In this document: piece by piece, positions 1-64,000 of the stretch | Layout: each line of letters starts with the position of its first letter | Position numbering within the stretch: position 1 is the stretch's first letter | Source: Berkelbacteria bacterium GW2011_GWE1_39_12 | GTDB taxonomy: Bacteria > Patescibacteriota > UBA1384 > UBA12157 | Assembly: GCA_001029735.1 (NCBI GenBank) | Contig: CP011213.1 | Span: 76,087 to 140,086, forward strand | Reading direction: 5' to 3' | DNA: 64,000 nucleotides | The notes under the pieces: generated by a model | Database searches by the model: none | Seen by the model: only the letters and a program-made list of their open reading frames with translations | What the model was told of the DNA's origin: nothing | Program-made: the position numbers and the translations under genes

Positions 1-743
1 TTGATCGCCTCTGCAATCTCTTCCGGAGAAGCAGTATATTCTTCGATTTCTATTTCATTTTTTTGTCTTACAAAATCTAATATTTCTTGGACTTTAGAAT
101 CAAACGGGTTTGAAACGGCAACCTTAATTTTGGAATTTTCATGATTTTCAAAAACAACCATACTATATTTTTTAGAAATCTCAATTGGAAATTTAGTAAT
201 CGTTTCGTAGGAAATTTTTATGTTTTTTAAATCTATAGTTTTTAAGTGTTGTTTTGGCGTTTTTGGCTGATTATCGACATGGTTTACAACCGGCGGCGTA
301 ACCTGAGTATCATAAAGCGGCAGCACCGACTGAATATCTTCTGGCGTGGTAATATAGATATCAACAGTGATCCCCTTCTGATGTTTAAGGTCTGAGATAA
401 TTTGCGGCGGATTACTTTTCAGGTGTGCTGGTAATCCAAAAGCCATTTTTACTCGGCTGTCATCTTTTTCAAAAACAACGACTTTATATTTTTGAGCCAA
501 ATCCTTTGGAATTAATTTTAACGCGTCCGGCTTAATTAAATAATTTTCCAAACGCATGATTGGCAAATCGTATAAAACTGCATAGGCCTTAGCGATATCT
601 TCCGAACTAACCATTTTTTGCTTTCGTAGCTTTTCTTCAATTTTTTCGTTCGTAAAATCAGCCGGAATCTGAGAGGCCTCTGTATCAGTTATTCGGTTCG
701 AGCTTAATAAGATATCTAAAATTGTTTTGTTTTTTTGTTCCAT
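1..743 (-). CDS. Type IV pilus/T2SS assembly ATPase PilB-like, N-terminal part only. It starts at 743 and runs off the window. Two GspE_N-like domains.
   Basis: Reverse translation gives MEQKNKTILDILLSSNRITDTEASQ...VSSEDIAKAYAVLYDLPIMRLENYLIKPDALKLIPKDLAQKYKVVVFE..., which is typical of GspE/PilB N-terminal domains. The ORF is open to position 1. Confidence 0.7.
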   Translation of the reverse strand, partial: MEQKNKTILDILLSSNRITDTEASQIPADFTNEKIEEKLRKQKMVSSEDIAKAYAVLYDLPIMRLENYLIKPDALKLIPKDLAQKYKVVVFEKDDSRVKMAFGLPAHLKSNPPQIISDLKHQKGITVDIYITTPEDIQSVLPLYDTQVTPPVVNHVDNQPKTPKQHLKTIDLKNIKISYETITKFPIEISKKYSMVVFENHENSKIKVAVSNPFDSKVQEILDFVRQKNEIEIEEYTASPEEIAEAI

Positions 744-988
744 ATTTTTCAAAAAAGGTCTTGAAAAATTACGCGACAGGACGAAGCCCTGACTAATTTA
801 AGCGAATATTAAGCCAAAATCGCTCTCCCCTCCTTTGAGGAGAACATTTGTTACTACAATATTAATATATCATTATTTTAAATAAAATGCATGGTCTAAA
901 AAAACACGAATTTTATCGTGCTCTTCTAGTTGGCAGAATGCAACAACTAAATCAGAAACTTTATCTAGAAATCTTGAAAAAAATCTAT

Positions 989-1459
989 CTATTTCTTCAG
1001 ACTCTTTTTACTTTTTATGAATAACACTAAGGAGATTAGAAATAACCACAAAATAAAGGCACCGATTGTAATCCTCTCAGCAATTCCAAAATATGCCGGA
1101 AATTTTGTAGGCCCAATTGCAGTTAGTGGACCTGAAATAAAGATTATTAGCCCCAGGATGACTGAGATAACTTTTAAATTTTTGTAGCCATCCATTTTAC
1201 CAAAACCAAAAGCGGAGAGAAAAACTGCCAACAAAGTGGTTATTGCGGCCATTCCAGCCAAAAAGAAATGTATTAGGCCTTTAAATGTAAGAGTAATATT
1301 TATGGGATCTTGCGGGAAGAAGTACATTAATATTCCCGATAATGCACACAGGAGCAAGAAAGCTGCCGACGATTTAATAAGCTTATTTTTGCCCCAAACA
1401 AAAAAACCGAGACTGAATGCAGCAAGAAATATGTTATACATCCAAAAGAGCGGCTGCAT
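989..1459 (-). CDS. Hypothetical polytopic membrane protein (156 aa).
   Basis: Long ORF, 4-5 hydrophobic helices, no recognisable motif. Confidence 0.5.
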   Translation of the reverse strand: MQPLFWMYNIFLAAFSLGFFVWGKNKLIKSSAAFLLLCALSGILMYFFPQDPINITLTFKGLIHFFLAGMAAITTLLAVFLSAFGFGKMDGYKNLKVISVILGLIIFISGPLTAIGPTKFPAYFGIAERITIGAFILWLFLISLVLFIKSKKSLKK

Positions 1460-1465
1460 TATGAT

Positions 1466-1606
1466 TTAATTTGGTGCAAGTGTCATAGTAAGTTCACTGA
1501 TAGCTTGGGAGATATGACTATAACCTGTCCACAAAAAACCGCCTAATATCACAGCGAAAATATAAATTAATGATGCGATGATTCCAAAATAATAAAACCT
1601 TTTCAT
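1466..1606 (-). CDS. Small hypothetical membrane protein (46 aa).
   Basis: ATG with an AGGAAG RBS 7 nt upstream. One hydrophobic helix. Not in the ORF track because it is under 60 aa. Confidence 0.3.
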   Translation of the reverse strand: MKRFYYFGIIASLIYIFAVILGGFLWTGYSHISQAISELTMTLAPN

Positions 1607-1655
1607 AACATATCTTCCTATAAAATTTTTATATTTTTGCCCTCACGGTTCTCTT

Positions 1656-2444
1656 TCATTTGCCCGATTTGAGATTCCTAAGATCAAGTATGCCTAAGAG
1701 CAAAAATAATAACGATAAAATACTAAACAAAATTAGGAAAAATGGATCAACAGTCAGATTATACTTTGGTTTGATTAGCTCTCCCACACCCAATGGAGCA
1801 AGTTCAACAAAAGCCATTATGTTTAGGGCAGGCAAGATGAAATAACTAAACGGATTTTTTCTCTTCGCCAATATTGCCGTGATTATGAATGCCGGCATGA
1901 CAAAACATAAATCAATAACAAATACGGATATAAAATCGACACGTTTACCATTATTAATTTGCGTCAGCAACATCATTATCCAAAGTGGATAAAACACAAG
2001 TGGCTGAAGAAAAGAAAAAACAACCGATACTTTTCTAAGTCTATCGGACAAAGATAGTTTATTTAGCTTTTCTTTCTCAATATTAATAAGTCCAAAAACT
2101 AAAGAATAAAAAGATATTGTGAAAATAGCCATATAGACAATATATAAAGGAGTGAACACCTGACCAATAACATAGAGACCATATCCGTAGAAAAGATAGG
2201 CAGTAAGCCCTATAGCAATAATTTGTTTTTTGTATTCATCTTGTTCGGTTTTGAATGCCAAGAACAGAAGAATAAGTCCCGCGGGAATAGTCATAAAATC
2301 TTGTGCAAGCGTTCCGGGAATCAAATTGGCTGGCTCGACACTGTTATACATGTATGGCCGGAGCAGACCGACAACAGAAACAGTTACTGATAAAATAGAT
2401 GCCATGCCCCATAGAATTTTGTTTAGTTTTAGATTTTTCATCAT
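1656..2444 (-). CDS. Hypothetical polytopic membrane protein (262 aa), translationally coupled to the upstream hydrolase gene.
   Basis: About 8 predicted TM helices. ATGA-type 4-nt overlap with the 2441..3445 ORF. Confidence 0.55.
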   Translation of the reverse strand: MMKNLKLNKILWGMASILSVTVSVVGLLRPYMYNSVEPANLIPGTLAQDFMTIPAGLILLFLAFKTEQDEYKKQIIAIGLTAYLFYGYGLYVIGQVFTPLYIVYMAIFTISFYSLVFGLINIEKEKLNKLSLSDRLRKVSVVFSFLQPLVFYPLWIMMLLTQINNGKRVDFISVFVIDLCFVMPAFIITAILAKRKNPFSYFILPALNIMAFVELAPLGVGELIKPKYNLTVDPFFLILFSILSLLFLLLGILDLRNLKSGK

Positions 2445-3445
2445 ATTACTAAACCCTTTGTTCGGAAAGCTCCTCTCGAATTGCCGTCTATTTTAATAAT
2501 AAATTTAGAAATTGCATTTTTGACCTCTTCCTCGTGTCCGAGAAGTAGATGACCGCCATCCGGTATGGAAAATAATCCCACGTCAGGAATTATACCGGAA
2601 ATTTTCTTTGCACCTTCATATGGCGGAGCGGGATCGTCAACAGCGTGAACGATCAAAGTCGGCAATTTTATGCGTTCAAATTCAAAGGACTTGGCTTCAA
2701 TCGAGGGAGTTGAGATCTTATTGTCAAAAATAACCCCTTCACTCCTCCTTGATATTGGAAACGAGGCCGCAAAAATATTGTTTTTTACCGTTTCAATTTC
2801 CGACTTGTTCATCTTGGTGATTATGGCCGACGGAACAAACATCTTCATCAGACTTTTTCCAGCGATCTTCGTCGTCAACCAGTAAATAAAATCGGATTTG
2901 AAAACAATATCCGGCGGAGAGGAAACTTTTGTCGTGGTGGCAGAAATCGGCACAACTGATGAGATTAGTATTAATCCCTCGCATTTCTCCGGATAATCTA
3001 CGGCAAAATTCATCGCCGAAGGACCGCCAGCTGAATTTCCGACGATAAATACTTTTTTAATTCCAAGATAGTCCAAAAGTTCACTATAAGCTTCCGCTTG
3101 CATTTTTACTGAAGCGTCTCTGGGCATGGATGACTTTAAATATCCGAATCTTGAAATATAAAGAAAACGATAATTTTGTTCGATATATGCACTCGACAGC
3201 CCTATCCCCTGATCAATGCCCCCAGTAACTCCGTGTGAAATCAAAATAGTCGGCCCCTCGCCTTTTAGTAGATACTCAATGTCGCCGAATTTTGAGGCAA
3301 ATACTTTTGACGGAATAGCTTTTTGCTTGGCAGTAGCATTATTCATTTCCGAACGAAAAACAAAATAGATAATCGAAAAGATCCCTATTAAAATAACTAT
3401 TCCTATCCACATATAAACCTTTCTTTTTTTTAACAAATGCTTCAC
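2441..3445 (-). CDS. Alpha/beta-hydrolase fold protein (membrane-anchored).
   Basis: GNSAG nucleophile-elbow motif (GxSxG). HGVTGG oxyanion region. Asp...GGH acid/base region near the C-terminus. GTG start with an AAAGGAG RBS. N-terminal TM helix. Confidence 0.75.
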   Translation of the reverse strand: MKHLLKKRKVYMWIGIVILIGIFSIIYFVFRSEMNNATAKQKAIPSKVFASKFGDIEYLLKGEGPTILISHGVTGGIDQGIGLSSAYIEQNYRFLYISRFGYLKSSMPRDASVKMQAEAYSELLDYLGIKKVFIVGNSAGGPSAMNFAVDYPEKCEGLILISSVVPISATTTKVSSPPDIVFKSDFIYWLTTKIAGKSLMKMFVPSAIITKMNKSEIETVKNNIFAASFPISRRSEGVIFDNKISTPSIEAKSFEFERIKLPTLIVHAVDDPAPPYEGAKKISGIIPDVGLFSIPDGGHLLLGHEEEVKNAISKFIIKIDGNSRGAFRTKGLVI

Positions 3446-3542
3446 TTTATCTCCTTTTCATTTCATGAAATTATCAATACCAACTTCTGAACATTTAATC
3501 TTGGATGAACCTATATGCAAAATAGATAAGTGTTTCATAAAT

Positions 3543-4229
3543 TTATCGGTCTCCCCTGTTAAAAAGTTTAAACAATAGAAACCCATTAACTATTAAGGTT
3601 AACCAGGTAAAGGTATAAGCTGCAATCTCAAAGTAATATTCTCTATCCAGCCCCATTGTTGCTAAGATAACAACTAATGAAAGTACGGTTAGAACAAAAC
3701 TTCCAATGAATATTCCCTTAACCCATTTTTCTAATTTCGTCCGGGCTGTCATAGCCAATCCACCAAAAAGAAAAGAGATAGTCATGAGCAAAAAGCCTAA
3801 TTCTTCCAATGCGATAAATAGTCCGTGGGGGTTAAACTGTGTCAACAAAGAAACACCATCTGCCTCACCCTTTAAAACACTTGGCTGGATAACCGCTAGT
3901 TGAGTAAAATAAGTTACGAAAAAAATCGCCGCTGACATGGATGCAAAGATAACAGTAATTTGCCCGTATAATTTCTTTTTTTCTTCGGTCCGATTTCCCA
4001 AAATGATCATCAAAATCAAATAAGCAAAAATGACAACCATTGCAGGGATCAGCCAATAATAATCTCTTGGAAATCTTGAAGCAATGTCAAGATAAGGATA
4101 TTGAAAACAACTTGCAGCCCTACAAAAAGGCCCGGATAACGGAGGTGTGTAATAAGCGATAATAAAAGTCAATATTGTCGCTATTGAGGTAAATAATGCA
4201 AATCCTGATCTAAAATTAAGTTTTTTCAT
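3543..4229 (-). CDS. Hypothetical membrane protein (228 aa).
   Basis: 6 hydrophobic helices. No motif recognised. Confidence 0.5.
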   Translation of the reverse strand: MKKLNFRSGFALFTSIATILTFIIAYYTPPLSGPFCRAASCFQYPYLDIASRFPRDYYWLIPAMVVIFAYLILMIILGNRTEEKKKLYGQITVIFASMSAAIFFVTYFTQLAVIQPSVLKGEADGVSLLTQFNPHGLFIALEELGFLLMTISFLFGGLAMTARTKLEKWVKGIFIGSFVLTVLSLVVILATMGLDREYYFEIAAYTFTWLTLIVNGFLLFKLFNRGDR

Positions 4230-4395
4230 TTTTATTTCTCTCCATTACTTTTTAGCCTTAAAGCAAAATATATTAACATAATCGAAAATAGTCCCACTGA
4301 AAGCTCAAGAAGGGTGTAGATAATTGCCGCTACCTCAGGCTGCACTAAATGTAACTGGTCAGCAATAATTTGAGCAGGTATTTTTCCTCATGTTA

Positions 4396-4833
4396 TTAGA
4401 CTTTTGCTTTGATTGCTCTTGCCCATTCTATCGCTTTTTCTAGCTCGTCGTCCAGTAAATGTGGTGACTGCTGTGGCCCTGCAACATAGAAGGGCATTGG
4501 CTCGACAAAAATTTCTGCCCCGGCGCTTCGTAGCGAATTGGCCATTTTCCCCATCGCATCGCCATGAATGAAAAGCTTGACTCTAGTGTCAAAAGACGTC
4601 GCTTTTATTCCGTCCAAATCTTTTTCGTTTAAAGAGTCTAAAAAAGCAGCTGTGTTGTCACTTGGTCGCCAACCACGAATTGGGCTGCCAACAATAAGCA
4701 GTTCTATCCCTTCCAAATCTGACTTTTTGAAGACTCTCGCCTGGACTATCTTCGCATCTATTATTACGGCGATTTTTTCAGCAATAAGCTTGGTATTGCC
4801 GAAGGCAGAATCATAAACGATTAAAGATTTCAT
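4396..4833 (-). CDS. Flavodoxin-like protein.
   Basis: MKSLIVYDSAFGNTKLIAEKIA matches the flavodoxin FMN-binding signature (S/T-x-x-GNT). Size 145 aa. Confidence 0.65.
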   Translation of the reverse strand: MKSLIVYDSAFGNTKLIAEKIAVIIDAKIVQARVFKKSDLEGIELLIVGSPIRGWRPSDNTAAFLDSLNEKDLDGIKATSFDTRVKLFIHGDAMGKMANSLRSAGAEIFVEPMPFYVAGPQQSPHLLDDELEKAIEWARAIKAKV

Positions 4834-5083
4834 TTTGCTCCTAATCGATTAAAGGGATTACATGCAAGAAGAAATTAAACTTCTAAAGCTTTTCCTTTAG
4901 TTTATTACTCTTACAACAACTATTTTACTATCTTTGTAGGTTTTGTAAATAATACGGTCGCGCATTTATAATTTAGTGTTTATTAGACAATTTGCTGCCT
5001 ATTTTGCCCTTGCTAAAATTCTTGGCAATCAGCCACTAATATAATAAAATTAAAGTATAGTTAGTAATAAATTAAGGAGGAAT

Positions 5084-5257
5084 ATGCTATCTCCGAACAT
5101 GCAAAATTACTACAAACCATTTAAGTTTAAGCCCCAGAAAGACCTACTAGTGGTTTTTATTTCATGGATCTCTCCAAGCGCAAATCGACTCCTGCGGTCT
5201 CCTCTCAATCAAACTAGTATTCCTTACAATCGAATGAAAATATTAGTTCGATCCTAG
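5084..5257 (+). CDS. Small hypothetical protein (57 aa).
   Basis: ATG preceded by AAGGAGG at -7. Followed by a clean hairpin + T-run terminator at 5278-5305. Confidence 0.35.
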   Translation: MLSPNMQNYYKPFKFKPQKDLLVVFISWISPSANRLLRSPLNQTSIPYNRMKILVRS

Positions 5258-5277
5258 TTTTGCCCTATACAAAAAAT

Positions 5278-5305
5278 AATCGCTCTATAAGCGACTATTT
5301 TTTTC
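5278..5305. terminator. Rho-independent terminator (TCGCT-ctata-AGCGA + T8).
   Basis: Stem-loop followed by tttttttc on the plus strand. It is also the downstream limit of the minus-strand tRNA-derived array. Confidence 0.6.
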
Positions 5306-5421
5306 TGGCAGGAGCTGCCTTTAGGCACGCAGGAAGCATGCCTAAAGGCGAACCTACGACGCTGGTTTTGCCAAGAAATTTTTCTTGGCACGCAGACCAG
5401 CATTATACCATTTAATTACGC
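5306..5421 (-). pseudogene. tRNA-Trp-derived pseudo-tRNA, copy 1. The anticodon and T-loop are replaced by hairpins, and the 5' acceptor strand is lost.
   Basis: The reverse complement aligns base-for-base with the real tRNA-Trp (D-arm, anticodon stem, T-stem 5' strand, 3' acceptor CAGCTCCTGCCA). The exceptions are a 24-nt insert (TGCGTGCCAAGAAAAATTTCTTGG) in place of the anticodon TC, and a 31-nt hairpin (CCTTTAGGCA...TGCCTAAAGG) in place of the T-loop. Confidence 0.6.
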
Positions 5422-5436
5422 AAAAATAGAGCTTGT

Positions 5437-5517
5437 TGGCAGGAGAGGAAGGAAAGTTGCAAAATTGCGTTGCAATTTCCGAACCCTTAATTCACTTTGT
5501 ACTAAAAATTGAGCTTC
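5437..5517 (-). pseudogene. tRNA-Trp-derived pseudo-tRNA, copy 2 (more degenerate, with a hairpin in the T-loop).
   Basis: Ends ...GGGTTCG[GAAATTGCAACGCAATTTTGCAACTTTCC]TTCCTCTCCTGCCA. The 5' half is recognisably related to the tRNA-Trp D-arm region. Confidence 0.5.
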
Positions 5518-5518
5518 G

Positions 5519-5592
5519 TGGCAGGAGCTGTAGGAATCGAACCTACGACGCTGGTTTTGGAGACCAGCATTATACCATTTAACTAAGCTCCC
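5519..5592 (-). tRNA. tRNA-Trp (anticodon CCA).
   Basis: Cloverleaf GGGAGCT/AGCTCCT acceptor. Anticodon loop CTCCAAA. T-arm GTAGG-TTCGATT-CCTAC. Encoded CCA. Confidence 0.9.
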
Positions 5593-5701
5593 AGCACAAA
5601 ACTCAATTTAAAAGAAACCCAAAAATCCACGAGCCGGCGAATTTATATTTTTGCTTATCTAAAACAAACTTTGCTTAATCTCTTCAAAGATCAAGCTCTA
5701 A

Positions 5702-5881
5702 TTATTTTTTCGCTTTAGAAATTTTCACTTCTTTATGCGGAGTGTGCTTGCGACATTTATTACAAAACTTTGAAAGTTCCAACTTTTCTTTATTTTCAAT
5801 TGGATTTTTCGAAGTTACATAATTTCTTGCTTTGCATTCACTGCATTCAAATTGAAATGCTAATGTTTTTGATTTGGCCAT
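5702..5881 (-). CDS. rpmG: 50S ribosomal protein L33.
   Basis: MAKSKTLAFQFECSECKARNYVTSKNPIENKEKLELSKFCNKCRKHTPHKEVKISKAKK, with the L33 CxxC...CxxC zinc ribbon. It was not in the ORF track because it is 59 aa. Confidence 0.85.
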   Translation of the reverse strand: MAKSKTLAFQFECSECKARNYVTSKNPIENKEKLELSKFCNKCRKHTPHKEVKISKAKK

Positions 5882-5905
5882 TTTATTTCCTTTAATTTAA
5901 TTAAC

Positions 5906-5980
5906 TGGAGCCCGGAATCGGATTTGAACCGACGACCTACTCCTTACCATGGAGTTGCTCTACCACTGAGCTATCCGGGC
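5906..5980 (-). tRNA. tRNA-Thr (anticodon GGT).
   Basis: GCCCGGA acceptor, anticodon loop ATGGTAA, TTCAAAT T-loop, encoded CCA. Confidence 0.9.
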
Positions 5981-6046
5981 ATCAAAATTTTGTTTTTACT
6001 AATGCCAACCAGTAACTATCCGGACTAATCTACACTGATTTGTATT

Positions 6047-6133
6047 TGGTGCCAGGAGTAGGATTCGAACCTACGAAGCCGCAAGGGCAAGAGATTTACA
6101 GTCTCCCCCAGTTGACCACTTTGGTATCCTGGC
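6047..6133 (-). tRNA. tRNA-Tyr (anticodon GTA), class II with a long variable arm.
   Basis: 87 nt. Anticodon loop CTGTAAA. Variable arm GCCCTTGCGGCTTC. T-arm GTAGG-TTCGAAT-CCTAC. Encoded CCA. Confidence 0.9.
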
Positions 6134-6506
6134 TTATTTTATACTCGTCGTATTTCTTATTTTCGATCGATATTTCACTTCTCGCTTTCACGCATTCCCA
6201 TGGTATCTGATATTTTGCTCCCCTTTCCGTATATATAAACAACTCGTCAAAATCATCTTTTTCATACTTTTTCGCATAATGATAAGACTGATTACCGCCC
6301 GTAATTCTCAGCCCGACCAAGCATTGGTCCTTATTTGGATAATAACCAGCGAACTTTACTTGAACTCTTTTTAGACTTCCGCCTTTTTCAACAACCAGAT
6401 CATACGATCTTTTATCACCGATTGGCAAACATACTTCATAATTTTGGGAAATGTAATGGCTAATGGCTTGACCAATTGCTCTGTCACCTTTTTCCTTGGT
6501 ATTCAT
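6096..6506 (-). CDS. PD-(D/E)XK-family nuclease-like protein (YraN/Hjc-like core), probably leaderless. Its 3' end overlaps tRNA-Tyr.
   Basis: GDRAIGQAISHYISQNYEVCLPIGDKRSYDLVVEKGGSLKRVQVKF fits the G..AE..A...L...GY.V..P....D..(E/D)L(I/V)...G...(V/I)EVK pattern of YraN/Hjc nucleases. The ATG at 6506 lies 7 nt after a TATAAT, with TTGCTG 17 bp upstream. The stop TAA lies in the tRNA-Tyr anticodon loop. Confidence 0.5.
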   Translation of the reverse strand: MNTKEKGDRAIGQAISHYISQNYEVCLPIGDKRSYDLVVEKGGSLKRVQVKFAGYYPNKDQCLVGLRITGGNQSYHYAKKYEKDDFDELFIYTERGAKYQIPWECVKARSEISIENKKYDEYKISQDTKVVNWGRL

Positions 6507-6541
6507 GTTTCTATTATACCTGTGTATAGTACAGACAGCAA
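6507..6541 (-). promoter_or_regulatory. Putative sigma70-like promoter driving a leaderless mRNA for the nuclease-like gene.
   Basis: In sense orientation: TTGCTG-N17-TATAAT-agaaac-ATG. Confidence 0.35.
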
Positions 6542-6628
6542 ATCCATCTGACCTACTCCGCCAATCCGGCAATAATTCGATTTTACACTAAAACTCTTCT
6601 AATTTCAACCTCATGTAACAAAACTATT

Positions 6629-8038
6629 TCATTCAACAAAACCGATTAGGTCTCCTTCGTTTTCTACCTTCGGAAATTTAGCAATTGTCTCTGCAATTGG
6701 CCGATAACCTACCAGCGCCCTCGTATCAAATTCTGATTGATTTACCCACTCAGGCACCGGCTTTCCTTGATGTAAATGAAAAAATTCCGCCAGCATTGTT
6801 GTCGCATAGGCTCCTTTTTTTAAATCAAAATGAAAAACACAGCCAGTAGGTATTTCATAGACGTGCCAGATTTTTGGAACAATCTTTGCCGGAACACTTA
6901 ATGGTTTGTTCAATTTCAGAAATTCGAAGCCTGGTTGATTAAATTTAATTTTGCTTAATTGGTCTTCGGGGATAAGTCCTTTATAAGGCTCAATACTTTC
7001 CCGAAAATCCCGAAGTAATGGTAATTCTTGTGGCACATTGCCTTCGGCAATTTTTTTGGATAATAATTTATTAAACCAATAGCTAAAATAACCGTAAACA
7101 CACATCTTCGTTTCATACGGCACCGCTTTTAAAGCCATTGAAAAATCGGAATTGGCTTTTAGACTGCCTAGAAACAACAGCTCATAATATAGAAAATACG
7201 GAAATTGAGAAAAAATTTCATACATTTTTGCCCAATTACCCCAATAGGTAGCTGCTTCATTCCTTAAATTTTGTAGCACAGGCATTTCGTGGCTATTTGT
7301 GCCAACTAAAAGCATTTTGACAGCGTCTTCGTGCTCACCTCTAAGAATTCTTCCGCCAGTTTTATGTGAATTTAGCCTCGCTCCACCAAAACGCTGAAGA
7401 GAATAAAAATTATAAAACCCTTCTTTGTTTAAAATATTTACTTTTTGTTCAAGTTTTGCCAAATCCTGGGGTTGAGTTCTAACCAAAATTGTAAATCTGT
7501 TACCGTATAAATTTCCAACTTTCTCTATCCCCCTTCGCTCGTGTATATTTTTTAAAAAAAGATTTGGGACTGAAATATTTTGCAATTTATCCGGCGTGAG
7601 ACCATCGATAGTAATCTTTTGCGCCGTGATTGCTTCCGAATCCTTCATTCCGGCATAACTAATTTGAAGTTCGCTAATTTTTAAGTTTTCCGCCAAACGC
7701 TCCACTGCTTCTATTGTAGGCATGCCTTGTTTGACTAAATCGGCTTCGCTTTTTGGACTTTGTAGATTCTGTCTACTTGGATGATTTTCTGGTACGTCTT
7801 CAATACTGATAATTTCAAAATCAGTAGAAATTTCTTCAACAATAAAATCAGCCCATTTGTTCTTTATATAGCCAGATCCCATGACATCAGGATGATAATC
7901 GATTCCAATAATGGCTAAATGTTCGGGTATAAATTGAGGAGATTGGCCTGAAAAAACAAGGGTCGGATCGGTTTTGGCCAATTCTTTTAGTTTTTTTTCA
8001 TCTGCCAAACGCAGATAATAATCACGTTTAATTTCCAT
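6629..8038 (-). CDS. truD: tRNA pseudouridine synthase TruD (Pus7 family).
   Basis: FIVEEI plus the YAGMKDSEAITAQ motif (GxKDxxA catalytic Asp region of TruD/Pus7). 469 aa. Confidence 0.8.
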   Translation of the reverse strand: MEIKRDYYLRLADEKKLKELAKTDPTLVFSGQSPQFIPEHLAIIGIDYHPDVMGSGYIKNKWADFIVEEISTDFEIISIEDVPENHPSRQNLQSPKSEADLVKQGMPTIEAVERLAENLKISELQISYAGMKDSEAITAQKITIDGLTPDKLQNISVPNLFLKNIHERRGIEKVGNLYGNRFTILVRTQPQDLAKLEQKVNILNKEGFYNFYSLQRFGGARLNSHKTGGRILRGEHEDAVKMLLVGTNSHEMPVLQNLRNEAATYWGNWAKMYEIFSQFPYFLYYELLFLGSLKANSDFSMALKAVPYETKMCVYGYFSYWFNKLLSKKIAEGNVPQELPLLRDFRESIEPYKGLIPEDQLSKIKFNQPGFEFLKLNKPLSVPAKIVPKIWHVYEIPTGCVFHFDLKKGAYATTMLAEFFHLHQGKPVPEWVNQSEFDTRALVGYRPIAETIAKFPKVENEGDLIGFVE

Positions 8039-8073
8039 TACAAATATATAGTACCGAAAAAAAGCTTAAATTG

Positions 8074-8111
8074 ATACAAAACAGCCCCACACTTTAGTAC
8101 GTGCGGGGCTG
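8074..8111 (-). terminator. Rho-independent terminator for the GC-rich 209-aa gene.
   Basis: CAGCCCC...GGGGCTG stem followed (on the minus strand) by TTTTGTAT. Confidence 0.55.
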
Positions 8112-8137
8112 GTCGAATTATTCCCTTGCGGGAGATA

Positions 8138-8767
8138 TTATTGAGCGACTTGTGCCGCTTCTTCTCTTGCCCGACGAGGCGCTTCCTCATCGATAACCCA
8201 GATGCCGTCCTGCTGGACGAACACTAGATCGATCCACCTGGATGGTGGGGCAGGATTGCCGTGATCGGGTTGGAGAATCATGTTGCCTTCAATCGATCCG
8301 TCAGGCTCAGGATTGAGCCAAGTACATCGAACGAAGAACGACTCTGCCCGTTTGATCGCGCGAAGCACCATCTTGAACTCTCCGGGCGTTAGAAGGCCAG
8401 GTTTGTCTTCAGACGAAGTACCCTCGACGAACTCGAGTTTATATCTGTCTTTACCTGACTTGACGAACAGACAGAACCACTCACCGTCCTCGAGCATCTT
8501 AACCAGAGTCTCGCTGGTGATGTACGTGCTGCGCATGATCTGACGCCCACTGTCAACGCCGTTTTCACGGGTGACTGTCGGAAGATTCATTGCAGCGGCT
8601 TCCCGCAGATGCAATTCCTTCATTGCTTCTGCCGGCCTATCCTCGATTCCTTTGAAATCTGACGGCTCGAGGGCAAGGCCTGCCGGGTTGAAAGGGTCGA
8701 AGAACGAAATCTTCTTCAGCGGAGGGTATGGAATTCTAGTGTTACCGATTTCCTGACTCATTTTCAA
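8138..8767 (-). CDS. Hypothetical protein (209 aa) in a GC-rich patch. No recognisable domain.
   Basis: Clean 630-nt ORF at roughly 52% GC, against about 36% in the flanks. Own terminator. Adjacent to tRNA-Thr(TGT). Confidence 0.6.
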   Translation of the reverse strand: MKMSQEIGNTRIPYPPLKKISFFDPFNPAGLALEPSDFKGIEDRPAEAMKELHLREAAAMNLPTVTRENGVDSGRQIMRSTYITSETLVKMLEDGEWFCLFVKSGKDRYKLEFVEGTSSEDKPGLLTPGEFKMVLRAIKRAESFFVRCTWLNPEPDGSIEGNMILQPDHGNPAPPSRWIDLVFVQQDGIWVIDEEAPRRAREEAAQVAQ

Positions 8768-8970
8768 AACCTCCTAAAAGGTACAAATGTCCTCAAGATT
8801 GAGAACTAGGTTACTATACCACAAAATAGCCCATTTGTCAAGGGTATAACAGGTTAGGGATAATAATTAACAGATAAAGATAAAACTAGATTCCGGATCA
8901 GGTTTGCAGCCTGTCCGGAATGACAAAAATGTGTGATATTTGATAAAATAATCGGAAATGCATTTTTGGC

Positions 8971-9045
8971 TGGAGCCGGCGAGAGGGTTCGAACCCCCGA
9001 CCTGCTGTTTACAAAACAGCTGCTCTACCACTGAGCTACGCCGGC
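8971..9045 (-). tRNA. tRNA-Thr (anticodon TGT).
   Basis: GCCGGCG acceptor, anticodon loop TTTGTAA, TTCGAAC T-loop, encoded CCA. Confidence 0.9.
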
Positions 9046-9061
9046 TTAAGTCAAAAACGCA

Positions 9062-9559
9062 CTATTTCTTCTTGCTTTCTTTTTCTTGTAAATCTTTCGC
9101 TTTTTGTAAAAATTCTTGATATTTCTTATTGCCAGGATCTAAGACTAAAGCCTGATCAAAGGCTTGGGAAGCTTTAAAATAATCTTTCAATCCCAAATAA
9201 GCTAAGCCTAAGTTTACACTGTGTGAAGCTTTTTTTTCTTCAAGCTTGACTGTTTGACGGAAAGCTTCTTTTGCATCATAAAAATTATTTTGTTCTAAAT
9301 AAATTATACCTAAACGGTTGAAAATATGAACATCTTGAGGTGAATTGGCTGCCGCTTTAACATATAATTCCTCCGCTTCAATAAAAGACTTGCGATCGAA
9401 TGCATCGTCGGCCTGAGCTAACAAGCCATAAACAGTCATTTCTTTTTCAGAAAGCTCCGGATTTTCTTTCTTTTGCATTTCAAAAGCTAACGGAAGTTTC
9501 CTAATTAAAATAACTAAAGCTAAAATAATTGCGCCGATGACAACAGCATTCCAGATCAT
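9062..9559 (-). CDS. TPR-repeat protein with an N-terminal membrane anchor.
   Basis: N-terminal TM helix, then about 3 TPR-like repeats (W/LG/Y...A...F...A...P pattern). Confidence 0.6.
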   Translation of the reverse strand: MIWNAVVIGAIILALVILIRKLPLAFEMQKKENPELSEKEMTVYGLLAQADDAFDRKSFIEAEELYVKAAANSPQDVHIFNRLGIIYLEQNNFYDAKEAFRQTVKLEEKKASHSVNLGLAYLGLKDYFKASQAFDQALVLDPGNKKYQEFLQKAKDLQEKESKKK

Positions 9560-9578
9560 TTTACTCCTCTGAAAATTT

Positions 9579-10337
9579 TCATACTGTCACCTCAATTCTT
9601 TTACCATCTTTGGTTTCGAGCGTTAATCTTCCTTCTAAAACATTCTGGCTCAAAACTTTACCTTCGCCATCCTTTGATTTAAAGAAGCTTCCAACTTTTG
9701 GTAATTTCGCTTTTTCGTCTTTATAAAGATTTGCTTCATAAGAAAGACAACACATTAATTTACCACAGCAGCCGGCTAATTTAGGTGATTTTACCGAACC
9801 GGCGTCCTGAACCTCAGCCATATCTAGCGTAACATTATCTAAGTTATTTAAGAAACTAGCGCAGCAAAGCTGCCTGCCGCATTTACCAAATCCGCCAAAT
9901 AATTTCGTCTCTTCCCTTGGCCCAACTTGCTGCAAGCGAATTAACTTATTAAAGTCACCAACCATGTCGGCAACTAAGGCACGGAAATCTATGCGGCCAT
10001 CCGCTGAAAAATATAATGTTAACTTCTTTTGATCGAACGATAAATCTGCATCCAAAATCTTCATGTCTAAACCATGACGAAAAACTTTACTCCTCGCTTT
10101 CTCTAAAAATGACACTGCTTGAGTTTTTAACTGTTTTTTAGTGGCTTTATCTTGATCGGTAAATTCTCTTATTACATTGATCGTTTTTTGTTCTTGCACT
10201 AATTTGGAACAATCTATCTCGCACAAAACAATCGCCGGCTCCATAATGCCGTCGGCTTCGATTACTAACTCTTGACCAATTTTATAGTCCCCTGCCACAT
10301 TTCCAAGTTGGCCAGTTGTTGGAATTTTAATTCTCAT
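9579..10337 (-). CDS. PSP1 C-terminal domain protein (YaaT/RicT-like).
   Basis: GGFGKCGRQLCC and AGCCGKLMCC cysteine motifs typical of PSP1/YaaT. Classic neighbour of holB. Confidence 0.75.
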   Translation of the reverse strand: MRIKIPTTGQLGNVAGDYKIGQELVIEADGIMEPAIVLCEIDCSKLVQEQKTINVIREFTDQDKATKKQLKTQAVSFLEKARSKVFRHGLDMKILDADLSFDQKKLTLYFSADGRIDFRALVADMVGDFNKLIRLQQVGPREETKLFGGFGKCGRQLCCASFLNNLDNVTLDMAEVQDAGSVKSPKLAGCCGKLMCCLSYEANLYKDEKAKLPKVGSFFKSKDGEGKVLSQNVLEGRLTLETKDGKRIEVTV

Positions 10338-10389
10338 ATTTTCCCTAAAAATTCAGCACAAGCTTGCTTGACTACATGAATATTTTTTG

Positions 10390-11019
10390 CTAAAAACTTA
10401 ATGTAAGACTTTCTAATACTAATTTTACAGAAATATTCGTCTGAAGTAAATCCTTTGCATGGTTCAGACGGCCTAAAATGACTAAAACATCCTCGCCGCT
10501 GTGCATCCTCTCGCGGTAAAATTCTTGCCAAAGTAAGATAATCTTCTCTGTTTCATCGGTTTCCGCTACCTTGGCAGCCCATTGAAATTTCTTAGCCACG
10601 GTCATTTTTTTTAATGCATCAGGGTCTAAATAATTTTCCGTCTTTTCAAAATTACTTTTAAAACCTAACCTTATTTTGCTGCATCTCGAGCTGATTGTCG
10701 GAATTATTTTTTGCTCATTAAGTGTCGTTAAAATAATTGTTGCATATGACGGCGGTTCTTCCAACGTTTTCAAAAGCGCGTTTGCCGATTGAGTGTTTAA
10801 ATTCTCTATTCTTGAGACAACGGCCAATTTTCTTTCACTGTTAAACGGTTTTAAATTAATAAAATGCAACAGTTCTTTTATATGCGCGATTGAGTAATCG
10901 TCAGAAATTTCAAAAAAATCTTGGTCGGAAACTTTAAAATTTGCTTTTAAAACTTCCGACTCTACCTCTCCGATAATTATAATAGACTGAGACGTAAGGT
11001 TTATGTTCATATTTTGCAT
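10390..11019 (-). CDS. holB: DNA polymerase III delta-prime subunit (short form).
   Basis: QSANALLKTLEEPP motif. 209 aa. Confidence 0.75.
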   Translation of the reverse strand: MQNMNINLTSQSIIIIGEVESEVLKANFKVSDQDFFEISDDYSIAHIKELLHFINLKPFNSERKLAVVSRIENLNTQSANALLKTLEEPPSYATIILTTLNEQKIIPTISSRCSKIRLGFKSNFEKTENYLDPDALKKMTVAKKFQWAAKVAETDETEKIILLWQEFYRERMHSGEDVLVILGRLNHAKDLLQTNISVKLVLESLTLSF

Positions 11020-11134
11020 ACTTTCAAGCTAACATTTTATGGATACTTTGACAAAGTTTTTCAATACGCCTAGAATGGAGTCGAGCAGGTCGATGCTTAT
11101 TAGTTTAAAACGGAATTTAAGGAATTATTTAAAA

Positions 11135-11431
11135 ATGGATTTTCAAGACAAAACACTCACCTGTAAAGATTGCGGAAAAGATTTCGCATGGTCTGCCGGT
11201 GAGCAAAAATTTTATGCTGACAAAGGTCTTCAGAACTCTCCAAGCCGTTGCCCTGATTGCCGCAAACAAATGAAAGACAAGAAAGTTAATCGCGAAATGT
11301 TTGCGATTACCTGCAAAGAATGTGGCAAACAAGGTGAAGTGCCTTTCGAACCAAGAGACCCTAACGATGTTTTGTGCGCAGATTGCTTTTCCAAGCGAAA
11401 AGACGAACAGAGCACAGAACCAACCGCTTAA
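11135..11431 (+). CDS. Zinc-ribbon protein with two CxxC...CxxC repeats (zf-trcl-like).
   Basis: CKDCGKDFAWSAGEQKFYADKGLQNSPSRCPDCRK and CKECGKQGEVPFEPRDPNDVLCADCF. The most likely start is the ATG at 11135 (AAGGA RBS). The ORF track extends it to 11039. Confidence 0.55.
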   Translation: MDFQDKTLTCKDCGKDFAWSAGEQKFYADKGLQNSPSRCPDCRKQMKDKKVNREMFAITCKECGKQGEVPFEPRDPNDVLCADCFSKRKDEQSTEPTA

Positions 11432-11448
11432 ACTTTTGTTCTAAAAAG

Positions 11449-11484
11449 CAACAAAACAGAGCCTAAATGGCTCCTGTTTTGTTT
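11449..11484. terminator. Bidirectional rho-independent terminator between the zinc-ribbon gene (+) and rpmB (-).
   Basis: 12-bp stem AACAAAACAGAGCC-taaat-GGCTCCTGTTTTGTT flanked by A/T runs. Confidence 0.7.
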
Positions 11485-11496
11485 ATATTTCAGAAC

Positions 11497-11688
11497 TTAA
11501 GCGACTGAATACTTATTTATAGTACGAAGGCATTTTGTACAGATAATCATGCCTCTAGTTTTTTGAATATTAGGACGAATAAAACGTCTGGTTTTATGCT
11601 GCGAATGAGGCACATTGTTACCAGTCGTTACAGTTTTGCCACAAAGGTAGCAAACGCTATTTAATTTTTCATCTAAAATGGTTTTCAT
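11497..11688 (-). CDS. rpmB: 50S ribosomal protein L28.
   Basis: CYLCGKTVTTGNNVPHSQHKTRRFIRPNIQ matches the L28 signature. Confidence 0.85.
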   Translation of the reverse strand: MKTILDEKLNSVCYLCGKTVTTGNNVPHSQHKTRRFIRPNIQKTRGMIICTKCLRTINKYSVA

Positions 11689-11846
11689 AATTTCCTTCCG
11701 TGAAATTTCAGCGATAAACTTTGTTTACCTATAGTTTTTCTTCAGAAATAAAAATATTGCTATATACAATCTCGTAAGATATACTGATCGTAGTTCAGCT
11801 TTTCTTAACTTAATAAAGTATATCAAATAACTGAGAATAAATCAAT

Positions 11847-12470
11847 ATGTTGCTTTTTTCCCTATTTAATTCGCCAATAACATTCTTTTTTGTCGCCATC
11901 ACTATTTTGATTGGTTTTACGGTTCATGAATTTACACATGCTTTTGTTGCGGACAGTTTAGGCGACGATACCCCAAGAAGAATGGGACGGCTTACTTTAA
12001 ATCCGATTGCCCATTTGGACCTATTTGGCACTATTTTCCTTCTTTTAGCGGGGTTTGGCTGGGGAAAACCTGTCATGGTGAATCCACAAAACTTTGCTAA
12101 TCCTAAAATTGACAATTTGACCGTATCACTCGCCGGACCAGTCAGCAACTTGGCGCTAGCGACAATTTTTGGCTTAATTTATAGATTTGCCAATTTGCCC
12201 GATTTAGCGAATTCTTTTTTGATTATCTTTGTCTTCTATAACTTAGTTTTAATGATTTTTAACTTTCTTCCTATTCCCCCGCTTGACGGATCAAAGATAC
12301 TCAGTATTTTTTTACCTGAAGATATTTATAATTTTTTTGAGCAATATGGAACTTATATATTACTCGCCGTTATCTTGCTTTCGCCTATGATCCCGATTAT
12401 TCCTTTTATAATGAATAAAGTGGTTGGTTTTTTCTTTACTCTCATTACCGGACAGTCAGCCATTGTTTAA
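11847..12470 (+). CDS. Peptidase M50 (site-2 protease family) membrane metalloprotease.
   Basis: HEFTH (HExxH) in a TM helix. LDGS motif downstream. Polytopic. Confidence 0.7.
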   Translation: MLLFSLFNSPITFFFVAITILIGFTVHEFTHAFVADSLGDDTPRRMGRLTLNPIAHLDLFGTIFLLLAGFGWGKPVMVNPQNFANPKIDNLTVSLAGPVSNLALATIFGLIYRFANLPDLANSFLIIFVFYNLVLMIFNFLPIPPLDGSKILSIFLPEDIYNFFEQYGTYILLAVILLSPMIPIIPFIMNKVVGFFFTLITGQSAIV

Positions 12471-12659
12471 ATTACTTTTATTTTAAATTCTCCTCCTTTT
12501 TTGATATAATGAATGTGGCGCTACTTGTCGCCGATAATTGGCTTAACATTATATACAACGGGAATCTGCGTCTTCGGCTGCCTTGGTAGTCGAAGCAAGA
12601 CACCCAAATTGGTTTCTTAAAGACCAATTAAGGTTGGCAAGTAGAGCCATTTATAAATG

Positions 12660-12707
12660 TGCGGGGTGCGTGAGGCCAGCAGTTCGAATCTGATATCCCC
12701 GACCAAT
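12660..12707 (+). other. tRNA 3'-half-like minihelix (T-arm + acceptor + discriminator A + CCA) with no 5' half. Candidate att-site remnant or ncRNA 3' end.
   Basis: ...AGCAG-TTCGAAT-CTGAT-ATCCCCG-A-CCA with a complementary CGGGG 5' strand at 12662-12666. No D-arm or anticodon arm could be built. Confidence 0.35.
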
Positions 12708-12792
12708 TACAACTTAATATTCTACTACAAAACTCAAAGGCTTATCGATCTCAAAAAAAAGTGCCTTCTATGTCCTCTCTTATAATAACGTA

Positions 12793-12821
12793 TTGACAGG
12801 TTATTCTATTTCTGGTAGAAT
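12793..12821 (+). promoter_or_regulatory. Near-consensus sigma70 promoter for the NfeD-flotillin operon, flanked by ACGTATTGA / ACGTATCAA direct repeats (possible operator).
   Basis: TTGACA-N17-TAGAAT. The two 9-mer repeats bracket the -35 element and the +1 region. Confidence 0.55.
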
Positions 12822-12881
12822 CTCAACGTATCAATTTGGCCTAACAAGGCCCTACTTTAACAACTAAAGGAGGTGAACAAA

Positions 12882-13583
12882 ATGCATGCGGCAGAACTGT
12901 TAATCTGGTACAATCTACTGTTTGTTATTTCGATTGTCACTGCGTTTCTTATCTTGTTGATCACGGCCGTAACTGGCATTGGCCACGAGATGGGCGGCGC
13001 GGAGGCAGATTTAGATGCAGACGTAGGTATGGACGCAGATACAGATGCTGGCATCGATGCTGACGCCGATGCAGGAGCTGATCACAGCTTTTTGCACGAA
13101 ACCGGCGCTCATGATCATGACGGCAGTCTACTGAAGGCCTTGACCTTGTTTGGCGTCGGAAAGGTTCCAATCTCTGTGATTGTAACCTTAGTCCTCTTCC
13201 TTTTTGGAATGCTGGGACTTTCGTCTAACTTGGTTTTTGAAAAGATGGGATTGCCACCGGTTGCTTACTTCTGGTTTTCTTTGTCAGCGGCGGCAATACT
13301 GTCGTTGATTCTTACCGGTCGTCTGGCTAACTTAGTGGCAAGATTCATGCCTTCACTAGAGACCACTAAGATAACGCCTTACGACTTGGTTGGCAGGGCA
13401 GGGACGGCAGAATACACGATCAGCACCAATGGAGGACGAGTAATTGTCAGAGACAGTCATCTTAACCTTCATGTGGTAGACGCCAGAACAATCGAAGGCC
13501 AGATTCAATCAGGCGAAGAGATTGTGGTTGTCGAGTACGAAAAAGAAGAGTCTCGTTACGTTGTGTCAAAGCTTGACCTATAA
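12882..13583 (+). CDS. NfeD-like (YqiJ/YuaF family) membrane protein with an Asp/Ala-rich acidic repeat and a C-terminal OB-fold.
   Basis: AAGGAGG RBS 8 nt before the ATG at 12882. EADLDADVGMDADTDAGIDADADAGADHS low-complexity segment. TM helices, then a C-terminal ~70-aa beta-rich NfeD-type domain. It sits directly upstream of a flotillin gene, the canonical arrangement. Confidence 0.65.
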   Translation: MHAAELLIWYNLLFVISIVTAFLILLITAVTGIGHEMGGAEADLDADVGMDADTDAGIDADADAGADHSFLHETGAHDHDGSLLKALTLFGVGKVPISVIVTLVLFLFGMLGLSSNLVFEKMGLPPVAYFWFSLSAAAILSLILTGRLANLVARFMPSLETTKITPYDLVGRAGTAEYTISTNGGRVIVRDSHLNLHVVDARTIEGQIQSGEEIVVVEYEKEESRYVVSKLDL

Positions 13584-13633
13584 CCTAGGCAAGGCAGTAC
13601 CGAAAGAAAAAACAAAAAACAGGAGGAACGTAC

Positions 13634-15535
13634 GTGGGAATCGGAGTAGTGATGCTATTAATTGGCATGGTCATGATTTTCGGACCATGGTTTGCGCCCG
13701 TAGAAGTACCGACAGGCGCTCGTCTGGTGTTTTCAGTCCTCGGCGGAATCTTATTCGCCGTCGGCAGCTTGGTGGTCATTATTACCAAGCTGTATGTCAA
13801 AGCGTCGGCAGAAAAAGCCTATGTGAGAACCGGTATGGGCAAAGCTAAAGTCATCATGGACGGCGGCTCGCTCGTTATTCCGGTTGTACATACACTGATC
13901 TGGGTGCCGCTTCGTACCTTCAAACTTGAAGTCATGCGCCAAGCGAATGATGCGCTGATTACTGGCGATAAGCTGCGAGCTGACATCAAGGCTGAATTCT
14001 ATATAAAGGTTCAGGCTAATGATGAAGATATCACGCAAGCAGCCCGATCATTAGGCGAAAGATCTGTCGACGAGCATAATCTTACCGGTATGATGATGGA
14101 AAAGCTGGTTTCTGCCATCCGGTCAGTTGCGGCAAAGTCAACTCTTGAGGAACTCAATAGTGACAAAGCGACTTTCGCTCAGAGCGTCGCTACTGCAGTT
14201 TCTTCAGACCTCAAACACAACGGTTTCACACTGGAGACAGTAACAATTTCCAGTCTGGACCAAACGCCGATCAACTTCCTCAAAGAAGATAACGTCTTCG
14301 ATGCGGAAGGACGCAAGCGAATCGCCGACATCACTAGTCAGGCTAAAGTCGCTGAAAACCAGTTCAGACGTACTGCCGAACAGCAAATTGCTGAGCAGGA
14401 CACTTTAACTCGTACAAAAGTGGCTGAGCAAGAGTATCTGCAGAATAAGGCCGACGCCGAACGCGACGCCAATATCAAGAAGACACAGGCCGAGCAACTT
14501 CGGGAGGCCGAGGTATACTCTGCCCAGCAGACGCAGCAGACGAAAGAAGCACAGATTCTTGCTGAGCAGAACGTCGGTCTGAAGGAAGCTGAAAAGGTTC
14601 GCGAGGTTCAGTTGGCGCAAATCGGCGCCGACCAAGCAGCCAAAACTGCCAGCGTCGAGCTGGAGAAAACGGTCGAAGTGGCCAATCGCAGGAAGCAGAT
14701 TGCTATTGCCGCGGCCGAAAAAGAGCGAGCGGACGCTGAAGCGCTGAAGTTGACAGCAGAGCAAGCGCGAGAGAAAGAGAACCAAGGCGTCATTACTGTT
14801 CAAGAAGTAGCAACTGCTGAACGCGATAAGCAAGTCAAGGTTATCGCGGCAATGCAGGACGCCGAGGTTCAGAAAACAGACCGGAATATGCAGGCAGACA
14901 TTGCCGCATACCAGGTCGAAAAGCAAGCCGACGCAGAGCGGAACGCTGCGACTAAGAATGCAGAAGCCATCAGAGTCGAAGCTGAAGCTCGCAAAGATGC
15001 GAAAGTCATGGAAGCCACTGGAGAACAAGCAGTCATGATGGTTCCCGTCAACGTCTCTGCAGAGCAAGTAGCAGTTGACGCGAAGCGTCAGAACGAGGTC
15101 GAAAAGGCCCGCGTTGACGTTTTGCAGCAGGAATTGTCCGCTAAGAGTGAGCACGAGAAGGTCTCCATCGAACTGGAAACAACTCTGGCCACGCTCCGCG
15201 TCCTTGAAGCTATTGGCGTCGAAGGAGCCAAAGCATATGGAGCGAGCATGTCTTCGGCTCACATCCAGGTTTTCGGCGATACCGAAACCTTGGGTAAGAT
15301 CAACAAGAGTTTCTATGGCGGTCTTGGTGCCATGAAACTTCTCGAGGGTGTAATCGCCGGTGACGGCGAGTCTCCGGTCGGCCAGATCGGCGACATGCTT
15401 GGTGGACTGATTAGGAGAGTCAAAGCAGGTGACACTGCTGGACTTATCGAGAAAGTTCAGGAGCTTGCTGCTGAAAACCCCGAATTGGTCCAGGCGCTCA
15501 TCTCTAAAGAGAGTGCCGAGCCCAAGATTGAGTAA
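13634..15535 (+). CDS. Flotillin-like SPFH/Band-7 protein (YqiK/FloT-like) with a long EA/KQ-rich coiled coil.
   Basis: N-terminal TM, SPFH core (VIMDGGSLVIPVVHTLIWVPLRTFKLEVMRQANDALITGDKL...), then about 350 aa of Glu/Ala/Gln/Lys-rich coiled coil. About 50% GC. Confidence 0.75.
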   Translation: MGIGVVMLLIGMVMIFGPWFAPVEVPTGARLVFSVLGGILFAVGSLVVIITKLYVKASAEKAYVRTGMGKAKVIMDGGSLVIPVVHTLIWVPLRTFKLEVMRQANDALITGDKLRADIKAEFYIKVQANDEDITQAARSLGERSVDEHNLTGMMMEKLVSAIRSVAAKSTLEELNSDKATFAQSVATAVSSDLKHNGFTLETVTISSLDQTPINFLKEDNVFDAEGRKRIADITSQAKVAENQFRRTAEQQIAEQDTLTRTKVAEQEYLQNKADAERDANIKKTQAEQLREAEVYSAQQTQQTKEAQILAEQNVGLKEAEKVREVQLAQIGADQAAKTASVELEKTVEVANRRKQIAIAAAEKERADAEALKLTAEQAREKENQGVITVQEVATAERDKQVKVIAAMQDAEVQKTDRNMQADIAAYQVEKQADAERNAATKNAEAIRVEAEARKDAKVMEATGEQAVMMVPVNVSAEQVAVDAKRQNEVEKARVDVLQQELSAKSEHEKVSIELETTLATLRVLEAIGVEGAKAYGASMSSAHIQVFGDTETLGKINKSFYGGLGAMKLLEGVIAGDGESPVGQIGDMLGGLIRRVKAGDTAGLIEKVQELAAENPELVQALISKESAEPKIE

Positions 15536-15569
15536 CTAACTGCTCGACGTAAGTTGAGCAACGACAAAA

Positions 15570-15603
15570 CGGCGTACTATATAATATGTGTACGCCTTTT
15601 TAA
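15570..15603 (+). terminator. Rho-independent terminator after the flotillin gene.
   Basis: GGCGTAC-N12-GTACGCC + TTTTT. Confidence 0.65.
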
Positions 15604-15850
15604 TACCTAAAAAACCAGGCTCCTTTCCGAGCTGGATAATAACAATATAAATTATAATTGATCAAAAATTAAAAATATCACTCACTTTTCAGACAACTTT
15701 TTTCAGATGATCGAAAATAAAGTTCCTCCGCTCTGGAAGTTTAGAGCAATTTTTGATACATTAAATTAAGAAGAATTTATTGAACATTTTATTCAAAAAA
15801 AAGTTCACACTTCGTTCAGTAAGTTCGAAAAGGATTTAGGATGTTTAATA

Positions 15851-18046
15851 ATGGATTATGAAATTCAATACGCCAGACTTGTAACGACGGAAAAGCTGCC
15901 CGACCGGTTTTTGAATACTCAACTCAAAGCCAATGCCAACCTTGCAAAAACTCAGATGGGCGAAATTTTTTCGATGACGGAAATTTTAACTCAATGGTTT
16001 ACTACGGCACAAATTGGCCAAACTATAATAAATACATTTGCAAACTCATATTATCAAGGTGGAAGTACTTCCGATCTAATCAATTTTGAAGATTCGCTTA
16101 AAAAAGTAAATGAAACTCTAGCGCAAATTACGCAAAATGGTGAAACTGACTGGATCGGCAATATTAATGCCATCTTAGGCGTTATTGTTGAAAATAAAAT
16201 GCATATTGCCCAAACCGGACGTGCCAACGCTTACGTGTTTCGCGATGGCAAGATGGAAAATCTAACAGAAGATTTAGCCCAAGGTGGCGAACCACATCCC
16301 TTAAAAACCTTTACTAATATCACTTCGGGCGAGCTAAAAAGTAAAGACAAAATCTTGATCGCTAATCCTGAGCTTTACAACCAAATTGATGCTGAAAACC
16401 TGCGCCAGATTATTACTATGAACAATCCAAACGAAGCCGTCATGTATTTAGCGAAGATTTTGAAGAAAAAAAGAGTAAATACTGTAAACGCATTATTGAT
16501 TCAATTATTAACCACTGAGGAACTAGCAAAGCAACCGGTCAGCATTGATAATAGTACTATATATTTAGACAAACCATTGGAATCGGTCTGGGCAGGAGCG
16601 CAAAGGGCCTGGCAAGGAATGATTTTTCCAATTATCAAGGCTTTTTCTAAAGAAACCAAAAAAGCATCAGACAAGTCACTGGAATTTACTAAAAATTATT
16701 TAAAAACTCTTCATGAAAAAAAACAGACTAATCAAATAGTTCAAAAAAAAGATTTGTTTGAAAAAGAATTTATTGAAAACAAACCTGAGGATAATCTTCT
16801 AAAAGATGAAGAGATTAAGTACTCACCGGAACTAGAGGTTCATTATTATCAAGAACAACAAAAAGAAAAAGATAATCGTCTAAATAGCTACTCCGCCAAT
16901 GCATCAAAATATTTGAGCGCTTTTGTTTCTTTTGTCATTAAAACAGGCCAAGACAAAAAGCTTAGACCGTATTTTTTAATTGTTGTCGCTCTTGTGATTT
17001 TAACTACAATCGGTTTCACTATTAAAAATAGATATAGCGGTTCTAAGGTTGATCTAAATGAAGCTCAACAAACTTTAAGATCAGCAGAAGATTCTTCGTC
17101 CCAGGCAAAAACCGCATCGGCGAATAAAGATAATGAAAAAGCAAAGCAACTTTGCGCCACTGCAATTACGCAAGCCAGTCCGATTACAAACGTAGCGGTC
17201 GTCGGCGGTAATGCACAAAAAGTTGTGAGCGATTGTTATGGTTTAATTGATACTCTTAGCGCAACGACAAGACTTTCTGATATTAGTCCGATACTATCTA
17301 TAGACCAATCTATTTCCGGATCATTTGTTGTCGGAAGCAAGGCTTACTTAATTTCCGATGGCGATATTTATAGCGCTTTAATTTCGGGCGGAAAACCGGT
17401 TAAAGTTTCTTCAATCCCGAAGAATAACGGCGACTTTCAATTTGGCGCTGTTTACGGAACCGATATTTTAATTTATACGTCTAGTCAAAAAGTTTATAAT
17501 TTTGACACAACAAATTCCAAGACTACGCTTTCTGCCCCTTCTAGTGGTAATTGGGAATCGACCAATGCCGGTACTGTATACAACGGCAACTTCTACCTGC
17601 TTGATAGTGTAATCGGTCAGATTTATAAGCACGCTTTTGTTTCAAGCGTGGCACAATCCGGCACCGCCTACTTAACCACAAAGAGTGTCGATATAAAAGG
17701 CAGTAAATCAATTGCCATAGATGGTTCGGTTTACGTTTTACAAGATAACGGCGACGTACTGATGTTGCAAAGAGGAAAAGCAGTAGACTTTTCACTAAAA
17801 GATACGCCAAGTCCTTATTCAAGAATTGAAAAACCAGTTAAGATTTACACTGACAGTGATGCATCTTCTTTGTATATTTTGGATAACGGGCAAAAAAGAA
17901 TTTTAGAATATGATAAAAACGGAAACTATATTCACCAATATGCATTGCCAAATACACTCGGCGATTTAACTGATTTCTCAGTCTCAGTTAAAGCCAAAAA
18001 AATTTGGGTATCAGCCGGTAAAAGTCTGTACGAGATCGGTATATAA
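15851..18046 (+). CDS. Membrane protein with an N-terminal PP2C-like (probably catalytically degenerate) domain, one TM helix and a large C-terminal extracytoplasmic domain.
   Basis: GNINAILGVIVENKMHIAQTGRANAYVFRDGKMENLTEDLAQGGEPHPLKTFTNITSG aligns with the PP2C block GTT..AAL..G..L.VAHVGDSRAYL.RDG.L.QLT.DHS...HP.RN.ITRALG. The metal-binding residues are substituted: GDS to GRA and DHS to DLA. TM helix at around residue 370 (FLIVVALVILTTIGFTI). Confidence 0.55.
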   Translation: MDYEIQYARLVTTEKLPDRFLNTQLKANANLAKTQMGEIFSMTEILTQWFTTAQIGQTIINTFANSYYQGGSTSDLINFEDSLKKVNETLAQITQNGETDWIGNINAILGVIVENKMHIAQTGRANAYVFRDGKMENLTEDLAQGGEPHPLKTFTNITSGELKSKDKILIANPELYNQIDAENLRQIITMNNPNEAVMYLAKILKKKRVNTVNALLIQLLTTEELAKQPVSIDNSTIYLDKPLESVWAGAQRAWQGMIFPIIKAFSKETKKASDKSLEFTKNYLKTLHEKKQTNQIVQKKDLFEKEFIENKPEDNLLKDEEIKYSPELEVHYYQEQQKEKDNRLNSYSANASKYLSAFVSFVIKTGQDKKLRPYFLIVVALVILTTIGFTIKNRYSGSKVDLNEAQQTLRSAEDSSSQAKTASANKDNEKAKQLCATAITQASPITNVAVVGGNAQKVVSDCYGLIDTLSATTRLSDISPILSIDQSISGSFVVGSKAYLISDGDIYSALISGGKPVKVSSIPKNNGDFQFGAVYGTDILIYTSSQKVYNFDTTNSKTTLSAPSSGNWESTNAGTVYNGNFYLLDSVIGQIYKHAFVSSVAQSGTAYLTTKSVDIKGSKSIAIDGSVYVLQDNGDVLMLQRGKAVDFSLKDTPSPYSRIEKPVKIYTDSDASSLYILDNGQKRILEYDKNGNYIHQYALPNTLGDLTDFSVSVKAKKIWVSAGKSLYEIGI

Positions 18047-18079
18047 AATTCCAAGTATCAAATTCCAACATCCAATAAG

Positions 18080-18397
18080 ATGAAAGATGAAAATATTAAA
18101 GTTTTCGATCTGGGAAAAAGAACAACTAATTTTGGAGTTGAAATTATTTTGTTTTGCAAACAAATTCAACAGAATTCTGTTTCTCGACCAATAATTAGTC
18201 AACTGGTCAGATCTGGGACAAGCATCGGTGCAAATTACTCCGAGGCAAATGAATTTGTAACTAAAAAAGATTTTCAATACAAAATAAGTATTGCTAAAAA
18301 AGAAGCAAAAGAAACACTTTATTGGCTTAAAATGGTTGATTGTTTTGAAGAGAACAAAATTAAAATATCGAATTTAGCGAAAGAAGTTCAGGAATAG
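18080..18397 (+). CDS. Four-helix-bundle protein (23S rRNA intervening-sequence protein family, TIGR02436-like).
   Basis: QLVRSGTSIGANYSEA...KEAKETLYWL motifs. 105 aa. Flanked by short inverted repeats (AAATTCCAA / TTGGAATTT). Confidence 0.7.
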   Translation: MKDENIKVFDLGKRTTNFGVEIILFCKQIQQNSVSRPIISQLVRSGTSIGANYSEANEFVTKKDFQYKISIAKKEAKETLYWLKMVDCFEENKIKISNLAKEVQE

Positions 18398-18466
18398 TTC
18401 TGATTTTTTCAGCAATTCTAAAAAAATAAATTTGGAATCTGGAGCTTGTGATTTGGAATTTTTCAG

Positions 18467-20038
18467 CTACATCTTTTCTGGCGCGGAAATTCCAATAAGA
18501 TCTAAGGTATTTTTGAGAACTATTTTAGTAGCGAGTAATAATTGTACTCTTGCTGCTGAAACCTTTGGGTCTTCAGCCTTAATGACCGGACAGTTTTCAT
18601 AAAAGTGATGAAAACTTTCTGCGAGTTTTATGGCATAAAAAGTCAATTTCTGGATTTGCATATCAGCGACAATTTCATTAACTAATTCAGGCAGTTTTAT
18701 TAATTCTTTAATTAATTCTAATTCTTCCTTTTCCTTTAATTCAGCCAGATCTTGAGCTAAATCACCGTCGATTTTATTTAAGATTGAGGAAATTCTAGCA
18801 TAAGCGTATTGGATGTAAAAACAAGGATTTTTTTGAGATTTTTCTTTGGCCAAGTCTAAATCGAAGTCCATATGCGTATCAAGTGAGCGGTCTAAAAAGA
18901 AAAATCTGGTCACATCAGGACCGACTTCTTCAAGCAATTCATCGAGCGTGACATATGTTCCAGCTCTCTTACTCATTTTAACTTCTTTGCCGTCGCTCAT
19001 TAACCGAACAAGTTGAGCGATAACAATTTGCAATTCGCCATTCCAATCTTCTTCCTTACGAAGAATTTCCACAGCCGCCTGCATACGCCCAACGTAGCCA
19101 TGATGGTCGGCGCCCCAAAAGTTGATCAACAAATCGTATCCTCGGCGTATTTTATCGAAATGGTAAGCGATATCCGCCGCAAAGTAAGTGTGTTCGCCTT
19201 CCTTGGTAACAAGAACACGATCTTTGTCGTCGCCATAATCAGAGGTCTTAAGCCACAAGGCGCCGTCTTTTTCATATGTTAGTCTTAGCTCACCTAATCG
19301 TTCCAACATGGCGAATACCGTACCGTTATCAAATAAAGATTTTTCGCTGAAAAAATGATCAAAGTCAATACCCATTTTCTTAACCGTTTTTTTAATATAT
19401 TCTTCGGTTAAAATTGCCGCAGCTTGAAAGCCAGCTTCGGTCGGCGTTTTGGCGGTAATTCTTGGCGCAATTTCATCGATATACGAACCTTTATAGACCG
19501 CTTCGTCATCTTTTAGAACAGAGTGACCCAAGGCAATGATCTGTGCCCCTCTATCATTAATATAATATTCACGCGTTACCTTTGAGCCATAAGCTTCAAA
19601 AACTCTAGCTAAAGTATCACCAAAAAAACCGCCTCGGCCGTTACCAAGTGTCAGCGGACCAGTAGGATTGGCGGAAATAAATTCAACATTAACTTTTAAA
19701 TCTTTTCCGAGATCACTCTTGCCAAAGTTATCCCCCGCTTTGATTATTTCCAAAATTTTTGAGTTCAAAAACGAAACTTGTATTCTAAAATTAATAAACC
19801 CCGGACCGGCGACTTCCATTGTTTCAATTAATCCGTCTTGACCAATATTATCAATTAATTTTTTTGCGACTTCTAAAGGATTATCCCCTATTTGTTTGGC
19901 AAGAATCATTGCAGCATTAGTCGAATAATCACCGAATTTAGAATCAGCATCATCAATACTAAAGCCTGGCATTTCGGCCTTTGAAAAAGATATCTTAATT
20001 GCGTCTTGAATTTGTTTTTTCAACATTTGTTTAAGCAT
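18467..20038 (-). CDS. argS: Arginine--tRNA ligase.
   Basis: SANPTGPLTLGNGRGG (HIGH-region variant of ArgRS), KMSKR at the C-terminal end. 523 aa. Confidence 0.85.
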   Translation of the reverse strand: MLKQMLKKQIQDAIKISFSKAEMPGFSIDDADSKFGDYSTNAAMILAKQIGDNPLEVAKKLIDNIGQDGLIETMEVAGPGFINFRIQVSFLNSKILEIIKAGDNFGKSDLGKDLKVNVEFISANPTGPLTLGNGRGGFFGDTLARVFEAYGSKVTREYYINDRGAQIIALGHSVLKDDEAVYKGSYIDEIAPRITAKTPTEAGFQAAAILTEEYIKKTVKKMGIDFDHFFSEKSLFDNGTVFAMLERLGELRLTYEKDGALWLKTSDYGDDKDRVLVTKEGEHTYFAADIAYHFDKIRRGYDLLINFWGADHHGYVGRMQAAVEILRKEEDWNGELQIVIAQLVRLMSDGKEVKMSKRAGTYVTLDELLEEVGPDVTRFFFLDRSLDTHMDFDLDLAKEKSQKNPCFYIQYAYARISSILNKIDGDLAQDLAELKEKEELELIKELIKLPELVNEIVADMQIQKLTFYAIKLAESFHHFYENCPVIKAEDPKVSAARVQLLLATKIVLKNTLDLIGISAPEKM

Positions 20039-20133
20039 CGGTATTTCTCCTATTCTACTTCTATATTACCCTAAAAAATGCCTAAAAGTAAAGACAGGTA
20101 GAAATTTGCTTTTTGACATGATAAAATGTAAAT

Positions 20134-22941
20134 ATGTTAAATTTTAAAAAAATGTTATCGAAATTAAACCCAATCAAAAAAAGATCTTTTATTAATTTTC
20201 CAAAGAGAAAAAAATTTTCTTGGAAAAAATTTAGATTCTATGGCGTTAGAGTCTTAATCGCTTTTGTTGCTTTGATTGTCTTACTATTCGCCTGGTACGC
20301 GAAGGATCTGCCAACGCCAGGTAAAATTAAGAATTACCAAGCTGCTGCCTCAACCCAGCTTTTTGATCGCAATAACAAACCGATCTACGCGCTCCATGGC
20401 GATATCCAGAGAGATTTAATTGAATCGAATGATATACCCGAAACAATCAAGCAGGCAACTGTTGCGACTGAAGACAAAAGCTTCTACAAGAACCATGGAA
20501 TTGAATTCAAAGCAATTTTAAGAGCTGCTTATGGTGTAATTACCGGCGTTAATAAAGGGGGCGGCTCGACTATTACCCAACAATTTGTAAAAAACGCCCT
20601 GCTGGACCCTCAAAGATCTTATACTCGTAAAATCAAGGAGCTTATACTATCAATCGAAATCGAAATGATGTATAACAAAGATCAAATTTTGACTATGTAT
20701 CTTAACGAAATTCCATATGGAAACAATGCTTACGGCGTACAAGCAGCTTCCAAGGTCTATTTCAACAAGGATGCGAAGGACCTAACTTTGGCTGAATCGG
20801 CAACCTTGGCTGCTTTACCACAACGACCGACCTATTTTTCACCATATGGCACCCATCCTGACGCCAGAATAAACAGAGTTAATTTTGTCTTAGATTCTAT
20901 GGTTTCAATGAAATACATCGACAAGGACCAGGCAGGCAAAGCAAAAGAAGAAGCCAAAAACATGAAATTCGCCCAACCAAAAGAATACATCGTTGCTCCG
21001 CATTTTGTTCAATATGTGAAAGACCAATTGGTAACAAAATACGGGGAACAAATGGTCAACGAGGGCGGTCTTCAAGTAACAACTACTTTAGATTTGGATA
21101 AGCAGGTTTTGGCAGAAAAAGCCGTACAGGATGCGGCCGGCAAAAGATTTAATAATATTAATGCATCTAATGCCGCATTAGTTTCAATTGACCCAAAAAC
21201 CGGTCAAATCATAGCCATGGTAGGGTCTGCCGATTACTTTAATGATGACATCGATGGTCAAGTTAACGTTGCCGATTCACTCAGACAGCCAGGCTCGTCG
21301 TTCAAACCAATTGTCTATGCAACAGCTTTCAAAGATAAATATAACCCAGCCTTTACACTTTGGGATGTAACAACCGATTTTGGCGGCGGATACACTCCTA
21401 AAAACTACGACGGAAACACACATGGCCCTGTCAGTATGAGGACAGCGCTTTCTAACTCTTTAAACATTCCGGCCGTTAAGACCTTGTACTTGGCCGGTAT
21501 TGATAAATCATTGGAAACCGCCCATGAAATGGGCATAACTTCACTAAAGGGTAATGCCGATCAGTACGGATTGTCTCTCGTTCTAGGTTCTGGTGAAGTA
21601 AAACTTAGTGAGCTAACTTCGGCCTACGGCACTTTTGGGAATAATGGGACACACGCTCCAATGACTCCAATTTTGAAGGTTGTCGATGCAAAAGGAAAAA
21701 CTGTCGATGAGTTTAAAGACGGCAAAGGAAAAGAAGTACTCGACCCTCAGATCGCCTATGAAATTTCCTCAATATTATCTGACAACGATGCCAGATCAAT
21801 GGTTTTTGGCTCCCGTTCAACCTTGTATATTCCAGACAGACCTGATGTTGCCGTTAAAACCGGGACGACTTCTTTATATAAAGATGCTTGGACTATCGGC
21901 TACACTCCATCAGTTGTTACTGGCGTTTGGGTTGGAAATAACGACAATAAACCTATGACAGCCGGTGCTGCCGGTGCTATGGCTGCTGCTCCAATATGGC
22001 GTCAATACATGCAATCCGTCTTAGGCGACAATGAATCATTTACAAAACCTGACGGCATTCAAAATATAACAGTGGATAAACTTTCAAACAAATTACCAAC
22101 CAGTAATTCGCCAGAGACTATCAGTGATATATTCTCCACATGGCAAGCGCCAAAGAAGGAAGATGATATCCATGTTACTATTAAAATTGATAAATTTACC
22201 GGTAAACGGGCCACTGATGATTGCCCGAATCAATTTACGGAAGAGAGAACTTATACTGATTTGCACAGCGAAGTACCAAATAATTCCAACTGGGAAGGGC
22301 CTGTACGAGCCGCGGCTGAAAGATTTGGTATAAATATTAGTTATGCGCCAGAGGAAAAAAGCTGTATGGGCCTTTCTGGCAAGCCAACCATATCATTTGT
22401 TAGTCCAATTAATAATGCCACCACCGATGGAAAGTTCACAATTAGTGTTTCAGCAAATTCGGCCGCAGGTATAAAAAAAGTTGACTTTGCAATAGATGGC
22501 GTTTTTATTGGCACTGTTGCACAAGCGCCTTACAGTATTAGCTCGCCAGGTTTGAGCTCCGGTAAACACAATATTACTGCCACCGCCACAACTACAACAG
22601 ACTTAAGCGAATCCGCTAAAATAAATATTACGGTGAAAAAAAGCATTTCTGTCCCAGATAGTCCGACCTTCAATTCTGTCTCCGGCGGTGTTGAGAGCGC
22701 CACAATTTCTTGGACCAATGCAAGTAGCTCTGCTCTAACTAGTGTAAGAATATATGCCTCAGAAACACAGGGTCAGCTCGGAATTGTTGTTGCAACAGTA
22801 GACGCTAATCCTTCTCAAAGCCAATCAACCACAGTAAATGATTTGGATTCAGGCCAAATATACTGGTTTACGCTTAAATCAGTTGATAGTTCTGGACATG
22901 AGAGTACAAACAATACTCAGCACTCTGCGCTAATTCTTTAG
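20134..22941 (+). CDS. Class A penicillin-binding protein (PBP1A-type; GT51 glycosyltransferase + transpeptidase) with a roughly 250-aa C-terminal Ig/FN3-like extension.
   Basis: ATEDKSFYKNHGIEF (GT51), SSFKP (SxxK), KTGTT. C-terminal beta-rich repeats (VDFAIDGVFIGTV...; SVTSVRIYASETQGQ...). Confidence 0.85.
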   Translation: MLNFKKMLSKLNPIKKRSFINFPKRKKFSWKKFRFYGVRVLIAFVALIVLLFAWYAKDLPTPGKIKNYQAAASTQLFDRNNKPIYALHGDIQRDLIESNDIPETIKQATVATEDKSFYKNHGIEFKAILRAAYGVITGVNKGGGSTITQQFVKNALLDPQRSYTRKIKELILSIEIEMMYNKDQILTMYLNEIPYGNNAYGVQAASKVYFNKDAKDLTLAESATLAALPQRPTYFSPYGTHPDARINRVNFVLDSMVSMKYIDKDQAGKAKEEAKNMKFAQPKEYIVAPHFVQYVKDQLVTKYGEQMVNEGGLQVTTTLDLDKQVLAEKAVQDAAGKRFNNINASNAALVSIDPKTGQIIAMVGSADYFNDDIDGQVNVADSLRQPGSSFKPIVYATAFKDKYNPAFTLWDVTTDFGGGYTPKNYDGNTHGPVSMRTALSNSLNIPAVKTLYLAGIDKSLETAHEMGITSLKGNADQYGLSLVLGSGEVKLSELTSAYGTFGNNGTHAPMTPILKVVDAKGKTVDEFKDGKGKEVLDPQIAYEISSILSDNDARSMVFGSRSTLYIPDRPDVAVKTGTTSLYKDAWTIGYTPSVVTGVWVGNNDNKPMTAGAAGAMAAAPIWRQYMQSVLGDNESFTKPDGIQNITVDKLSNKLPTSNSPETISDIFSTWQAPKKEDDIHVTIKIDKFTGKRATDDCPNQFTEERTYTDLHSEVPNNSNWEGPVRAAAERFGINISYAPEEKSCMGLSGKPTISFVSPINNATTDGKFTISVSANSAAGIKKVDFAIDGVFIGTVAQAPYSISSPGLSSGKHNITATATTTTDLSESAKINITVKKSISVPDSPTFNSVSGGVESATISWTNASSSALTSVRIYASETQGQLGIVVATVDANPSQSQSTTVNDLDSGQIYWFTLKSVDSSGHESTNNTQHSALIL

Positions 22942-22948
22942 AGATTTT

Positions 22949-23917
22949 TTATTTATGAATTGTCCTGTAACCTTTTGTCGGTTTTTTTGGTTGAACAAAA
23001 ATCATTTTTCCAGCTACTGTTTGGAAAATTCTCACCACTTCTGTATCAACTTCTTTGCCGATAAACTTATCACCACCTTCAACCACAATCATTGTGCCAT
23101 CAGCAAGATATCCGACCCCCTGATTTGACTCTTTTCCCTCTTGGATGACTTTAACAACAATGTTTTCTCCTGGTATTAACATGGGTTTTATCGCCTCGGA
23201 AAGTTCATTTATATTTAAAACTTTAACATTTTGTATTTTAGCAACACGGTTTAAATTGTAATCTACAGTCAAGATTTTTGCATCATGCGCTTTAGCAATT
23301 TTTATAAGCCTTGAATCAACTGCATCCCTACCATGCGTCATTTCGTCGATAATACTGATATCTACTTCTTGATCGTGCTGTAAGTGATCTAGGACTTCCA
23401 ATCCTTTTCGACCCTTTGCTCTCTTCAGTGGGTCCTCTGAGTCAGCCACTGCTTGAAGTTCATTTAAAATAAATTGAGGAACAACCATCGCAGCTAAGAT
23501 AAATCCAGCTCGTGCGATCTCTTCTATCCTTCCGTCAATTAAGATAGAAGTGTCTAACATTATTTCTTCTTTTTGTAAGTTTTTATCTTCTTTTTCCCAG
23601 CCTATTTTGCTCAATAATTTATGGATAAAAAGAGTTACAGATTTTGCCTGAGCGAGAAATAAGTCCAAAACAGCAACAGTTATAAAAACATTCACAATGA
23701 TTGGGAGCCACCTTCCATAATCTCCTGGTAATTTAGATAACGTCTGGGCAGCAAGCGAGCCGATAGCTAACCCTACAATTAAACCCAAAATTCCGAGGAA
23801 GAAATATGGAAAAGAAACTCGTAGTAATTTGCGGGTAATAAATAAAACACCAATTGAGAAAATTAATATAATGATGAAAAATAATAAATCTTGCTGACTT
23901 TGAGGAATATTAAACAT
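22949..23917 (-). CDS. YacL-like membrane protein with PIN and TRAM domains.
   Basis: Two N-terminal TM helices, PIN domain (LDTSILIDGRIEE...), C-terminal TRAM-like barrel. Conserved partner of radA. Confidence 0.7.
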   Translation of the reverse strand: MFNIPQSQQDLLFFIIILIFSIGVLFITRKLLRVSFPYFFLGILGLIVGLAIGSLAAQTLSKLPGDYGRWLPIIVNVFITVAVLDLFLAQAKSVTLFIHKLLSKIGWEKEDKNLQKEEIMLDTSILIDGRIEEIARAGFILAAMVVPQFILNELQAVADSEDPLKRAKGRKGLEVLDHLQHDQEVDISIIDEMTHGRDAVDSRLIKIAKAHDAKILTVDYNLNRVAKIQNVKVLNINELSEAIKPMLIPGENIVVKVIQEGKESNQGVGYLADGTMIVVEGGDKFIGKEVDTEVVRIFQTVAGKMIFVQPKKPTKGYRTIHK

Positions 23918-25205
23918 TAAAAGCTTCCTTTAATACTTTGGAAATTAATTTGTTTTGAATTGTTTGCTTATAACCTAATCTTTTTGCTTCGCTCAGTCTT
24001 TTGCTTTCAAAATTCACAGGTCTTACTTCCCCTCCTAGCCCAAGCTCGCCAAAGAAAACAGTATTCTTTTCAACATTTTTATTTTTGTACGCCGAAGCAA
24101 TTGCGATTGCGACAGCCAAATCGGCTGCAGGTTCTTTTAAGCGGAAACCGCCAGCGACATTTAAATACACATCAGTGGAATTCAAATTCAAACCACCGCG
24201 ATTCACTAAAATTGCAACGATTAATTGTAAGCGGTTTAGATCAAATCCAGAAGCGGTTCTTTTTGGATAACCAAAGCTACTCTCCGAAACCAGAGCTTGA
24301 ATTTCTACTAACAAAGGACGCGTTCCTTCAACGGTAACCGTTATCACAGAGCCTGGCAAGTTCGCGCTCTCCTCTGCAAGAAAAACTTTTGAAGGATTTG
24401 ATACTTCTTTTAGGCCAAGACCGGTAATTTCAAAAATACCAATCTCATCTGTAGCGCCAAATCGATTCTTAGTTGTTCTAAGAATTCTTAAATCATGGAA
24501 CCGTTCGCCTTCGAGGTATAAAACAACATCAACCATATGCTCTAGTGTTTTTGGCCCTGCCACAGTCCCATCTTTCGTGACATGACCGACCAAAACAACT
24601 GGCACATGGTTTTCTTTAGCATATTTTTGTAAACGCAATGCTGTTTCGCGAACTTGGACTATGCTCCCTGCCGTCGAGGGAAAATTTTCAGAATACATTG
24701 TTTGCACTGAATCTATAATAACCAATGATGGTTTCTGCTTTAACAAAGTTGAAATAATTGAGTCAACATCTGTTTCTGCGATAAAATTTATTTCCTTAGA
24801 CCCGAGCTTTAATCGATCAGCGCGCATTTTAATTTGTTCGGCAGATTCTTCACCCGAAACATAAAAAGTGCCAGACATTTTTTCTGCGAGCTGAAGAAGC
24901 AGTGTTGATTTTCCTATACCAGGTTCACCACCCAATAAAATCAAAGAGCCTGGCACTAAACCTCCGCCTAATACGCGATCGACCTCAATAAAAGAGGTAG
25001 ATATCCGCTGAAAATTTTCTGATTTAACTTCCGAAAGTTTTACAACTTCTAAATCTTCTAGTGGTTTTGTTTTTTGTCGTTGGGTTTTGAATTCTTTAAG
25101 TGTATTCCATGCACCGCAGTTCGGGCACTTGCCTTGCCATTTGGCAAATTCGTCACCGCAATCATCACAGACGAAAATAATTTGGGAAGTTTGTTTGTTT
25201 GACAT
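23910..25205 (-). CDS. radA: DNA repair protein RadA (Sms).
   Basis: C4 zinc finger (CDDCGDEFAKWQGKCPNCGAW), Walker A GGEPGIGKSTLLLQ, KNRFG motif, Lon-like C-terminus. Confidence 0.9.
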   Translation of the reverse strand: MSNKQTSQIIFVCDDCGDEFAKWQGKCPNCGAWNTLKEFKTQRQKTKPLEDLEVVKLSEVKSENFQRISTSFIEVDRVLGGGLVPGSLILLGGEPGIGKSTLLLQLAEKMSGTFYVSGEESAEQIKMRADRLKLGSKEINFIAETDVDSIISTLLKQKPSLVIIDSVQTMYSENFPSTAGSIVQVRETALRLQKYAKENHVPVVLVGHVTKDGTVAGPKTLEHMVDVVLYLEGERFHDLRILRTTKNRFGATDEIGIFEITGLGLKEVSNPSKVFLAEESANLPGSVITVTVEGTRPLLVEIQALVSESSFGYPKRTASGFDLNRLQLIVAILVNRGGLNLNSTDVYLNVAGGFRLKEPAADLAVAIAIASAYKNKNVEKNTVFFGELGLGGEVRPVNFESKRLSEAKRLGYKQTIQNKLISKVLKEAFNV

Positions 25206-25257
25206 AGCTAAAGTATATCACAAAATGACCCAATATTTTTTGAGAATTAAATCTAAA

Positions 25258-26916
25258 TTAGTATTTAATATCAACTATTTTTAATTGCAAATTAGTTCGA
25301 CCGTTCCAGACATTCTCATCGATTGAGAAAGCAAGATCAATCTTTTTATCGGTAAGACTTTTTAATAGATAACCCAAACCAAAACCAATGCAATCAATAT
25401 TATCGACTTTAAACTTCAAATGTTTGTTTTCCTGACCGATTGTTTTTAAATTAGTAACTTTTATATTTTCCATCGTAAATACAGGCCTAGGATTACCAAG
25501 GCCAAATGGCTCTAATTGCTGAATTTTCTTAAAAATATCTAATGATATTTCCTCAGGCTTTATTAGTGCATCGATTTTTATTCTTGGGATTAAATCACTT
25601 TCCTTTAATCTATTTTCGGCCATTGCAATCATTCGATCATAAAAGGCATCAATTTGACTATTGGCAATAGTAAGACCAGCCGCCTTTGTGTGGCCACCAT
25701 AATTTTCTAAAATATCTTTTGTTTCCTCTAGTGCCGAAACCAGATCAAAACCATCAATCGAACGTCCTGATCCTTTGCTAAATTCCTCGCCTTCCTCAAA
25801 AATAAAACATGGTCGGGAAAATTCTTCAGTGATTCGGCCTGCAACTAGTCCCACTAAACCGCTTGGCCAATTCTTATTGGAAATACAAATTACTTTATTT
25901 TTACTGAGATTACCTTTTTCAATAGCTGATTGTGCCTCTTTTATCACACGGTCGAGTTCTTCTTGACGCGCAATGTTTATATCGTTTAACTCTTTAGCTA
26001 ATTCTTCCGCTTTTTTCTCATTTTTTTCTCGAAGCAAGTTATAGCTTTCATTGGCCTTGTCCATTCGACCAGGTGCGTTAAGCCTTGGCCCAATTTGAAA
26101 ACCAACTGTATAGGTATCGATAGTTGCTTTGTCGATCGCCGCAATATTATAAAGCTTCTGCAGCCCTAAATTTTTTGTTTTTCTTAAAACAACTAAACCA
26201 AACTTTGCGAAAATTCTGTTTTCATCGACTAGGGGAACCACGTCACATATCGTTGTAATGCAAATCAAATCAAACATCCATTTAAGATCCGACTCCGTCA
26301 ACTTTCCCGTTTTCTGCCCTAATGCTTGGAGGAGCTTAAAGGCTACTCCCCCGCCGGATAATTCTCTAAATGGATACTTTGATGTTTTAATTTTAGGGTC
26401 GATAACAGCTAAAGCTTCTGGTAATTCTGGCCCTTGTTCGTGATGATCCGTAATTATTAAATCGATACCAAGTTTTTTAACGACTTTAGCATTTTTTAAT
26501 TCACGGATGCCTAAATCAGTGGTTATAATTAAACTGACTTTATTTTCTTTAAAATAATCTATCCCCCTTTTATTTAGGCCATATCCTTCCTTACGAACAG
26601 GGATATAAACAAGACATGAACAATTAAATTTTTCTTCCAAAACTGAACACAAAAGCGCTGAAGACGGGACACCATCCGCATCGTAATCGCCAAAAATTCC
26701 TATTGTTTCTTTTTGATCAGTAGCTTTTATAATGCGTTCAACGGCTTTGTCCATATCTGGCAATAAAAAGGGGTCGTGTAAACCAGCCGCGAAATCAGGA
26801 TTAATAAATTTATCAAAATCTTCTCTTTTGATCTTTCTATTTAAAAGAAGTTGTTCAATCAAATCGTCGGAGTATTTTTTTTCTACAATCCAATTTTTTA
26901 AGCAATTATTCTTCAT
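25258..26916 (-). CDS. recJ: Single-stranded-DNA-specific exonuclease RecJ.
   Basis: DHH family motifs ([14 protein letters not shown]), DHHA1 GGGH region. Confidence 0.85.
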
Positions 26917-26974
26917 TGGTAATAAACTCTGCTATTTACCGCAGAGTATCCCTGCGGGGCGAGTTTGTTATCGC

Positions 26975-27781
26975 CTACTGATAATAGACCTTGCCCTCAA
27001 CTCGCACATCCATATATTGAGTAATTTCATTCTTTTTTTCTTCATAAACCTTTTGTGCGGCATCAATTTGATCGGTAATTGATTTGGTCGTATCAAAAAA
27101 TATTTTAATATTTTTGTCCGTTGCAGCGTCAACCTGAAAAGTAGTTTCATTAACTTCAAATTTGGTAATCGCGAGATTTAATTTACCAATCTTCATTTTT
27201 GCGTTTTTAAGAAAATCAATAAAATTACTATTTACGATTCGAGACGGCAGGCTGACTGGTACGTTTTTATTATCAGTTACTAATATTAAATCAGGCGAAG
27301 CATTATCCGTTTCTTTAAAGGCTATTGCACTTTCATCTACTAAGTAATTTTTCCCGTTTGATTGCCAAACTAGCACAGGTTGTCTCTCATTAAATTTTAT
27401 TCTTAGAGTGCTTGGTATGCCCAAGGTTACTTCAACAGATGAAAATTGCGAATTTTTTTCCAGCAAATATTCCTCGATATCTTTTGCGCTTACACTGAAA
27501 ATATTTTTGCTTTTGTATTGTTCGATATACGCTATAGATTCATCAGAAGGATTACCCATTAAATCAAAATTTTTTATCTTAAATAAGGGTGAGAACAAAA
27601 TAATATAAAGAAGAACAAGAACGATTATAAAAACAAAAATCCCCAGCTTTAAAAATTTCGGCATAGGTTTTTTCTCTAAATCCCTGGGCGCCGTATATAT
27701 TTTTGGCTGTCGTAAAATACCTTTTTGCTTTTTTTTAGAAAACATCCCTTCCTTTACTAAATTATGAGTCGGATTTACCAC
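26975..27781 (-). CDS. ftsQ: Cell division protein FtsQ/DivIB-like (POTRA domain).
   Basis: Single N-terminal TM, then a POTRA-like fold. Positioned after murB in the dcw cluster. Confidence 0.6.
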   Translation of the reverse strand: MVNPTHNLVKEGMFSKKKQKGILRQPKIYTAPRDLEKKPMPKFLKLGIFVFIIVLVLLYIILFSPLFKIKNFDLMGNPSDESIAYIEQYKSKNIFSVSAKDIEEYLLEKNSQFSSVEVTLGIPSTLRIKFNERQPVLVWQSNGKNYLVDESAIAFKETDNASPDLILVTDNKNVPVSLPSRIVNSNFIDFLKNAKMKIGKLNLAITKFEVNETTFQVDAATDKNIKIFFDTTKSITDQIDAAQKVYEEKKNEITQYMDVRVEGKVYYQ

Positions 27782-28761
27782 TGACCAACATATTCAACTT
27801 CTTCGTTTAAATTAACGTTATATTTTTTCTGAACTACATCTCTCATTTGTTCCGCAAGCTGTCTTACTTCTTGAGCTTTTGCATTACCAGAATTAACTAT
27901 AAAATTAGCATGCTTACTAGAAACTCTTACATTCCCATTTTTCAATTTTTTAGCGCCAGCATGATCAAGCATATAACCAGCAGTACGTTCCTTTGGAAAT
28001 TCCGGCATATTTTTACTTCCGCGACCAGAAACATTCACAAGAGTTTCGGGAAGTGGATTTTTAAATATACAACCCGCACTCATGCCAACAGGCTGAGTAT
28101 CCCATCTTGTTTTTTTGACACTATTAAGGCGCCGCATAATTTCTTCTTGTCTATTTTGCGCTAATTGAATTTTTAAAGTTAAAACAACCGGTTTCTTTAA
28201 ACCTGGAATTTTTTTGAGCTTGCTGGATCTATAAGAAAATTCAAACCATTTATTGTCAACCTGAATGATTTGAGGCTCTTCGTTTTCTTCGCCAGGAATT
28301 AAGATGGTAGCGTTTTTAACAAAATCGCCGATACTTTGACCATGTGCCCCAGCATTACCGTAAACCGCACCACCGACCGTGCCAGGAATTCCGTATAAAA
28401 ATTCTAGACCAGACAAATTGTTCGAAGTAGCTTCTAAAATAAGTTTCGACATTGGTACGCCGCCATCTACAATCACCTGGCTTTTTTCATTCATAAAAGA
28501 TATATTTTTAGCATTATTCTTGACGACTAAGCCGGGAAAACCATAATCAGAGAAAATGACGTTCGATCCCCCGCCTAAAATAAAGTAAGGTAAGCATATT
28601 TTTTTAGCAGCTTTAACAGCATTTACAATATCATCAATACTATTAGCTTCGTAATAAAAATCCGCAACACCACCAACTTGTATCGTAGTATGATCTCGCA
28701 TTAATTCGTGTTCGCGAAAACCTGGTTTTAAAATCTCTGCCAATAACTTTGCTTTATTCAA
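27775..28761 (-). CDS. murB: UDP-N-acetylenolpyruvoylglucosamine reductase.
   Basis: FAD-binding GGGSNVIFSD. C-terminal MurB domain. 328 aa. Confidence 0.85.
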   Translation of the reverse strand: MNKAKLLAEILKPGFREHELMRDHTTIQVGGVADFYYEANSIDDIVNAVKAAKKICLPYFILGGGSNVIFSDYGFPGLVVKNNAKNISFMNEKSQVIVDGGVPMSKLILEATSNNLSGLEFLYGIPGTVGGAVYGNAGAHGQSIGDFVKNATILIPGEENEEPQIIQVDNKWFEFSYRSSKLKKIPGLKKPVVLTLKIQLAQNRQEEIMRRLNSVKKTRWDTQPVGMSAGCIFKNPLPETLVNVSGRGSKNMPEFPKERTAGYMLDHAGAKKLKNGNVRVSSKHANFIVNSGNAKAQEVRQLAEQMRDVVQKKYNVNLNEEVEYVGQW

Positions 28762-30169
28762 TTTCTTCCCTTTCTTTAAGAGATGATAAAAGTTTTTTCC
28801 CTAATTCATAAATATTGCCTGCCCCAATTGTAAGTATAACAGAAGGCCCCTTCACATTCTTCACTAGAAAATCATTTACTTCATCAGCGCTTTTAATATA
28901 GCGCACTTTTGACTGAGTTTTTTTAATTTTTTCAACTAAATCTTCTGAAGTTATCTTACCCTGCTCTTCTCTCTTTGAGGCAAATATATCCATTATAATT
29001 ACTTGGTCGGCAACTTTAAAGCTAGCGCTAAATTCTTCTAGCAATTTTTCAGTCCGAGAAAATGTATGAGGTTGAAAAACACACCAAACTTTTTTGTCGG
29101 CATATTTCCGCTTTGCTGCTTCCAATGTTCTAATTATGGCGGTTGGGTGGTGAGCGTAGTCGTCGACAATCACAATATTACCGGCTTCGCCAATTATCTC
29201 AAAACGCCGCTTGACCGATTGAAATTTATCTAACGCATCTTTTATTGTTTGTTCTGACACGCCAATTTTTAAGGCAACTATTAATGCTGCTACCGCATTC
29301 AAAATATTATGATTTCCTGGAAGTTTCATTTTAAACGGGCCATAAACAGTTCCCATGGATTCGACGGAAAAAACATTTTTATCGTCTTCTTGTTTGGTAT
29401 TAACGATGCGCCATTTGCTACTTGGGTCAAAGCCATAAGTTTCAAAATTTCTATCGACGATTGATCTTATCAATTTTTTAGCTTTGGGATAATCTAGACA
29501 TAACACAATAGATCCCCTGCGAGGCACACGGCAGGCTAAACTATAAAACGCAGCATAAATATCCTCAATGCTTGGGAAGATATCAGGATGATCAAGCTCA
29601 ATACTGGAAATAATTGCAATTTCTGGGCTTAGATCTAAGAATTTAGGCGTGTTATCTTTAGGACTTTTTCGGTATTCGTCAGCTTCTAAAACAAAATAAT
29701 CACCTTCGCCTTTCCTGGCATTACTATGAAAATTCGGTACCTCGCCCGAGCCAATGATAAAACTCGGATCCAGTTTTCCTTCTTCAAGCATGAGCGCCAA
29801 CATCGCGGTAGTCGTAGTTTTGCCATGCACTCCGGCTACTGCAATGGTTTTTTTGCCTGAAGTGATTTCCCCTAATACTTCCGAATAGTACTTCGTGTTC
29901 ATTTTCCGGCGGAAGGCTTCACTTACTTCTACGTTAGAATCATCGTAGGCAGCGGAAATAATAATTAAATCGTATTTTAAAGTATGCAAATTCTTTTCAT
30001 CGAATTGGCTATGGAACAATATATTGTTTTCCTTTAATAAATTGTCGGTCACAAAAACTTCGGCTGTGTCTGAACCAGTCACTTCACAACCCATCTGCTT
30101 TAGATAAATAGCCAAAGCAGTCATTCCCACCCCTTTAATTCCAATCATGTAAATATTTTTTGCTTGCAT
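28754..30169 (-). CDS. murC: UDP-N-acetylmuramate--L-alanine ligase.
   Basis: GIKGVGMTALA, GVHGKTTTTAM, DYAHHPTAI. Confidence 0.9.
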   Translation of the reverse strand: MQAKNIYMIGIKGVGMTALAIYLKQMGCEVTGSDTAEVFVTDNLLKENNILFHSQFDEKNLHTLKYDLIIISAAYDDSNVEVSEAFRRKMNTKYYSEVLGEITSGKKTIAVAGVHGKTTTTAMLALMLEEGKLDPSFIIGSGEVPNFHSNARKGEGDYFVLEADEYRKSPKDNTPKFLDLSPEIAIISSIELDHPDIFPSIEDIYAAFYSLACRVPRRGSIVLCLDYPKAKKLIRSIVDRNFETYGFDPSSKWRIVNTKQEDDKNVFSVESMGTVYGPFKMKLPGNHNILNAVAALIVALKIGVSEQTIKDALDKFQSVKRRFEIIGEAGNIVIVDDYAHHPTAIIRTLEAAKRKYADKKVWCVFQPHTFSRTEKLLEEFSASFKVADQVIIMDIFASKREEQGKITSEDLVEKIKKTQSKVRYIKSADEVNDFLVKNVKGPSVILTIGAGNIYELGKKLLSSLKEREEIE

Positions 30170-31240
30170 TTAGACCTCTAGGTTTTCAAATAATAAATCA
30201 ATAATTTCAGATGTCGAGTCCTCAACCGCAAATTCCTTTGCGTGATGACCAATTAATTCGCGAAAACCATTATCCTCCATGAGATGATTAATAATACTCA
30301 ATAATGACGAAGCAGTCAAGCCTTTTTCGGTAAGCATCACGGCAGCATTTTTGTCGGCGTAAATTTGAGCATTCTTTGTTTGATGATCCATGTGAGCCGT
30401 CGGAAGCGGTATAAGTATAGAGGCTTTACCTAAAAATGAAATCTCCGCGATAGTTGATCCAGCTCGTGAAATTATCAAATCTGATTTATTCATCAATTCT
30501 GGCATGTTTTCTGAAAAATCAATCACCTTGTAATTTTCATTTTGAAATTTCTCTTTTATTTCTTCGAAATCGTTTTTACCGACAAGATGATAAATTTCAT
30601 ATTTTTTTACAAGTTCAGGTACGATTTCTAAAATTAGAGAATTAAGTTTCGCCGCGCCCTGGCTTCCGCCAGTAATTAAAATTGTTGGTTTTTCATTTTT
30701 AGCAGTTGCTAAATTATGAAATTCTTTTCTTAAAGGAATGCCAGTATAAACTAATTTATTAAATGGTATTTTTTGAATTGTTTGCTCTTTATAGTATTCA
30801 ATTGGAAAGCCAACGCAAATTTTTCTCGCAAACCTTGAAGCATAGATGTTTATACTCCCCATAATAGAATCTGACTCATGAACAATTAAAGGAATATTAA
30901 ATCTTTTTGCCCAGAAAATTATTGGAAACGCGACGTAGCCGCCTTTCGAGAAAATTAGATCTGGTTTAAATGACTTTAATAAAAAATATGCTTGAATTAA
31001 TCCAAAAAATATTTTGAACATATCGATTAAATTACTGAAAGAAAAATAATTTCTGCGTTTACCCGTAAAGATACCCTTAAATTTAATCTCCCTTTTTATC
31101 GATATATCTTTTTCAGGGCCATTTCTTGAACCAACATAAAGACTAGCAACACGCGCATTACTCCTTAAAGCTTCAATTAAAGCAATGATTGGATAAATAT
31201 GGCCAGCTGTTCCACCACCTGTAAATATAACTTTTTTCAA
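30170..31240 (-). CDS. murG: UDP-GlcNAc:undecaprenyl-PP-MurNAc-pentapeptide GlcNAc transferase.
   Basis: GGGTAGHIYPIIAL, GGSQGA. Confidence 0.9.
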   Translation of the reverse strand: MKKVIFTGGGTAGHIYPIIALIEALRSNARVASLYVGSRNGPEKDISIKREIKFKGIFTGKRRNYFSFSNLIDMFKIFFGLIQAYFLLKSFKPDLIFSKGGYVAFPIIFWAKRFNIPLIVHESDSIMGSINIYASRFARKICVGFPIEYYKEQTIQKIPFNKLVYTGIPLRKEFHNLATAKNEKPTILITGGSQGAAKLNSLILEIVPELVKKYEIYHLVGKNDFEEIKEKFQNENYKVIDFSENMPELMNKSDLIISRAGSTIAEISFLGKASILIPLPTAHMDHQTKNAQIYADKNAAVMLTEKGLTASSLLSIINHLMEDNGFRELIGHHAKEFAVEDSTSEIIDLLFENLEV

Positions 31241-32355
31241 ATTAATTCCTTTTGCGATTGTTTAGAAATATTCATCATAATACCAACCGCGGCCAACAAG
31301 AACATTAGTGATGAACCACCGTAACTTATAAACGGTAATGGAACACCAGTCATTGGCATCAAGTTAAGCATCGAGGCTATATTAACAAATGCCTGAATTA
31401 ATATCCAGGTAGTAATACCGACGGCCACTAGTTTACCGAAATTGTCCGGAGCGTTTTTAGCGATTCTAAAACCACGGACTCCAAGAAAAATAAAAACAAT
31501 TAAAATTAAACCAGAACGGATAAAGCCCAGCTCTTCAGCTATAATTGCAAAAATAGAGTCTGTATGTGCCATTGGTAGATACAAGTATTTTTGCTTTGAC
31601 TGACCGAAACCAAGCCCCCATATACCACCAGATCCAATAGCAATCAAAGCTTGATTAATATGATATGCAGCGCCTTGGCTGTCAGCGGTTGGATTCATAA
31701 AGACCAGTAAACGCTGCATGCGATATGGTGCTGCTTTGATTAATATACCAAGCAGAACAACTAAACTACCAGCGCCTAAACCAATGTGTGAAAGGCTTGC
31801 ACCGCTTACAAAATACATCACTGCTGAACTGATTACGATTACAGAAAGAGTACCAAGATCCGGCTGCTTAATAATTAAAAAACCTACAAGAGCGATTAGA
31901 ACTGCAAAAGGCAAAAAACCTGTAAATAAGTTTTTAATGCTTTCGCCTTTTTTGTCTAACCATGCTGCCAAATAAATAATAAAGCTTACTTTAATAATTT
32001 CAGTCGGTTGAAACATATGAGTACCAAAACCGATCCATCTTCTTGCGCCGTTAATTTTGATTCCAATACCAGGCACATAAACCAGAATAAGCAAAATTAA
32101 TGCAACTATAAATAGCCAAGCTGCATTTTTTTTCCAAATTCGATAATCAATTTTCGCCCCAATGTACATTAAAAACAAACCAATCGCTAAGGAGCCGATT
32201 TGCCTAATTACATAGGCATAGCTTGAATGGTATTTTTCCAAAGACACTACCATAGAGCTGGAAGCGATCATCACTAACCCGAAAAACGTTAACAAGAAGA
32301 CAACAATTAAAAAGACGTAATCCGGTTTTTGTACTCTTCCCGGTAAAACTCTCAT
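31237..32355 (-). CDS. ftsW: SEDS-family peptidoglycan polymerase FtsW/RodA.
   Basis: 10-TM SEDS architecture in the dcw position between murD and murG. Confidence 0.85.
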   Translation of the reverse strand: MRVLPGRVQKPDYVFLIVVFLLTFFGLVMIASSSMVVSLEKYHSSYAYVIRQIGSLAIGLFLMYIGAKIDYRIWKKNAAWLFIVALILLILVYVPGIGIKINGARRWIGFGTHMFQPTEIIKVSFIIYLAAWLDKKGESIKNLFTGFLPFAVLIALVGFLIIKQPDLGTLSVIVISSAVMYFVSGASLSHIGLGAGSLVVLLGILIKAAPYRMQRLLVFMNPTADSQGAAYHINQALIAIGSGGIWGLGFGQSKQKYLYLPMAHTDSIFAIIAEELGFIRSGLILIVFIFLGVRGFRIAKNAPDNFGKLVAVGITTWILIQAFVNIASMLNLMPMTGVPLPFISYGGSSLMFLLAAVGIMMNISKQSQKELI

Positions 32356-32458
32356 AGCGTTTCCTTTAAAACCAGCTTCTTATACTGGTGGCCGCGTCTT
32401 ATAATTACGGTAGTAATTTCCGCGGATCGATGGATAAAGAAAAATAAAATTTTTCTGT

Positions 32459-33844
32459 TCATGACGTTTCCTTCAACACAAGTTTCTTAAATTGTAATCC
32501 ACGATCCTTATAATTTACAAACCAATCAAAACTGGCTGAGGCGGGCGAAAGCAAAACAATATCGCCTTTTTTTGCTTCTTTTTTAACAGCTTGCATAACT
32601 TCACGCAGATTGGATAAATCATCGATTATTTTTAAACTCGTATTTTTAATTTCTTTTTTTATTCTTGGTCCTGTTTGGCCAATTAAAATAACAGTTTTTA
32701 CATTTTTTGAAATTTCTTCACCGAGCTCAGAATAATCGGCATTCTTTTCTGACCCCCCTGCAATCAAGATCACTGGCTCTGAAAAAGCATTAATGGCGGC
32801 AATGGCAGTATCAGGCGTGGTTGAAAAAGAATCATTATAATATTTTACACCGCCAATTTGCGCGACAAATTCAAGACGATGTTCCAAACCTTTGAATTTT
32901 TTCACTACGGATCTGATAGTATCTATACCCACACCGGATAAATAAGCGGCGATAGAAGCAGCGGCAATATTTTCTAGATTATGATCACCCCGTAATGTAA
33001 TTTCTTTTTTATTAGCGATAAGATGGTTTTTACCCTCGATCCGTAATAGCAAATTCTCATTTTCAACAAAAATTCCCTGATCAACTGACCTTTTTCTAGA
33101 AAACCAAAAAACTTCAGCAGGTGTTTTTAAAGCAAAATCTGTGCTTACAGAATAGTCAGCATTAACAACGGCGAAATCGTTTTTAGTTTGATATTTAACA
33201 ATTGCCGTTTTTGCTAAAACATATTCATCGTGATCTTTATGAACATCTAGATGGTCACTTTTAATATCTAGCACCACTCCTATATGAGGCGATTTATGTA
33301 AATCTTGCAATTGAAAACTCGAGAGCTCTAACACAACAACATCATCCTTTGTTAATTCTTGCACAAATTCTATTGGTGCCCTACCGATATTGCCTGCTAC
33401 ATAAACGCGGTTTATAAAAGTTGAAGAGCCCTGCGCGTTCACCGATTTATTTAATATCTCGCCGATTAAAGATGTTGTCGTACCCTTGCCTTTGGTACCG
33501 GTCACACCGATAATAGGTGACGGGCAGAGGTCGAAAAATAACTTCGTCTGCGAAGAAATTTCCACTCCACTTTCCTTTGCTTCTTGAATTTTCTCATTTA
33601 AATAGGGGAGACCGGGAGTACGAAAAACTATGTCAAAATCTTTTAAATTATCTAAATAAGCTGGACCTAGTCTAAGCTGGTAGTTAACACCGGAAAGCTG
33701 TTTAGTGTAAGAAGAGATAGCCTCTTCCCCTTCTGCCCTATCGCAAATAGTAATCTCCCCACCATATGAAGCAAGGAATTTCACCATTGCGACGTTTTCG
33801 CCGCCTAAACCCAATATTCCTATTTTTTTGCCTTTGAAATTCAT
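32459..33844 (-). CDS. murD: UDP-N-acetylmuramoylalanine--D-glutamate ligase.
   Basis: GVTGTKGKGTTTSLIGEIL P-loop. Mur ligase middle and C domains. Confidence 0.85.
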   Translation of the reverse strand: MNFKGKKIGILGLGGENVAMVKFLASYGGEITICDRAEGEEAISSYTKQLSGVNYQLRLGPAYLDNLKDFDIVFRTPGLPYLNEKIQEAKESGVEISSQTKLFFDLCPSPIIGVTGTKGKGTTTSLIGEILNKSVNAQGSSTFINRVYVAGNIGRAPIEFVQELTKDDVVVLELSSFQLQDLHKSPHIGVVLDIKSDHLDVHKDHDEYVLAKTAIVKYQTKNDFAVVNADYSVSTDFALKTPAEVFWFSRKRSVDQGIFVENENLLLRIEGKNHLIANKKEITLRGDHNLENIAAASIAAYLSGVGIDTIRSVVKKFKGLEHRLEFVAQIGGVKYYNDSFSTTPDTAIAAINAFSEPVILIAGGSEKNADYSELGEEISKNVKTVILIGQTGPRIKKEIKNTSLKIIDDLSNLREVMQAVKKEAKKGDIVLLSPASASFDWFVNYKDRGLQFKKLVLKETS

Positions 33845-33857
33845 TAATTATCTTTTT

Positions 33858-34604
33858 CTACTTTAATCCAATTACAGCTATCATCTTAGGCCCTTTTTCA
33901 CCTTCTTTGCGGAAACTGCCATAAATGCCGTTATCGCAAACCGTGCAAAAATCAGCGATCTCAATATTATCTTTAGAAACTCCGGCTTTTTTTAAATCAT
34001 CGAAAAGAGCTTTTTTTAGATCTACATAACCGTCTTTGTTACGGACAAAGGTTACTGAAGGGTAGCGATCTAAAAATATTTTTAAAACTTCATTTTTAAC
34101 CACAAAATGCTTTTGGCAAATACCAGGACCAACTCCCACAATCAGATTTTCGGGATCAGAGCCAAATTCTTTGAACTTTTCGATAGCCCTGGGAACTATT
34201 TGATCAATAATTCCCCGCCACCCTGCATGGATCGCCGCCACAACTCTGTTGGCGGGATCATATATTAAAATTGGCAAACAATCAGCAGTTGTGATGCCAA
34301 GATATATTCCTTTTTCCGCCGTGATTAACCCGTCTGCTTCAATTAACGATCCCGAAGTTTCAAGAGCCCCCTTACCACCCTCGGCTTTGCCTACCGCCGT
34401 TATTCTATTTCCATGCACTTGATGAGGAAAAATCACTTGGTTAAGCTCTATCCCAAGATCCTTGGCAAATTGCTTCCTGTTTTTAATCACCTCAGCGTCT
34501 TGAGCCGATCCAAATTTCATTTCTCCATAGGAACGATTAGATATTCCCTGAACGATTTCTGGAAAACAAGAAAAGCTCGAAAATTTGTAAAAACGTTCTT
34601 CCAT
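33858..34604 (-). CDS. pgeF: YfiH/PgeF family (DUF152, LACC1-like) peptidoglycan editing factor / purine nucleoside phosphorylase.
   Basis: HQVHGNRI, CLPI and HAGWRG motifs. 248 aa. Confidence 0.75.
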   Translation of the reverse strand: MEERFYKFSSFSCFPEIVQGISNRSYGEMKFGSAQDAEVIKNRKQFAKDLGIELNQVIFPHQVHGNRITAVGKAEGGKGALETSGSLIEADGLITAEKGIYLGITTADCLPILIYDPANRVVAAIHAGWRGIIDQIVPRAIEKFKEFGSDPENLIVGVGPGICQKHFVVKNEVLKIFLDRYPSVTFVRNKDGYVDLKKALFDDLKKAGVSKDNIEIADFCTVCDNGIYGSFRKEGEKGPKMIAVIGLK

Positions 34605-34626
34605 AATTTTGTAAAATTTCCGCGGT

Positions 34627-34710
34627 AAGCAAAAGCTTACCTATATTTTTATTTTTGTTCCTGTAAACTCTTACAGATTAGCAAGCTAACCTATTATTTT
34701 TATTTTTGCA
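34627..34710. repeat. Imperfect 25-bp direct repeat (AAGCT(t/a)ACCTAT(-/t)ATTTTTATTTTTG) x2 in the pgeF-mraY intergenic region.
   Basis: Copies at about 34631-34655 and 34683-34710. Confidence 0.5.
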
Positions 34711-34816
34711 AACTATTAATTCTTAGTAAGGGAGTCTTCTTTATATATTTATTGTATCAAAAAAATGGCTTTTCGGCCATCTAATGTTCCTAATCTCCTA
34801 CCTATAAGAGGAAATC

Positions 34817-35011
34817 ACCTCTTCCTGATTGCTTTAATGGCGAGGCTCATGAGAGGCCTTCGGTCTCTGCAATCAAGATGCCTGCTGCCCTAGATCCCCC
34901 GACCGATCAAGGCCAGCAACTTATCAGATTGCTTTACAGGCCTCGGCCTAGTGTCATCAGCTGTTCCTGATTGCTTTAATTGGCTACAGACCTCGGCCAA
35001 TTAAAGCAATC
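34817..35011. repeat. Cluster of TGATTGCTTTAAT(T)GG repeats, plus a perfect 15-bp inverted repeat spanning the mraY stop codon.
   Basis: CCTGATTGCTTTAATGG (34824), CAGATTGCTTTACAGG (34925), CCTGATTGCTTTAATTGG (34965), and the complement CCAATTAAAGCAATC at 34997-35011. The last two form a stem of GATTGCTTTAATTGG-N13-CCAATTAAAGCAATC. Confidence 0.6.
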
Positions 35012-36009
35012 ATCATTCCAATAACTGCCATGGCGGCGGAGATGATCCAAAAACGCATAGTAACTTTACTTTCGGGCCAACCGAGGGCTTCGAAATGATG
35101 ATGTATTGGCGATGACAAAAAGACTTTCCGCTTAAAAAATTTCTTCGAAAAAAGTTGAATGCCAACGCTCGCCGCTTCTAAAACAAAAACAAAGCCGATA
35201 ATCGGCAGAACGGCGACTTGATTAGTCAAAAATGCGATTATACCTAAAGTAGCACCGAGAGCCATAGATCCGGTATCACCCATGAAAAAGCGTGCTGGAT
35301 GAACATTAAACCACAAAAAAGCCAACAGAGCACCCATAATTGTGCCGCAGAACGCCGCCAGAGCGATCTTACCCTCCGCCAGGGCGATAAAACCATATGC
35401 TCCATAAGAAATAGCCAGTGTTCCTCCCGCTAAGCCATCTAGGCCATCTGTTTCGTTAACTGAAAAAGCCATAAACAATATAACAAAAATAAATAACGGA
35501 ATATACCATAAGCCCAAGAAAACGTCGCCTAAGCCTGGCACATGAAAAATATCCCAACCAAGCTTAAAGTAAAACCACCAAGCGCCAGCTACAGCAATGA
35601 TCAAATATAAAAAGAACTTGTATTTAAAAGCTAATCCGCCACGATTAGGCCCAATGCCTTTTATATTGGCTAGATCATCGATGGCACCAATAATACCGGA
35701 AGCGACAAGGGCAAATAGCGGTAGCCAAGTACCAGCTCTGGTTAAGTTAAAAAGTAAAGTAATAACTGCTGTAGTAACCCAAACAAGCAAACCACCCATT
35801 GTCGGCGTGTTTTCTTTGCCTTTGTGAAGTTTATAAAAAATCGGCGCTTTCTTTTCATCTAACGCCGTATCTCTAATTCTTTTTCCTAGTTTGTTTTTGT
35901 ATAAGAAATCCGTAAATAGAGGTGTCCAAATAAGGGCGATTACAAAAGAAATGGCTGTGAGCCAAAACACTTTTGCAATGTCCGGAATGTAGAGTTGAAT
36001 TTGTTCCAT
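34984..36009 (-). CDS. mraY: Phospho-N-acetylmuramoyl-pentapeptide transferase.
   Basis: 10-TM MraY architecture. DDLANI, GLDGLAGG and HHHFE motifs. Confidence 0.9.
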   Translation of the reverse strand: MEQIQLYIPDIAKVFWLTAISFVIALIWTPLFTDFLYKNKLGKRIRDTALDEKKAPIFYKLHKGKENTPTMGGLLVWVTTAVITLLFNLTRAGTWLPLFALVASGIIGAIDDLANIKGIGPNRGGLAFKYKFFLYLIIAVAGAWWFYFKLGWDIFHVPGLGDVFLGLWYIPLFIFVILFMAFSVNETDGLDGLAGGTLAISYGAYGFIALAEGKIALAAFCGTIMGALLAFLWFNVHPARFFMGDTGSMALGATLGIIAFLTNQVAVLPIIGFVFVLEAASVGIQLFSKKFFKRKVFLSSPIHHHFEALGWPESKVTMRFWIISAAMAVIGMMIALIGRGL

Positions 36010-36120
36010 AATTTGTAAAAATTTCCGTGAGCGAAGCTCAATAATTTTGTAAAAAATTTCCGCGACAAGTAGTCTTGTCCATTTCTTTTCTAGTATAGCA
36101 AAAAATATGAACGATTTGTA

Positions 36121-39100
36121 CTAGTTGACCAGAATTCCATCCAATATTCTTGGGCCTACTCCGCGTGCTCCGCTTCCGCCTCCGACTTCAATATAATGGT
36201 CACCGCTGGCTGAGCGAACGATGTCCACCGTAGCTTTTTCCACCATGCTAATGTTTGGTTTTTGCTCCATATCTGAAAGTTTTTCTGCCAGCACGTCCGC
36301 TGCCATACCAGCGCTCCCGATTGCAGAATCTGTGACAAAAATCGAAATTTTCGCCTCAGGAAATTTTTCTTTAATTTGTCTAACTTTTTTCATCAAACAA
36401 TTTATATGGCCAAACAATACGTCTGAGGATTTCAATCCGTACAAACCATCCATCATGAAAGTCATTTGTTTCGTGCCGTCGTCTAAGGTAATTGGAGCCA
36501 GCAAAACAATTTCATCGGCAATACTTCCTTCTTGTCTTTCACTCTGACTCATCAAGTAAAATTTACCAGAATCACCAAAAGTGAGATTAGTATCGTTATT
36601 GCACTCTTTAGACATACAGCCCAGACACTGACGCATATTTTCAACAATTAAATTCATATTGTTAGTTGCCCGACTGATAATTTCAATCGAATTTTGTTTA
36701 CTACTGATCAGATGATCAATTTCATCTAATCGCTGTGATAATATTTCGTTGTGGCTCGAGCCAATACTTTGACGAATCTGACCTAACTGGTTTTGGATTT
36801 GCGAAAGCGATTGATCCATAGTAGCCATTTGATCGCGTATTGAATTGAGATAATTTTGTAAAACCATATGATCTGATTGATCAAGCTTATCATCGCTTTT
36901 AACAATAATATTTTCTAAATAGCTCAAATCTTGAGATAAGGCCAATGCACCGGAATGGACAGTAAATTCTTCTCCGAGCTTCCTAAATATCGAAACAACT
37001 TCTTCAGATGGCTGCAATCTTCTTTGGAGCTCGGCGATTGATTCGTTAATACCCATTCGTTCGATATTCTTAATACTACGAACTATCAGATTTATAGATC
37101 TGGTTTGATCCTGAATTTGCTTCACTTGCTCTGGAGTCCAATCGGTTATGCTGAAAATATTCTTTAATTCCTGTTGCACTTGTCTTTCTTCAGAACTGAA
37201 TTCCGGATTCTTACCGGTTAATTCTTGAAAAGTCTTTGCTAAAGTAGACCCAACCATTTTATCGTAAGTTTGATAGAGCCTTAAAGTTTGTTTATCCTTT
37301 TCTTCTGGATAGGCATCTTCATCCTTCAGGTCCTCAATAGCTCGAGTAATATTTCCCAATTTAACGTCAATCGTTTCGACATTTCCAATCATTTGACTAA
37401 TCGTTTCATCTTGTAAAATTTCTTGAAACTCAGACAATCTCTCTTCGCCAATGCCTAAGTTTTCAGCGGTAATAGGATTGCTCGATTTGCGATCTGATAA
37501 ATAATTTTGAATTTCTGTTAAGTTATCACCCTCAAAATACTCCGACGGATCAATTTCTCCATTTTCTCTAAAAGTCTTCCATTGGTCGTTAATCATGAGT
37601 CCCAAAAAGAAACTGAGTAATCTCTCTTTGCCTGTGTCTCGATCATTAAGATTACCCATATAACGAATAATATCTTGCATGGAACGAATTTTCTCACGAT
37701 CCATCTGGTCGGGAATTTTCAACAAGCCGAATCTTTGTTTGAAATTCGATTTCATATTTTCAATAATTTCATTCTTTTGTGCTTGAAAGACTTCGGTACT
37801 AGGTAACCCTTGAGATCTTGAGGCTAAAATATTTTCCAACGTATGACGGATTTGAACCAATTCTCTGGCATTGTATTCTATTTGACCAAATGAGTTTTCT
37901 TTTTGAATTACGACTAACTGAGCTTGATAAAAAGGAAGAAGCTCTGAATTAAATTCCTTCATTTCTTTCGGTGAAAGTTGAGCAATAACTTCCCCGAAAT
38001 TACTATAAAGTGCAGGTGAAGCTTGAACAATATCGGCTGAAATGTTGTAAAAAGCTGCCTTTTCATCCTCAAGCCACTTTTCTTTAACAAACCGCTCTTC
38101 CTGATTTTGCAAAAGTTGTAATATCTCCGACCGACTTCGGTCAGCCGTAGATTCCTTCCTCCAAGTATTTTTTAATTGATAGATCAGGTTGCTCATCGCC
38201 TCTACATATTTAAGCGGCCCAGCACCACCATTTGATTTGATTAATTCAGAGAGAAGATTTGCCGAAAACGGTACCCGGCCTTCGGAAAGTTCCGACAAAG
38301 TTGTTGCGTATAATTTTTGAAATTTTTCCAAAATAAACGCTTTATTTTCTTCATGACTGAACATTTCAGTGACTCTTTCAAGGGTTGCTGGATCAAATTT
38401 TTCTGTCTCCTCAATTTGTAAATATGCACCCAGATATTCTCGCCAGGATTGTTCGTTCAGCGGTTGATCATATAACTGTATTTTTGATTGCCAATGTTTG
38501 CCAGCCAAAAAAACTTCCATCAAAACAGACAACTTGGCTCCATCGTCTTCCAATCGAAATCCTTGGTCAAGAAATTTATAGACTAAATATCGTTGAACAC
38601 CGTCCAGTAAATCGTTGGCATCAATACTCCCGACAATTTGACAAACTTGTTGTCCGCTGTAAATAACGCTTTCATCGGCAATCGAGGCTAAACTTCGATT
38701 GTGCGACCATGTTCCATTTGATGACTTTTTTGAATAAATATTGGTAATTCTTTCAGCCTTATCTTCCAGGTTAATATCCAAATAGCCGGCAATTTGGAGG
38801 GCATAATGCCCGATTTCTGGATCATCTGAAGAAAGCATCAATGGCAGAATCTCATTTTGTAGTTGTGATAAACCTTCCGGACTAAGATCGCCCTTAGCAA
38901 ATTCTGAAGCGTAATTTTCAAAAATTTCAGCGGCCTGGCGAGACACATTGCCACCCTTTTGTAACCATTGAATAACTTCATCAACTGATTTTTTGTAAAG
39001 ATCATTTTTTCCAGAAGAATATTCTCTAATAATTTGAGGCGTTTTTAGTTGATCATTCATGAATTTACTGATTCTTTTGCGCTCAGTCTCACTATTGGTC

Positions 39101-41589
39101 GGATCATTTGCCAATTCAGTAAGTAAGTCGCGGCAATTTATATCATCAAATTCCACAAATCTTTTAAAAAGTAACCGAACAATGACAGGATTTGAAGATT
39201 TAACTTCGGAAAGTCTCGTTCGAAATTCCTTAGATTGTAAATATTCGCGACACACTCGACTATCGCTGCCCAAAGCATTAAAGCCCATTAACAAATGATT
39301 CAACTGTTTTGGATTCAATTCATCGTTATAGTTTATGGCTTCTTCCAGCATTTTCTGTAAAGAATCATCAAATTTTAACCGTTCTTCACCGGAAAGATCT
39401 TCTATTACTGCGGTTCGAAGGTCTGTTGACGCATGTGCGATTTTATCTAAGATGAGTTCGTGATTTTCGCGATCGTCTATAAGATAGCCTGTAAGCATGT
39501 CCATTGCCTTCGTTTCACATTTTCCTATTCTTGCTGTAAGCATATCAGCGATCTCTGGGTCAAAATCCATTGTTCTGATAACTTCATAAGCTTCATCTGG
39601 CACATTTTCCATTCGTCCAATCACCGACATGTAAAATGGTAGCTCTTGTGCATTTACACTTTTAAGCATGTGGACCAATATTTGATCAAGTTTTTCCTGA
39701 ACTAAAGCGGCTCCATCGCCAGTTTCATTTTCAGAGTTAGCGCTTGTCCAGTTTCTAAAATCATTTGGTCGAGTTTTAATTATCTTAAATAACTCCATTA
39801 AACCTGGGATATTTTCTTCCGATAGCTTTTCTAAATCACTATCAGAAAATGATAAAACATAACGAACGAGATCATTATTTTCCCCGCTGTCACCCTTACT
39901 ACTTCGGCCTAAAAAGGGATGAATCCCTTGGTAGTTAAAATTGTAAGCATTTAAAATGGTGTAAGGCACGATTTTGGGCTCGTGAAAAGCAAAAAGATTT
40001 CTACCTGGTTTTAGTCGACTATCTTCATTTTGATCTTGTAGGTCAAGGAACCGTTTCAAAGATCTCTCCGCTAAAAATTTTTCTACACTATCTAGCTGAT
40101 CCTGTCCAAAGTGCTCAATAATCATTGGCTCATTTGCAAATATCGCCCATTTTTCAGTGTCGATTTCACCTTCCAAGTTATTAATAAACTTCCCAGTCTC
40201 TTCAGAGCCAATAAAACTTCTCAGTTTTTTAATCCGATCTTGCATCTCCTTGTAGTGATCGTATCCCAAGACTTCAAAAGCCACTTCTTCGGCTTGCTCT
40301 AAGTCTATTTCATATGTCTCAAAAACCTCTGAAAATTCCAAGAGACGATCGAAATTCGCAACCAACATAGAAAATTTTTTGAATTCTTCATCTGCCGCCT
40401 TTTCTGGTCTCCCTACAGTATGTATTTTATCCGCGATATCATAACACTGGTCTACGTGATGTGCCCTAAGTCTGCGTTCTAATTCGCTAACTTTATTTTT
40501 CATCTCTTCGGCTCGGCTGGCCATTGCAGTACTTTCTTCTCTTGGCATATCTTTGGAATAATAATAAGAAGGCCTAAAGTCTGTTGCATAAGCTTGAGAT
40601 AAGATAGCAACAACCTCATTTTTCAGCTCTTCATCCACTTCGTCGGAGTCTGCAACAAGCCTTTCGGCGAAAGCAACGTCTAATTGATCCATCTCCTCTT
40701 TGGATAGTTGGACATCTACGGGCGCATCTGTTTCGATTTCAATCAATTTTTCTTCAATTTCTGAAACCAATTTTTCATAAACAGATCTGGATAATCGACT
40801 AAAATTGTCTCCAATAAGGCGCCGCTCCGAATCCATATTTGGCACATATGCGAATGGCTGACGAGCGGTATTTAGGTCGGAAATTTGCTGTGAATCATTC
40901 ATTAGAGACTGGATTTTATCTCTTAAAACAGGAATTTCTCGTTTTTTTCCAATGACTGGCTTAAGTAAATCGCCAATCAAAAAAAATAAATTTCCGGTCT
41001 TAACATTGAGCTCGTGTCGCGTATCAAAAATTTCATTGCTTTTTCTACTTTCAGCCACATGAAGATCTTCTATACTTTCATAGCCACTTTCGGCAAGTTG
41101 AACTTTCCGGAATTTTGTTGTTAGATCGCCTACTGCTTGACGAATTGATTCGAGTTTTACATAAGAGTCATTGTATCTTTCTTGTAGCAATTTTATGGAA
41201 AGCAAAATTTTATTTAACTGTTCTAAATTAAGATCGGAACTATTTAGATATTCATTAACCTGGCTGCCTACTTCTTCGGACATTTGGGCCATTACAGCTT
41301 TCTTTTTCCCTGAATCCTCTTCTAACCTCTTAAGTTCTTGTTCGATTAAGTCAGTTGAGGTAAAACCATCCAATGGTATTTCTTCCATATCAGTACTACT
41401 TAGCCAACTCAAAAGGCGATTTTGTCCATATCTAACTTCAGTCAAAAATTTGATTGCGTCTCGAAGCTTCTGCTTTTCAATCTGTTCTTCATTTGAATCT
41501 AAATTTTCCCGAACTTCAACTTCGTTTACAATTTCAGGATTATTAGGCAACAAAGCTTCTTGGTCTTCTTTTACTTCTTCGATCCCCAT
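36121..41589 (-). CDS. Giant (1822 aa) acidic, predicted cytoplasmic, largely alpha-helical hypothetical protein embedded in the dcw cluster.
   Basis: Uninterrupted 5.47-kb ORF at low GC. No TM segment, no P-loop, no catalytic motif recognised. A Cys cluster (CLGCMSKEC) and a Gly-rich tail near the C-terminus. Confidence 0.7.
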   Translation of the reverse strand: MGIEEVKEDQEALLPNNPEIVNEVEVRENLDSNEEQIEKQKLRDAIKFLTEVRYGQNRLLSWLSSTDMEEIPLDGFTSTDLIEQELKRLEEDSGKKKAVMAQMSEEVGSQVNEYLNSSDLNLEQLNKILLSIKLLQERYNDSYVKLESIRQAVGDLTTKFRKVQLAESGYESIEDLHVAESRKSNEIFDTRHELNVKTGNLFFLIGDLLKPVIGKKREIPVLRDKIQSLMNDSQQISDLNTARQPFAYVPNMDSERRLIGDNFSRLSRSVYEKLVSEIEEKLIEIETDAPVDVQLSKEEMDQLDVAFAERLVADSDEVDEELKNEVVAILSQAYATDFRPSYYYSKDMPREESTAMASRAEEMKNKVSELERRLRAHHVDQCYDIADKIHTVGRPEKAADEEFKKFSMLVANFDRLLEFSEVFETYEIDLEQAEEVAFEVLGYDHYKEMQDRIKKLRSFIGSEETGKFINNLEGEIDTEKWAIFANEPMIIEHFGQDQLDSVEKFLAERSLKRFLDLQDQNEDSRLKPGRNLFAFHEPKIVPYTILNAYNFNYQGIHPFLGRSSKGDSGENNDLVRYVLSFSDSDLEKLSEENIPGLMELFKIIKTRPNDFRNWTSANSENETGDGAALVQEKLDQILVHMLKSVNAQELPFYMSVIGRMENVPDEAYEVIRTMDFDPEIADMLTARIGKCETKAMDMLTGYLIDDRENHELILDKIAHASTDLRTAVIEDLSGEERLKFDDSLQKMLEEAINYNDELNPKQLNHLLMGFNALGSDSRVCREYLQSKEFRTRLSEVKSSNPVIVRLLFKRFVEFDDINCRDLLTELANDPTNSETERKRISKFMNDQLKTPQIIREYSSGKNDLYKKSVDEVIQWLQKGGNVSRQAAEIFENYASEFAKGDLSPEGLSQLQNEILPLMLSSDDPEIGHYALQIAGYLDINLEDKAERITNIYSKKSSNGTWSHNRSLASIADESVIYSGQQVCQIVGSIDANDLLDGVQRYLVYKFLDQGFRLEDDGAKLSVLMEVFLAGKHWQSKIQLYDQPLNEQSWREYLGAYLQIEETEKFDPATLERVTEMFSHEENKAFILEKFQKLYATTLSELSEGRVPFSANLLSELIKSNGGAGPLKYVEAMSNLIYQLKNTWRKESTADRSRSEILQLLQNQEERFVKEKWLEDEKAAFYNISADIVQASPALYSNFGEVIAQLSPKEMKEFNSELLPFYQAQLVVIQKENSFGQIEYNARELVQIRHTLENILASRSQGLPSTEVFQAQKNEIIENMKSNFKQRFGLLKIPDQMDREKIRSMQDIIRYMGNLNDRDTGKERLLSFFLGLMINDQWKTFRENGEIDPSEYFEGDNLTEIQNYLSDRKSSNPITAENLGIGEERLSEFQEILQDETISQMIGNVETIDVKLGNITRAIEDLKDEDAYPEEKDKQTLRLYQTYDKMVGSTLAKTFQELTGKNPEFSSEERQVQQELKNIFSITDWTPEQVKQIQDQTRSINLIVRSIKNIERMGINESIAELQRRLQPSEEVVSIFRKLGEEFTVHSGALALSQDLSYLENIIVKSDDKLDQSDHMVLQNYLNSIRDQMATMDQSLSQIQNQLGQIRQSIGSSHNEILSQRLDEIDHLISSKQNSIEIISRATNNMNLIVENMRQCLGCMSKECNNDTNLTFGDSGKFYLMSQSERQEGSIADEIVLLAPITLDDGTKQMTFMMDGLYGLKSSDVLFGHINCLMKKVRQIKEKFPEAKISIFVTDSAIGSAGMAADVLAEKLSDMEQKPNISMVEKATVDIVRSASGDHYIEVGGGSGARGVGPRILDGILVN

Positions 41590-41606
41590 TAATTCCTTTT
41601 TTGAGT

Positions 41607-42827
41607 TTAAGCTTTTAGTTTTTCAACAATCTCGTCCAATTTTATTCCTCTTGAGGCTTTGATTAAAATCAAATCACTTGGATTGATATTTTTCAACAAA
41701 AATTCTACTGCGTCTTCCTTTGAAATAAAATATTCTTGAGCATTATACCTCTTTGCTGCTTCCCCTACCGCAATCACCAAATCAGCTGTTTCTTTGGCTA
41801 ATATGCCAATTTCAGCATGTTCTTCATCGCTAATGTGCCCGATTTCTTTCATTTCGCCTAAAACAACAATTTTGCGGCCAGATGACGGTAGGCTTTTTAA
41901 GGTTGATAATGCCGCTTTCATGCTCTGTGGATTAGCATTATACGAATCATCAATGATAGTTGTATTAATTTTTCCCTTCAGGACCTGCATACGGTGTTTT
42001 TCATTTCTATTCATCGATAGTCCATGAACAATATCATCGATGTTCATTTCATAAATTAAGCCAACCGCTGCTGCCGCCAACGCAGCCGAAACATTAGCAA
42101 TATTTCCCAGAGTTTTCTGGGTCACAGGTACTTTTAGACCATTATATTTGATTTCAAATGATGTCTGACCGTCAAAATCTTCTATTTTAGTTTCTATTTT
42201 TTCAGCCATAAGATCCGCTGGAACTTTTACCGAATAGCTTTTCTTTTTATGTGCTTCTTTTTGATAAATCAATTGGCATGTTTCAGTGTCAGCGTTTATC
42301 ACTGCAATACCATTTTCATCTAGAGCTTTAAAAATCGAAGTTTTTTCTTCAATAATTTTTTCCATTGTGCCAAATTTTACCAAATGTGATGGACCGATCG
42401 CCGTTAAGACGGCAACTTTCGGCTTAACAAATGAGGTTAAATATTTGATATCGCCGGGTTTGTCGGCAGCCAATTCTAAAACCAAAATCTTAACCGTCTT
42501 CTGAGTAAAGCGTCTGAAAGGAACCAATATCAAAACGCCTAACCAGCCAAGTGCATTATTCGGCGATTTATCAAAACCTAGGACAGCCAATGGAACACCA
42601 GTCTCGGTATTTAAATTACCGGTAGATTTTCGAACATCGTCGCCGAATCTTACTTTCAAAACTTCAAAAATAGCTTCTTTGGCAGAAGTTTTTCCCACAG
42701 AACCTGTAATTGCGACTATCTCCGGCTTGGTGCGTTTAAGGTAGCCTGTAGCCCAAAATTTAAGATAAGAAAAAATAAGTTTTTGCATTGCTGATATTAG
42801 TATAATCGCTTGCTTCGCCATGGTCAA
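41607..42827 (-). CDS. murF: UDP-MurNAc-tripeptide--D-Ala-D-Ala ligase (short form).
   Basis: AITGSVGKTSAKE P-loop and the DDSYNANPQSMKAAL MurF signature. Confidence 0.8.
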   Translation of the reverse strand: MTMAKQAIILISAMQKLIFSYLKFWATGYLKRTKPEIVAITGSVGKTSAKEAIFEVLKVRFGDDVRKSTGNLNTETGVPLAVLGFDKSPNNALGWLGVLILVPFRRFTQKTVKILVLELAADKPGDIKYLTSFVKPKVAVLTAIGPSHLVKFGTMEKIIEEKTSIFKALDENGIAVINADTETCQLIYQKEAHKKKSYSVKVPADLMAEKIETKIEDFDGQTSFEIKYNGLKVPVTQKTLGNIANVSAALAAAAVGLIYEMNIDDIVHGLSMNRNEKHRMQVLKGKINTTIIDDSYNANPQSMKAALSTLKSLPSSGRKIVVLGEMKEIGHISDEEHAEIGILAKETADLVIAVGEAAKRYNAQEYFISKEDAVEFLLKNINPSDLILIKASRGIKLDEIVEKLKA

Positions 42828-42858
42828 CGAAAATTTTTTTGTATTTAAAAAGGCAGCT

Positions 42859-43173
42859 TTACACTGCCTGTTTCATAGCAAGTTGTTTCGAAAAATACGG
42901 ATTTTTCTTTCGATAATTATCTATGTTAATTGCTCCGATGGAAGCACTGGTTTGCTCGTCGGCACAAACAATCATAAGATAATCGTCGATCATTTTGGTT
43001 AGAGTATCTTTGCTAGTTCTGTAACGATCATGAAGATCCTCAGGCATCTGTCTGACAAGATCGGCTGCACTGAAGACTTCTCCAATAGGCATATCAGCCA
43101 GCTTATTATCAACCATTAACTCCAGCGTTCTTAACCTTTTACCTTTAACCATCAAGACGCCTCCAAAAAACAA
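42859..43173 (-). CDS. Small hypothetical protein (about 95-104 aa) occupying the slot where murE normally lies.
   Basis: ORF between ftsI and murF with no recognised motif. Confidence 0.4.
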   Translation of the reverse strand: MFFGGVLMVKGKRLRTLELMVDNKLADMPIGEVFSAADLVRQMPEDLHDRYRTSKDTLTKMIDDYLMIVCADEQTSASIGAINIDNYRKKNPYFSKQLAMKQAV

Positions 43174-43216
43174 TATCAGTGATATTATAGGCTAAAGAGA
43201 ACGAAAAGTCAATCTA

Positions 43217-44914
43217 TTATTGAGTCTTTGGAATATTATAGTAGTCTAATAACCATCTGGCAATTTCACCGAAGGTTGGTGCAGCCGAACTTTCTGCCCA
43301 ATCAACATTTTTTGGATTATCTAATCGAACGACCATGGCAAATTTTGGATCATGGGCCGGAGCAAAACCGACAAAAGATCCGATGTGTCGATCATCATAG
43401 TAGCCGCCCCCTGGTTTTGGCACTTGGGCTGTCCCCGTCTTACCGGCAACTTCATAACCCTGAACTGCTGCTCTTTTCCCGTGACCATTAACTACGACAG
43501 AGATCATCATATCGACAGTTTTGTTTGCTGTTTCTTCACTTAAAACTTCGGCAATTTCTTTTGGCTTGCGGATATCTTCTTTATTGGAATAGTCGATCGA
43601 TTTTGAAACAATGTATGGCTGCATCAATTTGCCTTTATTCGCCAAAGAGGCTGTTGCACTTAAAATCTGCAAAGGCGTGGATGTTAAACCTTGACCAAAT
43701 GTCACAGTAGCCCTTTGGACATCAGACCATTTTTTGGAATCACTCAAATCCCCAGGGCTTTCAGTATCCAATTCAATACCTGTCTTTCGGCCAAATCCAA
43801 AACTTTTAAAATATTTATAGATAGAATCTTTTCCCAAGAGTTCGGAAATCCACACCATTGCAACATTGTCGGAATTTTCCAGAACTTGAGTCATGGTTTC
43901 TTTACCATAAGCTTTGTTTGTTGAGGTATGGATCTTGTAACCGTTCACTGCTACTTCACTGCCAAAAACTTCTGTCGTATCTGGCTGAATCTTGTTTTCA
44001 TTTATTGCTGCGGCCATTGCAAAGGGTTTGAAAACCGAACCAGGCTCCCAAGCATTGTTAATCGCCGCATTATTGAACAAAGATTGATCAGTAACTTTAC
44101 TAGCGTTATTAGAGTCATAGGTAGGATAATTTGCCATAGCAAGAATTGCGCCAGTTTTCGGATCAGAAATAGCGATAGAACCAGAATCAGCTTTATATTT
44201 TTCCACAGATTCCTTCAATACCTGCTCGACTTCATATTGAATATCATGATTGATGGTTAAGACATAGTTCGTGCCATTTCGAGCGTCAAGTGTTGAATTG
44301 ATGCCAATAACATTACCTTTCGTATCTTGTTCGCCATATGTCTCTCCACCGACGCCTTTAAGCTCATTGTTAAAATATCCTTCAACGCCATAATGGCCGT
44401 CCCCTTGAGCATCAACGAAACCCAAAACCTGACTTGCTAACTCGCCTTCTGGATACAATCGAATACTTTGAGGCATAACCGTAACACCGCTTATTTTTAA
44501 ATCGGCAACTTTCTGCCCTTCTTCTTCGGAAATTTTCTTTTTGATTGGCGGCACATAGTACTTATCATTATTTATAGTTTTAAATAGTTCTTTCTCATCC
44601 ATTCCCAAGAGAGGAGCAATTTTTTTTGCAGCTGTATCTTTATCTTTTATTTGACGGGGTACTGCAAGTACTTGATACATTCGTGAGTTAGTGGCAGCTG
44701 GAAACATATCGGAGAAATAGATATTACCACGAAGAGCTGGCGTATCATGCTTAACCATATATTGATTTTCAGCTTGGGCTGCATATGCACTATGTTGTAC
44801 TATCTGTTTTTGAAAAAGTCTATAACCCAGGGAAAAAGCAATCAACACGAAAATCGCCCCAACAATTTGAATTCTTTTATGAAATTCTTTTGTCCCGTAG
44901 GAATTTGTAGGCAT
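43217..44914 (-). CDS. ftsI: Class B penicillin-binding protein (FtsI/PBP2-type transpeptidase).
   Basis: N-terminal TM, PBP dimerisation domain, SVFKPF (SxxK), SDN, KTGTA. Confidence 0.85.
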   Translation of the reverse strand: MPTNSYGTKEFHKRIQIVGAIFVLIAFSLGYRLFQKQIVQHSAYAAQAENQYMVKHDTPALRGNIYFSDMFPAATNSRMYQVLAVPRQIKDKDTAAKKIAPLLGMDEKELFKTINNDKYYVPPIKKKISEEEGQKVADLKISGVTVMPQSIRLYPEGELASQVLGFVDAQGDGHYGVEGYFNNELKGVGGETYGEQDTKGNVIGINSTLDARNGTNYVLTINHDIQYEVEQVLKESVEKYKADSGSIAISDPKTGAILAMANYPTYDSNNASKVTDQSLFNNAAINNAWEPGSVFKPFAMAAAINENKIQPDTTEVFGSEVAVNGYKIHTSTNKAYGKETMTQVLENSDNVAMVWISELLGKDSIYKYFKSFGFGRKTGIELDTESPGDLSDSKKWSDVQRATVTFGQGLTSTPLQILSATASLANKGKLMQPYIVSKSIDYSNKEDIRKPKEIAEVLSEETANKTVDMMISVVVNGHGKRAAVQGYEVAGKTGTAQVPKPGGGYYDDRHIGSFVGFAPAHDPKFAMVVRLDNPKNVDWAESSAAPTFGEIARWLLDYYNIPKTQ

Positions 44915-44921
44915 AGTGTAT

Positions 44922-45233
44922 TTAATTACTTGAATCAGCGACTAGTCCTAAGCTGCCAGAACTATTTTTAATTTCATTCAAAGACTTTAATCTAACTGCT
45001 TCTACTTCCAAATCTTTGCCTTGAGCTTCCAATTGAGATGCTTGAGATGAAAGTTGCATGATTTGGTATTTTTGTGCTGCGCCCTGAGTGCTTTGCGCTA
45101 AATAGAAAAGAGCGCCAACAGCAATTAAAGCAATTGAAATAAATTTCAAAGATAAAGGACCGATTTTAATTTCTTTTTTAATAGTACGTTTGCGATATCC
45201 TGGTTCCCAGCTATTGGTTTGAGTCATTAACAT
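44922..45233 (-). CDS. ftsL: Cell division protein FtsL-like (bitopic coiled-coil).
   Basis: 103 aa, single TM (ISIALIAVGALFYLA), then a short coiled coil. Position between rsmH and ftsI. Confidence 0.6.
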   Translation of the reverse strand: MLMTQTNSWEPGYRKRTIKKEIKIGPLSLKFISIALIAVGALFYLAQSTQGAAQKYQIMQLSSQASQLEAQGKDLEVEAVRLKSLNEIKNSSGSLGLVADSSN

Positions 45234-45270
45234 TTACCCTCCTAAAGATAAATAGATTATATTTTCGCCA

Positions 45271-45390
45271 GAAAATTCCGCGGCAAGCTTCAAGCTTGAC
45301 TATATTTTACAGAAATTCCTTGTCGAGCTTCAACTTGACTATATTTCGTCGGAAAATTCCGTGTCGAGCTTTGGCTTGACTATATTTTTA
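45271..45390. repeat. Three tandem copies of a ~40-bp unit (GAAAATTCCGCGGCAAGCTTCAAGCTTGACTATATTTT) between rsmH and ftsL, carrying promoter-like hexamers.
   Basis: Units at 45271-45309, 45310-45349 and 45350-45390, about 80% identical. Unit 3 overlaps the rsmH stop codon. Confidence 0.7.
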
Positions 45391-46306
45391 TGGCCGCTCG
45401 AACTTTTGCTGAGCGAGCCGACGGATTGATCTGAATTTCTTCTTCAGTAGCGATAATTGGCTTAGGGGTTAAAACCTCTAAATCCGGTCGTTCGCGTAAG
45501 AAATTTTTTACAATCCTATCTTCCAATGAATGAAAGGTAATAACTACCAATCTTCCACCAGGAGATAATATTGAAACCGCTTGCGGCAAAACGCTTTTTA
45601 AATTTTCCAATTCTTTATTGACGGCCATCCGCAACGCACGGAAAGTGCCAGTAGCAAAATGAGTTTTTTGCTTAAATCGATAAGATGGCGGCGTTGATTG
45701 GCGAATAATTTCGACTAACTGATCTGTTGTTTCAATTGATTCTTTGTTTCGAACGTCTACAATTTTTCTGGCAATTTGCTTTGCGAATCTTTCTTCGCCA
45801 TCGAATAATATTTGAACTATTTCTCTTTCAGGAAATTTGTTTAAAATATCAGAGGCTGTAGTTTGAATTTTAGCATCGAGTCTCATATCTAAAGGTGCAC
45901 TACCTCTGAAACTTAAACCCAGTTCTTCAGATTTCAACTGATCGGTGTTCGGCCCAAGATCAATCAGTATACCCGAGACTTCATTCTTTTCCGGCCATTT
46001 TCTAATAATTAAGCCAATTTCGTTAAAGTTATCTTGGACTATTTCAAATCGATTGCCAAAAGAAGCCAAATTTTCATTTGCTTCGGCAATTGCCCGAAAG
46101 TCCTGTTCCACAGCTAGTAATTTGCCGTTAGGCGCTGTTTTTTTAAGGATCTCGCTCGCGTGTCCACCGTGACCTAATGTTAAATCGATAAAGTGTTCAT
46201 TTGATTGAGGGGCAAGGGTTTTAATAACTTCTTCTTTTAAGACTGGAATGTGTTTCATATTTGTCAGAAATTCCGCGAAAAGTACTCTTTTGTTGCGTAC
46301 TTTCAT
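45380..46306 (-). CDS. rsmH: 16S rRNA (cytosine1402-N4)-methyltransferase.
   Basis: MKHIPVLKEEV start (the likely true start is at 46258; the ORF track extends it to 46306). GHGGHA SAM motif. Confidence 0.85.
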   Translation of the reverse strand: MKVRNKRVLFAEFLTNMKHIPVLKEEVIKTLAPQSNEHFIDLTLGHGGHASEILKKTAPNGKLLAVEQDFRAIAEANENLASFGNRFEIVQDNFNEIGLIIRKWPEKNEVSGILIDLGPNTDQLKSEELGLSFRGSAPLDMRLDAKIQTTASDILNKFPEREIVQILFDGEERFAKQIARKIVDVRNKESIETTDQLVEIIRQSTPPSYRFKQKTHFATGTFRALRMAVNKELENLKSVLPQAVSILSPGGRLVVITFHSLEDRIVKNFLRERPDLEVLTPKPIIATEEEIQINPSARSAKVRAAIKI

Positions 46307-46451
46307 TAGTTATTTGGGACTAGCAGCCAGTGCCCCTCCTTAGATAAATCCCAATTTTGTTTTGCCCCGCCCGGCACATATTGTGACGAGTAGGACGAAT
46401 ATATGATGCAGCCGTAATTTTTGTTTTTACTGGCTGCTAGTCAAACAAGTT

Positions 46452-46898
46452 TCAAATGCCTAGCTCAGACATATGTTTGGCAATCTGATCGGTCGACTTT
46501 TCTGTTTTGGCTTTGTATTCTCTCCAGGTCGATTGATCCCAAATTTCCAAACGGTTAAAAAGTCCTGCAACTACGGCATATTTTTTCAAACCGGCATAAG
46601 CCTTTAAATAACCAGGAAGTAAGATTCTGCCTTGACTATCAAATTCTACTTCCATGGCCCCGGCCAGCATCAGACGAGAAAACGCTCGCGAGTTGGCATC
46701 GGATAAAGGTAAATTAGAAAGTTTCTCGGCGAGTGTCGTCCATTCTTTTTTTGGAAAGAGCCAGAGACAATTATCAATACCGCGAGTTACGACAGCGCCA
46801 CTACCAATATCACGCCGCATTTTAGATGGGACGGCCATTCTCCCCTTTTCATCAATTGCGTGTTCGTACTCTCCAATAAACATTGTTAATTTCCCCAC
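46452..46898 (-). CDS. mraZ: Transcriptional regulator MraZ.
   Basis: Duplicated SpoVT/AbrB-like halves, DEKGRMAVP and D.QGRILLP. Confidence 0.85.
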   Translation of the reverse strand: MGKLTMFIGEYEHAIDEKGRMAVPSKMRRDIGSGAVVTRGIDNCLWLFPKKEWTTLAEKLSNLPLSDANSRAFSRLMLAGAMEVEFDSQGRILLPGYLKAYAGLKKYAVVAGLFNRLEIWDQSTWREYKAKTEKSTDQIAKHMSELGI

Positions 46899-47003
46899 AT
46901 TTATCCACCTATCAACACTTCTCTTTCATCTTATGCCACCTGTATTTTCCTGTCAAGTACCATTTCCCCACCAAAATAACAGGTTAGAATGTAAACAACT
47001 TCA

Positions 47004-47020
47004 AAAGGGTGTGGATAAGT
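47004..47020. repeat. Copy C (partial) of the GGGTGTGGATAAGT element in the mraZ promoter region. It contains a perfect DnaA-box sequence.
   Basis: AAAAGGGTGTGGATAAGTC. TGTGGATAA is the reverse complement of TTATCCACA. Confidence 0.6.
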
Positions 47021-47174
47021 CAATAATAATCTGATATTATCTAGCTATTGGACTACATACTCCTGCCCTACCCTTGGGATGCAACAAAAGGAGTCCAATT
47101 AATTAAAAATCAAGGGCCCCAAACTATCCATGTAGTCGAACTGGATAGCAACATCAACTAATTTTGGAGTCAAA

Positions 47175-47381
47175 ATGGACAAAGAAGAAAAACAAAAATT
47201 CTCTCAAGCTATTGAAGAGAATTTATTGGAAAGCGCAAGAAACGACAAGTATCCATTGTGGCGAAGATCGCATTGGGATGAATGGGGCTCACCAGTCGGA
47301 CTAACTATTGCCTGGGCGCTATTCATTATTCCGATCGGAATCACTCTTTGGCTACTTCATCTGGCCAACATCATCCACTAA
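47175..47381 (+). CDS. Small membrane protein (68 aa).
   Basis: ORF with an AT-rich leader. C-terminal TM helix. Own terminator at 47397-47420. Confidence 0.45.
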   Translation: MDKEEKQKFSQAIEENLLESARNDKYPLWRRSHWDEWGSPVGLTIAWALFIIPIGITLWLLHLANIIH

Positions 47382-47396
47382 GATGATTTAAAAAAA

Positions 47397-47420
47397 ACGG
47401 CTCACTCGAGTCGTTTTTTT
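47397..47420 (+). terminator. Rho-independent terminator.
   Basis: ACGGCTC-actc-GAGTCGT + T7. Confidence 0.55.
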
Positions 47421-47427
47421 AAATAAA

Positions 47428-47457
47428 AACACCCCCGGAGGGGTGTGGATAAGTTAT
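47428..47457. repeat. Copy A of the 30-bp element TAAAAACACCCCCGGAGGGGTGTGGATAAGTT. The GC hairpin acts as a terminator for the minus-strand gene, and is followed by a DnaA-box sequence.
   Basis: CACCCC-cgga-GGGGTG stem. In minus orientation the hairpin is followed by TTTTTATTT. Confidence 0.65.
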
Positions 47458-47481
47458 GTTTGAACAAACACTTCGACTGGA

Positions 47482-48135
47482 TTATTCGCCCAGCGAGAGG
47501 TTAACTGACGGCAGATTGGACAAGCCACCAGATTTCGAAACGGCGGCGGCAATGGTAGCGAAAGAACTCAGCGGACTCGTTGCCGGCTGAATCTTGGCTA
47601 GAATAATGGCGAATGCCTGCTCAGGACTGAACTCGGCTTTGATCAGAGCATCGTACTCTGCCTTTTGCATTTCAGCCCGATACTCCATGATTTCGATTGA
47701 AACCGGCTTGAGTTCATTTGCGACCTTCAGACCGATGTCTGCCGGGAGCTTCATCATGGCGGTGATGTCAGGAAGATACGCTTCGATGATCGGTATGAAC
47801 GCCGGCAGCACCTTTTTCACAATTCCAACATAGTCCGTCAGAGCATCGATGTCCCCAGCCATACTCATGACAAGCATTACGATGCCCATTTGCTTTTCCA
47901 AGGTCTCTTTCCTGGCATTCAGTTCTTCGAGGTTTGTCTCCGCGGCTTCTCTCTCATCGTCCGTGAGCTGGACTACTTCAGCGCCTTCTTCTGCCGGCTC
48001 CGGATTCAGTCTGTCGGCGATCTCATCGATCTCCTTGTAGATGCCGTCGTACTCAGTTTGCATTGCTTCGATTACAGTCGCCAAAGCTTCCAATATCGGA
48101 TTCTTCGCGCCTTCGCCTTTGCTTACCTCTGTCAC
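47482..48135 (-). CDS. Hypothetical protein (217 aa), GC-rich, acidic. No recognised domain.
   Basis: 654-nt ORF at roughly 50% GC, bracketed by the two 30-bp hairpin elements. Confidence 0.55.
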   Translation of the reverse strand: MTEVSKGEGAKNPILEALATVIEAMQTEYDGIYKEIDEIADRLNPEPAEEGAEVVQLTDDEREAAETNLEELNARKETLEKQMGIVMLVMSMAGDIDALTDYVGIVKKVLPAFIPIIEAYLPDITAMMKLPADIGLKVANELKPVSIEIMEYRAEMQKAEYDALIKAEFSPEQAFAIILAKIQPATSPLSSFATIAAAVSKSGGLSNLPSVNLSLGE

Positions 48136-48261
48136 TGTATAGATCCCCTTTCGAATTGAAGTAACTACTCTGGCATAATAACAAATTATGACTCGGCTGT
48201 CAAATGATAACCACCGGCGAATGCCGGTGGTATCTATCCTGCCCGCTGATCGCGGGCGAGG

Positions 48262-48744
48262 TTACAACAGGACTGGTTGAGCTGATTGCTGTTTGTCTTG
48301 GTTTTGAATGTATTTTCTGATTGCTATTTCACTGATGCCGATAGTGGAAACAAAGTATCCACGACTCCAAAAGGTTCCTAAGGGAATCTTTTTGTTTTTC
48401 TTTTTGATCCAAGCGGATGATTTACCTTTCAGAATGCTCATGGCGTAGCTAACAGAGTATTTAGGAGGAATAGAAATATAGATATGAATATGGTCATCGG
48501 CAATATGGATTTCGTAAATCACAAGTCCTTTCCATTTGGCGATCATCTTGAAGATACGTTCAAATTCTTGTTTAATATAGGTAGAACACATGACTCTACC
48601 GCGATACTTTGGTGACCAGACCAAGTGGTATCGACAACAGTATAACGCATGATTTAGTTGGTACAATCGAGAATTAGACAATAAAATCACCTCCTTCCTT
48701 CGTCGGGGTGATTTTATTGTAACGCGATGCTTTAAAACGCACAC
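48262..48744 (-). CDS. tnpA: IS200/IS605-family transposase TnpA (HUH, Y1).
   Basis: YHLVWSPKYR, HUH motif DDHIHIYISIPPKYSVS, catalytic Tyr region WSRGYFVSTIG. Confidence 0.8.
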   Translation of the reverse strand: MCVLKHRVTIKSPRRRKEVILLSNSRLYQLNHALYCCRYHLVWSPKYRGRVMCSTYIKQEFERIFKMIAKWKGLVIYEIHIADDHIHIYISIPPKYSVSYAMSILKGKSSAWIKKKNKKIPLGTFWSRGYFVSTIGISEIAIRKYIQNQDKQQSAQPVLL

Positions 48745-48778
48745 GCCAGCTAAAGCTGGCGGATTTTCCTTTAACTAA

Positions 48779-48808
48779 AAACACCCCCGAGGGGGTGTGG
48801 ATAAATTG
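48779..48808. repeat. Copy B of the 30-bp hairpin + DnaA-box element (TAAAAACACCCCCGAGGGGGTGTGGATAAATT).
   Basis: Near-identical to copy A. It acts as the terminator of the formyltransferase gene and lies just upstream of tnpA. Confidence 0.65.
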
Positions 48809-48819
48809 AGCATTTGTTG

Positions 48820-49461
48820 TTAACCGTCCAAGCACCAAGGAGGCACAGAAAGACTTCTTTTGTCCTTACCATCCCAGCTAATGCCACCAGTAACCACCAT
48901 CTGTGTGATGATCGGTTGATAGGTGTGTTCAGCGACATTTACCCTTTGTGCCAACGACTCAGGCGTGTCATTATCTAGAATTTTGATCCTTTTTACAAAG
49001 ATAATTGGACCGTCGTCATACTTTTCCGTGACAAAATGCATAGTTACGGCTGTGTGAGTGATCTCTCCCCGACTGTACGCAGCCATAACTGCTTCATGAA
49101 CATGGTGACCGTAAAATCCTTGGCCACCAAACTGAGGCAATGGTCCAGGATGAATATTAATTGTGATTTTCGGGTCAAGACCAACAACTGGCCTTAACCA
49201 GCCAGAAAGACAAATAAGATGTGGCTGAAATTCATCTACGAATATCTGATACTCCTCGGCTTCCCACGGACCGGTGAAGAGTCTGAAAGGAACTGTAAGC
49301 CGATCTGCTTTTTGCTGCACTCCGCCATTGTAATGAGTCGAAACAACACCGACAATTTTTGCATCTAGCGTTCCCTTAAGCGTTGCTTCAACCAAATTTA
49401 CAAATCCAGACCCGCCACCCGTCTTTGTGCCATTCACAAATACCAATATCCGCTTTTCCAC
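48820..49461 (-). CDS. Formyltransferase-domain protein (PurN/Fmt N-terminal-domain-like).
   Basis: LICLSGWLRPVV...ITINIHPGPLPQFGG resembles the formyltransferase SLLP/HPS motif region. Confidence 0.55.
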   Translation of the reverse strand: MEKRILVFVNGTKTGGGSGFVNLVEATLKGTLDAKIVGVVSTHYNGGVQQKADRLTVPFRLFTGPWEAEEYQIFVDEFQPHLICLSGWLRPVVGLDPKITINIHPGPLPQFGGQGFYGHHVHEAVMAAYSRGEITHTAVTMHFVTEKYDDGPIIFVKRIKILDNDTPESLAQRVNVAEHTYQPIITQMVVTGGISWDGKDKRSLSVPPWCLDG

Positions 49462-49557
49462 TGAACACCCCCCCTAAACTATACTTCTGAATTCTTAAAA
49501 TTTGTCTCAACACAAAAATACAGCCACCAGAAAAAAATAGCAAATTATATTAGTTAT

Positions 49558-50043
49558 TTATAGATCTTTTTTGAGTCCGATTTCAAAGACTTCAAAGTCT
49601 TGCTTCTTATAAAAATCGATCCCTTTAAGGTTCGGCGATGAGGCTAAAACCATTATACGATCAGCATTATTTTCTTTAGCCCATTTTTTAAAATCATCGA
49701 CAAGTTGAGTACCAATTCCCCTGCTACGGTATTCTTCTAAAACAATCGTGTTATTTATCTCTGCGATTTTTAACACTTCATTTTTTGTATTTTTATACTC
49801 ATCATCGCTTCTAATTGATGCGGCGAGGTAGCCGATTATATTACCACCCGTTTCAGCAATGAACACTTTTCGGTTTTTGTCAGTCAGTTGTTTTTTAAAG
49901 AAATCGATACCAGTTTCGTTAAATGGCCAATCAGTATCATATAAACTATCGTATTCCCTTTGCTCTTTTACAAACAAAAGATGACTCAGTTTTTGAATCT
50001 CTCCCAAATCCTCGATTTTACCCGACCGTATTTGAATATTCAT
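49558..50043 (-). CDS. GNAT family N-acetyltransferase.
   Basis: RSRGIGTQLV acetyl-CoA binding motif (R/Q-x-x-G-x-G/A). Confidence 0.7.
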   Translation of the reverse strand: MNIQIRSGKIEDLGEIQKLSHLLFVKEQREYDSLYDTDWPFNETGIDFFKKQLTDKNRKVFIAETGGNIIGYLAASIRSDDEYKNTKNEVLKIAEINNTIVLEEYRSRGIGTQLVDDFKKWAKENNADRIMVLASSPNLKGIDFYKKQDFEVFEIGLKKDL

Positions 50044-51368
50044 TAGATAATATTTAATTTTTCAAATAAGTAGTTCTTTAGTTCTTTTATTTCGACTCGC
50101 TCTTGTTTCATGGTATCGCGGTCGCGGACGGTGACTTTTTGATCTTCCAATGAATCAAAATCAAAGGTGACACAGAATGGCGTGCCGATTTCATCTTGGC
50201 GGCGGTAGCGTCGGCCAATTGATCCAGACTCATCAAACTCAGCCGGCCAACACTTTTTCAAGTCTTCGTAAACTTCTCTTGCCTCTTTGGATATCTTTTT
50301 GACAAGAGGAAAAACGGCGACTTTAACTGGTGCAAGCTTTGGATCCAAATGTAAAACAATTTCTTTTTCAGTAACGGCTTCGGTTGTTTCCGTGCGAGAT
50401 TCTAATTCTTCAAAAGCATCGCAAATTACCGCGAGCAATAATCGCTCGACACCCAATGTCGGCTCGATTACATATGGCCAATATTTTTCTTTGGCTTCTT
50501 CATCAAAATATTTTAGATCTTTACCAGATGCTTCTTCATGCGATTTCAAATCAAAATCTGTCCGGTTAGCAACACCAGCCAGCTCTTTAAACCCAAAAGG
50601 AAAGTTGTACTGTAAATCGGTGGTTCCTTTGGAATAATGAGCTAACCCTTCTTTTGGATGTTCGTAATTCTGAAGGTTTTCTTTTTTAATCCCACAAGAT
50701 AAGACGAACTCTTCCCAGCGCTTTAACCATTCATCAAAAGATTTCTCGTCATCGCCTGGTTTTACAAAATATTCGATTTCCGCAATTTCAAATTCACGAA
50801 CACGGAAGAGATAATCCTTAGTATTAATTTCATTTCTAAAACACTTGCCTATTTGGGCAATACCAACTGGCAATTTTTTACGTGAGGTTTCTAAAACTTG
50901 CTTGAAATCAGTAAACATACCTTGAGCCGTTTCGGGGCGAAGATATGTTTTAGCGTCTTCGTCTTTAACGACGCCGATATACGTTTCAAACATAGCATTA
51001 AATGCTTTCGGCTCAGTTAGTTCATGCGCACCGCCCGATGGGCATTTTCCTTCCGCGACATCATCAGCCTTAAAACGCTGATGACATTTTTTACATTCAA
51101 CCAATTCATCTGTGAAGCCTGCTTCATGGCCAGATGCTTGCCAAACTTTTCGATTCATCAAAATGGCGGACTCTAACCCTACGACATCATCACGATCTTC
51201 AACAAAAGTTTTCCACCAAAGTTTTTTTATGTTATTTTTGAGGGCGACGCCATACGGACCGAGGTCATAAATTCCACCAATGCCACCGTATATTTCTGAT
51301 CCTGGCATAATGTATCCACGTCGTTTTGCCCAGCTAACAATTTTTTCTAAATCTTTGTTTTCTGCCAT
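50043..51368 (-). CDS. glyS: Glycine--tRNA ligase, alpha2 (archaeal/eukaryal-type) form.
   Basis: N-terminal YIMPGSEIYGG...YDLGPYG motif block characteristic of class II GlyRS alpha2. 441 aa. Confidence 0.8.
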   Translation of the reverse strand: MAENKDLEKIVSWAKRRGYIMPGSEIYGGIGGIYDLGPYGVALKNNIKKLWWKTFVEDRDDVVGLESAILMNRKVWQASGHEAGFTDELVECKKCHQRFKADDVAEGKCPSGGAHELTEPKAFNAMFETYIGVVKDEDAKTYLRPETAQGMFTDFKQVLETSRKKLPVGIAQIGKCFRNEINTKDYLFRVREFEIAEIEYFVKPGDDEKSFDEWLKRWEEFVLSCGIKKENLQNYEHPKEGLAHYSKGTTDLQYNFPFGFKELAGVANRTDFDLKSHEEASGKDLKYFDEEAKEKYWPYVIEPTLGVERLLLAVICDAFEELESRTETTEAVTEKEIVLHLDPKLAPVKVAVFPLVKKISKEAREVYEDLKKCWPAEFDESGSIGRRYRRQDEIGTPFCVTFDFDSLEDQKVTVRDRDTMKQERVEIKELKNYLFEKLNII

Positions 51369-51388
51369 ATTGTCTCCCAGCTAAATTT

Positions 51389-52066
51389 TTAATCTATATT
51401 AATTTCATCATATACTTTTTTTACCTGTTGGGCAACGGCTGAATTGCTATCAACAAGTTCAATCTGATCTCCAACGATCTTTTGAATTTGATTTTTTATT
51501 AAAGTGTAATGAGTACAACCGAGAACTATTACGTCGATATTTTTGTTTTTATAATTTTCCCAAATTTTTGTTACACCTAACCCAGCCACGCCTATTTTAT
51601 TATTCTCAATTTCACCAGCAAGGTTTTCGAAAGGAATTTTGTAAACGATAATATCTTTGCAATATTCATTAATCAATCGGTCGGTCGCTTCACTTTTAGA
51701 CGTGATCGGCGTCGCAAAAACCGCGATATTTTTGGTTTTTGTATTTTTTGCCGCCATTTTAATTGCCGGTTCCACGCCAACGATTGGGATATTAAATCTT
51801 TCTCTTAAATAATTAATCGACGTTACTGTCGCCGAATTACAGGCTAAAACAATAATTTCCGTGCCTTTTGAAATTAATTCCGAAATATTTTTTTCTAAAA
51901 TTCTATTTAGTTCTTCAACTTCTTTAGTGCCGTATGGAAAATTTTTAGAATCAGCGAAATATATTATTTCCGCTTGTGGAATCAATTTTTTAATTTCTTT
52001 TTTGATGCCCCTGCCGCCGATTCCGCTATCGATTATGCCAATTTTTTTCATCTTCTCCTCTCTCAT
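51389..52066 (-). CDS. murI: Glutamate racemase (short form).
   Basis: DSGIGG, ACNSAT and GCTHY motifs. Confidence 0.8.
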   Translation of the reverse strand: MREEKMKKIGIIDSGIGGRGIKKEIKKLIPQAEIIYFADSKNFPYGTKEVEELNRILEKNISELISKGTEIIVLACNSATVTSINYLRERFNIPIVGVEPAIKMAAKNTKTKNIAVFATPITSKSEATDRLINEYCKDIIVYKIPFENLAGEIENNKIGVAGLGVTKIWENYKNKNIDVIVLGCTHYTLIKNQIQKIVGDQIELVDSNSAVAQQVKKVYDEINID

Positions 52067-52075
52067 GATTTGCGC

Positions 52076-52804
52076 TTAAATAAGAAAGCTTTCTGATTTT
52101 AAATTTTCCGGATGAAGATTTTTAAAATAGTACTTAATTAATTTAGTTATTTCTTTCTCAGTTATTTTATTTAATTTTATTTTTAAAATATTTTTGATTT
52201 TATGTTTCAAAATTAGGCGTAATAATTTAATGGTCTCGTCGGAAATTTTAAGATCGGCCTTGCAAGCAGGGCAAGCCAAGCCACCGTTTTCTACACTAAA
52301 GAAATTACCTTCGGGCGTAATTTTTTCGCCGCACGCAAGACATTCGTAAAGCTCCGGCTCAAAACCAGTATCTGACAAAAAATTTATTTCAAAAAAAGGC
52401 AAAATTAACGGATGAATTGTCTGATCATTATCATCTAACTCACTTAAGCATTCGGAAAATAAATTGAAAATTTGTTCATGCGGCTCATCATCCGGTAATC
52501 TTTTTTCGATAATTTCCGCCATATAGTACGCAGACTGAGTTGCTTTCAGATTTTTTCGGAGTCCAGGAAAGCATTCTGTCATTTCAGCTGAAGTCAAAAT
52601 GTCTAAGTTCCGGCCTTCGGCCAACATAAAATTACCTGCCGTAAATAGCTCGCAATTTCCGGCGAGCTTAGATAAAGTTTTTCTGATGCCTTTGGCCACA
52701 ACTCGAATCTTGCCGCGATCTTGAGTCAAAATCGTTAAAATGCGATCTGCTTCGCCTAAGTTAGTTCGCTTTAAAATTATGCCTTTAGTTTTGAATATCG
52801 CCAT
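52076..52804 (-). CDS. recO: DNA repair protein RecO.
   Basis: N-terminal OB fold (GIILKRTNLGEADRILTILT). C4 zinc motif CLACGEK...CPACK. Confidence 0.75.
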   Translation of the reverse strand: MAIFKTKGIILKRTNLGEADRILTILTQDRGKIRVVAKGIRKTLSKLAGNCELFTAGNFMLAEGRNLDILTSAEMTECFPGLRKNLKATQSAYYMAEIIEKRLPDDEPHEQIFNLFSECLSELDDNDQTIHPLILPFFEINFLSDTGFEPELYECLACGEKITPEGNFFSVENGGLACPACKADLKISDETIKLLRLILKHKIKNILKIKLNKITEKEITKLIKYYFKNLHPENLKSESFLI

Positions 52805-53555
52805 CGGCGCTTCTTTGCTTTAAGATTCCTTCAGCCGCCTTTTGCTGTGCTGGCGTATTGATTCCAAAAGCTTCGCTTTCTTCAGAGACTGGCATTGCAT
52901 ACAAGCGTTTCCCCTGACTAACGGCCATACTAATTAAATCGGTTAAATAATATTCATTCTGTGCATTTTCAGTGGACAAGCGATCGATATTTTCCCAAAG
53001 CCATTTTGAATTAAAGATGTAGAAAGCAGGATTCCATTCTTTGATTAGCGCTTGGTCCGGAGTGCAATCTTTTTGTTCGACAATGCCGGTCACATGACCA
53101 GATTCATCTTCACGTAAAATTCGCCCATAACCCGTTGGATCATCTGAAATAACTGAAAGCATGGCGATCGTTGGCTGACGTTCTTCATAAATATCGATTA
53201 ATTTTTTAATAGTTTCAGGCTTAAATAATGGACAATCACCGCCAAAAACAATCACCGCATCAACTTTATCTTCGAGTAATTCTTTTGCCATTTTAACAGC
53301 GTGGCCTGTGCCCAATTGTTCTTGTTGAATTGCATATTCAACTTTTGAACCCATGTAGTCTTGGACCGTTTCTTTCTTATAACCCACAACTAAAACAATT
53401 TTTTCTATCCCTGCGTCTTGAACCGATTTGACAGCATAAGAAATAATTGGTTTACCCGACAATTCATACATTACCTTTGGAATTGGGCTGGCAGTGCCTT
53501 CATTCATTCTTGTACCTTTGCCGGCCGCTAAAATAACTGCTGCGTATTTTTGCAT
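52785..53555 (-). CDS. Sugar-phosphate nucleotidyltransferase (GlmU N-terminal-domain-like, no LbH acetyltransferase domain).
   Basis: AVILAAGKGTRM (GxGxR motif), LVVGY, FGGDCPL. Confidence 0.7.
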   Translation of the reverse strand: MQKYAAVILAAGKGTRMNEGTASPIPKVMYELSGKPIISYAVKSVQDAGIEKIVLVVGYKKETVQDYMGSKVEYAIQQEQLGTGHAVKMAKELLEDKVDAVIVFGGDCPLFKPETIKKLIDIYEERQPTIAMLSVISDDPTGYGRILREDESGHVTGIVEQKDCTPDQALIKEWNPAFYIFNSKWLWENIDRLSTENAQNEYYLTDLISMAVSQGKRLYAMPVSEESEAFGINTPAQQKAAEGILKQRSADGDIQN

Positions 53556-53681
53556 ATTAAAATCTCCTCTTTAACTTAATTACATCTTAACCGATATTAA
53601 TATGCAGGTAAAGCGTTGACAAAAAACGCCATTTTCAGGTACAATAAGCACAGCGAAATACGGTTAAGAAGGAGAAGGAGA

Positions 53682-54083
53682 ATGATCGTTGCAAACGCGT
53701 GGATAGGTCTAGTGTTTTTCTGCGGCCTAATGCTCGCAATAGTCTGCTACATCGCCTGGTGCAAAAAACAATGGTTTTATGCCGTAACCTGCACGATTTC
53801 CTCAATAATATGTATAATGTCAGTCGTTATTATGCCATTAACGGGAAGCGCCGCCAAAGAACTGCCGCCAGACGCCAAGTACGACGTTTATCTACCGCAA
53901 GATGGTTATTTCGTCATTCTCGATCGAGGAAATACCGACAAAAGAGTTACGCCGACACTCGTGAAACTCAACCCCAAACTCGTGGAGTTCAAAAAGACCG
54001 ACAAATCGCCGAATATGGTCGTCGAGCCTCGTGCCGACGAAAGTTGGACAGGCAAGAAAGTTACCGTCTATCTCAACCATTAG
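53682..54083 (+). CDS. Small membrane protein (133 aa), relatively GC-rich.
   Basis: AAGGAGAAGGAGA RBS before the ATG at 53682 (the ORF track starts earlier, at 53616). Two TM helices. Terminator follows. Confidence 0.5.
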   Translation: MIVANAWIGLVFFCGLMLAIVCYIAWCKKQWFYAVTCTISSIICIMSVVIMPLTGSAAKELPPDAKYDVYLPQDGYFVILDRGNTDKRVTPTLVKLNPKLVEFKKTDKSPNMVVEPRADESWTGKKVTVYLNH

Positions 54084-54089
54084 ATTCCA

Positions 54090-54126
54090 AAACCGCCCCA
54101 AATTTTACTCAGGGCGGTTTTTTAGC
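54090..54126 (+). terminator. Rho-independent terminator.
   Basis: AAACCGCCC-N13-GGGCGGTTT + TTT. Confidence 0.65.
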
Positions 54127-54176
54127 TTCAAAGATTGCTTCCTCTTCGACAAGTTCAGGGTCGCAATGACAAACTG

Positions 54177-54800
54177 CTAATTTAATTTAAAGGTTTCAAT
54201 TATTCCTTTTACATCGAAATTCTTATCACAAAGATCGGTCGGACAAGCTTGCCAGCCACTATAAGCAAAAACATATTTATCATCTCTTGTAATTTCAGTT
54301 GGTGTTGCTCCCCCTTGGGATTCTTCAATCATCTTGTCCCAATTCGCTAAAGTATAGACAGAAATTATGAACGGAGTTGCAAAATCATCAAGTTCGGCCG
54401 GACCCGATTCTGACCAAGACGAATCTGTGGTTGGCATGGAAAAATAAATACTATCATAAGCAAGTGGATCGGAGGTATCCTTCTTCGATACTGCTTTAAA
54501 GCCTTCCCAAGTGTCGTTAAACATCATCGTGAAATCATAAGCACTGTTATTGTATGTCTTCCAATCAACAACAGTAGTAGTTGTCGGGCTAGAAGCTACT
54601 ACAGTCGGTGTCGTTGTTGTTTCTACTGGAGTTGCGGTTGTTTTAGTAGTTTTTTTAGCTGAAGAAAGAGGAGTGTTGTCGTAAATCGTGCTAATTTGAT
54701 CGTTAAAATACCAACAGCCGAATGCAACAATGCCTACTAATAAAGCGATCACCGACCAAGCAATCCAATGAGAAACGTGTTTTTTTTCTTGTGGTTCCAT
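54177..54800 (-). CDS. N-terminally anchored secreted/surface protein with a Thr-rich linker.
   Basis: TM anchor, then TTKTTATPVETTTTPTVVASSPTTTTVVD linker, then a globular domain with two Cys. Confidence 0.55.
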   Translation of the reverse strand: MEPQEKKHVSHWIAWSVIALLVGIVAFGCWYFNDQISTIYDNTPLSSAKKTTKTTATPVETTTTPTVVASSPTTTTVVDWKTYNNSAYDFTMMFNDTWEGFKAVSKKDTSDPLAYDSIYFSMPTTDSSWSESGPAELDDFATPFIISVYTLANWDKMIEESQGGATPTEITRDDKYVFAYSGWQACPTDLCDKNFDVKGIIETFKLN

Positions 54801-54916
54801 ATCCCCTCCTAAAGAGATCTTTAAAGTTTATTTCACATATATTGTACACTATTTAAGAAGTTTTTGACATCAAAAAGCGCCTCTTAAAAAGCGCTTTTTG
54901 GTTTTTTGAAAACTTA

Positions 54917-55513
54917 TTAAAACGACATTTCGGAAAGCATCTGGGTGAAGTCGGCTGATGCAGTTTCATCGCCCAAATCATAAGAATCCATGATGAAGGT
55001 AAAATCGTTCTTAGTGAAAACAACAACGCTTCCCTTTTTACCATCATTATCTTTGGCAATACCGCCATTTTTACCGAAAGTTCCTGTGATTTGCTGACCC
55101 GATGTTCCAGCGACAGTAACAGACCTCGCAACTCCATCGGTCATGTAGCCCTTGGTGGCGTCAGTATACAATTTGACTGTTGCATCCAAGTCAGCAGATG
55201 TTCCGCCAGTGTTCCTGTAAATATCCGCCATCACCTTGCCATCTTTTGTAAATTTAACACTGCCATCGCCAGTTAGTTCCCATACGTAGGTGTCTGGACG
55301 GTTAATTTTATACCCATGCTTAACCGATTCATATGTGCTCCATCCGGCCATTGGTTCGACGTCCGCTACAGAAGTCGTTGCTGTTGTTGACGAAGATTCT
55401 GCTTTCTTCCCTGGACCCATTAAGAAATACCATGCCAAAAATATGCCAATGGCGACTACCACAGCAATAATAATCAGCATCCATTTAGACTTCAACTTCG
55501 ATTCTTGTTCCAT
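54917..55513 (-). CDS. N-terminally anchored secreted/surface protein with a Ser/Thr-rich linker.
   Basis: Same architecture as the neighbouring gene, with a near-identical 5' UTR (CCCTCCTAAAGAGA). Confidence 0.55.
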   Translation of the reverse strand: MEQESKLKSKWMLIIIAVVVAIGIFLAWYFLMGPGKKAESSSTTATTSVADVEPMAGWSTYESVKHGYKINRPDTYVWELTGDGSVKFTKDGKVMADIYRNTGGTSADLDATVKLYTDATKGYMTDGVARSVTVAGTSGQQITGTFGKNGGIAKDNDGKKGSVVVFTKNDFTFIMDSYDLGDETASADFTQMLSEMSF

Positions 55514-55557
55514 TTTTCCCTCCTAAAGAGAATTAAATAAGTTTGTTTAAGTATATA

Positions 55558-56412
55558 TTAATTTTGACATTGAGAACAGTAGTGGGTACCGCGACCGCCG
55601 ACAGTAATTCTGATTACTTTTCCGCCGCAATCATTCGCACATGGTTTTCCGGTTTGATGATAAACTTTCAAGTGGTCTTGCATCCCACCCTTTGTACCAT
55701 CCGCTCTGACATAATCTGAATCTGTCGTCCCGCCGTACTTTAATCCCATATTTAACACTTTACACATACTATCAATTAGTTTTTGCCACTCTGGCACGGA
55801 AATATCTTTGATTTTTCTTAGAGGGGAAATCCCTGCTTCAAACAATGCTTCATCCGTATAAATATTACCCATACCTGCGGCAATAGTTTGATCCATCAAA
55901 AATTGTTTGATATTTCGATTCGGAATTCTTTTGGCTTTTGATAAAAGATATTCAACCGTAAATTCTTTATCCAGCGGTTCAAAGCCATAATCTTTTTCGT
56001 AGATCGCCTCAATAGCCTGAGGCGATAGAACTTTACACCAGCCAAATTTTCGCATGTCGTTAAAATAAAGTTTGACGTTGTCGGATAATTCAAAAACAAT
56101 CCGTGTGTTTGAGTTTGGTAATTCAGCATGCCAATCATGTGATGGATGACCGCCGGCGAATCTTTCACTGTGATCGATGACAATTAATTGGCCAGTGAGT
56201 TTTAAATGAAATAATAAATTATTGTTATTTGACAATTTGATCTGTATGAGTTTGGCCCGGCGCTCAACGCCACTAATTGTCGATCCGACGACATCTTCAG
56301 TTTTCCCTTGAAAAGATTTGGCAGTATCAAAATCGACACTTATAATCTTTTTGCCAATAATACGATCAGTTAAACCCAGTCGTATTGTCTCTACTTCAGG
56401 AAGTTCGGGCAT
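55558..56412 (-). CDS. mutM: Formamidopyrimidine-DNA glycosylase (Fpg/Nei family).
   Basis: MPELPEVETIR N-terminus (catalytic Pro2, Glu3). C-terminal zinc finger CANDCGGKVIRITVGGRGTHYCSQC. Confidence 0.85.
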   Translation of the reverse strand: MPELPEVETIRLGLTDRIIGKKIISVDFDTAKSFQGKTEDVVGSTISGVERRAKLIQIKLSNNNNLLFHLKLTGQLIVIDHSERFAGGHPSHDWHAELPNSNTRIVFELSDNVKLYFNDMRKFGWCKVLSPQAIEAIYEKDYGFEPLDKEFTVEYLLSKAKRIPNRNIKQFLMDQTIAAGMGNIYTDEALFEAGISPLRKIKDISVPEWQKLIDSMCKVLNMGLKYGGTTDSDYVRADGTKGGMQDHLKVYHQTGKPCANDCGGKVIRITVGGRGTHYCSQCQN

Positions 56413-56465
56413 CTATACTCCTTATTGTTTCTCCGCCAGCTGGCGGATTCCGGTAGTTCTGGCAT

Positions 56466-56975
56466 TTATTCCTTCTTTCCTTGTTCAAACTCAATTAACT
56501 GGCTGTGACCAATATTTATTAATCCTATCTTTTCACCAGACACATGCGAGGCGACAATTTCTCCTAAAAATATTGTGTGGTCAGAAGTATCCATTTGATC
56601 AACTAATTTACATTCAAAGCAGGCTAAGGATTCGTCAATTATTGGAATCGATATGTTATCTGCACTTAACAATTTAAAGGCCGTTTTAGATAATTTATCT
56701 TCCTTCCATGCTGAATGAAAACCGCAGTACAAAGTATCTTTCTTTTGTTTACTGGATGGCAGACAAACTACAAATTCTTTCGTGTCTATTATTGATTGGT
56801 GAGTAAAATGTTTCTTGGCAACACCAATGGCCCAAGTTTCTGGATTCGACGAGCCAAGCATTGCCCAGCCAATTGGTGCCACATCAACTTTTCCATCTTT
56901 TGATTTTGTCACCACATTGACGACGATTTCCGGATGACGAAATTTCATCGCCTCATTTATATCTACTTTTTTCAT
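56466..56975 (-). CDS. Flavin reductase-like (FMN-binding split-barrel) domain protein.
   Basis: VVTKSKDGKVDVAPIGWAM...TIFLGEIV pattern typical of the flavin reductase domain. Confidence 0.55.
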   Translation of the reverse strand: MKKVDINEAMKFRHPEIVVNVVTKSKDGKVDVAPIGWAMLGSSNPETWAIGVAKKHFTHQSIIDTKEFVVCLPSSKQKKDTLYCGFHSAWKEDKLSKTAFKLLSADNISIPIIDESLACFECKLVDQMDTSDHTIFLGEIVASHVSGEKIGLINIGHSQLIEFEQGKKE

Positions 56976-57031
56976 TTTATGCTAAATAATTTCCATAATT
57001 TACTTTAGTAAATTTCCGCGAGATTATCTTT

Positions 57032-57970
57032 TTAGATAATCTCCATTATGGCTTTTGATAATTTATGCTTATCGTGATACAACGGATTTTTTTCGTTAAT
57101 AATATCTTTTTTAATAATTTTGAAACGACCAATTTTATTTTGATCGGTTGTAATGTTCGAAACCTTTCCTAACTCGCCCGTATCATGAGTCGAATGCACA
57201 ATATGATCGTTCACTAAGACTACATTAAACAACTTGGGATGACTATGTTTTATTAAACGATCGATGTGATCTGCCACTGTATAGCGTTCAGTTTCGCCCC
57301 GTTCGGTAGCAATGTTGCAAATGTATATTTTTTTAGCTCGAGATTTTACAACCGCATCGGTAATTTCTTTTAATAAAAAATTTGGAATAATTGAAGTCCA
57401 AAGACTCCCGGGCCCAATAATAATTGCGTCAGCATTTTTAATCGCCCACAAAACTTCCGGGTTGGCTTTAACATTACTTGGCTTTAAAGCCACTTTTTTA
57501 ATCGGGCTTTTATGTCCTTCTTTCACCAATAAACATTCGCCGGTAAATTCACGGCCATCTTCCAACTTTCCTTTAAGATCAACTTTATTAAAAGTCGAAG
57601 GTAATACTTCGCCCTTGATAGCTAAAATATGACTAGCCTGGTTTACCGCCTCGCGAAAAGATCCGGTAATATTTTCAAGTGCAATCAATAATAAATTCCC
57701 TAAGGCGTGATCATTAATGCCGCGGCCCTTATCAAAACGATAATTAAACATTTGTGTCATTAAAGATTCATCGTTTGCCAAAGCGGTTAAACACTTTCGA
57801 ACATCACCTGGTGGAATCGTATCAAAATCTTTTCTTAGCTTTCCTGACGATCTACCATCGTCGGTCATCGTTACAACGGCCGAAATAGAATCCGTGTATT
57901 CCTTAAGACCCGAAAGTAAATTCGAAAGTCCTGTCCCCCCGCCAATTACGACAATATGTTTTTGTTTCAT
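57032..57970 (-). CDS. YvcK/CofD-like (UPF0052) gluconeogenesis-factor family protein.
   Basis: HIVVIGGGTGLSNLLSGLK N-terminal motif. GPGSLWTSIIPN. Confidence 0.8.
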   Translation of the reverse strand: MKQKHIVVIGGGTGLSNLLSGLKEYTDSISAVVTMTDDGRSSGKLRKDFDTIPPGDVRKCLTALANDESLMTQMFNYRFDKGRGINDHALGNLLLIALENITGSFREAVNQASHILAIKGEVLPSTFNKVDLKGKLEDGREFTGECLLVKEGHKSPIKKVALKPSNVKANPEVLWAIKNADAIIIGPGSLWTSIIPNFLLKEITDAVVKSRAKKIYICNIATERGETERYTVADHIDRLIKHSHPKLFNVVLVNDHIVHSTHDTGELGKVSNITTDQNKIGRFKIIKKDIINEKNPLYHDKHKLSKAIMEII

Positions 57971-58067
57971 TATGAATCCTAATTAATTTAAACTCTGCTT
58001 AAATTATTCTACTTTTAAGGAGAAAAGTCAAAGTTTTTTATTAAAAAAGACGCAGTTAAGCGTCTTG

Positions 58068-58427
58068 CTATGAATCGAATTCGTCCTCTCGTCTTGCGGC
58101 TAGCCGAGCATCCCAGTCCTCGCGGAAGGACATCTTACGCGATTCCTCTGATTCTTCAAACTTGCAATCGACGTGGAGAGGAGAAAACGCCACTCTGGCA
58201 TTCTTTTCAAGATATGCTTTGATCTGTTCTTCGGTTACCCCAGCTTCTTGCATCTTACTGGGCGAGAAGCAGAAATACAGAGCGGAAGCTGCTGAGAAAC
58301 TTGCATAATCAGCGGTATGGAAGCAACCAGCCATATCAGTAGGCATCGCCTCGACGAGCTTTTCGATCTTATACGCGGTATCTTGTGATGCCTTTCCTGG
58401 ACCACTAGACTTTATAAATATATTCAT
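58068..58427 (-). CDS. GC-rich small hypothetical protein (119 aa).
   Basis: GGAGG RBS 7 nt before ATGAATATATTT. About 50% GC. No motif. Confidence 0.5.
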   Translation of the reverse strand: MNIFIKSSGPGKASQDTAYKIEKLVEAMPTDMAGCFHTADYASFSAASALYFCFSPSKMQEAGVTEEQIKAYLEKNARVAFSPLHVDCKFEESEESRKMSFREDWDARLAARREDEFDS

Positions 58428-58510
58428 TCCAGAACCTCCAGAAGAGTGATAACCTCATCTTACACCTAAAATAAAAAAAGTCAATCAAAAAACTAGCGTT
58501 TTTTTCAAAT

Positions 58511-58537
58511 AAAAAAGCCCGAGTAAAATCACGGGCT
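58511..58537 (-). terminator. Rho-independent terminator overlapping the stop of the upstream small gene.
   Basis: AGCCCG-N10-CGGGCT followed on the minus strand by T6. Confidence 0.6.
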
Positions 58538-58858
58538 GAAACGTTCGCAAACTTTATATGCTTGATTACAATTTGAACAAGGTTCACCATCAAACTTAGT
58601 AAAAAGGACAGTCAATGATTTTCCATCTGGACAATCCAGCCCTCCAGTAACCCAGGCTCTCAATAACTGCGCCCATGTCCACTGTTGAGATAATGCAAAC
58701 GCATATAGCTCGGAAATAAGGCTTTGCTTGTACGGACAAGACTTTGTAAGATCGACAGCAAATTCACCGTACCTCTCAGCTTCAGGGCTCCTTAGAATGT
58801 CATCTGAAAGAATATCATTTGAGTCTAAAGGAAGATCTTCTCGATATAATATATTCAT
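58529..58858 (-). CDS. GC-rich small Cys-containing hypothetical protein (about 109 aa).
   Basis: AGGAGG then 6 nt then ATGAATATATTA. The start region is paralogous to the neighbouring gene. C-terminal Cys-rich stretch CPDG...CSNCNQAYKVC. Confidence 0.5.
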   Translation of the reverse strand: MNILYREDLPLDSNDILSDDILRSPEAERYGEFAVDLTKSCPYKQSLISELYAFALSQQWTWAQLLRAWVTGGLDCPDGKSLTVLFTKFDGEPCSNCNQAYKVCERFSP

Positions 58859-58999
58859 TCTCATCCTCCTAGCCAGACAATATACCATAATCTTTCTAAC
58901 ACGTCAATATAAAAAAAGAAGCCTTGTAGGCAACTTTATCCTAAAGGCGGTACTAACGGACTTTTGTTTTTCACTGAGGTGAAAAACATTTGGCTTTAA

Positions 59000-59123
59000 A
59001 AACTTTATGTTGGCGCCTACCTACTTTCCCGGAACCTTTCGGATCAAGTATCATCGGTACTATGGTGCTTAACTACTCTGTTCGGAATGGGAAGAGGTGT
59101 ACCCACCACGTTAAAGCACCAAC
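59000..59123 (-). rRNA. rrf: 5S ribosomal RNA.
   Basis: The reverse complement reads TGTTGGTGCTTTAACGTGGTGGGTACACCTCTTCCCATTCCGAACAGAGTAGTTAAGCACCATAGTACCGATGATACTTGATCCGAAAGGTTCCGGGAAAGTAGGTAGGCGCCAACA, with helix I pairing and the CCGAAC loop C motif. Confidence 0.85.
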
Positions 59124-59184
59124 ATAAAATTTTTAAAAGCCAACTCTACTCTGCTCTCCGGCATAGCCGGAGTAAGCAAGCTTC

Positions 59185-59236
59185 CCGGAATGGGAAGAGG
59201 TGTACCCACCACGTTAAGACACCAACACTCAAGCCA
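59185..59236 (-). pseudogene. Truncated 5S rRNA 5'-half pseudo-copy in the 23S-5S spacer.
   Basis: GTGTTGGTGTCTTAACGTGGTGGGTACACCTCTTCCCATTCCGGGAAG is about 94% identical to the first 48 nt of the 5S, then diverges. Confidence 0.6.
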
Positions 59237-59355
59237 CAATGGCTTCTTAAAATTCTTCTAACGTATGTTTTTTGATTTGATTTTTAACTGTTTAGTGACC
59301 TTGGTAGTTGTCCAACCGTCCTCTTAGACGCGTAACAAGTTACGCATAAAAGAGG

Positions 59356-62330
<2,975 letters not shown>

Positions 62331-62483
62331 TGTTGGACAACAACCAAGGCACTAAACATGAATCAAAATCAAAACATACGTTGTTAAATTACAGCTTAAC
62401 TGGAAAGAATTACTGTTTCTAAGCTCTAAGTCTCAAACAAATTATTGTTTGCGATATTAGAATCTGGAAATTGATAAAGGTAC

Positions 62484-62506
62484 AAAAAACCGCCTTTTTG
62501 CGGCGG
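62484..62506 (-). terminator. Rho-independent terminator.
   Basis: CCGCC-tttttg-CGGCGG. On the minus strand it is followed by TTTTTTGT. Confidence 0.5.
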
Positions 62507-62655
62507 ACTAAACATTAAGCTAAACAAAATTCTAGCTTTTATTAGTCGCGCGGCCCCCTTTCAAAATTGTTGGAGGTTTTATACAGATCTTCTCCTTTAA
62601 ATCCTTTTTTAATATAGCAAATGGCGTATATTTTGTCAACACTTTAAGAAAATTA

Positions 62656-63348
62656 TTATTCATCAATTTTTTCTTGCCTTTGTAAAAAACGGCGCCGAGC
62701 GCGGACCAAAGGGTCAGCAAACAGGTTAATTCTTAAATCTGAAGGAATAAAATCTAATGTAAAATCACGACCCTCGATTAGAATTCTTTTTTTATGCTTT
62801 GATAACTCTGTTATTTCTTTTTTTACAAATTCGATAACCATATGCTGAGTTTTTGTACTTACATCAGGGATATGCTTTTCTAGCTCTAAATTATACAGGC
62901 AAAATTCCTTCAAAATATCTAACTCTTTAATGCATAATCGATTATTTCCGTCGATCAAAGAATAGTTCATCTTCCTTAAAACCATCTGCGGCTTTTTATT
63001 TTCAACAATTTCCGAATATGTCAGGAATCTAAAAATATCTCCCATGGAGATATGAAATGCATTTAAATTTGTCTTAAGCGCTTCGAATGTTGAACTTTTC
63101 CCGGCGCCACATTGACCAACCATGGAAATAATCCGGTGCTCGTCTTTCAGATTGTCACATATTATCTTGATAACATTTTCTATGCTATCTACTTCACCGG
63201 TATTGATTTTAATGACTTTCTTGGGCTTGTGCATCTTAAAACCGAGATCAATAAGTTTAGGACGGTTTTTCATATCGACTATCAAATCAGAAGAGTCTCT
63301 CTCCAAAATTGCCAGCATGATTTCATCGATTTTACAGTTTTTGGCCAT
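62656..63348 (-). CDS. P-loop NTPase (small-molecule/nucleoside kinase-like).
   Basis: Walker A GQCGAGKSS near residue 90. 230 aa. The family was not resolved. Confidence 0.5.
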   Translation of the reverse strand: MAKNCKIDEIMLAILERDSSDLIVDMKNRPKLIDLGFKMHKPKKVIKINTGEVDSIENVIKIICDNLKDEHRIISMVGQCGAGKSSTFEALKTNLNAFHISMGDIFRFLTYSEIVENKKPQMVLRKMNYSLIDGNNRLCIKELDILKEFCLYNLELEKHIPDVSTKTQHMVIEFVKKEITELSKHKKRILIEGRDFTLDFIPSDLRINLFADPLVRARRRFLQRQEKIDE

Positions 63349-63501
63349 TTTTTCTAGATTACCAAACGATGATTAATTGGTCAATTATCGATACAAAAAA
63401 AACGGGATTTCTGATCTATAAAGATGAGATTTCCCGTTTTTTTGTATTCGATTCTAAAAACTATAATTTTTCCGAAGAAAAATTTCCGCGCACCTTTAGT
63501 G

Positions 63502-63999
63502 CTACTTCAACTGCTTGCGAACATGCTCAAGCCAATCTCTGGCTACACCCTGACCACCAAGACCAAAAGCTAATCCACCAGCGATCGCGATTAACGCGAC
63601 AACGCCGATAAATAAGGTTTGAATCATGGTTTCGGCAATGCCGAGTTGTGCTAAAGCGGCCAAAACTGCAAAAACTATAATTGCATATCGAACACCAATA
63701 GCAACTGTATCATCAGCACCTAATCCGGAAGCCGAAAGGCTGCCCTTAACAACTGATGAAAGAAAATTGGCTAAAATTAAACCGATAAGCAAAATTGCGC
63801 CGGCAGCGATAACTGAAGGAATATATGCCAAAATCTTGTCTAAGAATCCCGCTACTTCAGTTAACTGCAAAACATTAGCGGCAGCGATGAAAGCGACCAA
63901 AAAAACGATCCACTTAACAGCTGAGGCCAATAATGAAGTTGCATCTTGTTCGGCGTTTGCTTTTTTCAAAACGTCTTCAACTTTTGCTTTTTCGAACAA
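63502..63999 (-). CDS. Polytopic membrane protein, probably N-terminally truncated by the window edge.
   Basis: ORF open to the last base of the window (apparent TTG at the edge). 4-5 TM helices rich in Ala/Gly/Leu. Confidence 0.5.
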   Translation of the reverse strand: MFEKAKVEDVLKKANAEQDATSLLASAVKWIVFLVAFIAAANVLQLTEVAGFLDKILAYIPSVIAAGAILLIGLILANFLSSVVKGSLSASGLGADDTVAIGVRYAIIVFAVLAALAQLGIAETMIQTLFIGVVALIAIAGGLAFGLGGQGVARDWLEHVRKQLK

Positions 64000-64000
64000 T

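What the first reader, a model, noticed from the sequence alone, without database searches (positions are those of the whole stretch)
5297..5592. Tandem array of an intact tRNA-Trp and two tRNA-Trp-derived pseudo-copies with hairpins in place of the anticodon and/or T-loop
Going 3' from the bona fide tRNA-Trp(CCA), on the same strand, there are two further tRNA-Trp-related units. Both retain the CTCCTGCCA 3' end.

Copy 1 (5306-5421) is colinear with the real gene across the D-arm, both strands of the anticodon stem, the 5' T-stem and the 3' acceptor. The two anticodon nucleotides TC are replaced by a 24-nt insert (TGCGTG + hairpin CCAAGAAA/TTTCTTGG). The T-loop plus 3' T-stem are replaced by a 31-nt hairpin (CCTTTAGGCA...TGCCTAAAGG). 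The 5' acceptor strand is gone. Both inserts share the 9-mer CTGCGTGCC.

Copy 2 (5437-5517) is more diverged and carries a different palindromic insert in the T-loop.

This is not a simple duplication. The functional loops have been specifically replaced by stable stem-loops, while the tRNA scaffold and the integrase-target-like 3' end are preserved.

Three possible readings:
- stacked att-site scars from repeated integration and excision at tRNA-Trp;
- small palindromic-element insertions into duplicated tRNA copies;
- co-transcribed tRNA-like structured RNAs (decoy or processing elements).

The conserved rpmG-tRNA-Trp-secE-nusG synteny is broken exactly here.
Basis: seen in the sequence. Interest (0 to 1): 0.75.

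Follow-up and report, generated by a model that had tools for sequence, protein, structure and literature searches.

The report
Scarred tRNA-Trp copies at integration hotspot
Downstream of the working tRNA-Trp gene of a groundwater Berkelbacteria (CPR) genome sit two dead, hairpin-interrupted tRNA-Trp copies that are most likely scars of repeated insertion of foreign gene cassettes at this tRNA, an ordinary kind of event with an unusual hairpin-rich form.

Summary
On the minus strand an intact tRNA-Trp(CCA) at 5519-5592 is followed by copy 2 (5437-5517), copy 1 (5306-5421) and a terminator (5271-5303). Copy 1 matches the tRNA at 59 of 61 retained positions, interrupted by a 23-nt hairpin in the anticodon loop and a 32-nt hairpin in the T-loop. 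Neither copy is called as a tRNA.

- The gap between tRNA-Trp and the T2SSE/MshE-type ATPase gene differs in every relative. Here it holds a 4.4-kb block of genes absent from all of them.
- Copy 2's 3' end matches another lineage's tRNA-Trp allele at 19/19 positions, and differs from the resident one at 4.
- Relatives carry their own tRNA-Trp 3' fragments. One has a large serine recombinase abutting the tRNA.
- One gene of the block is 90% nucleotide-identical to a gene in a distant CPR lineage, again downstream of tRNA-Trp. In a third genome a homologue is flanked by a perfect 14-nt repeat of a tRNA-Val 3' end.

The origin of the hairpins is unresolved. They are not a dispersed repeat in the 64 kb read. 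The break in rpmG-tRNA-Trp-secE-nusG order is clade-wide, not caused here. I rate this a new variant of a known kind, of moderate interest.

The parts
5702..5881 (-). rpmG (ribosomal protein L33), the conserved upstream neighbour used as anchor for relatives
   Evidence: Pfam PF00471, E=2.8e-18. 100% identical to an NCBI TPA Candidatus Berkelbacteria protein.
5519..5592 (-). Intact tRNA-Trp(CCA) with encoded CCA
   Evidence: ARAGORN. Rfam RF00005, 67.3 bits. Identical to the tRNA-Trp of relative L088.
5504..5518 (-). 3' trailer of the real tRNA (CGAAGCTCAATTTTT), repeated after copy 2
   Evidence: the repeat finder D1: 5422-5454 against 5504-5536, 82% over 33 nt. It pairs with the 5' leader (I1).
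5437..5517 (-). Only 5437-5488 are tRNA-like: T-stem/T-loop AAGGGTTCG (5480-5488), a 24-nt palindromic insert (5456-5479), then TTTCCTTCCTCTCCTGCCA (5437-5455)
   Evidence: Alignment. The 3' 19 nt TTCCTTCCTCTCCTGCCAA (5436-5454) are 19/19 identical to the tRNA-Trp 3' end of relative L089 and differ from the resident tRNA at 4 positions. Hairpin fold.
5422..5436 (-). Trailer after copy 2 (ACAAGCTCTATTTTT), duplicate of the real tRNA's trailer
   Evidence: the repeat finder D1.
5306..5421 (-). Copy 1: nearly full-length tRNA-Trp copy (tRNA positions 5-76) with two hairpin inserts
   Evidence: 59/61 retained positions identical. nhmmer E=2.7e-7. Not called by ARAGORN or Rfam.
5371..5393 (-). Anticodon-loop insert GCGTGCCAAGAAAAATTTCTTGG. 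The 9-10 bp stem GCCAAGAAA/TTTCTTGGC runs on into flanking base 5370
   Evidence: the repeat finder I8. Fold. Unique in the window.
5317..5348 (-). T-loop insert CCTTTAGGCATGCTTCCTGCGTGCCTAAAGGC, with 14-nt arms and a 5-nt loop. Alternative parse: two complementary 12-nt insertions around the retained GcTTCCT
   Evidence: the repeat finder I5. Fold. Unique in the window. Alternative parse.
5271..5303 (.). Bidirectional intrinsic terminator hairpin; the central part of a junction module shared with L115
   Evidence: the repeat finder I4. Terminator scan. nhmmer and blastn to L115.
5239..5270 (-). Right arm of the junction module, GTATAGGGCAAAACTAGGATCGAACTAATATT. It contains an antisense T-arm-like motif
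   Evidence: blastn of window 5313-5239 against L115 2080-2145 and 2853-2924: 77-78% identity, E 2e-8 and 7e-8. Profile hits only at these three sites.
989..4833 (-). Block specific to this genome: flavodoxin-like 4396-4833, 228-aa membrane protein 3543-4229, alpha/beta hydrolase 2441-3445, 262-aa ORF 1656-2444, and split DUF998 at 1466-1606 plus 989-1459. No recombinase
   Evidence: Pfam. No homologue in any of eight relatives' loci. Region 3539-4237 is 90.4% nucleotide-identical to L115 5992-6691.
929..962 (-). Distal degenerate junction AAAGTTTCTGATTTAGTTGTTGCATTCTGCCAAC, ending in a tRNA-3'-end-like CTGCCA and followed by a terminator hairpin (about 894-922)
   Evidence: nhmmer E=8.9e-8 with a profile that includes this site and the four L115 repeats, so the score is partly circular. 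A CTGCCA just upstream of the T2SSE promoter is also present in L087, L088 and L110.
1..743 (-). 5' part of the T2SSE/MshE-type ATPase gene, the conserved downstream neighbour of tRNA-Trp in relatives
   Evidence: blastp 54-56% to the genes following tRNA-Trp in L087, L088 and L110. Pfam MshEN/T2SSE on L001.

Best explanation
The array is a stack of recombination scars at a tRNA-Trp integration hotspot in a Candidatus Berkelbacteria genome.

Small cargo cassettes or elements have repeatedly integrated at the extreme 3' end of tRNA-Trp. The shared core is about CTCCTGCCA. Each event leaves a functional tRNA upstream and pushes an older or element-borne tRNA-like 3' segment outward.

Reading away from the tRNA, the order is:
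1. copy 2, a T-arm plus acceptor of a foreign or ancestral allele;
2. copy 1, a near-complete tRNA mimic of the resident allele;
3. a terminator-centred junction module;
4. 4.4 kb of cargo genes;
5. a last degenerate junction;
6. the conserved T2SSE gene.

The pseudo-copies are not tRNAs. They are probably co-transcribed as a structured tail that ends at the 5271-5303 terminator.

What is shown:
- the anatomy;
- the variability of the locus among relatives;
- the foreign allele in copy 2;
- horizontal transfer of one cargo gene;
- junction modules shared with another lineage;
- a recombinase at the same site in one relative.

What is inferred:
- that site-specific recombination made the copies;
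- the position of the crossover core;
- that the hairpins are leftovers of element ends or terminator-type palindromes built onto the GCCA end and T-loop, possibly by fold-back (template-switch) copying, rather than selected structures.
For: 1. The site is hypervariable. In L087, L110 and L088 the T2SSE gene follows tRNA-Trp within about 70-650 nt. L111 has different genes there. L089 and L090 have a large serine recombinase (PF07508 + PF13408) on the opposite strand abutting the tRNA. The window has a 4.4-kb block found in none of them.
2. Copy 2's 3' end is 19/19 identical to the L089-type tRNA-Trp and differs from the resident tRNA at 4 positions.
3. Relatives have their own scars. L109 repeats a 23-nt tRNA 3' end plus terminator about 235 nt downstream (start to start). 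L110 has GGTTCG + hairpin + AGCTCCTGCCA of a non-resident allele.
4. The distal junction at 929-962 belongs to a repeat family present four times in the gene array downstream of tRNA-Trp in L115 (E 1e-7 to 1e-9). The module after copy 1 matches two L115 junctions. Neither occurs elsewhere in the 64 kb.
5. The 228-aa cargo gene is 90% nucleotide-identical between the window and L115, whose L33 proteins are only 44% identical. In L144 a 71%-identical homologue is the only gene in a 934-bp insert flanked by a perfect 14-nt repeat of the tRNA-Val 3' end. In L142 a homologue follows tRNA-Asn, with a pseudo 3' end after it.
6. Partial tRNAs scattered through tRNA-anchored islands are the known footprint of repeated integration (PMC9897764; bioRxiv 10.1101/2020.12.28.424599).
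Against: - No recombinase gene lies in or next to the block in this genome.
- Copies 2 and 1 are separated from each other and from the tRNA by only 15-50 nt, so no cargo remains between them.
- Copy 1 covers almost the whole tRNA, more than a 3'-end att duplication needs. It is nearly identical to the resident gene, as a local duplication would be.
- The repeat shared by copy 1 and the distal junction is only about 7-8 nt.
- The hairpins are not predicted by the model.
- Similarity of the inserts to junctions in L110 and L142 is only marginal: shuffle p about 0.03-0.06, with a motif chosen post hoc.
- All six contigs of this species are 100% identical here, so no population variation was seen.
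Confidence: 0.6

Rival explanations
1. Local tandem duplication of the tRNA-Trp gene with its trailer. The redundant copies then decayed through complex palindromic indels, that is, quasipalindrome or template-switch mutations that copy the opposite strand. No mobile element is involved in making the copies.
For: - Copy 1 is 59/61 identical to the adjacent gene.
- The tRNA and copy 2 share 15-nt trailers.
- In the alternative parse of copy 1, and in copy 2, the new sequence is the complement of retained T-loop or T-stem bases, as fold-back copying would produce.
- L111 has a T-arm-like segment embedded in a long perfect palindrome.
Against: - Copy 2 matches another lineage's allele at all 4 diagnostic positions.
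- The locus is an insertion hotspot in every relative.
- The junction modules are shared with a distant lineage.
- Two complex insertions but almost no point substitutions in copy 1 is an odd decay pattern, unless gene conversion is invoked.
Confidence: 0.2
2. The hairpins are tiny palindromic mobile or insertion elements, of a REP/MITE-like or IS200/IS605-derived type. They target the single-stranded loops of tRNA-like hairpins and have hit the dispensable tRNA copies.
For: - Both copy 1 inserts share CTGCGTGCC.
- All three inserts sit in loops, and two sit right after GGTTCG.
- L110 has an insert with CTTCCCGCATGCC and a GCCAAC/GTTGGC stem at the same T-loop position.
- CYGCRTGC occurs in tRNA-end junctions in 4 of its 9 occurrences in 141 kb.
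Against: - No further copy of either insert, with up to 3 mismatches, exists in 64 kb. None appears in related loci.
- Only 8 perfect hairpins of 9 bp or more are present in the window.
- The three inserts differ in sequence and length.
- Similarity tests are marginal.
- No matching transposase lies nearby.
Confidence: 0.1
3. Copy 1, perhaps with copy 2, is a functional co-transcribed tRNA-like RNA. It would keep the D-arm, anticodon stem and 3' CCA end but have its loops locked into hairpins, acting as a decoy, a processing or stability element, or an elaborate terminator.
For: - No terminator lies between the tRNA and 5303, so co-transcription is likely.
- The fold is very stable: z=-8.4 for copy 1 and -8.0 for the whole tail.
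- The retained tRNA segments are almost unchanged.
Against: - No acceptor stem.
- No hit to any of 4227 Rfam families.
- Absent from L088, which has the identical tRNA, and from L086, L087 and L089.
- No covariation data are possible because all copies are identical.
- Similar fragments in relatives differ in extent and sequence.
Confidence: 0.08

Closest known systems
attL/attR partial-tRNA repeats of integrative elements and tRNA-anchored genomic islands, for example Prochlorococcus islands remodelled by tycheposons (bioRxiv 10.1101/2020.12.28.424599) and the tRNA gene fragments reviewed in PMC9897764
   Same: - An intact tRNA is followed, on the same strand, by partial copies of its 3' part.
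- Lineage-specific cargo genes lie between the copies and the conserved flank.
- Successive integrations push older material outward.
- A recombinase is present at the same site in some relatives only.
- A cargo gene is shared across distant lineages.
   Different: - No integrase or replication module lies in this island.
- Two of the scars have no cargo between them.
- One scar is an almost complete tRNA copy.
- The scars carry stable hairpins exactly in the anticodon loop and T-loop.
- The host is a CPR bacterium.
- The only recombinase seen at the site is a large serine recombinase, not the tycheposon tyrosine recombinase lineage.
Integron cassette arrays, including attC clusters that lack an integrase (CALINs)
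   Same: - In L115, single genes of about 0.7 kb in one orientation are separated by ~100-nt imperfectly palindromic junction repeats.
- The cassettes lack their own recombinase.
- The same gene appears at different sites in different genomes.
   Different: - No IntI is present.
- The junctions lack complementary R''/R' boxes (RYYYAAC...GTTRRRY).
- They end in a tRNA 3'-end-like CCTGCCA and contain an intrinsic terminator.
- The array is anchored on a tRNA gene.
Quasipalindrome (template-switch) mutations and palindromic repeat insertions such as REP elements or Rickettsia palindromic elements in RNA genes
   Same: - Short inserts create near-perfect hairpins inside a structured RNA gene.
- The new arm is the complement of neighbouring retained sequence.
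   Different: - No repeat family was detected in the sequence available.
- The inserts are much shorter than RPEs.
- They sit in non-functional gene copies.
Archaeal multi-intron or split tRNA genes
   Same: Insertions lie in the anticodon loop and T-loop of a tRNA-like sequence that lacks its 5' acceptor strand.
   Different: - The genome is bacterial: bacterial LSU rRNA and L33.
- No partner 5' half is seen.
- An intact tRNA-Trp lies next door.

Membership tests
Functional tRNA gene (copies 1 and 2) | Cloverleaf with a paired acceptor stem, a 7-nt anticodon loop and a T-loop, detectable by tRNA models | tested here: not met
   ARAGORN default, with introns, and at relaxed threshold calls only 5519-5592. 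Rfam RF00005 gives no hit at E<=10. The 5' acceptor GGGA is replaced by TTTT and both loops are interrupted.
att-type partial tRNA repeats of a tRNA-anchored island | Direct-orientation copy of the tRNA 3' part downstream of the intact gene | tested here: met
   CTCCTGCCA occurs 3 times on one strand against 0.24 expected. Copy 1 nhmmer E=2.7e-7. A degenerate fourth end lies at 929-962.
att-type partial tRNA repeats of a tRNA-anchored island | Lineage-specific DNA between the repeats, with occupancy that varies among relatives | tested here: met
   The 989-4833 block is absent from eight related loci. Each relative has different content at the site. One gene is 90% nucleotide-identical to a distant lineage. 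No cargo lies between the tRNA, copy 2 and copy 1.
att-type partial tRNA repeats of a tRNA-anchored island | Site-specific recombinase in the element or at the site | tested here: not met
   The five block ORFs scanned (the DUF998 fragment at 1466-1606 was not) carry flavodoxin, alpha/beta hydrolase or DUF998 domains, or have no Pfam hit. A large serine recombinase abuts tRNA-Trp only in relatives L089 and L090.
Tycheposons (Prochlorococcus-type) | [quoted passage not shown] | tested here: not met
   No recombinase or replication genes are present in the block.
Integron cassette array / attC sites | Complementary R'' (RYYYAAC) and R' (GTTRRRY) boxes 50-150 nt apart at cassette junctions, and an IntI integrase | tested here: not met
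   A regex scan of window 1-6000 and of L115 found no such pair at any junction. No integrase is present.
Dispersed palindromic repeat (REP/MITE-like) | Many copies at unrelated sites in the genome | tested here: inconclusive
   No other copy exists in the 64-kb window or the fetched loci. The remaining ~850 kb of the genome could not be read.
Intron-containing or split tRNA (archaeal type) | Removal of the inserts restores a complete cloverleaf; bulge-helix-bulge motifs at the junctions | tested here: not met
   Under the replacement parse the 3' T-stem is lost, and the 5' acceptor strand is absent under any parse. ARAGORN -i calls nothing. The bulge-helix-bulge geometry was judged by eye only.

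The most novel reading that the evidence does not exclude
CPR bacteria may have an integron-like way of trading single genes. In this reading, small cassettes without a recombinase insert at the 3' ends of different tRNA genes, mobilised in trans. Insertion was seen or inferred here at tRNA-Trp, tRNA-Val and tRNA-Asn, and a large serine recombinase is seen at tRNA-Trp in L089. Each cassette would leave a structured, tRNA-3'-end-mimicking junction module with a terminator hairpin. The hairpin-bearing pseudo-tRNAs of this window would then be such junction modules, possibly recombination substrates that act as folded DNA, rather than passive decay products.
Probability: 0.2. Interest if true: 0.75.

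Novelty: new variant of a known kind. Interest (0 to 1): 0.45.

Why it matters
CPR bacteria have tiny genomes, and their routes of gene exchange are poorly known.

This locus shows a tRNA-anchored hotspot where single accessory genes are exchanged between CPR lineages as different as 44% L33 identity. The footprints are unusual, because the tRNA loops are replaced by hairpins.

If the junction modules prove to be recombination sites, they would define a cassette system for this radiation.

If not, the practical lesson concerns annotation. Such arrays are non-functional tRNA fragments, and they mark genomic islands.

Tried and rejected
- **Metagenome-contig scan with ACCAGCGTCGTAGGTTCG.** All 15 hits were chance matches inside unrelated genes. 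The lineage is not in that collection.
- **Viral-contig scans.** I searched for the tRNA segment, both tRNA 3'-end alleles, the junction motifs, the 228-aa protein and the L089 recombinase. This gave one unrelated viral contig with a tRNA-Trp of its own, and otherwise chance matches or none.
- **BLASTN of 5235-5520 against phages and plasmids.** Nothing relevant.
- **L115 337-aa gene next to tRNA-Trp as a candidate recombinase.** Rejected; there is no recombinase signal in Pfam or the PDB.
- **A remnant of the L089 recombinase in the window.** The only match is to the antisense of the tRNA itself.
- **Junction modules as integron attC sites.** No R boxes.
- **Junction modules as a known RNA family.** None found.
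- **A possible tRNA on the + strand at about 5190-5265** (T-arm-like ATTAGTTCGATCCTAGT). It is not supported by ARAGORN or Rfam. I read it instead as the right arm of the junction module.
- **An 11-mer of tRNA-Thr(TGT) repeated at 8085.** It is part of an ordinary terminator.
- **Similarity of the inserts to L110, L142 and L144 junctions.** Shuffle tests are only marginal: p 0.03, 0.03, 0.06, 0.15 and 0.28. I treat the shared CYGCRTGC motif as a lead, not a result.
Full report
**Observation**

All features are on the minus strand. ARAGORN and Rfam find one tRNA-Trp(CCA) at 5519-5592. Reading 3' from it, the order is:
- a 15-nt trailer;
- copy 2, ending at 5437;
- a near-identical 15-nt trailer;
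- copy 1 (5421-5306);
- a strong bidirectional terminator hairpin (5271-5303).

Copy 1 is colinear with the tRNA from position 5 to the CCA end.
- 5421-5394 matches at 26/28.
- 5393-5371 is a 23-nt insert, GCGTGCCAAGAAAAATTTCTTGG, at the anticodon.
- 5370-5349 matches at 22/22.
- 5348-5317 is a 32-nt insert, CCTTTAGGCATGCTTCCTGCGTGCCTAAAGGC, in place of ATTCCTAC.
- 5316-5306 matches at 11/11.

A profile of eight Berkelbacteria tRNA-Trp genes finds copy 1 independently at E=2.7e-7.

Copy 2 is tRNA-like only in its last ~50 nt: AAGGGTTCG, a 24-nt palindromic insert, then TTTCCTTCCTCTCCTGCCA.

The motifs are not chance.
- CTCCTGCCA occurs 3 times against 0.24 expected.
- The shared 9-mer occurs 2 times against 0.17 expected.
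- Copy 1 folds at z=-8.4.
- Only 8 perfect hairpins of 9 bp or more exist in 64 kb.

Neither copy is a tRNA by ARAGORN, even with introns and relaxed thresholds. Neither hits any of 4227 Rfam families at E<=10.

A second, equally good parse of the T-loop region keeps GcTTCCT (tRNA GATTCCT) as the hairpin loop, flanked by two mutually complementary 12-nt insertions.

**Organism and relatives**

The L33 protein next to the tRNA is 100% identical to a Candidatus Berkelbacteria (CPR) protein on a 915-kb contig. Five metagenome contigs, two of which name a groundwater source (a groundwater metagenome and ANAN16), carry this L33 and a region that is 100% identical to the window. No covariation or population signal is therefore available.

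L33 homologues of 76-88% identity led to eight related loci, each with L33 followed by tRNA-Trp. The conserved backbone is: tRNA-Thr, a small gene, tRNA-Tyr, tRNA-Thr, L33, tRNA-Trp, T2SSE/MshE ATPase.

The absence of secE-nusG after tRNA-Trp is thus a property of the clade, not of this site.

**The site is an insertion hotspot**

The gap between tRNA-Trp and the T2SSE gene has different content in each locus.
- L087: about 70 nt.
- L110: about 55 nt.
- L088: about 600 nt, with an unrelated 150-aa ORF.
- L111: about 1.9 kb, with a nucleotidyltransferase.
- The window: 4.5 kb.

The window's block (989-4833) holds a flavodoxin-like gene, a 228-aa membrane protein, an alpha/beta hydrolase, a 262-aa ORF and a split DUF998. 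It has no counterpart in any relative and no recombinase.

In L089 and L090 a large serine recombinase (PF07508 + PF13408) lies on the opposite strand. Its reading frame runs into the antisense of the tRNA-Trp 3' end.

**The copies are not simple local duplicates**

The last 19 nt of copy 2 with its first trailing base (TTCCTTCCTCTCCTGCCAA) are identical to the L089 tRNA-Trp 3' end. They differ from the resident tRNA at 4 positions.

Relatives have their own fragments.
- L109 repeats 23 nt of the tRNA 3' end plus the terminator about 235 nt downstream (start to start), preceded by a GC hairpin.
- L110 has GGTTCG + CTTCCCGCATGCCAACTTGCCGTTGGC + AGCTCCTGCCA. That is a hairpin insert at the same T-loop position as in copy 1, followed by an acceptor end of the window type rather than the L110 type.
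- L111 has a T-arm-like segment inside a long terminator palindrome.
- A CTGCCA directly upstream of the T2SSE promoter is present in L087, L088, L110 and, 40 nt further away, in the window. This is as expected if it is the displaced ancestral tRNA end.

**Junction modules and cassette transfer**

The 228-aa gene (3543-4229) has a 93%-identical homologue in L115. L115 is a 259-kb contig of a different CPR lineage: its L33 is 44% identical and its tRNA-Trp 81%.

Nucleotide identity is 90.4% over exactly the gene (window 4237-3539 against L115 5992-6691). In L115 the gene again lies downstream of L33 and tRNA-Trp, in a one-strand gene array.

That array contains a ~100-nt junction repeat after several genes. 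Its parts are:
- a left arm, AAAGTTTCTGRYTTYAG..GTTRCAYCCTGCCA;
- a terminator hairpin;
- in two of the four copies, a right arm, GYATAGGGCAAA..GGWTMGAAC.

The window has the left arm once, at 929-962, at the far end of the block (E=8.9e-8). It has the terminator plus right arm once, directly after copy 1 (5307-5239; blastn 77-78%, E about 1e-8). Neither occurs anywhere else in the 64 kb or in the other loci.

Homologues of the same gene sit after other tRNAs.
- In L144 the gene is the only one in a 934-bp insert flanked by a perfect 14-nt direct repeat, GTATCGCCCACCAT. This is the 3' end of tRNA-Val(GAC).
- In L142 it follows tRNA-Asn. It is followed by a pseudo 3' end, GGTTCAAGACCTGCATGCTGAGCCA, whose GAGCCA starts a 19-bp hairpin.

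The modules are not integron attC sites. They match no Rfam family.

**The hairpins**

They are not a dispersed repeat in the sequence I could read.

Two features hint at their origin.

First, in copy 2 and in the alternative parse of copy 1, the new sequence is the complement of retained T-loop or T-stem bases. This is the pattern of fold-back (template-switch) copying.

Second, the 9-mer shared by both copy 1 inserts is part of a motif, CYGCRTGC, followed by a hairpin that starts in GCCA. That motif also occurs in the L110 and L142 junctions. Four of its nine occurrences in 141 kb are in such junctions.

The second hint is weak. The motif was defined post hoc, and direct similarity tests are marginal (p about 0.03-0.06). 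I therefore regard the origin of the hairpins as unresolved.

**Interpretation**

The best-supported account (confidence about 0.6) is a stack of scars from repeated integration of small cargo cassettes at the 3' end of tRNA-Trp. This is the known footprint of tRNA-anchored islands (PMC9897764; tycheposon islands, bioRxiv 10.1101/2020.12.28.424599).

The rivals are:
- local duplication with palindromic decay (0.2);
- tiny palindromic insertion elements (0.1);
- a functional tRNA-like RNA (0.08).

Three things are unusual:
- one scar is a nearly complete tRNA copy;
- the hairpins sit exactly in the anticodon loop and T-loop;
- terminator-centred junction modules and a single-gene cassette are shared across distant CPR lineages with no recombinase in cis.

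The most novel reading left open is an integron-like, tRNA-end-targeting cassette system in CPR bacteria (probability about 0.2).

**Limits**

- The other ~850 kb of this genome could not be examined.
- No expression or population data are available.

Noticed in passing
L115 2055-2150, 2826-2925, 3527-3625, 7391-7490: Four ~100-nt junction repeats follow genes in a one-strand array downstream of L33 and tRNA-Trp in a distant CPR lineage. Each has a tRNA-3'-end-like left arm ending in CCTGCCA and a terminator hairpin; two also have a right arm with an antisense T-arm-like motif. DUF218 and NUDIX each form a ~0.7-kb single-gene unit between repeats, much like an integron cassette array but without attC boxes.
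   Followed up: partly
L144 715-728 and 1649-1662: A perfect 14-nt direct repeat, GTATCGCCCACCAT (the 3' end of tRNA-Val(GAC)), flanks a 934-bp insert. The insert contains only a 71%-identical homologue of the window's 228-aa gene and no recombinase.
   Followed up: partly
L089 4184-5086 (minus strand), also L090 2473-3054: The reading frame of a large serine recombinase runs without a stop into the antisense of the tRNA-Trp 3' end, so its last ~20-25 residues are encoded by antisense tRNA. This suggests the attachment site lies inside the 3' end of the recombinase gene. The contig ends inside the gene.
   Followed up: partly
window 8138-8767: A 209-aa ORF with no Pfam hit has about 54% G+C in a ~36% G+C genome. 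It lies directly downstream of tRNA-Thr(TGT) and has no homologue at the same position in relatives. It is probably another foreign gene at a tRNA 3' end.
   Followed up: partly
window 6096-8038: TruD (469 aa) and a PD-(D/E)XK endonuclease (PDDEXK_5) lie between the small gene after tRNA-Thr(TGT) and tRNA-Tyr. They are absent from that position in all related loci. L087 instead has a GIY-YIG gene before L33. The whole tRNA cluster is a patchwork of insertions.
   Followed up: no
L086 4251-4324, L089 4173-4246, L110 234-307: The tRNA-Trp genes of several Berkelbacteria have T-loops TCCGATT or TCCGAAT, with C where the near-universal U55 is expected. The window, L088 and L109 have the canonical TTCGATT.
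   Followed up: no
window 5506-5529 and 5586-5609: The 5' leader and 3' trailer of the real tRNA-Trp are complementary (24-nt arms, 79%). This extends the acceptor stem of the precursor.
   Followed up: no
window 989-1606: The DUF998 gene of the block is split into a 46-aa and a 156-aa ORF by an in-frame stop. The same split is seen in L002 and L003. It is a likely pseudogene, consistent with decaying cargo.
   Followed up: no
L109 2178-2214 (minus strand): The spacer between the two tRNA-Trp 3'-end repeats contains an antisense T-arm-like fragment, GCGCGAATCGAACCTAAATGA. It occupies the same relative position as the antisense T-arm-like motif after copy 1 in the window.
   Followed up: no
L116 3641-4228, L117 3603-4238: In candidate division CPR2 genomes, a 78%-identical homologue of the 228-aa gene lies about 2 kb from an IS200/IS605-type Y1 transposase. 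No tRNA lies within the 6 kb fetched on each side in L116 (L117 not scanned). The gene therefore also moves in contexts unrelated to tRNAs.
   Followed up: no

What the first reader, a model, noticed from the sequence alone, without database searches (positions are those of the whole stretch)
12493..12707. tRNA 3'-half-like minihelix (T-arm-acceptor-A-CCA) with no 5' half, at the upstream edge of the GC-rich NfeD-flotillin patch
Positions 12660-12707 form a near-canonical tRNA 3' domain: a T-stem with a TTCGAAT loop, a 7-nt acceptor 3' strand, discriminator A and CCA, with a complementary CGGGG immediately 5'. No D-arm or anticodon arm can be built, and the upstream 170 nt contains several hairpins but no GGGG tmRNA-like 5' end.

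Partial tRNA 3' ends are what integrases leave as attL/attR at island boundaries. Here the fragment sits exactly where the composition switches to about 50% GC for the next 2.7 kb.

Alternatively, 12493-12707 could be an unrecognised structured ncRNA.
Basis: partly seen in the sequence, partly recalled or inferred. Interest (0 to 1): 0.55.

Follow-up and report, generated by a model that had tools for sequence, protein, structure and literature searches.

The report
Compact 6S RNA plus broken tRNA-Pro
The flagged stretch holds a compact 6S RNA gene (a regulator of RNA polymerase) that the standard RNA database misses, followed by a proline tRNA gene that has lost its middle by a small deletion; it is not a scar left by a mobile element.

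Summary
In detail: 12662-12705 is a tRNA T-arm, acceptor 3' strand, A and CCA with no D-arm or anticodon arm. In eight related Patescibacteria loci a complete tRNA-Pro(GGG) sits at this exact position. The window sequence equals that gene with about 32 nt removed between two GGGG runs (acceptor positions 2-5 and anticodon 34-37), plus two substitutions, one of which breaks a T-stem pair. It is therefore an internally deleted tRNA pseudogene in its original place. It is not an integrase attL/attR half: there is no second copy, no intact tRNA and no integrase.

The "hairpins" upstream (12516-12649) are a separate gene with a conserved extended -10 promoter. The RNA has strong covariation (29 of 44 pairs) and the canonical 6S architecture. 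Models built from it hit orthologues that Rfam scores as 6S (L138: 56.7 bits, gathering score 46.4), and a model built only from distant orthologues finds the window RNA at E about 2e-14. Rfam itself misses the window copy.

The NfeD-flotillin patch is a genuine insertion of foreign composition, in a variable slot downstream of the tRNA. I found nothing linking it to the truncation. The source is Berkelbacteria GW2011_GWE1_39_12. Overall this is a new member of known kinds, of modest interest.

The parts
12482..12510 (+). Promoter of the 6S RNA gene: -35 TTTAAA (12482-12487), TG (12502-12503), -10 TATAAT (12505-12510). The predicted start is G12517/G12518.
   Evidence: The promoter scan gives 10/12 matches with a TG extension. 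TGnTAyAAT is conserved at the same distance from the RNA in 12 of the 13 distinct orthologous loci printed; L138 has no clear match.
12516..12649 (+). 6S RNA (ssrS) gene, about 133 nt, a compact divergent member of the family.
   Evidence: Covariance-model hits span 12515-12651 (151 bits; 139 bits). Model R3, built only from L077, L138 and L046, gives 85.4 bits, E 1.9e-14, as the only hit in the window. Orthologue L138 scores 56.7 bits against Rfam RF00013, above the gathering score of 46.4. L046 scores 25.6 bits.
12516..12532 (+). 6S closing stem, 5' strand. It pairs with 12632-12649 and carries a conserved purine.A mismatch (G12520.A12645) and a bulged T12635.
   Evidence: RNAalifold. 13 of the 16 pairs of this helix show changes on both sides, and 97.6% of cells are paired.
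12533..12559 (+). 5' central bulge (27 nt). It contains the conserved single-stranded AUUGGCUU-AACA (12538-12548), which I infer to be the template and start region for product RNA.
   Evidence: Unpaired in the consensus structure, apart from a weak 2-bp helix (26-27 with 36-37, 87.5% paired). AACA, or GACA in L138, is conserved in all orthologues. The position matches the bulge of the Rfam 6S consensus. The template role is inference.
12560..12605 (+). Apical stem-loop, opening with GGGA (12560-12563), closing with ACCC (12602-12605; A12606 follows), with internal loops and terminal loop CUUG (12582-12585).
   Evidence: 13 of 17 pairs (helices 3 and 4) show changes on both sides. GGGag...caCCCAC is also the Rfam 6S consensus on either side of the bulge.
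12607..12629 (+). Hairpin on the 3' side, opposite the 5' central bulge.
   Evidence: helix 5, 90.7% paired. A hairpin opposite the 5' bulge is part of the canonical 6S description (PMC8414754) and of the Rfam consensus CCUgg...CaGG.
12650..12661 (+). Spacer between the 6S gene and the tRNA remnant (TTTATAAATGTG).
   Evidence: Similar in length and sequence to the 10-12-nt spacers of L083, L088, L169 and L170.
12662..12705 (+). tRNA-Pro(GGG) pseudogene with an internal deletion. It keeps C1-G5, joined to T38, then the anticodon-stem 3' strand, variable loop, T-arm (12678-12694), acceptor 3' strand (12695-12701), A73 and CCA.
   Evidence: Intact tRNA-Pro(GGG) sits at this position in L083, L084, L085, L088, L090, L138, L169 and L170. 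The L083 gene is CGGGG[ATTGGCGCAGTCCGGTAGCGCGCGCGCATGGGG]TGCGTGAGGTCAGCAGTTCGAATCTGCTATCCCCGA, with the lost 32 nt in brackets. The window has two substitutions, T47C and C64A. The sequence is identical in three assemblies.
12706..15745 (+). Inserted cassette, about 3 kb with approximate edges. It holds its own promoter (12793-12821), NfeD/YqiJ-like gene (12882-13583), flotillin/YqiK-like gene (13634-15535) and a terminator-like hairpin GGCGTAC...GTACGCC-TTTTT (15571-15601).
   Evidence: Absent in L084, L085, L090 and L170, where the 735-aa gene follows the tRNA after 30-60 nt. GC3 is 0.49-0.55 against 0.32-0.36 in neighbouring genes. The promoter scores 11/12. Pfam families are YqiJ_N and Band_7. 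The right limit comes from the shared TTTTTGATAC promoter at 15748-15759. The terminator was read by eye.
11847..12470 (+). Site-2 (M50) protease gene, the conserved upstream neighbour used as the synteny anchor.
   Evidence: AKM81916.1, Berkelbacteria bacterium GW2011_GWE1_39_12.
15851..18046 (+). 731-aa gene, the native downstream neighbour of the tRNA in relatives.

Best explanation
The interval holds two adjacent RNA genes of a Berkelbacteria (Patescibacteria/CPR) chromosome, not one element.

(1) From an extended -10 promoter (12482-12510) a 6S RNA of about 133 nt is transcribed (12516/17-12649). It has a closing stem, a 27-nt 5' central bulge, an apical stem-loop and a 3' hairpin. By analogy with characterised 6S RNAs it would mimic an open promoter, sequester the housekeeping RNA polymerase holoenzyme, and be released when the polymerase copies the 5' bulge into a short product RNA. 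This function is inferred, not shown.

(2) In relatives a tRNA-Pro(GGG) gene follows 10-12 nt later on the same strand with no terminator between. The two genes are therefore probably co-transcribed, with RNase P cleavage at the tRNA 5' end separating them (inferred).

In this genome the tRNA gene has lost about 32 nt. The missing part is the rest of the acceptor 5' strand, the D-arm, the anticodon-stem 5' strand and most of the loop. The loss is a deletion between two GGGG runs, leaving C1-G5 fused to position 38 onward. The product cannot form a cloverleaf and is a pseudogene. A T-stem pair has since been broken by a substitution.

The NfeD-flotillin operon is a horizontally acquired cassette. 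It sits in a slot downstream of the tRNA that carries different cargo in different relatives. Nothing ties its arrival mechanistically to the tRNA truncation.
For: 6S RNA:
- The structure has 29 of 44 pairs with compensatory changes and 94.8% of cells paired, against 31-44% when partners are slid.
- G.U pairs outnumber A.C by 31 to 9, and together with the promoter and the terminators in L077 and L046 this fixes the + strand.
- Models R1 and R2, built from the window clade, hit L138 2143-2288 and L046 2100-2233. These are the same intervals that Rfam scores as 6S, at 56.7 bits (above the gathering score of 46.4) and 25.6 bits.
- Reciprocal model R3 finds only window 12515-12651, at E 1.9e-14.
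- The architecture matches the canonical description in PMC8414754 and the Rfam consensus motifs GGGag / caCCCAC plus hairpin.
- Synteny of M50, RNA and tRNA-Pro(GGG) is shared with L138.
- Truncated 6S-1 RNAs with short arms still complete the 6S cycle in vitro (abstract of PMC8876501), so the small size is compatible with function.

tRNA:
- Eight distinct relatives have an intact tRNA-Pro(GGG) at this position.
- The window sequence equals the L083-type gene minus one 32-nt block flanked by GGGG, with two substitutions.
- The remnant starts at the spacer distance expected for the tRNA 5' end.
- In the intact type-B relatives (L083, L084, L169, L090) the T-stem is fully paired, with a compensatory pair change in L084 (CAG/CTG to GAG/CTC), whereas the window has G50.A64.
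- The sequence is identical in three independent assemblies.

Insert:
- Absent in relatives, with elevated GC and GC3.
- The nearest flotillin homologue, at 56% identity, lies on a 66% GC contig next to an NfeD-like gene and close to an SLH-domain protein.
- The slot holds other cargo in L083 and L169.
Against: - Rfam's 6S model gives no hit on the window RNA even at E<=10. The assignment therefore rests on a homology chain whose weakest links are modest (R2 to L138 is 30.5 bits), with roughly calibrated E-values.
- The alignments used for covariation were fitted to the model.
- At about 133 nt the RNA is shorter than the Rfam consensus of 187 positions.
- No expression, polymerase-binding or product-RNA data exist.
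- The deletion endpoints are ambiguous within the GGGG repeat. If the ancestor resembled L083, which has an extra tRNA 5' fragment, the deletion would be about 110 nt.
- The remnant differs from L083 at only 2 of 41 positions. The deletion is therefore either recent or the remnant is still under some constraint.
- I could not check whether another tRNA-Pro(GGG) exists elsewhere in the 915-kb genome.
Confidence: 0.8

Rival explanations
1. The tRNA 3' half is an attL/attR remnant left by a tRNA-targeting integrase, and it marks the boundary of the NfeD-flotillin island.
For: The remnant's identity to the tRNA could be read as starting at the anticodon loop and it runs through CCA, a common extent for att identity blocks (from my own knowledge of tRNA integration sites). 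A cassette of foreign composition lies 170 nt downstream and is absent in relatives. The locus shows other tRNA scraps in relatives: a 16-nt 3'-end copy in L090 and a 5' fragment in L083.
Against: There is no second copy of the tRNA segment in the window or at the far edge of the insert. There is no intact tRNA-Pro in the window. For a + strand tRNA the island-proximal copy on this side should be the complete gene. The cassette has no integrase or other mobility gene. The remnant starts at the native tRNA 5' position after the native spacer, and one internal deletion explains the sequence fully.
Confidence: 0.06
2. The truncated tRNA is retained because it still works as a minihelix (5-bp acceptor stem, T-arm and ACCA). 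It would direct RNase P, RNase Z or the CCA-adding enzyme to define or stabilise the 3' end of the upstream 6S RNA, much as MALAT1 uses mascRNA.
For: C1-G5 pairs with C68-G72, and the T-loop TTCGAAT and the encoded ACCA are intact. Only 2 of 41 positions differ from a relative whose M50 protein is only 78% identical. In relatives the tRNA immediately follows 6S with no terminator, so 6S 3' maturation probably depends on it. No terminator is found after 6S in the window. Bacterial RNase P cleaves acceptor/T-arm minihelices (from my own knowledge).
Against: The T-stem carries a disruptive G.A mismatch that intact orthologues avoid. An 11-nt/2-nt internal loop separates the acceptor and T stems. 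The fold is no more stable than shuffles. tRNA genes evolve slowly, so high identity does not prove constraint. The truncated form is seen only in this one lineage.
Confidence: 0.1
3. The whole of 12493-12707 is one novel structured RNA, tmRNA-like or a tRNA-like fusion RNA.
For: The two parts are probably co-transcribed, and no database family covers either part of the window.
Against: ARAGORN finds no tmRNA, standard or permuted. In L077 and L046 the upstream RNA ends in its own terminator with no tRNA-like tail. In eight relatives the downstream part is an ordinary complete tRNA. The spacer between the two parts varies from 10 to about 80 nt.
Confidence: 0.02
4. The truncation is an assembly artefact.
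For: Short repeats such as GGGG can in principle confuse assemblers.
Against: The 410-nt region is identical in the window and in two contigs from other samples and assemblers (L001 from ENA, L002 from Logan). A 4-nt repeat is far below assembler k-mer sizes.
Confidence: 0.02

Closest known systems
6S RNA / SsrS (Rfam RF00013)
   Same: It has a closing stem, a large 5' central bulge, an apical stem-loop and a hairpin opposite the bulge. The GGGA...ACCCA motifs flank the bulge as in the Rfam consensus. Orthologues score as 6S in Rfam. It is an independent gene with a housekeeping-type promoter.
   Different: It is much shorter (about 133 nt against a 187-position consensus), with a closing stem of only about 16 bp. 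The window clade scores below any Rfam reporting threshold. It lies directly upstream of a tRNA-Pro(GGG) gene rather than next to the neighbours described for other phyla. Function is untested.
tRNA-Pro(GGG) genes of related Patescibacteria (e.g. L083 3963-4036, L169 1611-1685)
   Same: It occupies the same chromosomal position, and positions 1-5 and 38-76 have the same sequence apart from two substitutions.
   Different: It lacks positions 6-37 (part of the acceptor strand, the D-arm, the anticodon-stem 5' strand and most of the loop). It cannot form a cloverleaf and is not called by ARAGORN or Rfam.
tRNA-gene att sites of integrase-mobilised genomic islands
   Same: A partial tRNA 3' segment lies near a block of foreign composition that is absent in relatives.
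   Different: There is no duplicated segment, no intact tRNA partner and no integrase. The fragment is on the wrong side for the partial copy, and it is explained by an in-place internal deletion.
E. coli yqiJ-yqiK type NfeD-flotillin (SPFH) operons
   Same: The gene pair and order match, with Pfam YqiJ_N followed by Band_7, and the best homologues are named YqiK or flotillin.
   Different: This is only the neighbouring cargo, not part of the RNA feature. Here it was acquired horizontally into a CPR genome.

Membership tests
6S RNA (RF00013) | Outer closing stem formed by the 5' and 3' ends | tested here: met
   12516-12532 pairs with 12632-12649. 13 of 16 pairs have changes on both sides and 97.6% of cells are paired.
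6S RNA (RF00013) | Large single-stranded 5' central bulge (the site where product RNA starts) | tested here: met
   27 nt (12533-12559) are unpaired in the consensus and carry a conserved AACA. Use as a template was not tested.
6S RNA (RF00013) | Apical stem with internal loops, capped by a terminal loop | tested here: met
   12560-12605. 13 of 17 pairs covary. The GGGA/ACCCA motifs match the Rfam consensus.
6S RNA (RF00013) | Hairpin on the 3' side opposite the central bulge | tested here: met
   12607-12629. The feature is described in PMC8414754.
6S RNA (RF00013) | Score at or above the Rfam gathering threshold (46.4 bits) | tested here: not met
   The window gives no hit even at E<=10. Orthologue L138 scores 56.7 bits and L046 scores 25.6 bits.
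6S RNA (RF00013) | Homology to a member that passes the threshold | tested here: met
   R2 hits L138 at 30.5 bits. R3, built from L077, L138 and L046, hits the window at 85.4 bits, E 1.9e-14. M50 / RNA / tRNA-Pro synteny is shared.
6S RNA (RF00013) | Binds the housekeeping RNA polymerase holoenzyme and templates product RNA | not testable with these tools
   This needs biochemistry or transcriptomics.
Functional tRNA (RF00005) | Complete cloverleaf with D-arm and anticodon arm | tested here: not met
   ARAGORN and Rfam give no call. 32 nt are missing relative to orthologues.
Functional tRNA (RF00005) | Descent from a tRNA gene (orthologous position and sequence) | tested here: met
Integrase-generated tRNA att site / genomic island | Direct repeat of the tRNA 3' segment at both island ends, one copy completing an intact tRNA | tested here: not met
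   There is a single copy in the window, no matching repeat at 15536-15850 and no intact tRNA-Pro.
Integrase-generated tRNA att site / genomic island | Integrase or recombinase gene in the island | tested here: not met
   Only YqiJ_N and Band_7 genes lie between 12706 and 15850.
Integrase-generated tRNA att site / genomic island | Insert absent from relatives and of deviating composition | tested here: met
tmRNA (RF00023), one-piece or permuted | tRNA-like domain plus a tag reading frame, detected by ARAGORN or Rfam | tested here: not met

The most novel reading that the evidence does not exclude
In this CPR lineage 6S RNA and tRNA-Pro(GGG) form a conserved dicistronic unit in which the tRNA serves as the 3'-end processing signal for 6S. 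In this genome the gutted tRNA would persist as a CCA-bearing minihelix because it still performs that processing or stabilising role for 6S RNA. That would be a bacterial counterpart of the MALAT1-mascRNA arrangement.
Probability: 0.1. Interest if true: 0.55.

Novelty: new member of a known kind. Interest (0 to 1): 0.3.

Why it matters
- It shows that Rfam-based annotation misses the 6S RNA of a whole Berkelbacteria-related clade, and the comparative analysis here supplies an alignment and structure that recover it. At about 133 nt this is a very compact 6S, useful for asking how little RNA is needed to mimic an open promoter.
- It documents a conserved adjacency of 6S and tRNA-Pro(GGG) in Patescibacteria, which suggests tRNA-dependent 3' maturation of 6S.
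- It shows a reduced genome losing a tRNA-Pro(GGG) gene copy by a microhomology deletion. This bears on how small a tRNA set CPR bacteria can live with.
- It corrects a tempting misreading: a tRNA fragment next to foreign DNA is not necessarily an att site.

Tried and rejected
- **tmRNA, one-piece or permuted.** Rejected: ARAGORN and Rfam are negative, and relatives show an ordinary tRNA.
- **SRP RNA, Y RNA, RNase P RNA, riboswitch or T-box for the upstream RNA.** I considered these from the sequence. Rejected because Rfam gives no hit, the topology is a bulged two-arm RNA rather than an SRP hairpin, and L077 and L046 end in their own terminators with no regulated gene downstream.
- **Scan of genome contigs with an M50 alignment.** A few of its Patescibacteria loci (L046, L077) still proved useful.
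- **Scan of metagenome contigs with the single protein.** It gave six closer loci.
- **Second tRNA-Pro fragment or flanking repeats around the insert.** I found only a 12-nt A-rich repeat (12751 and 15793). It is probably chance, because the native promoter motif at 15748-15759 lies to its left.
- **Flotillin homologue search.** It did not identify a donor. The best named hits are Armatimonadota, Thermomicrobiales and one Komeilibacteria, at 42-45% identity.
- **Literature searches** for 6S RNA in CPR/Patescibacteria and for 6S-tRNA operons found nothing relevant in the held library.
- **Searching papers for the genome name.** Uninformative.

Full report
**1. What is in the sequence**

Window 12662-12705 reads CGGGG-TGCGTG-AGGCC-AGCAG-TTCGAAT-CTGAT-ATCCCCG-A-CCA. 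That is a T-arm with a canonical T-loop, a 7-nt acceptor 3' strand, discriminator A and CCA, preceded by CGGGG, which can pair with CCCCG. ARAGORN finds four tRNAs elsewhere in the window but nothing here, and no tmRNA. Rfam finds nothing at 12350-12950 at the gathering score or at E<=10. The small corrections are that the T-stem has one G.A mismatch and that the isolated minihelix folds no better than shuffled sequence (z = +0.88).

**2. Source and relatives**

The upstream gene (11847-12470) encodes an M50 site-2 protease whose exact sequence is AKM81916.1 of Berkelbacteria bacterium GW2011_GWE1_39_12, with a longest contig of 915,059 bases. The same protein occurs on contigs from other samples. 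Over 12471-12880 those contigs (L001, L002) are identical to the window, so nothing here is an assembly artefact.

I fetched loci from relatives with 56-78% M50 identity, plus a few more distant Patescibacteria. A scan of genome contigs with a too-general pattern was largely wasted.

**3. The tRNA fragment**

A complete tRNA-Pro(GGG) lies on the same strand just after a conserved RNA that follows the M50 gene. This holds in L083, L084, L085, L088, L090, L138, L169 and L170. In L088, L169 and L170 the spacer between the two RNA genes is 10-12 nt, and in the window the remnant starts after 12 nt.

The L083 gene is CGGGG ATTGGCGCAGTCCGGTAGCGCGCGCGCAT GGGG TGCGTGAGGTCAGCAGTTCGAATCTGCTATCCCCGA. Removing the 32 nt between the GGGG of the acceptor stem (positions 2-5) and the GGGG that contains the anticodon (34-37) gives the window sequence exactly, apart from T47C and C64A. 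C64A destroys the G50-C64 pair. L084 changes a T-stem pair on both sides and keeps it paired.

The simplest reading is one microhomology-flanked internal deletion in an in-place gene, followed by a little decay. If the ancestor had the L083 arrangement, with an extra 5' fragment upstream, the deletion would be about 110 nt, with the same junction. Whether the genome keeps another tRNA-Pro(GGG) cannot be tested here. From my own knowledge of Salmonella, only the UGG isoacceptor is essential there, so loss of the GGG species would be tolerable.

**4. Why it is not an att site**

- An integrase event duplicates the tRNA 3' segment and leaves a complete tRNA at one end. The window has one copy only (0.00 expected by chance), no repeat at the far side of the insert and no intact tRNA-Pro.
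- The cassette encodes only a YqiJ_N (NfeD-like) protein and a Band_7 (flotillin) protein.
- For a + strand tRNA the copy on this side of an island should be the complete one.

The insertion itself is genuine. In L084, L085, L090 and L170 the 735-aa gene (window 15851-18046) follows the tRNA after 30-60 nt. GC3 is 0.49-0.55 in the two cassette genes against 0.32-0.36 in their neighbours (profile). The nearest flotillin homologue, at 56% identity, lies on a 66% GC contig next to an NfeD-like gene and close to an SLH-domain protein. The AT-rich flanks of the cassette carry its own promoter (12793-12821) and a terminator-like hairpin (15571-15601, read by eye). A promoter motif shared with L170 and L088 at 15748-15759 puts the right edge of the insert left of about 15745. 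It also makes the 12-nt A-rich repeat at 12751/15793 a probable coincidence.

The slot downstream of the tRNA is variable in relatives: an unrelated minus-strand ORF in L083, and Cyt-b5 plus another gene in L169. Stray tRNA scraps also occur at this locus in L083, L085 and L090. The neighbourhood is recombinationally active, but I see no evidence linking the insertion to the deletion.

**5. The upstream RNA**

Between the M50 stop codon and the tRNA lies a conserved block with a conserved TGnTAyAAT extended -10 element (window 12502-12510).

- *Structure.* RNAalifold on three sequences gave a closing stem, a long unpaired 5' segment, a long apical hairpin and a second hairpin. On eight sequences aligned to the model, 94.8% of cells pair, against 31-44% with partners slid. 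29 of 44 pairs show changes on both sides, and 0 of 500 shuffles reach any of the measures. The alignment was fitted to the model, which inflates these numbers somewhat, but the slid control keeps relatedness.
- *Strand.* G.U pairs outnumber A.C by 31 to 9, minus-strand scores are about 100 bits lower, and L077 and L046 have intrinsic terminators directly after the RNA. All of this fixes the + strand and shows that the RNA is a gene in its own right.

**6. Identity of the RNA**

Models built from the window clade hit two distant Patescibacteria loci just downstream of their M50 genes: L138 2143-2288 and L046 2100-2233. Independently, Rfam scores these same intervals as 6S RNA. L138 reaches 56.7 bits, above the gathering score of 46.4 (E 5e-9), and L046 reaches 25.6 bits. 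A model built only from L077, L138 and L046 recovers window 12515-12651 at 85.4 bits, E 1.9e-14, as the only hit in 64 kb.

The Rfam consensus shows GGGag opening the apical stem, and caCCCAC followed by a CCUgg...CaGG hairpin on the 3' side. The window has GGGA at 12560, ACACCCA at 12600-12606 and a hairpin at 12607-12629. The published canonical description lists a closing stem, a large 5' central bulge that holds the product-RNA start, an apical stem with a terminal loop, and a hairpin opposite the bulge (PMC8414754). It fits point for point.

The RNA is short, about 133 nt. Truncated B. subtilis 6S-1 RNAs with short arms still run the full cycle in vitro (abstract of PMC8876501). I therefore assign it to 6S RNA as a divergent member that Rfam does not detect. 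Its function (sequestering the polymerase, then release through product-RNA synthesis from the conserved AUUGGCUU-AACA bulge) is inferred from the family, not shown.

**7. How the two parts relate**

In relatives no terminator separates 6S from the tRNA, so a 6S-tRNA-Pro precursor cut by RNase P is likely (inference). In the window no terminator follows either. The 6S 3' end and possible read-through toward the NfeD operon are therefore open questions.

The most novel reading that I cannot exclude is that the gutted tRNA survives as a CCA-bearing minihelix that still serves 6S maturation. It differs from L083 at only 2 of 41 positions. Against this, the T-stem mismatch, the large internal loop and its occurrence in a single lineage make simple recent decay more likely. 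I put the functional reading at about 0.1.

**8. Verdict**

The att-site interpretation is not supported. The alternative of an unrecognised ncRNA is right for the upstream part, which is 6S RNA. Both elements are new members of known kinds. Interest is modest (0.3) and comes mainly from three things: a compact 6S clade missed by Rfam, its conserved linkage to tRNA-Pro(GGG) in Patescibacteria, and a clean example of tRNA gene loss by microhomology deletion in a reduced genome. I found no paper on 6S RNA in CPR bacteria or on 6S-tRNA operons in the held library. That is an absence in this library only.

Noticed in passing
L083:3893-3962: Between its 6S gene and its complete tRNA-Pro, L083 carries a 5' fragment (positions 1-25) of a different tRNA-Pro(GGG) sequence type, the one found intact in L088 and L170. 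A 14-nt GC-rich hairpin (ACTCCGCCCGGAGG) is inserted in the D-loop of this fragment.
   Followed up: partly
L085:3808-3871: Another piece resembling a tRNA 5' half (GGGTATGGCTCAGCGG...), with an insertion, lies between 6S and the intact tRNA-Pro. It does not match that tRNA.
   Followed up: no
L090:2421-2436: A 16-nt copy of the 3' end of an L084-type tRNA-Pro (CTCCTATCCCCAACCA) lies 9 nt after L090's own tRNA-Pro CCA. This is the kind of scrap a past recombination or integration event would leave.
   Followed up: no
L083, L084, L085, L088, L090, L169, L170 (tRNA-Pro genes): Two distinct sequence types of tRNA-Pro(GGG) occupy the same locus among close relatives. Their distribution does not follow M50 protein identity, which suggests gene replacement at this site.
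   Followed up: partly
window 12706-15850; L083:4040-4850; L169:1690-3325: The slot just downstream of tRNA-Pro holds different cargo in different relatives: NfeD-flotillin in the window, an unrelated minus-strand ORF in L083, Cyt-b5 plus a 328-aa gene in L169, and nothing in the others. No mobility gene is present in any case.
   Followed up: partly
L171 (contig of the nearest flotillin homologue, P0122): The closest homologue of the window flotillin (56% identity) lies on a 66% GC contig next to an NfeD-like gene, with an SLH-domain protein two genes downstream. This suggests a donor outside the CPR with high GC content.
   Followed up: partly
window 12873-12884: The NfeD/YqiJ-like gene probably starts at ATG 12882 (RBS AGGAGG at 12868-12873; 233 aa, as called in L001), not at the GTG at 12873 given by the mechanical ORF list.
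   Followed up: partly
window 15748-15759; L170:2052-2064; L088:2460-2472: The motif TTTTTGATAC(T/A), like an extended -10 element, is conserved upstream of the 731/735-aa gene. It resembles the 6S promoter at 12498-12510.
   Followed up: partly
L077:1890-2147: In a Saccharibacteria relative the 6S homologue lies upstream of the M50 gene, ends in its own terminator, and converges on a tRNA-Pro(GGG) on the opposite strand. 6S and tRNA-Pro(GGG) are therefore adjacent even where co-transcription is impossible.
   Followed up: no
window 59008-62326: 23S and 5S rRNA genes lie on the minus strand. The 23S scores 2372 bits over the full model, with no obvious large insertion.
   Followed up: no

What the first reader, a model, noticed from the sequence alone, without database searches (positions are those of the whole stretch)
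34602..36068. Recurrent CGCGGAA(A)TTTT(T)ACAAA(A)TT motif abutting the start codons of dcw genes that lack a Shine-Dalgarno
Immediately 5' of the ATGs, in sense orientation:
- pgeF: taCCGCGGAAATTTTACAAAATT-ATG
- mraY: tCACGGAAATTTTTACAAATT-ATG, with a second copy 30 nt further up, gtCGCGGAAATTTTTTACAAAATT
- rsmH (at 46262-46285): tttCGCGGAATTTCTGACAAAT-ATG
- ftsL: the same CCGCGGAATTTTC core, embedded in the 3x tandem repeat upstream.

None of these genes has a GGAGG-like SD. The motif reaches to position -1.

A related TTTTTACAAATTTT word also occurs inside the first codons of pgeF.

This looks like a cluster-specific cis element. It could be a binding site for a regulator or RNA-binding protein, or an internal promoter or translation-initiation enhancer. 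It coordinates expression of the division/cell-wall genes.
Basis: seen in the sequence. Interest (0 to 1): 0.6.

Follow-up and report, generated by a model that had tools for sequence, protein, structure and literature searches.

The report
Two-hairpin mini repeat at gene boundaries
The motif is real, but it is one copy of a roughly 45-base, two-hairpin repeat that has spread through the genome of an uncultured Berkelbacteria bacterium and its closest relatives, wedging itself exactly between gene boundaries and bringing its own TAG stop and ATG start; it is not a dedicated switch for cell-division genes.

Summary
The motif exists at the stated coordinates and is far from chance: CGCGGAAWTT occurs 8 times against 0.5 expected. 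The full unit, read on the minus (gene) strand, is [T]AT[A/G]G – hairpin H1 (variable sequence, G…C closed, strong covariation) – GCGGA – AU-rich hairpin H2 – (T)AT[G/A].

The window holds about 12 intact and 2 degenerate units at 10 loci. Half of those loci lie outside the dcw cluster (rpmB, PSP1-domain gene, mshE, flavin reductase, cmk). ftsL does have a Shine-Dalgarno.

Units come and go between close relatives as clean 38–44 nt indels bounded by TATG/TATR. They form head-to-tail arrays. None was found in 80 other Patescibacteria species.

In about 20 of 36 loci the unit's own ATG is the start codon. In 7 its TAG is the upstream stop codon. Some units sit between convergent genes.

Best reading (confidence about 0.6): a lineage-restricted, REP/PATE-like non-autonomous mobile element. 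It survives only where it rebuilds gene boundaries, and it is then transcribed as a leader or intercistronic spacer. A selected role in translation or mRNA processing is not excluded. No cognate transposase was identified.

The parts
34601..34645 (-). Intact unit abutting the pgeF start: TATAG-GTAAGCttttGCTTAC-CGCGGAA-ATTTTacaAAAAT-TATGG. The final ATG is the pgeF start codon.
   Evidence: CM R1 60.7 bits, E=5.8e-13. ATG opens the 248-aa Cu-oxidase_4 ORF. H1 fold -11.1 kcal/mol, z=-3.0.
34649..34695 (-). Degenerate unit directly upstream of the pgeF unit. The H1-like hairpin GGTTAGCttgcTAATC is kept; the core has decayed.
   Evidence: CM 8.6 bits only. Sequence and fold. Interpreted as a decayed member of an array.
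34751..34759 (-). Extended -10 (TGATACAAT) just downstream of an intrinsic terminator (34763-34782). Same promoter type as in relatives, where it lies 6-7 nt from the unit's tag or from the ATG of an empty site.
   Evidence: Sequence. Terminator. Comparison with L085, L088, L089 and L090. Spacing statistics.
36006..36044 (-). Second (proximal) unit at mraY: TTATT-GAGCttcGCTC-ACGGAA-ATTTTtacAAAT-TATGG. The final ATG is the mraY start codon.
   Evidence: 15.6 bits, short H1; ATG opens the 341-aa MraY ORF.
36039..36083 (-). First (distal) unit at mraY: AATGG-ACAAGactaCTTGT-CGCGGAA-ATTTTTTACAAAAT-TATTG.
   Evidence: CM 49.5 bits. Fold.
36092..36100 (-). Extended -10 (TGCTATACT) 9 nt upstream of the tag A of the distal mraY unit. 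Candidate promoter that would make the two units the mraY leader.
   Evidence: Sequence. Spacing. Inference only; there are no transcript data.
45257..45387 (-). Head-to-tail array of three units upstream of ftsL. Intact units at 45339-45384 and 45257-45304; the middle one is degenerate. The TAG of the first unit is the rsmH stop codon. ftsL itself follows 23 nt later behind its own SD.
   Evidence: TRF period 41, 3.2 copies. CM 47.5 and 47.4 bits. Stop-codon coincidence. SD.
46255..46294 (-). Unit abutting the rsmH start (core CGCGGAA, H1 AAAAGagtaCTTTT). The final ATG is the rsmH start codon. An upstream in-frame ATG at 46306 is the left direct repeat.
   Evidence: 17 bits; the Methyltransf_5 match starts at residue 2 of the 292-aa product; clean indel against L085.
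32399..32432 (-). Partial unit upstream of ftsW. Core and H2 are intact (CGCGGAA-ATTACtaccGTAAT-TATAA); H1 is degenerate. It lies 43 nt from the ftsW ATG.
   Evidence: (15.1 bits).
56993..57047 (-). Unit between cofD and a flavin-reductase gene, with a long H1 (GAGATTATC/GATAATCTC). The cofD stop lies inside H1. The unit's ATG opens only a 4-codon ORF; the real start is 17 nt further on.
   Evidence: CM 32.5 bits. Fold z=-5.2..
63461..63506 (-). Unit whose 5' TAG is the stop codon of the upstream mechanosensitive-channel gene. The cmk start lies 112 nt downstream.
   Evidence: CM 27.3 bits..
11685..11733 (-). Divergent unit (core CGCTGAA) whose ATG is the start codon of ribosomal protein L28 (rpmB).
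   Evidence: CM 38.3 bits. (PF00830).
10334..10376 (-). Divergent unit (core GCTGAA) whose ATG is the start codon of the PSP1-domain gene.
   Evidence: CM 26.3 bits..
740..797 (-). Divergent unit (core CGCGTAA, long H2) whose ATG is the start codon of the MshE-type pilus ATPase, the first gene of a type IV pilus cluster.
   Evidence: CM 19.2 bits.. Fold z=-3.5.

Best explanation
The motif is one member of a lineage-restricted family of about 40-55 nt non-autonomous repeat units in a narrow clade of Candidatus Berkelbacteria (CPR/Patescibacteria).

**Anatomy (shown).** Each unit reads 5'-(T)AT[A/G]G, then hairpin H1, then GCGGA, then AU-rich hairpin H2, then (T)AT[G/A]-3'. H1 has 4-10 bp, almost any sequence, and is always closed by G-C.

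**Behaviour (shown).**
- Units are gained and lost as discrete blocks bounded by a TATR direct repeat.
- They pile up head to tail.
- They occupy the entire space between functional boundaries in three settings: between a -10 box and the ATG of what is a leaderless-type gene in relatives; inside what is an ATGA stop/start overlap in relatives; or between two convergent stop codons.
- The unit's own 5' TAG and 3' ATG (or TAA on the other strand) then serve as the codons.

**Mechanism (inferred).**
- The units spread by transposition, most plausibly through a single-stranded, hairpin-recognising HUH/Y1 (REP-RAYT or IS200/IS605-like) route into TAT^R sites.
- Selection keeps only insertions that rebuild the stop and start codons.
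- Selection also keeps only sense-oriented insertions, because the reverse complement of H1 followed by T-rich sequence resembles an intrinsic terminator.
- Once fixed, the unit is transcribed as the 5' leader or intercistronic spacer: a stable 5' hairpin, a conserved linker, and a weakly structured A/U-rich tract ending in AUG.
- That layout is compatible with SD-independent initiation, so essential genes tolerate it.
For: **Non-randomness and anatomy**
- Core counts against shuffles.
- Unit table.
- H1 covariation: 94.9% of cells paired; 64 double-sided change cells against 17±3.4 in shuffles, 0 of 500 shuffles reaching the observed value; slid controls collapse.
- H2 inner pairs vary in a compensatory way: TTC/GAA, GTA/TAC, CC/GG, GC/GC.

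**Discrete indels**
- A 44-nt indel at rsmH between L085 and L089, in otherwise near-identical flanks, is bounded by TATG...TATG.
- A 38-nt insertion in L091 sits at the ftsW/murG ATGA overlap.
- Occupancy across 8 junctions in 8 genomes is patchy.

**Arrays.** 2-3 units at window ftsL and mraY, L086 murE and ftsW, L089 murE, L091 pgeF, and L105.

**Narrow distribution**
- Present in relatives with MraY at least 83% identical to the window's.
- Absent from L087 (82%) and L088 (79%).
- 0 hits at E<=0.1 in 1.24 Mb from 80 other Patescibacteria species.
- At least 13 further loci in low-GC metagenome contigs.

**Boundaries**
- 20 of 45 units supply the start codon, 7 supply the stop TAG, and 6 more upstream ORFs stop inside H1.
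- Units ending in TTATAA lie between convergent genes.
- A -10-like hexamer, 5 of them extended TGn, lies 6-7 nt upstream of the tag A in 9 of 35 first units. This is the same geometry as the empty leaderless-type pgeF sites of L085 and L088.

**Same H1 type at non-orthologous sites in different genomes.** GGTAAGC..GCTTACC occurs at window pgeF and at L091 murG.

**Almost no G:T wobble.** 3 G:T against 4 A:C among about 520 pairs. This fits DNA-level or young copies better than an old RNA stem.

**Antisense H1 scores as terminator-like.** 3 of the 6 terminator-like sites in the scanned region are antisense H1 hairpins; 1.6 sites were expected in total.

**Precedent.** GTAG-tagged REPs are known to donate TAG stop codons to flanking ORFs (PMC3733652).
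Against: - No cognate transposase was identified. The IS200-type Y1 gene in the window (48262-48744) has unrelated GC-rich flanking hairpins. The RAYT-like genes of L089 and L090 are flanked by their own, different palindromes.
- No polymorphism was seen among near-identical strains, so no direct sign of current activity.
- H1 sequences are far more diverse than in typical REP families.
- At sites filled in several genomes (pgeF, rsmH, mraY), the core, tag and pairing are kept while flanking non-coding sequence is scrambled. This argues for selection acting in place, unless sites are repeatedly re-invaded.
- Orientation follows the local gene even where two units 3 kb apart face opposite ways (L096).
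- 44 of 45 units are in sense orientation, which is also what a functional RNA element would show.
- The density is uneven: 0 units in 19 kb of the same genome next to the window.
Confidence: 0.6

Rival explanations
1. Selected host RNA module. The unit is a functional 5'-leader or intercistronic element. H1 acts as a protective hairpin: the 3' end of the upstream message, or the 5' end of the transcript. GCGGA is the binding or cleavage site of an RNA-binding protein, RNase or the ribosome. The A/U-rich H2 delivers the AUG for Shine-Dalgarno-independent initiation or re-initiation. Its spread by duplication is secondary.
For: - The unit's ATG is the start codon of essential genes that then lack any SD: mraY, murE, murG, ftsW, rpmB, rsmH.
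- GCGGA, the tag and the TAT are essentially invariant, and H1 pairing is kept by compensatory changes at sites filled in several genomes whose flanks are scrambled.
- 44 of 45 units are in sense orientation, and orientation tracks the local gene in L096.
- A -10 box 6-7 nt upstream would make the unit the exact 5' end of the mRNA.
- In the ATG-abutting window copies, H2 is too weak to fold in the minimum-energy structure. That leaves an open A/U-rich tract before the AUG.
Against: - Occupancy of junctions is not conserved between close relatives, and copy number varies from 1 to 3.
- Units also occur between convergent genes, with no downstream start, and 17-112 nt away from the real start.
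- One copy is antisense to both neighbours (L090 4231-4289).
- There are virtually no G:U pairs.
- No Rfam family matches.
- No complementarity to the anti-SD beyond GGA. This rests on general knowledge, because the 16S rRNA gene is not in the window.
Confidence: 0.25
2. The motif is a dcw-specific promoter or regulator-binding site that coordinates division and cell-wall gene expression.
For: Units are over-represented at dcw junctions in this genome: 5 of 15 against 5 of 70, p = 0.013. They are frequent in the dcw clusters of L085, L086, L089 and L091.
Against: - Half of the window's loci are at unrelated genes.
- The dcw junctions that carry a unit differ in every relative.
- No -35/-10 pair is predicted on the sense strand: 3 promoter-like sites, all on the other strand, against 3.9 expected.
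- The distance from GCGGAA to TAT varies from 12 to 24 nt, and the half-sites of H2 are variably spaced. Both are incompatible with a fixed promoter or a dimeric DNA-binding site.
- Where the unit abuts the ATG, its TATGG includes the start codon, so it cannot be the -10 for that gene.
- The enrichment can be explained by local hopping and array formation.
Confidence: 0.05
3. Insulator against antisense transcription. The unit is kept because its reverse complement (H1 followed by a T-rich run) terminates transcripts entering genes from the opposite strand.
For: 3 of the 6 terminator-like sites found in 34550-36200 are antisense H1 hairpins followed by T-rich tails; 1.6 sites were expected in total. 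Units occur between convergent genes.
Against: - The T-run depends on flanking sequence, not on the unit itself.
- The idea does not explain the conserved GCGGA, H2, or the exact abutment to start codons.
- Most units lie in long co-directional gene strings, where little antisense transcription is expected.
Confidence: 0.05

Closest known systems
GTAG-tagged repetitive extragenic palindromes (REP/REPIN) mobilised by RAYT Y1 transposases
   Same: - A short stem-loop (5-13 bp stem) carries a 5' xTAG tag directly at its foot.
- It is dispersed in intergenic DNA and forms clusters.
- Sub-families show complementary stem changes.
- The tag often supplies the TAG stop codon of the flanking ORF (PMC3733652).
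- RAYT-like genes are common in Berkelbacteria.
   Different: - The tag is mostly ATAG or ATGG, and its G pairs.
- A second AU-rich hairpin and an invariant GCGGA linker belong to the unit.
- Units are head-to-tail and almost always in sense orientation, whereas REPs are mainly head-to-head or tail-to-tail and lie downstream of genes.
- Stem sequences are far more diverse.
- The RAYT-like genes seen in relatives are flanked by unrelated palindromes.
IS200/IS605-derived palindrome-associated transposable elements (PATEs)
   Same: - There are no terminal inverted repeats.
- One hairpin sits near each end.
- Insertion is oriented next to a short specific sequence.
- Excision can be precise, which would give clean empty sites.
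- An IS200-type tnpA is present in the window.
   Different: - The unit is much smaller (about 45 nt).
- Its ends do not match the hairpins flanking the resident tnpA.
- TATR occurs at both ends, so a target duplication cannot be excluded.
- No guide-sequence spacing like that of IS608 is visible.
Pneumococcal BOX elements and Neisseria Correia elements (small mosaic repeats / MITEs co-transcribed with genes)
   Same: - They are modular, with variable numbers of about 45-nt subunits in tandem.
- They sit just upstream of genes, fold into stable RNA structures, and alter expression.
- Presence and absence vary between strains.
- This comparison rests on general knowledge and the Delihas reviews, seen only as listed abstracts (PMC2229807, PMC3184786).
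   Different: Those elements have terminal inverted repeats (Correia) or distinct A/B/C modules. They do not systematically supply stop and start codons or fill the whole inter-boundary space.
Leaderless-gene promoters (extended -10 placed 6-7 nt before the ATG)
   Same: Empty pgeF sites in L085 and L088 show this layout. Filled sites keep the same -10-to-+1 spacing, but to the unit's tag.
   Different: The unit is not the promoter. It converts the predicted leaderless transcript into one with a 40-50 nt leader.

Membership tests
REP / GTAG-tagged palindromic repeats | Short stem-loop, stem 5-13 bp, loop 2-20 nt | tested here: met
   H1 has a 4-10 bp stem and a 3-6 nt loop in 40 of 43 units. 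Covariation is shown.
REP / GTAG-tagged palindromic repeats | Terminal GTAG (or GYAG, GTRG, GTGG) tag that is not base-paired | tested here: inconclusive
   The tag is NATAG (most units), NGTAG (5 units) or NATGG. Its last G always pairs with the C before GCGGA.
REP / GTAG-tagged palindromic repeats | Both orientations; head-to-head or tail-to-tail dimers predominate and head-to-tail dimers are rare; mostly downstream of genes | tested here: not met
   All arrays are head-to-tail. 44 of 45 units are co-oriented with the adjacent gene. Most lie at 5' ends.
REP / GTAG-tagged palindromic repeats | A cognate RAYT gene flanked by the same repeat | tested here: not met
   The RAYT-like genes in L089 and L090 are flanked by ATACAACCCCAGGGGTTGTAT and AATCGCACATCCGATGTGCGATT. 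tblastn found no RAYT homologue in the window. The rest of the genome was not searchable.
IS200/IS605-derived PATE | Subterminal hairpins at both ends and no terminal inverted repeats | tested here: met
   H1 sits at the left end and H2 at the right end. The unit ends are not inverted repeats of each other.
IS200/IS605-derived PATE | Ends identical to those of a full-length IS with tnpA in the same genome | tested here: not met
   tnpA at 48262-48744 (PF01797, 111.8 bits) is flanked by the hairpins GCCAGCtttaGCTGGC, GCCCGCgatcaGCGGGC and CCACCGGCattcGCCGGTGG. Neither GCGGAA nor an AU hairpin is present.
IS200/IS605-derived PATE | Insertion 3' of a fixed 4-5 nt target without target-site duplication | tested here: inconclusive
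   TATG/TATR is found at both unit boundaries. This fits a target plus a matching right end. It equally fits a 2-4 bp duplication.
DDE-type MITE (e.g. Correia) | Terminal inverted repeats | tested here: not met
   The 5' end (e.g. GGTAAGC...) and the 3' end (...ACAAAAT) are not complementary.
Sigma-70 promoter | -35 and -10 hexamers 16-18 nt apart on the gene strand | tested here: not met
   The consensus scan of 34550-36200 gives no site on the minus strand. The GCGGAA-to-TAT distance is 12-24 nt.
Described RNA families (Rfam 15) | Match to a curated covariance model | tested here: not met
   The gathering scan of the whole window finds only rRNA and tRNA. E-value scans of 34500-36200 and 46230-46480 give only chance-level hits.
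Shine-Dalgarno-type ribosome binding site | At least 4-5 nt complementarity to the 16S 3' tail, 5-10 nt before the start codon | not testable with these tools
   The 16S rRNA gene is not in the window. Against the canonical CCUCC tail, only GGA of GCGGA could pair, and it lies 12-24 nt upstream.

The most novel reading that the evidence does not exclude
The unit is not merely tolerated. It may be a portable expression module of these tiny CPR genomes. It would convert a leaderless or translationally coupled gene into one with a standard 45-nt leader: a 5' protective hairpin, an invariant GCGGA contact for a protein or the ribosome, and an open A/U tract ending in AUG. That would make it a previously undescribed Shine-Dalgarno-independent initiation or re-initiation signal. 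A related possibility is that its transposition machinery specifically targets the melted +1 ATG of leaderless promoters.
Probability: 0.15. Interest if true: 0.8.

Novelty: new variant of a known kind. Interest (0 to 1): 0.45.

Why it matters
**Annotation.** Gene callers mis-set starts at these sites. For example, rsmH is called as 308 aa from the upstream repeat ATG instead of 292 aa. Comparative regulon searches would wrongly read the repeat as a regulatory motif.

**Biology.** This shows a CPR bacterium with an under-1-Mb genome, overlapping genes and leaderless-type promoters carrying an expanding repeat family. The family persists by rebuilding the stop and start codons it splits. It therefore places a 45-nt SD-less leader in front of essential genes such as mraY, murE, murG, ftsW and rpmB.

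**A testable question.** How do these ribosomes start on such leaders? The unit's small size and invariant GCGGA make it a convenient probe, either for an unknown HUH-type mobilisation system or for an RNA-binding factor in Patescibacteria.

Tried and rejected
- **Known RNA family:** rejected after Rfam gathering and E-value scans.
- **Sigma-70 promoter with TATRR as the -10:** rejected. Spacing is variable, the TATGG contains the start codon, and the consensus scan is empty on the gene strand.
- **Leaderless promoter inside the unit:** rejected. There is no -10-like hexamer at -12 to -7 of the ATG in the abutting copies (by inspection).
- **Dimeric transcription-factor site on the AATTT/AAATT inverted repeat:** rejected because the half-site spacing varies by up to about 12 nt.
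- **Small ribozymes (hammerhead), rRNA-type boxA/boxB antitermination sites, and integron attC:** their consensus sequences, recalled from memory, are absent. This was by inspection only, not a formal test.
- **Link to the RAYT-like genes of L089 and L090, or to the IS200-type tnpA in the window:** not supported, because the flanking palindromes differ.
- **Phage origin:** the viral-contig scan gave only pattern-level hits of 28 bits or less.
- **Pseudogene origin of the GC-rich spacer between mraY and pgeF:** tblastn with the ORFs that relatives carry there was negative.
- **Strain-level insertion polymorphism:** the available strains are 99.9-100% identical, so they are uninformative.
- **Out-of-window prediction of about 1 unit per 5 kb:** failed. 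There were 0 units in 19 kb, so the density is uneven.


Full report
**Source and gene context.** The window is part of contig DODL01000005.1 of GCA_003509005.1. This is a Candidatus Berkelbacteria (CPR/Patescibacteria) metagenome-assembled genome with about 38% GC, and nearly all its genes lie on the minus strand.
- pgeF: 33858-34604
- mraY: 34984-36009
- rsmH: 45380-46258
- murD, ftsW, murE and mraZ

- On the minus strand the quoted strings are present and end at position -1 of the ATG of pgeF, mraY and rsmH.
- The core CGCGGAAWTT occurs 8 times against 0.51 expected, with no shuffle reaching 8.
- The 18-mer with up to 3 mismatches occurs 5 times against 0.34 expected.
- The ftsL-proximal copies form a 41-nt, 3.2-copy tandem array.

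Three details are wrong.
- ftsL has a strong SD (AGGAGGG).
- The word inside pgeF is the coding sequence for ERFYKFS, which relatives encode with different bases.
- The TTTTTACAAA part is not the conserved part.

**Anatomy.** Lining up all copies shows a larger unit. It has five segments:
1. a tag (T)AT[A/G]G;
2. hairpin H1, with 4-10 bp of almost any sequence, whose first G (the tag's last base) pairs with the C preceding GCGG;
3. the linker GCGGA;
4. an AU-rich hairpin H2, with conserved outer pairs A(A)TTT/AAA(T)T and variable but complementary inner pairs and loop;
5. a tail (T)AT[G/A]N.

A covariance model was built from 14 units. It finds further units in the window at 11685-11733, 10334-10376 and 740-797, plus a degenerate one at 34649-34695. 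All lie on the gene strand.

On 37 units from nine genomes or contigs:
- 94.9% of H1/H2 cells pair.
- There are 64 double-sided changes against 17±3.4 in column shuffles (0 of 500 reach the observed value).
- Pairing collapses when the partners are slid.
- Caveat: this alignment was fitted to the model.

Folding the window units as RNA gives z-scores down to -5.2. In the ATG-abutting copies only H1 forms in the minimum-energy structure; H2 is marginal there.

**Distribution across genes.** In the window, 5 of 10 loci are outside the dcw cluster. These are rpmB (L28), a PSP1-domain gene, an MshE-type ATPase, a flavin reductase and cmk. The dcw cluster is still enriched, 5 of 15 junctions against 5 of 70, p = 0.013 (approximate junction counts). 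Another 19 kb of the same genome outside the window holds no unit.

**Distribution across genomes.**
- Units are present in relatives whose MraY is 83-89% identical to the window's: L085, L086, L089, L090 and L091.
- They are absent from L087 (82%) and L088 (79%).
- They are absent at E<=0.1 from 1.24 Mb of dcw loci from 80 other Patescibacteria species.
- A metagenome pattern scan added at least 13 loci with full units in low-GC contigs. In those loci the pattern bases are fixed by construction.
- Viral contigs gave only pattern-level matches.

**Empty against filled sites.** This is the key result.
- *rsmH.* L085 reads ...CATTTACAC|TATGAAACAC. L089, with near-identical flanks, carries an extra 44 nt bounded by TATG...TATG.
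- *pgeF.* In L085 and L088 an extended -10 (TGgTACAAT, TGaTACAAT) lies 6-7 nt before the ATGG, which is the layout of a leaderless gene. In L089, L090 and L091 the same -10 lies 6-7 nt before the unit's tag, and the unit ends in the ATGG. The window's pgeF site is also filled, but its extended -10 (34751-34759) lies about 100 nt upstream of the intact unit, beyond the degenerate unit(s).
- *ftsW and murG in L091.* The unit sits in what is an ATGA stop/start overlap in relatives. Its TAG is now the upstream stop and its ATG the downstream start.
- *Occupancy.* Each genome has its own set of occupied junctions and its own copy numbers (1-3).

**Boundary statistics**.
- Of 45 units (about 36 loci), 20 provide the start codon of an ORF of at least 60 aa.
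- 7 provide the TAG stop of the upstream ORF, and 6 further upstream ORFs end inside H1.
- Units ending in TTATAA lie between convergent genes; in L122 and L108 the TTA is the stop codon of the gene on the other strand.
- In 9 of 35 first units a -10-like hexamer (5 with TGn) lies 6-7 nt upstream of the tag A. That spacing is the only peak in its distribution.
- One unit is antisense to both neighbours (L090 4231-4289). It overlaps the 3' end of hisS.

**Interpretation.**
- Discrete indels, direct-repeat boundaries and head-to-tail arrays all point one way. So do patchy occupancy, the narrow phyletic range and the same H1 type at non-orthologous sites in different genomes. Together they indicate a dispersed, duplicative (mobile) element, not a conserved regulatory signal.
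- The architecture is one hairpin at each end, no terminal inverted repeats, an xTAG tag at the foot of H1, and oriented insertion at a short specific sequence. It is closest to REP/RAYT and IS200/IS605-type (HUH/Y1, single-strand) elements.
- GTAG REPs are already known to donate TAG stop codons (PMC3733652).
- The near-absence of G:T pairs (3, against 4 A:C, in about 520 pairs) fits DNA-level pairing or young copies.
- The sense bias can be explained by selection. In reverse, H1 followed by T-rich sequence looks like an intrinsic terminator.
- The exact abutment to start and stop codons then follows from survivorship. In a genome with almost no spacers, only insertions that rebuild the split codons persist.

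**What remains open.**
- No cognate transposase was found. The window's IS200-type tnpA and the RAYT-like genes of relatives carry unrelated flanking hairpins.
- The tag, GCGGA and H1 pairing are conserved at sites shared by several genomes whose flanks are scrambled. Essential genes now depend on the unit's ATG without any SD. So a selected RNA role (leader stability, processing at the linker, SD-independent initiation) stays a serious rival, at about 0.25.

**Verdict.** The motif is real and positionally biased, but it was misread. It is a new variant of the small hairpin repeat elements known from other bacteria. It is notable for its two-hairpin sense-oriented design, for carrying a stop and a start codon, and for occurring in a CPR genome.

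Noticed in passing
window 34763-34983 (-): A GC-rich non-coding stretch of about 220 nt lies between the mraY stop and the pgeF promoter. It has internal repeats (TTAAAGCAATCAGGAA twice, plus GTAAAGCAATCTGATAAG) and folds strongly (-74 kcal/mol for 236 nt). It ends in an intrinsic terminator (34763-34782) followed by TGATACAAT. There is no Rfam hit and no similarity to the ORFs that relatives carry at this position. It may be an unknown small RNA or a structured 3' UTR.
   Followed up: partly
window ~46330-46420 (-); also L085, L087, L088, L089, L090 upstream of rsmH: A conserved non-coding block, GCCGGGCGGGGCAAAACAAAATTGG...TAAGGAGGGGCACTGGCTGCTAGTCC, lies between mraZ and rsmH. The 26-nt core is invariant in the four aligned loci (window, L085, L089, L090) and recurs with at most one change in L087 and L088, although the surrounding spacer varies. 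There is no Rfam match. It could be a MraZ operator, a small RNA or a leader element.
   Followed up: partly
window 36121-41589 (-): An 1822-aa ORF with no Pfam domain is inserted between murE and mraY. In relatives (L085-L090) murE lies next to mraY. In the window the two mraY units lie directly downstream of this insertion.
   Followed up: partly
window 48262-48744 (-): An IS200-type Y1 transposase gene (PF01797, E=2.9e-32) lies 1.4 kb upstream of mraZ. It is flanked by GC-rich hairpins (GCCAGCtttaGCTGGC upstream; GCCCGCgatcaGCGGGC and CCACCGGCattcGCCGGTGG downstream), followed by a TTGACA-17-TATTAT promoter for the next ORF.
   Followed up: yes
L089 3288-3959 (-); L090 42-710 (+): RAYT-like 222-223 aa Y1 proteins (with a PEDWxFSSY motif) lie next to the dcw cluster of relatives. 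Each is flanked on both sides by its own perfect palindrome (ATACAACCCCAGGGGTTGTAT in L089; AATCGCACATCCGATGTGCGATT in L090). More than 2,000 homologues were found, many from Berkelbacteria, and some occur twice on one 929-kb contig.
   Followed up: partly
window 59008-62326 (-) and 62656-63348: The 23S and 5S rRNA genes are present without an adjacent 16S gene. The upstream neighbour is cmk, so the rRNA genes are unlinked. A 23S-rRNA-intervening-sequence-type protein (PF05635) is encoded at 18080-18397 (+).
   Followed up: no
window 45380-46306 (-): Public gene calls give RsmH as 308 aa, starting at the ATG that is the left direct repeat of the inserted unit. The Pfam match and the relatives support the 292-aa form starting at 46258. 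Units of this family can mislead start-codon prediction.
   Followed up: yes
L089 4777-4819, L098 606-654, L096 6670-6716: Where the left tag is still ATGG, the short reading frame it opens runs through the unit. In 3 of 6 cases it ends in a TGA that overlaps the real start (ATGA), which is a possible leaderless mini-ORF coupled to the gene. The sample is too small to exclude chance.
   Followed up: no
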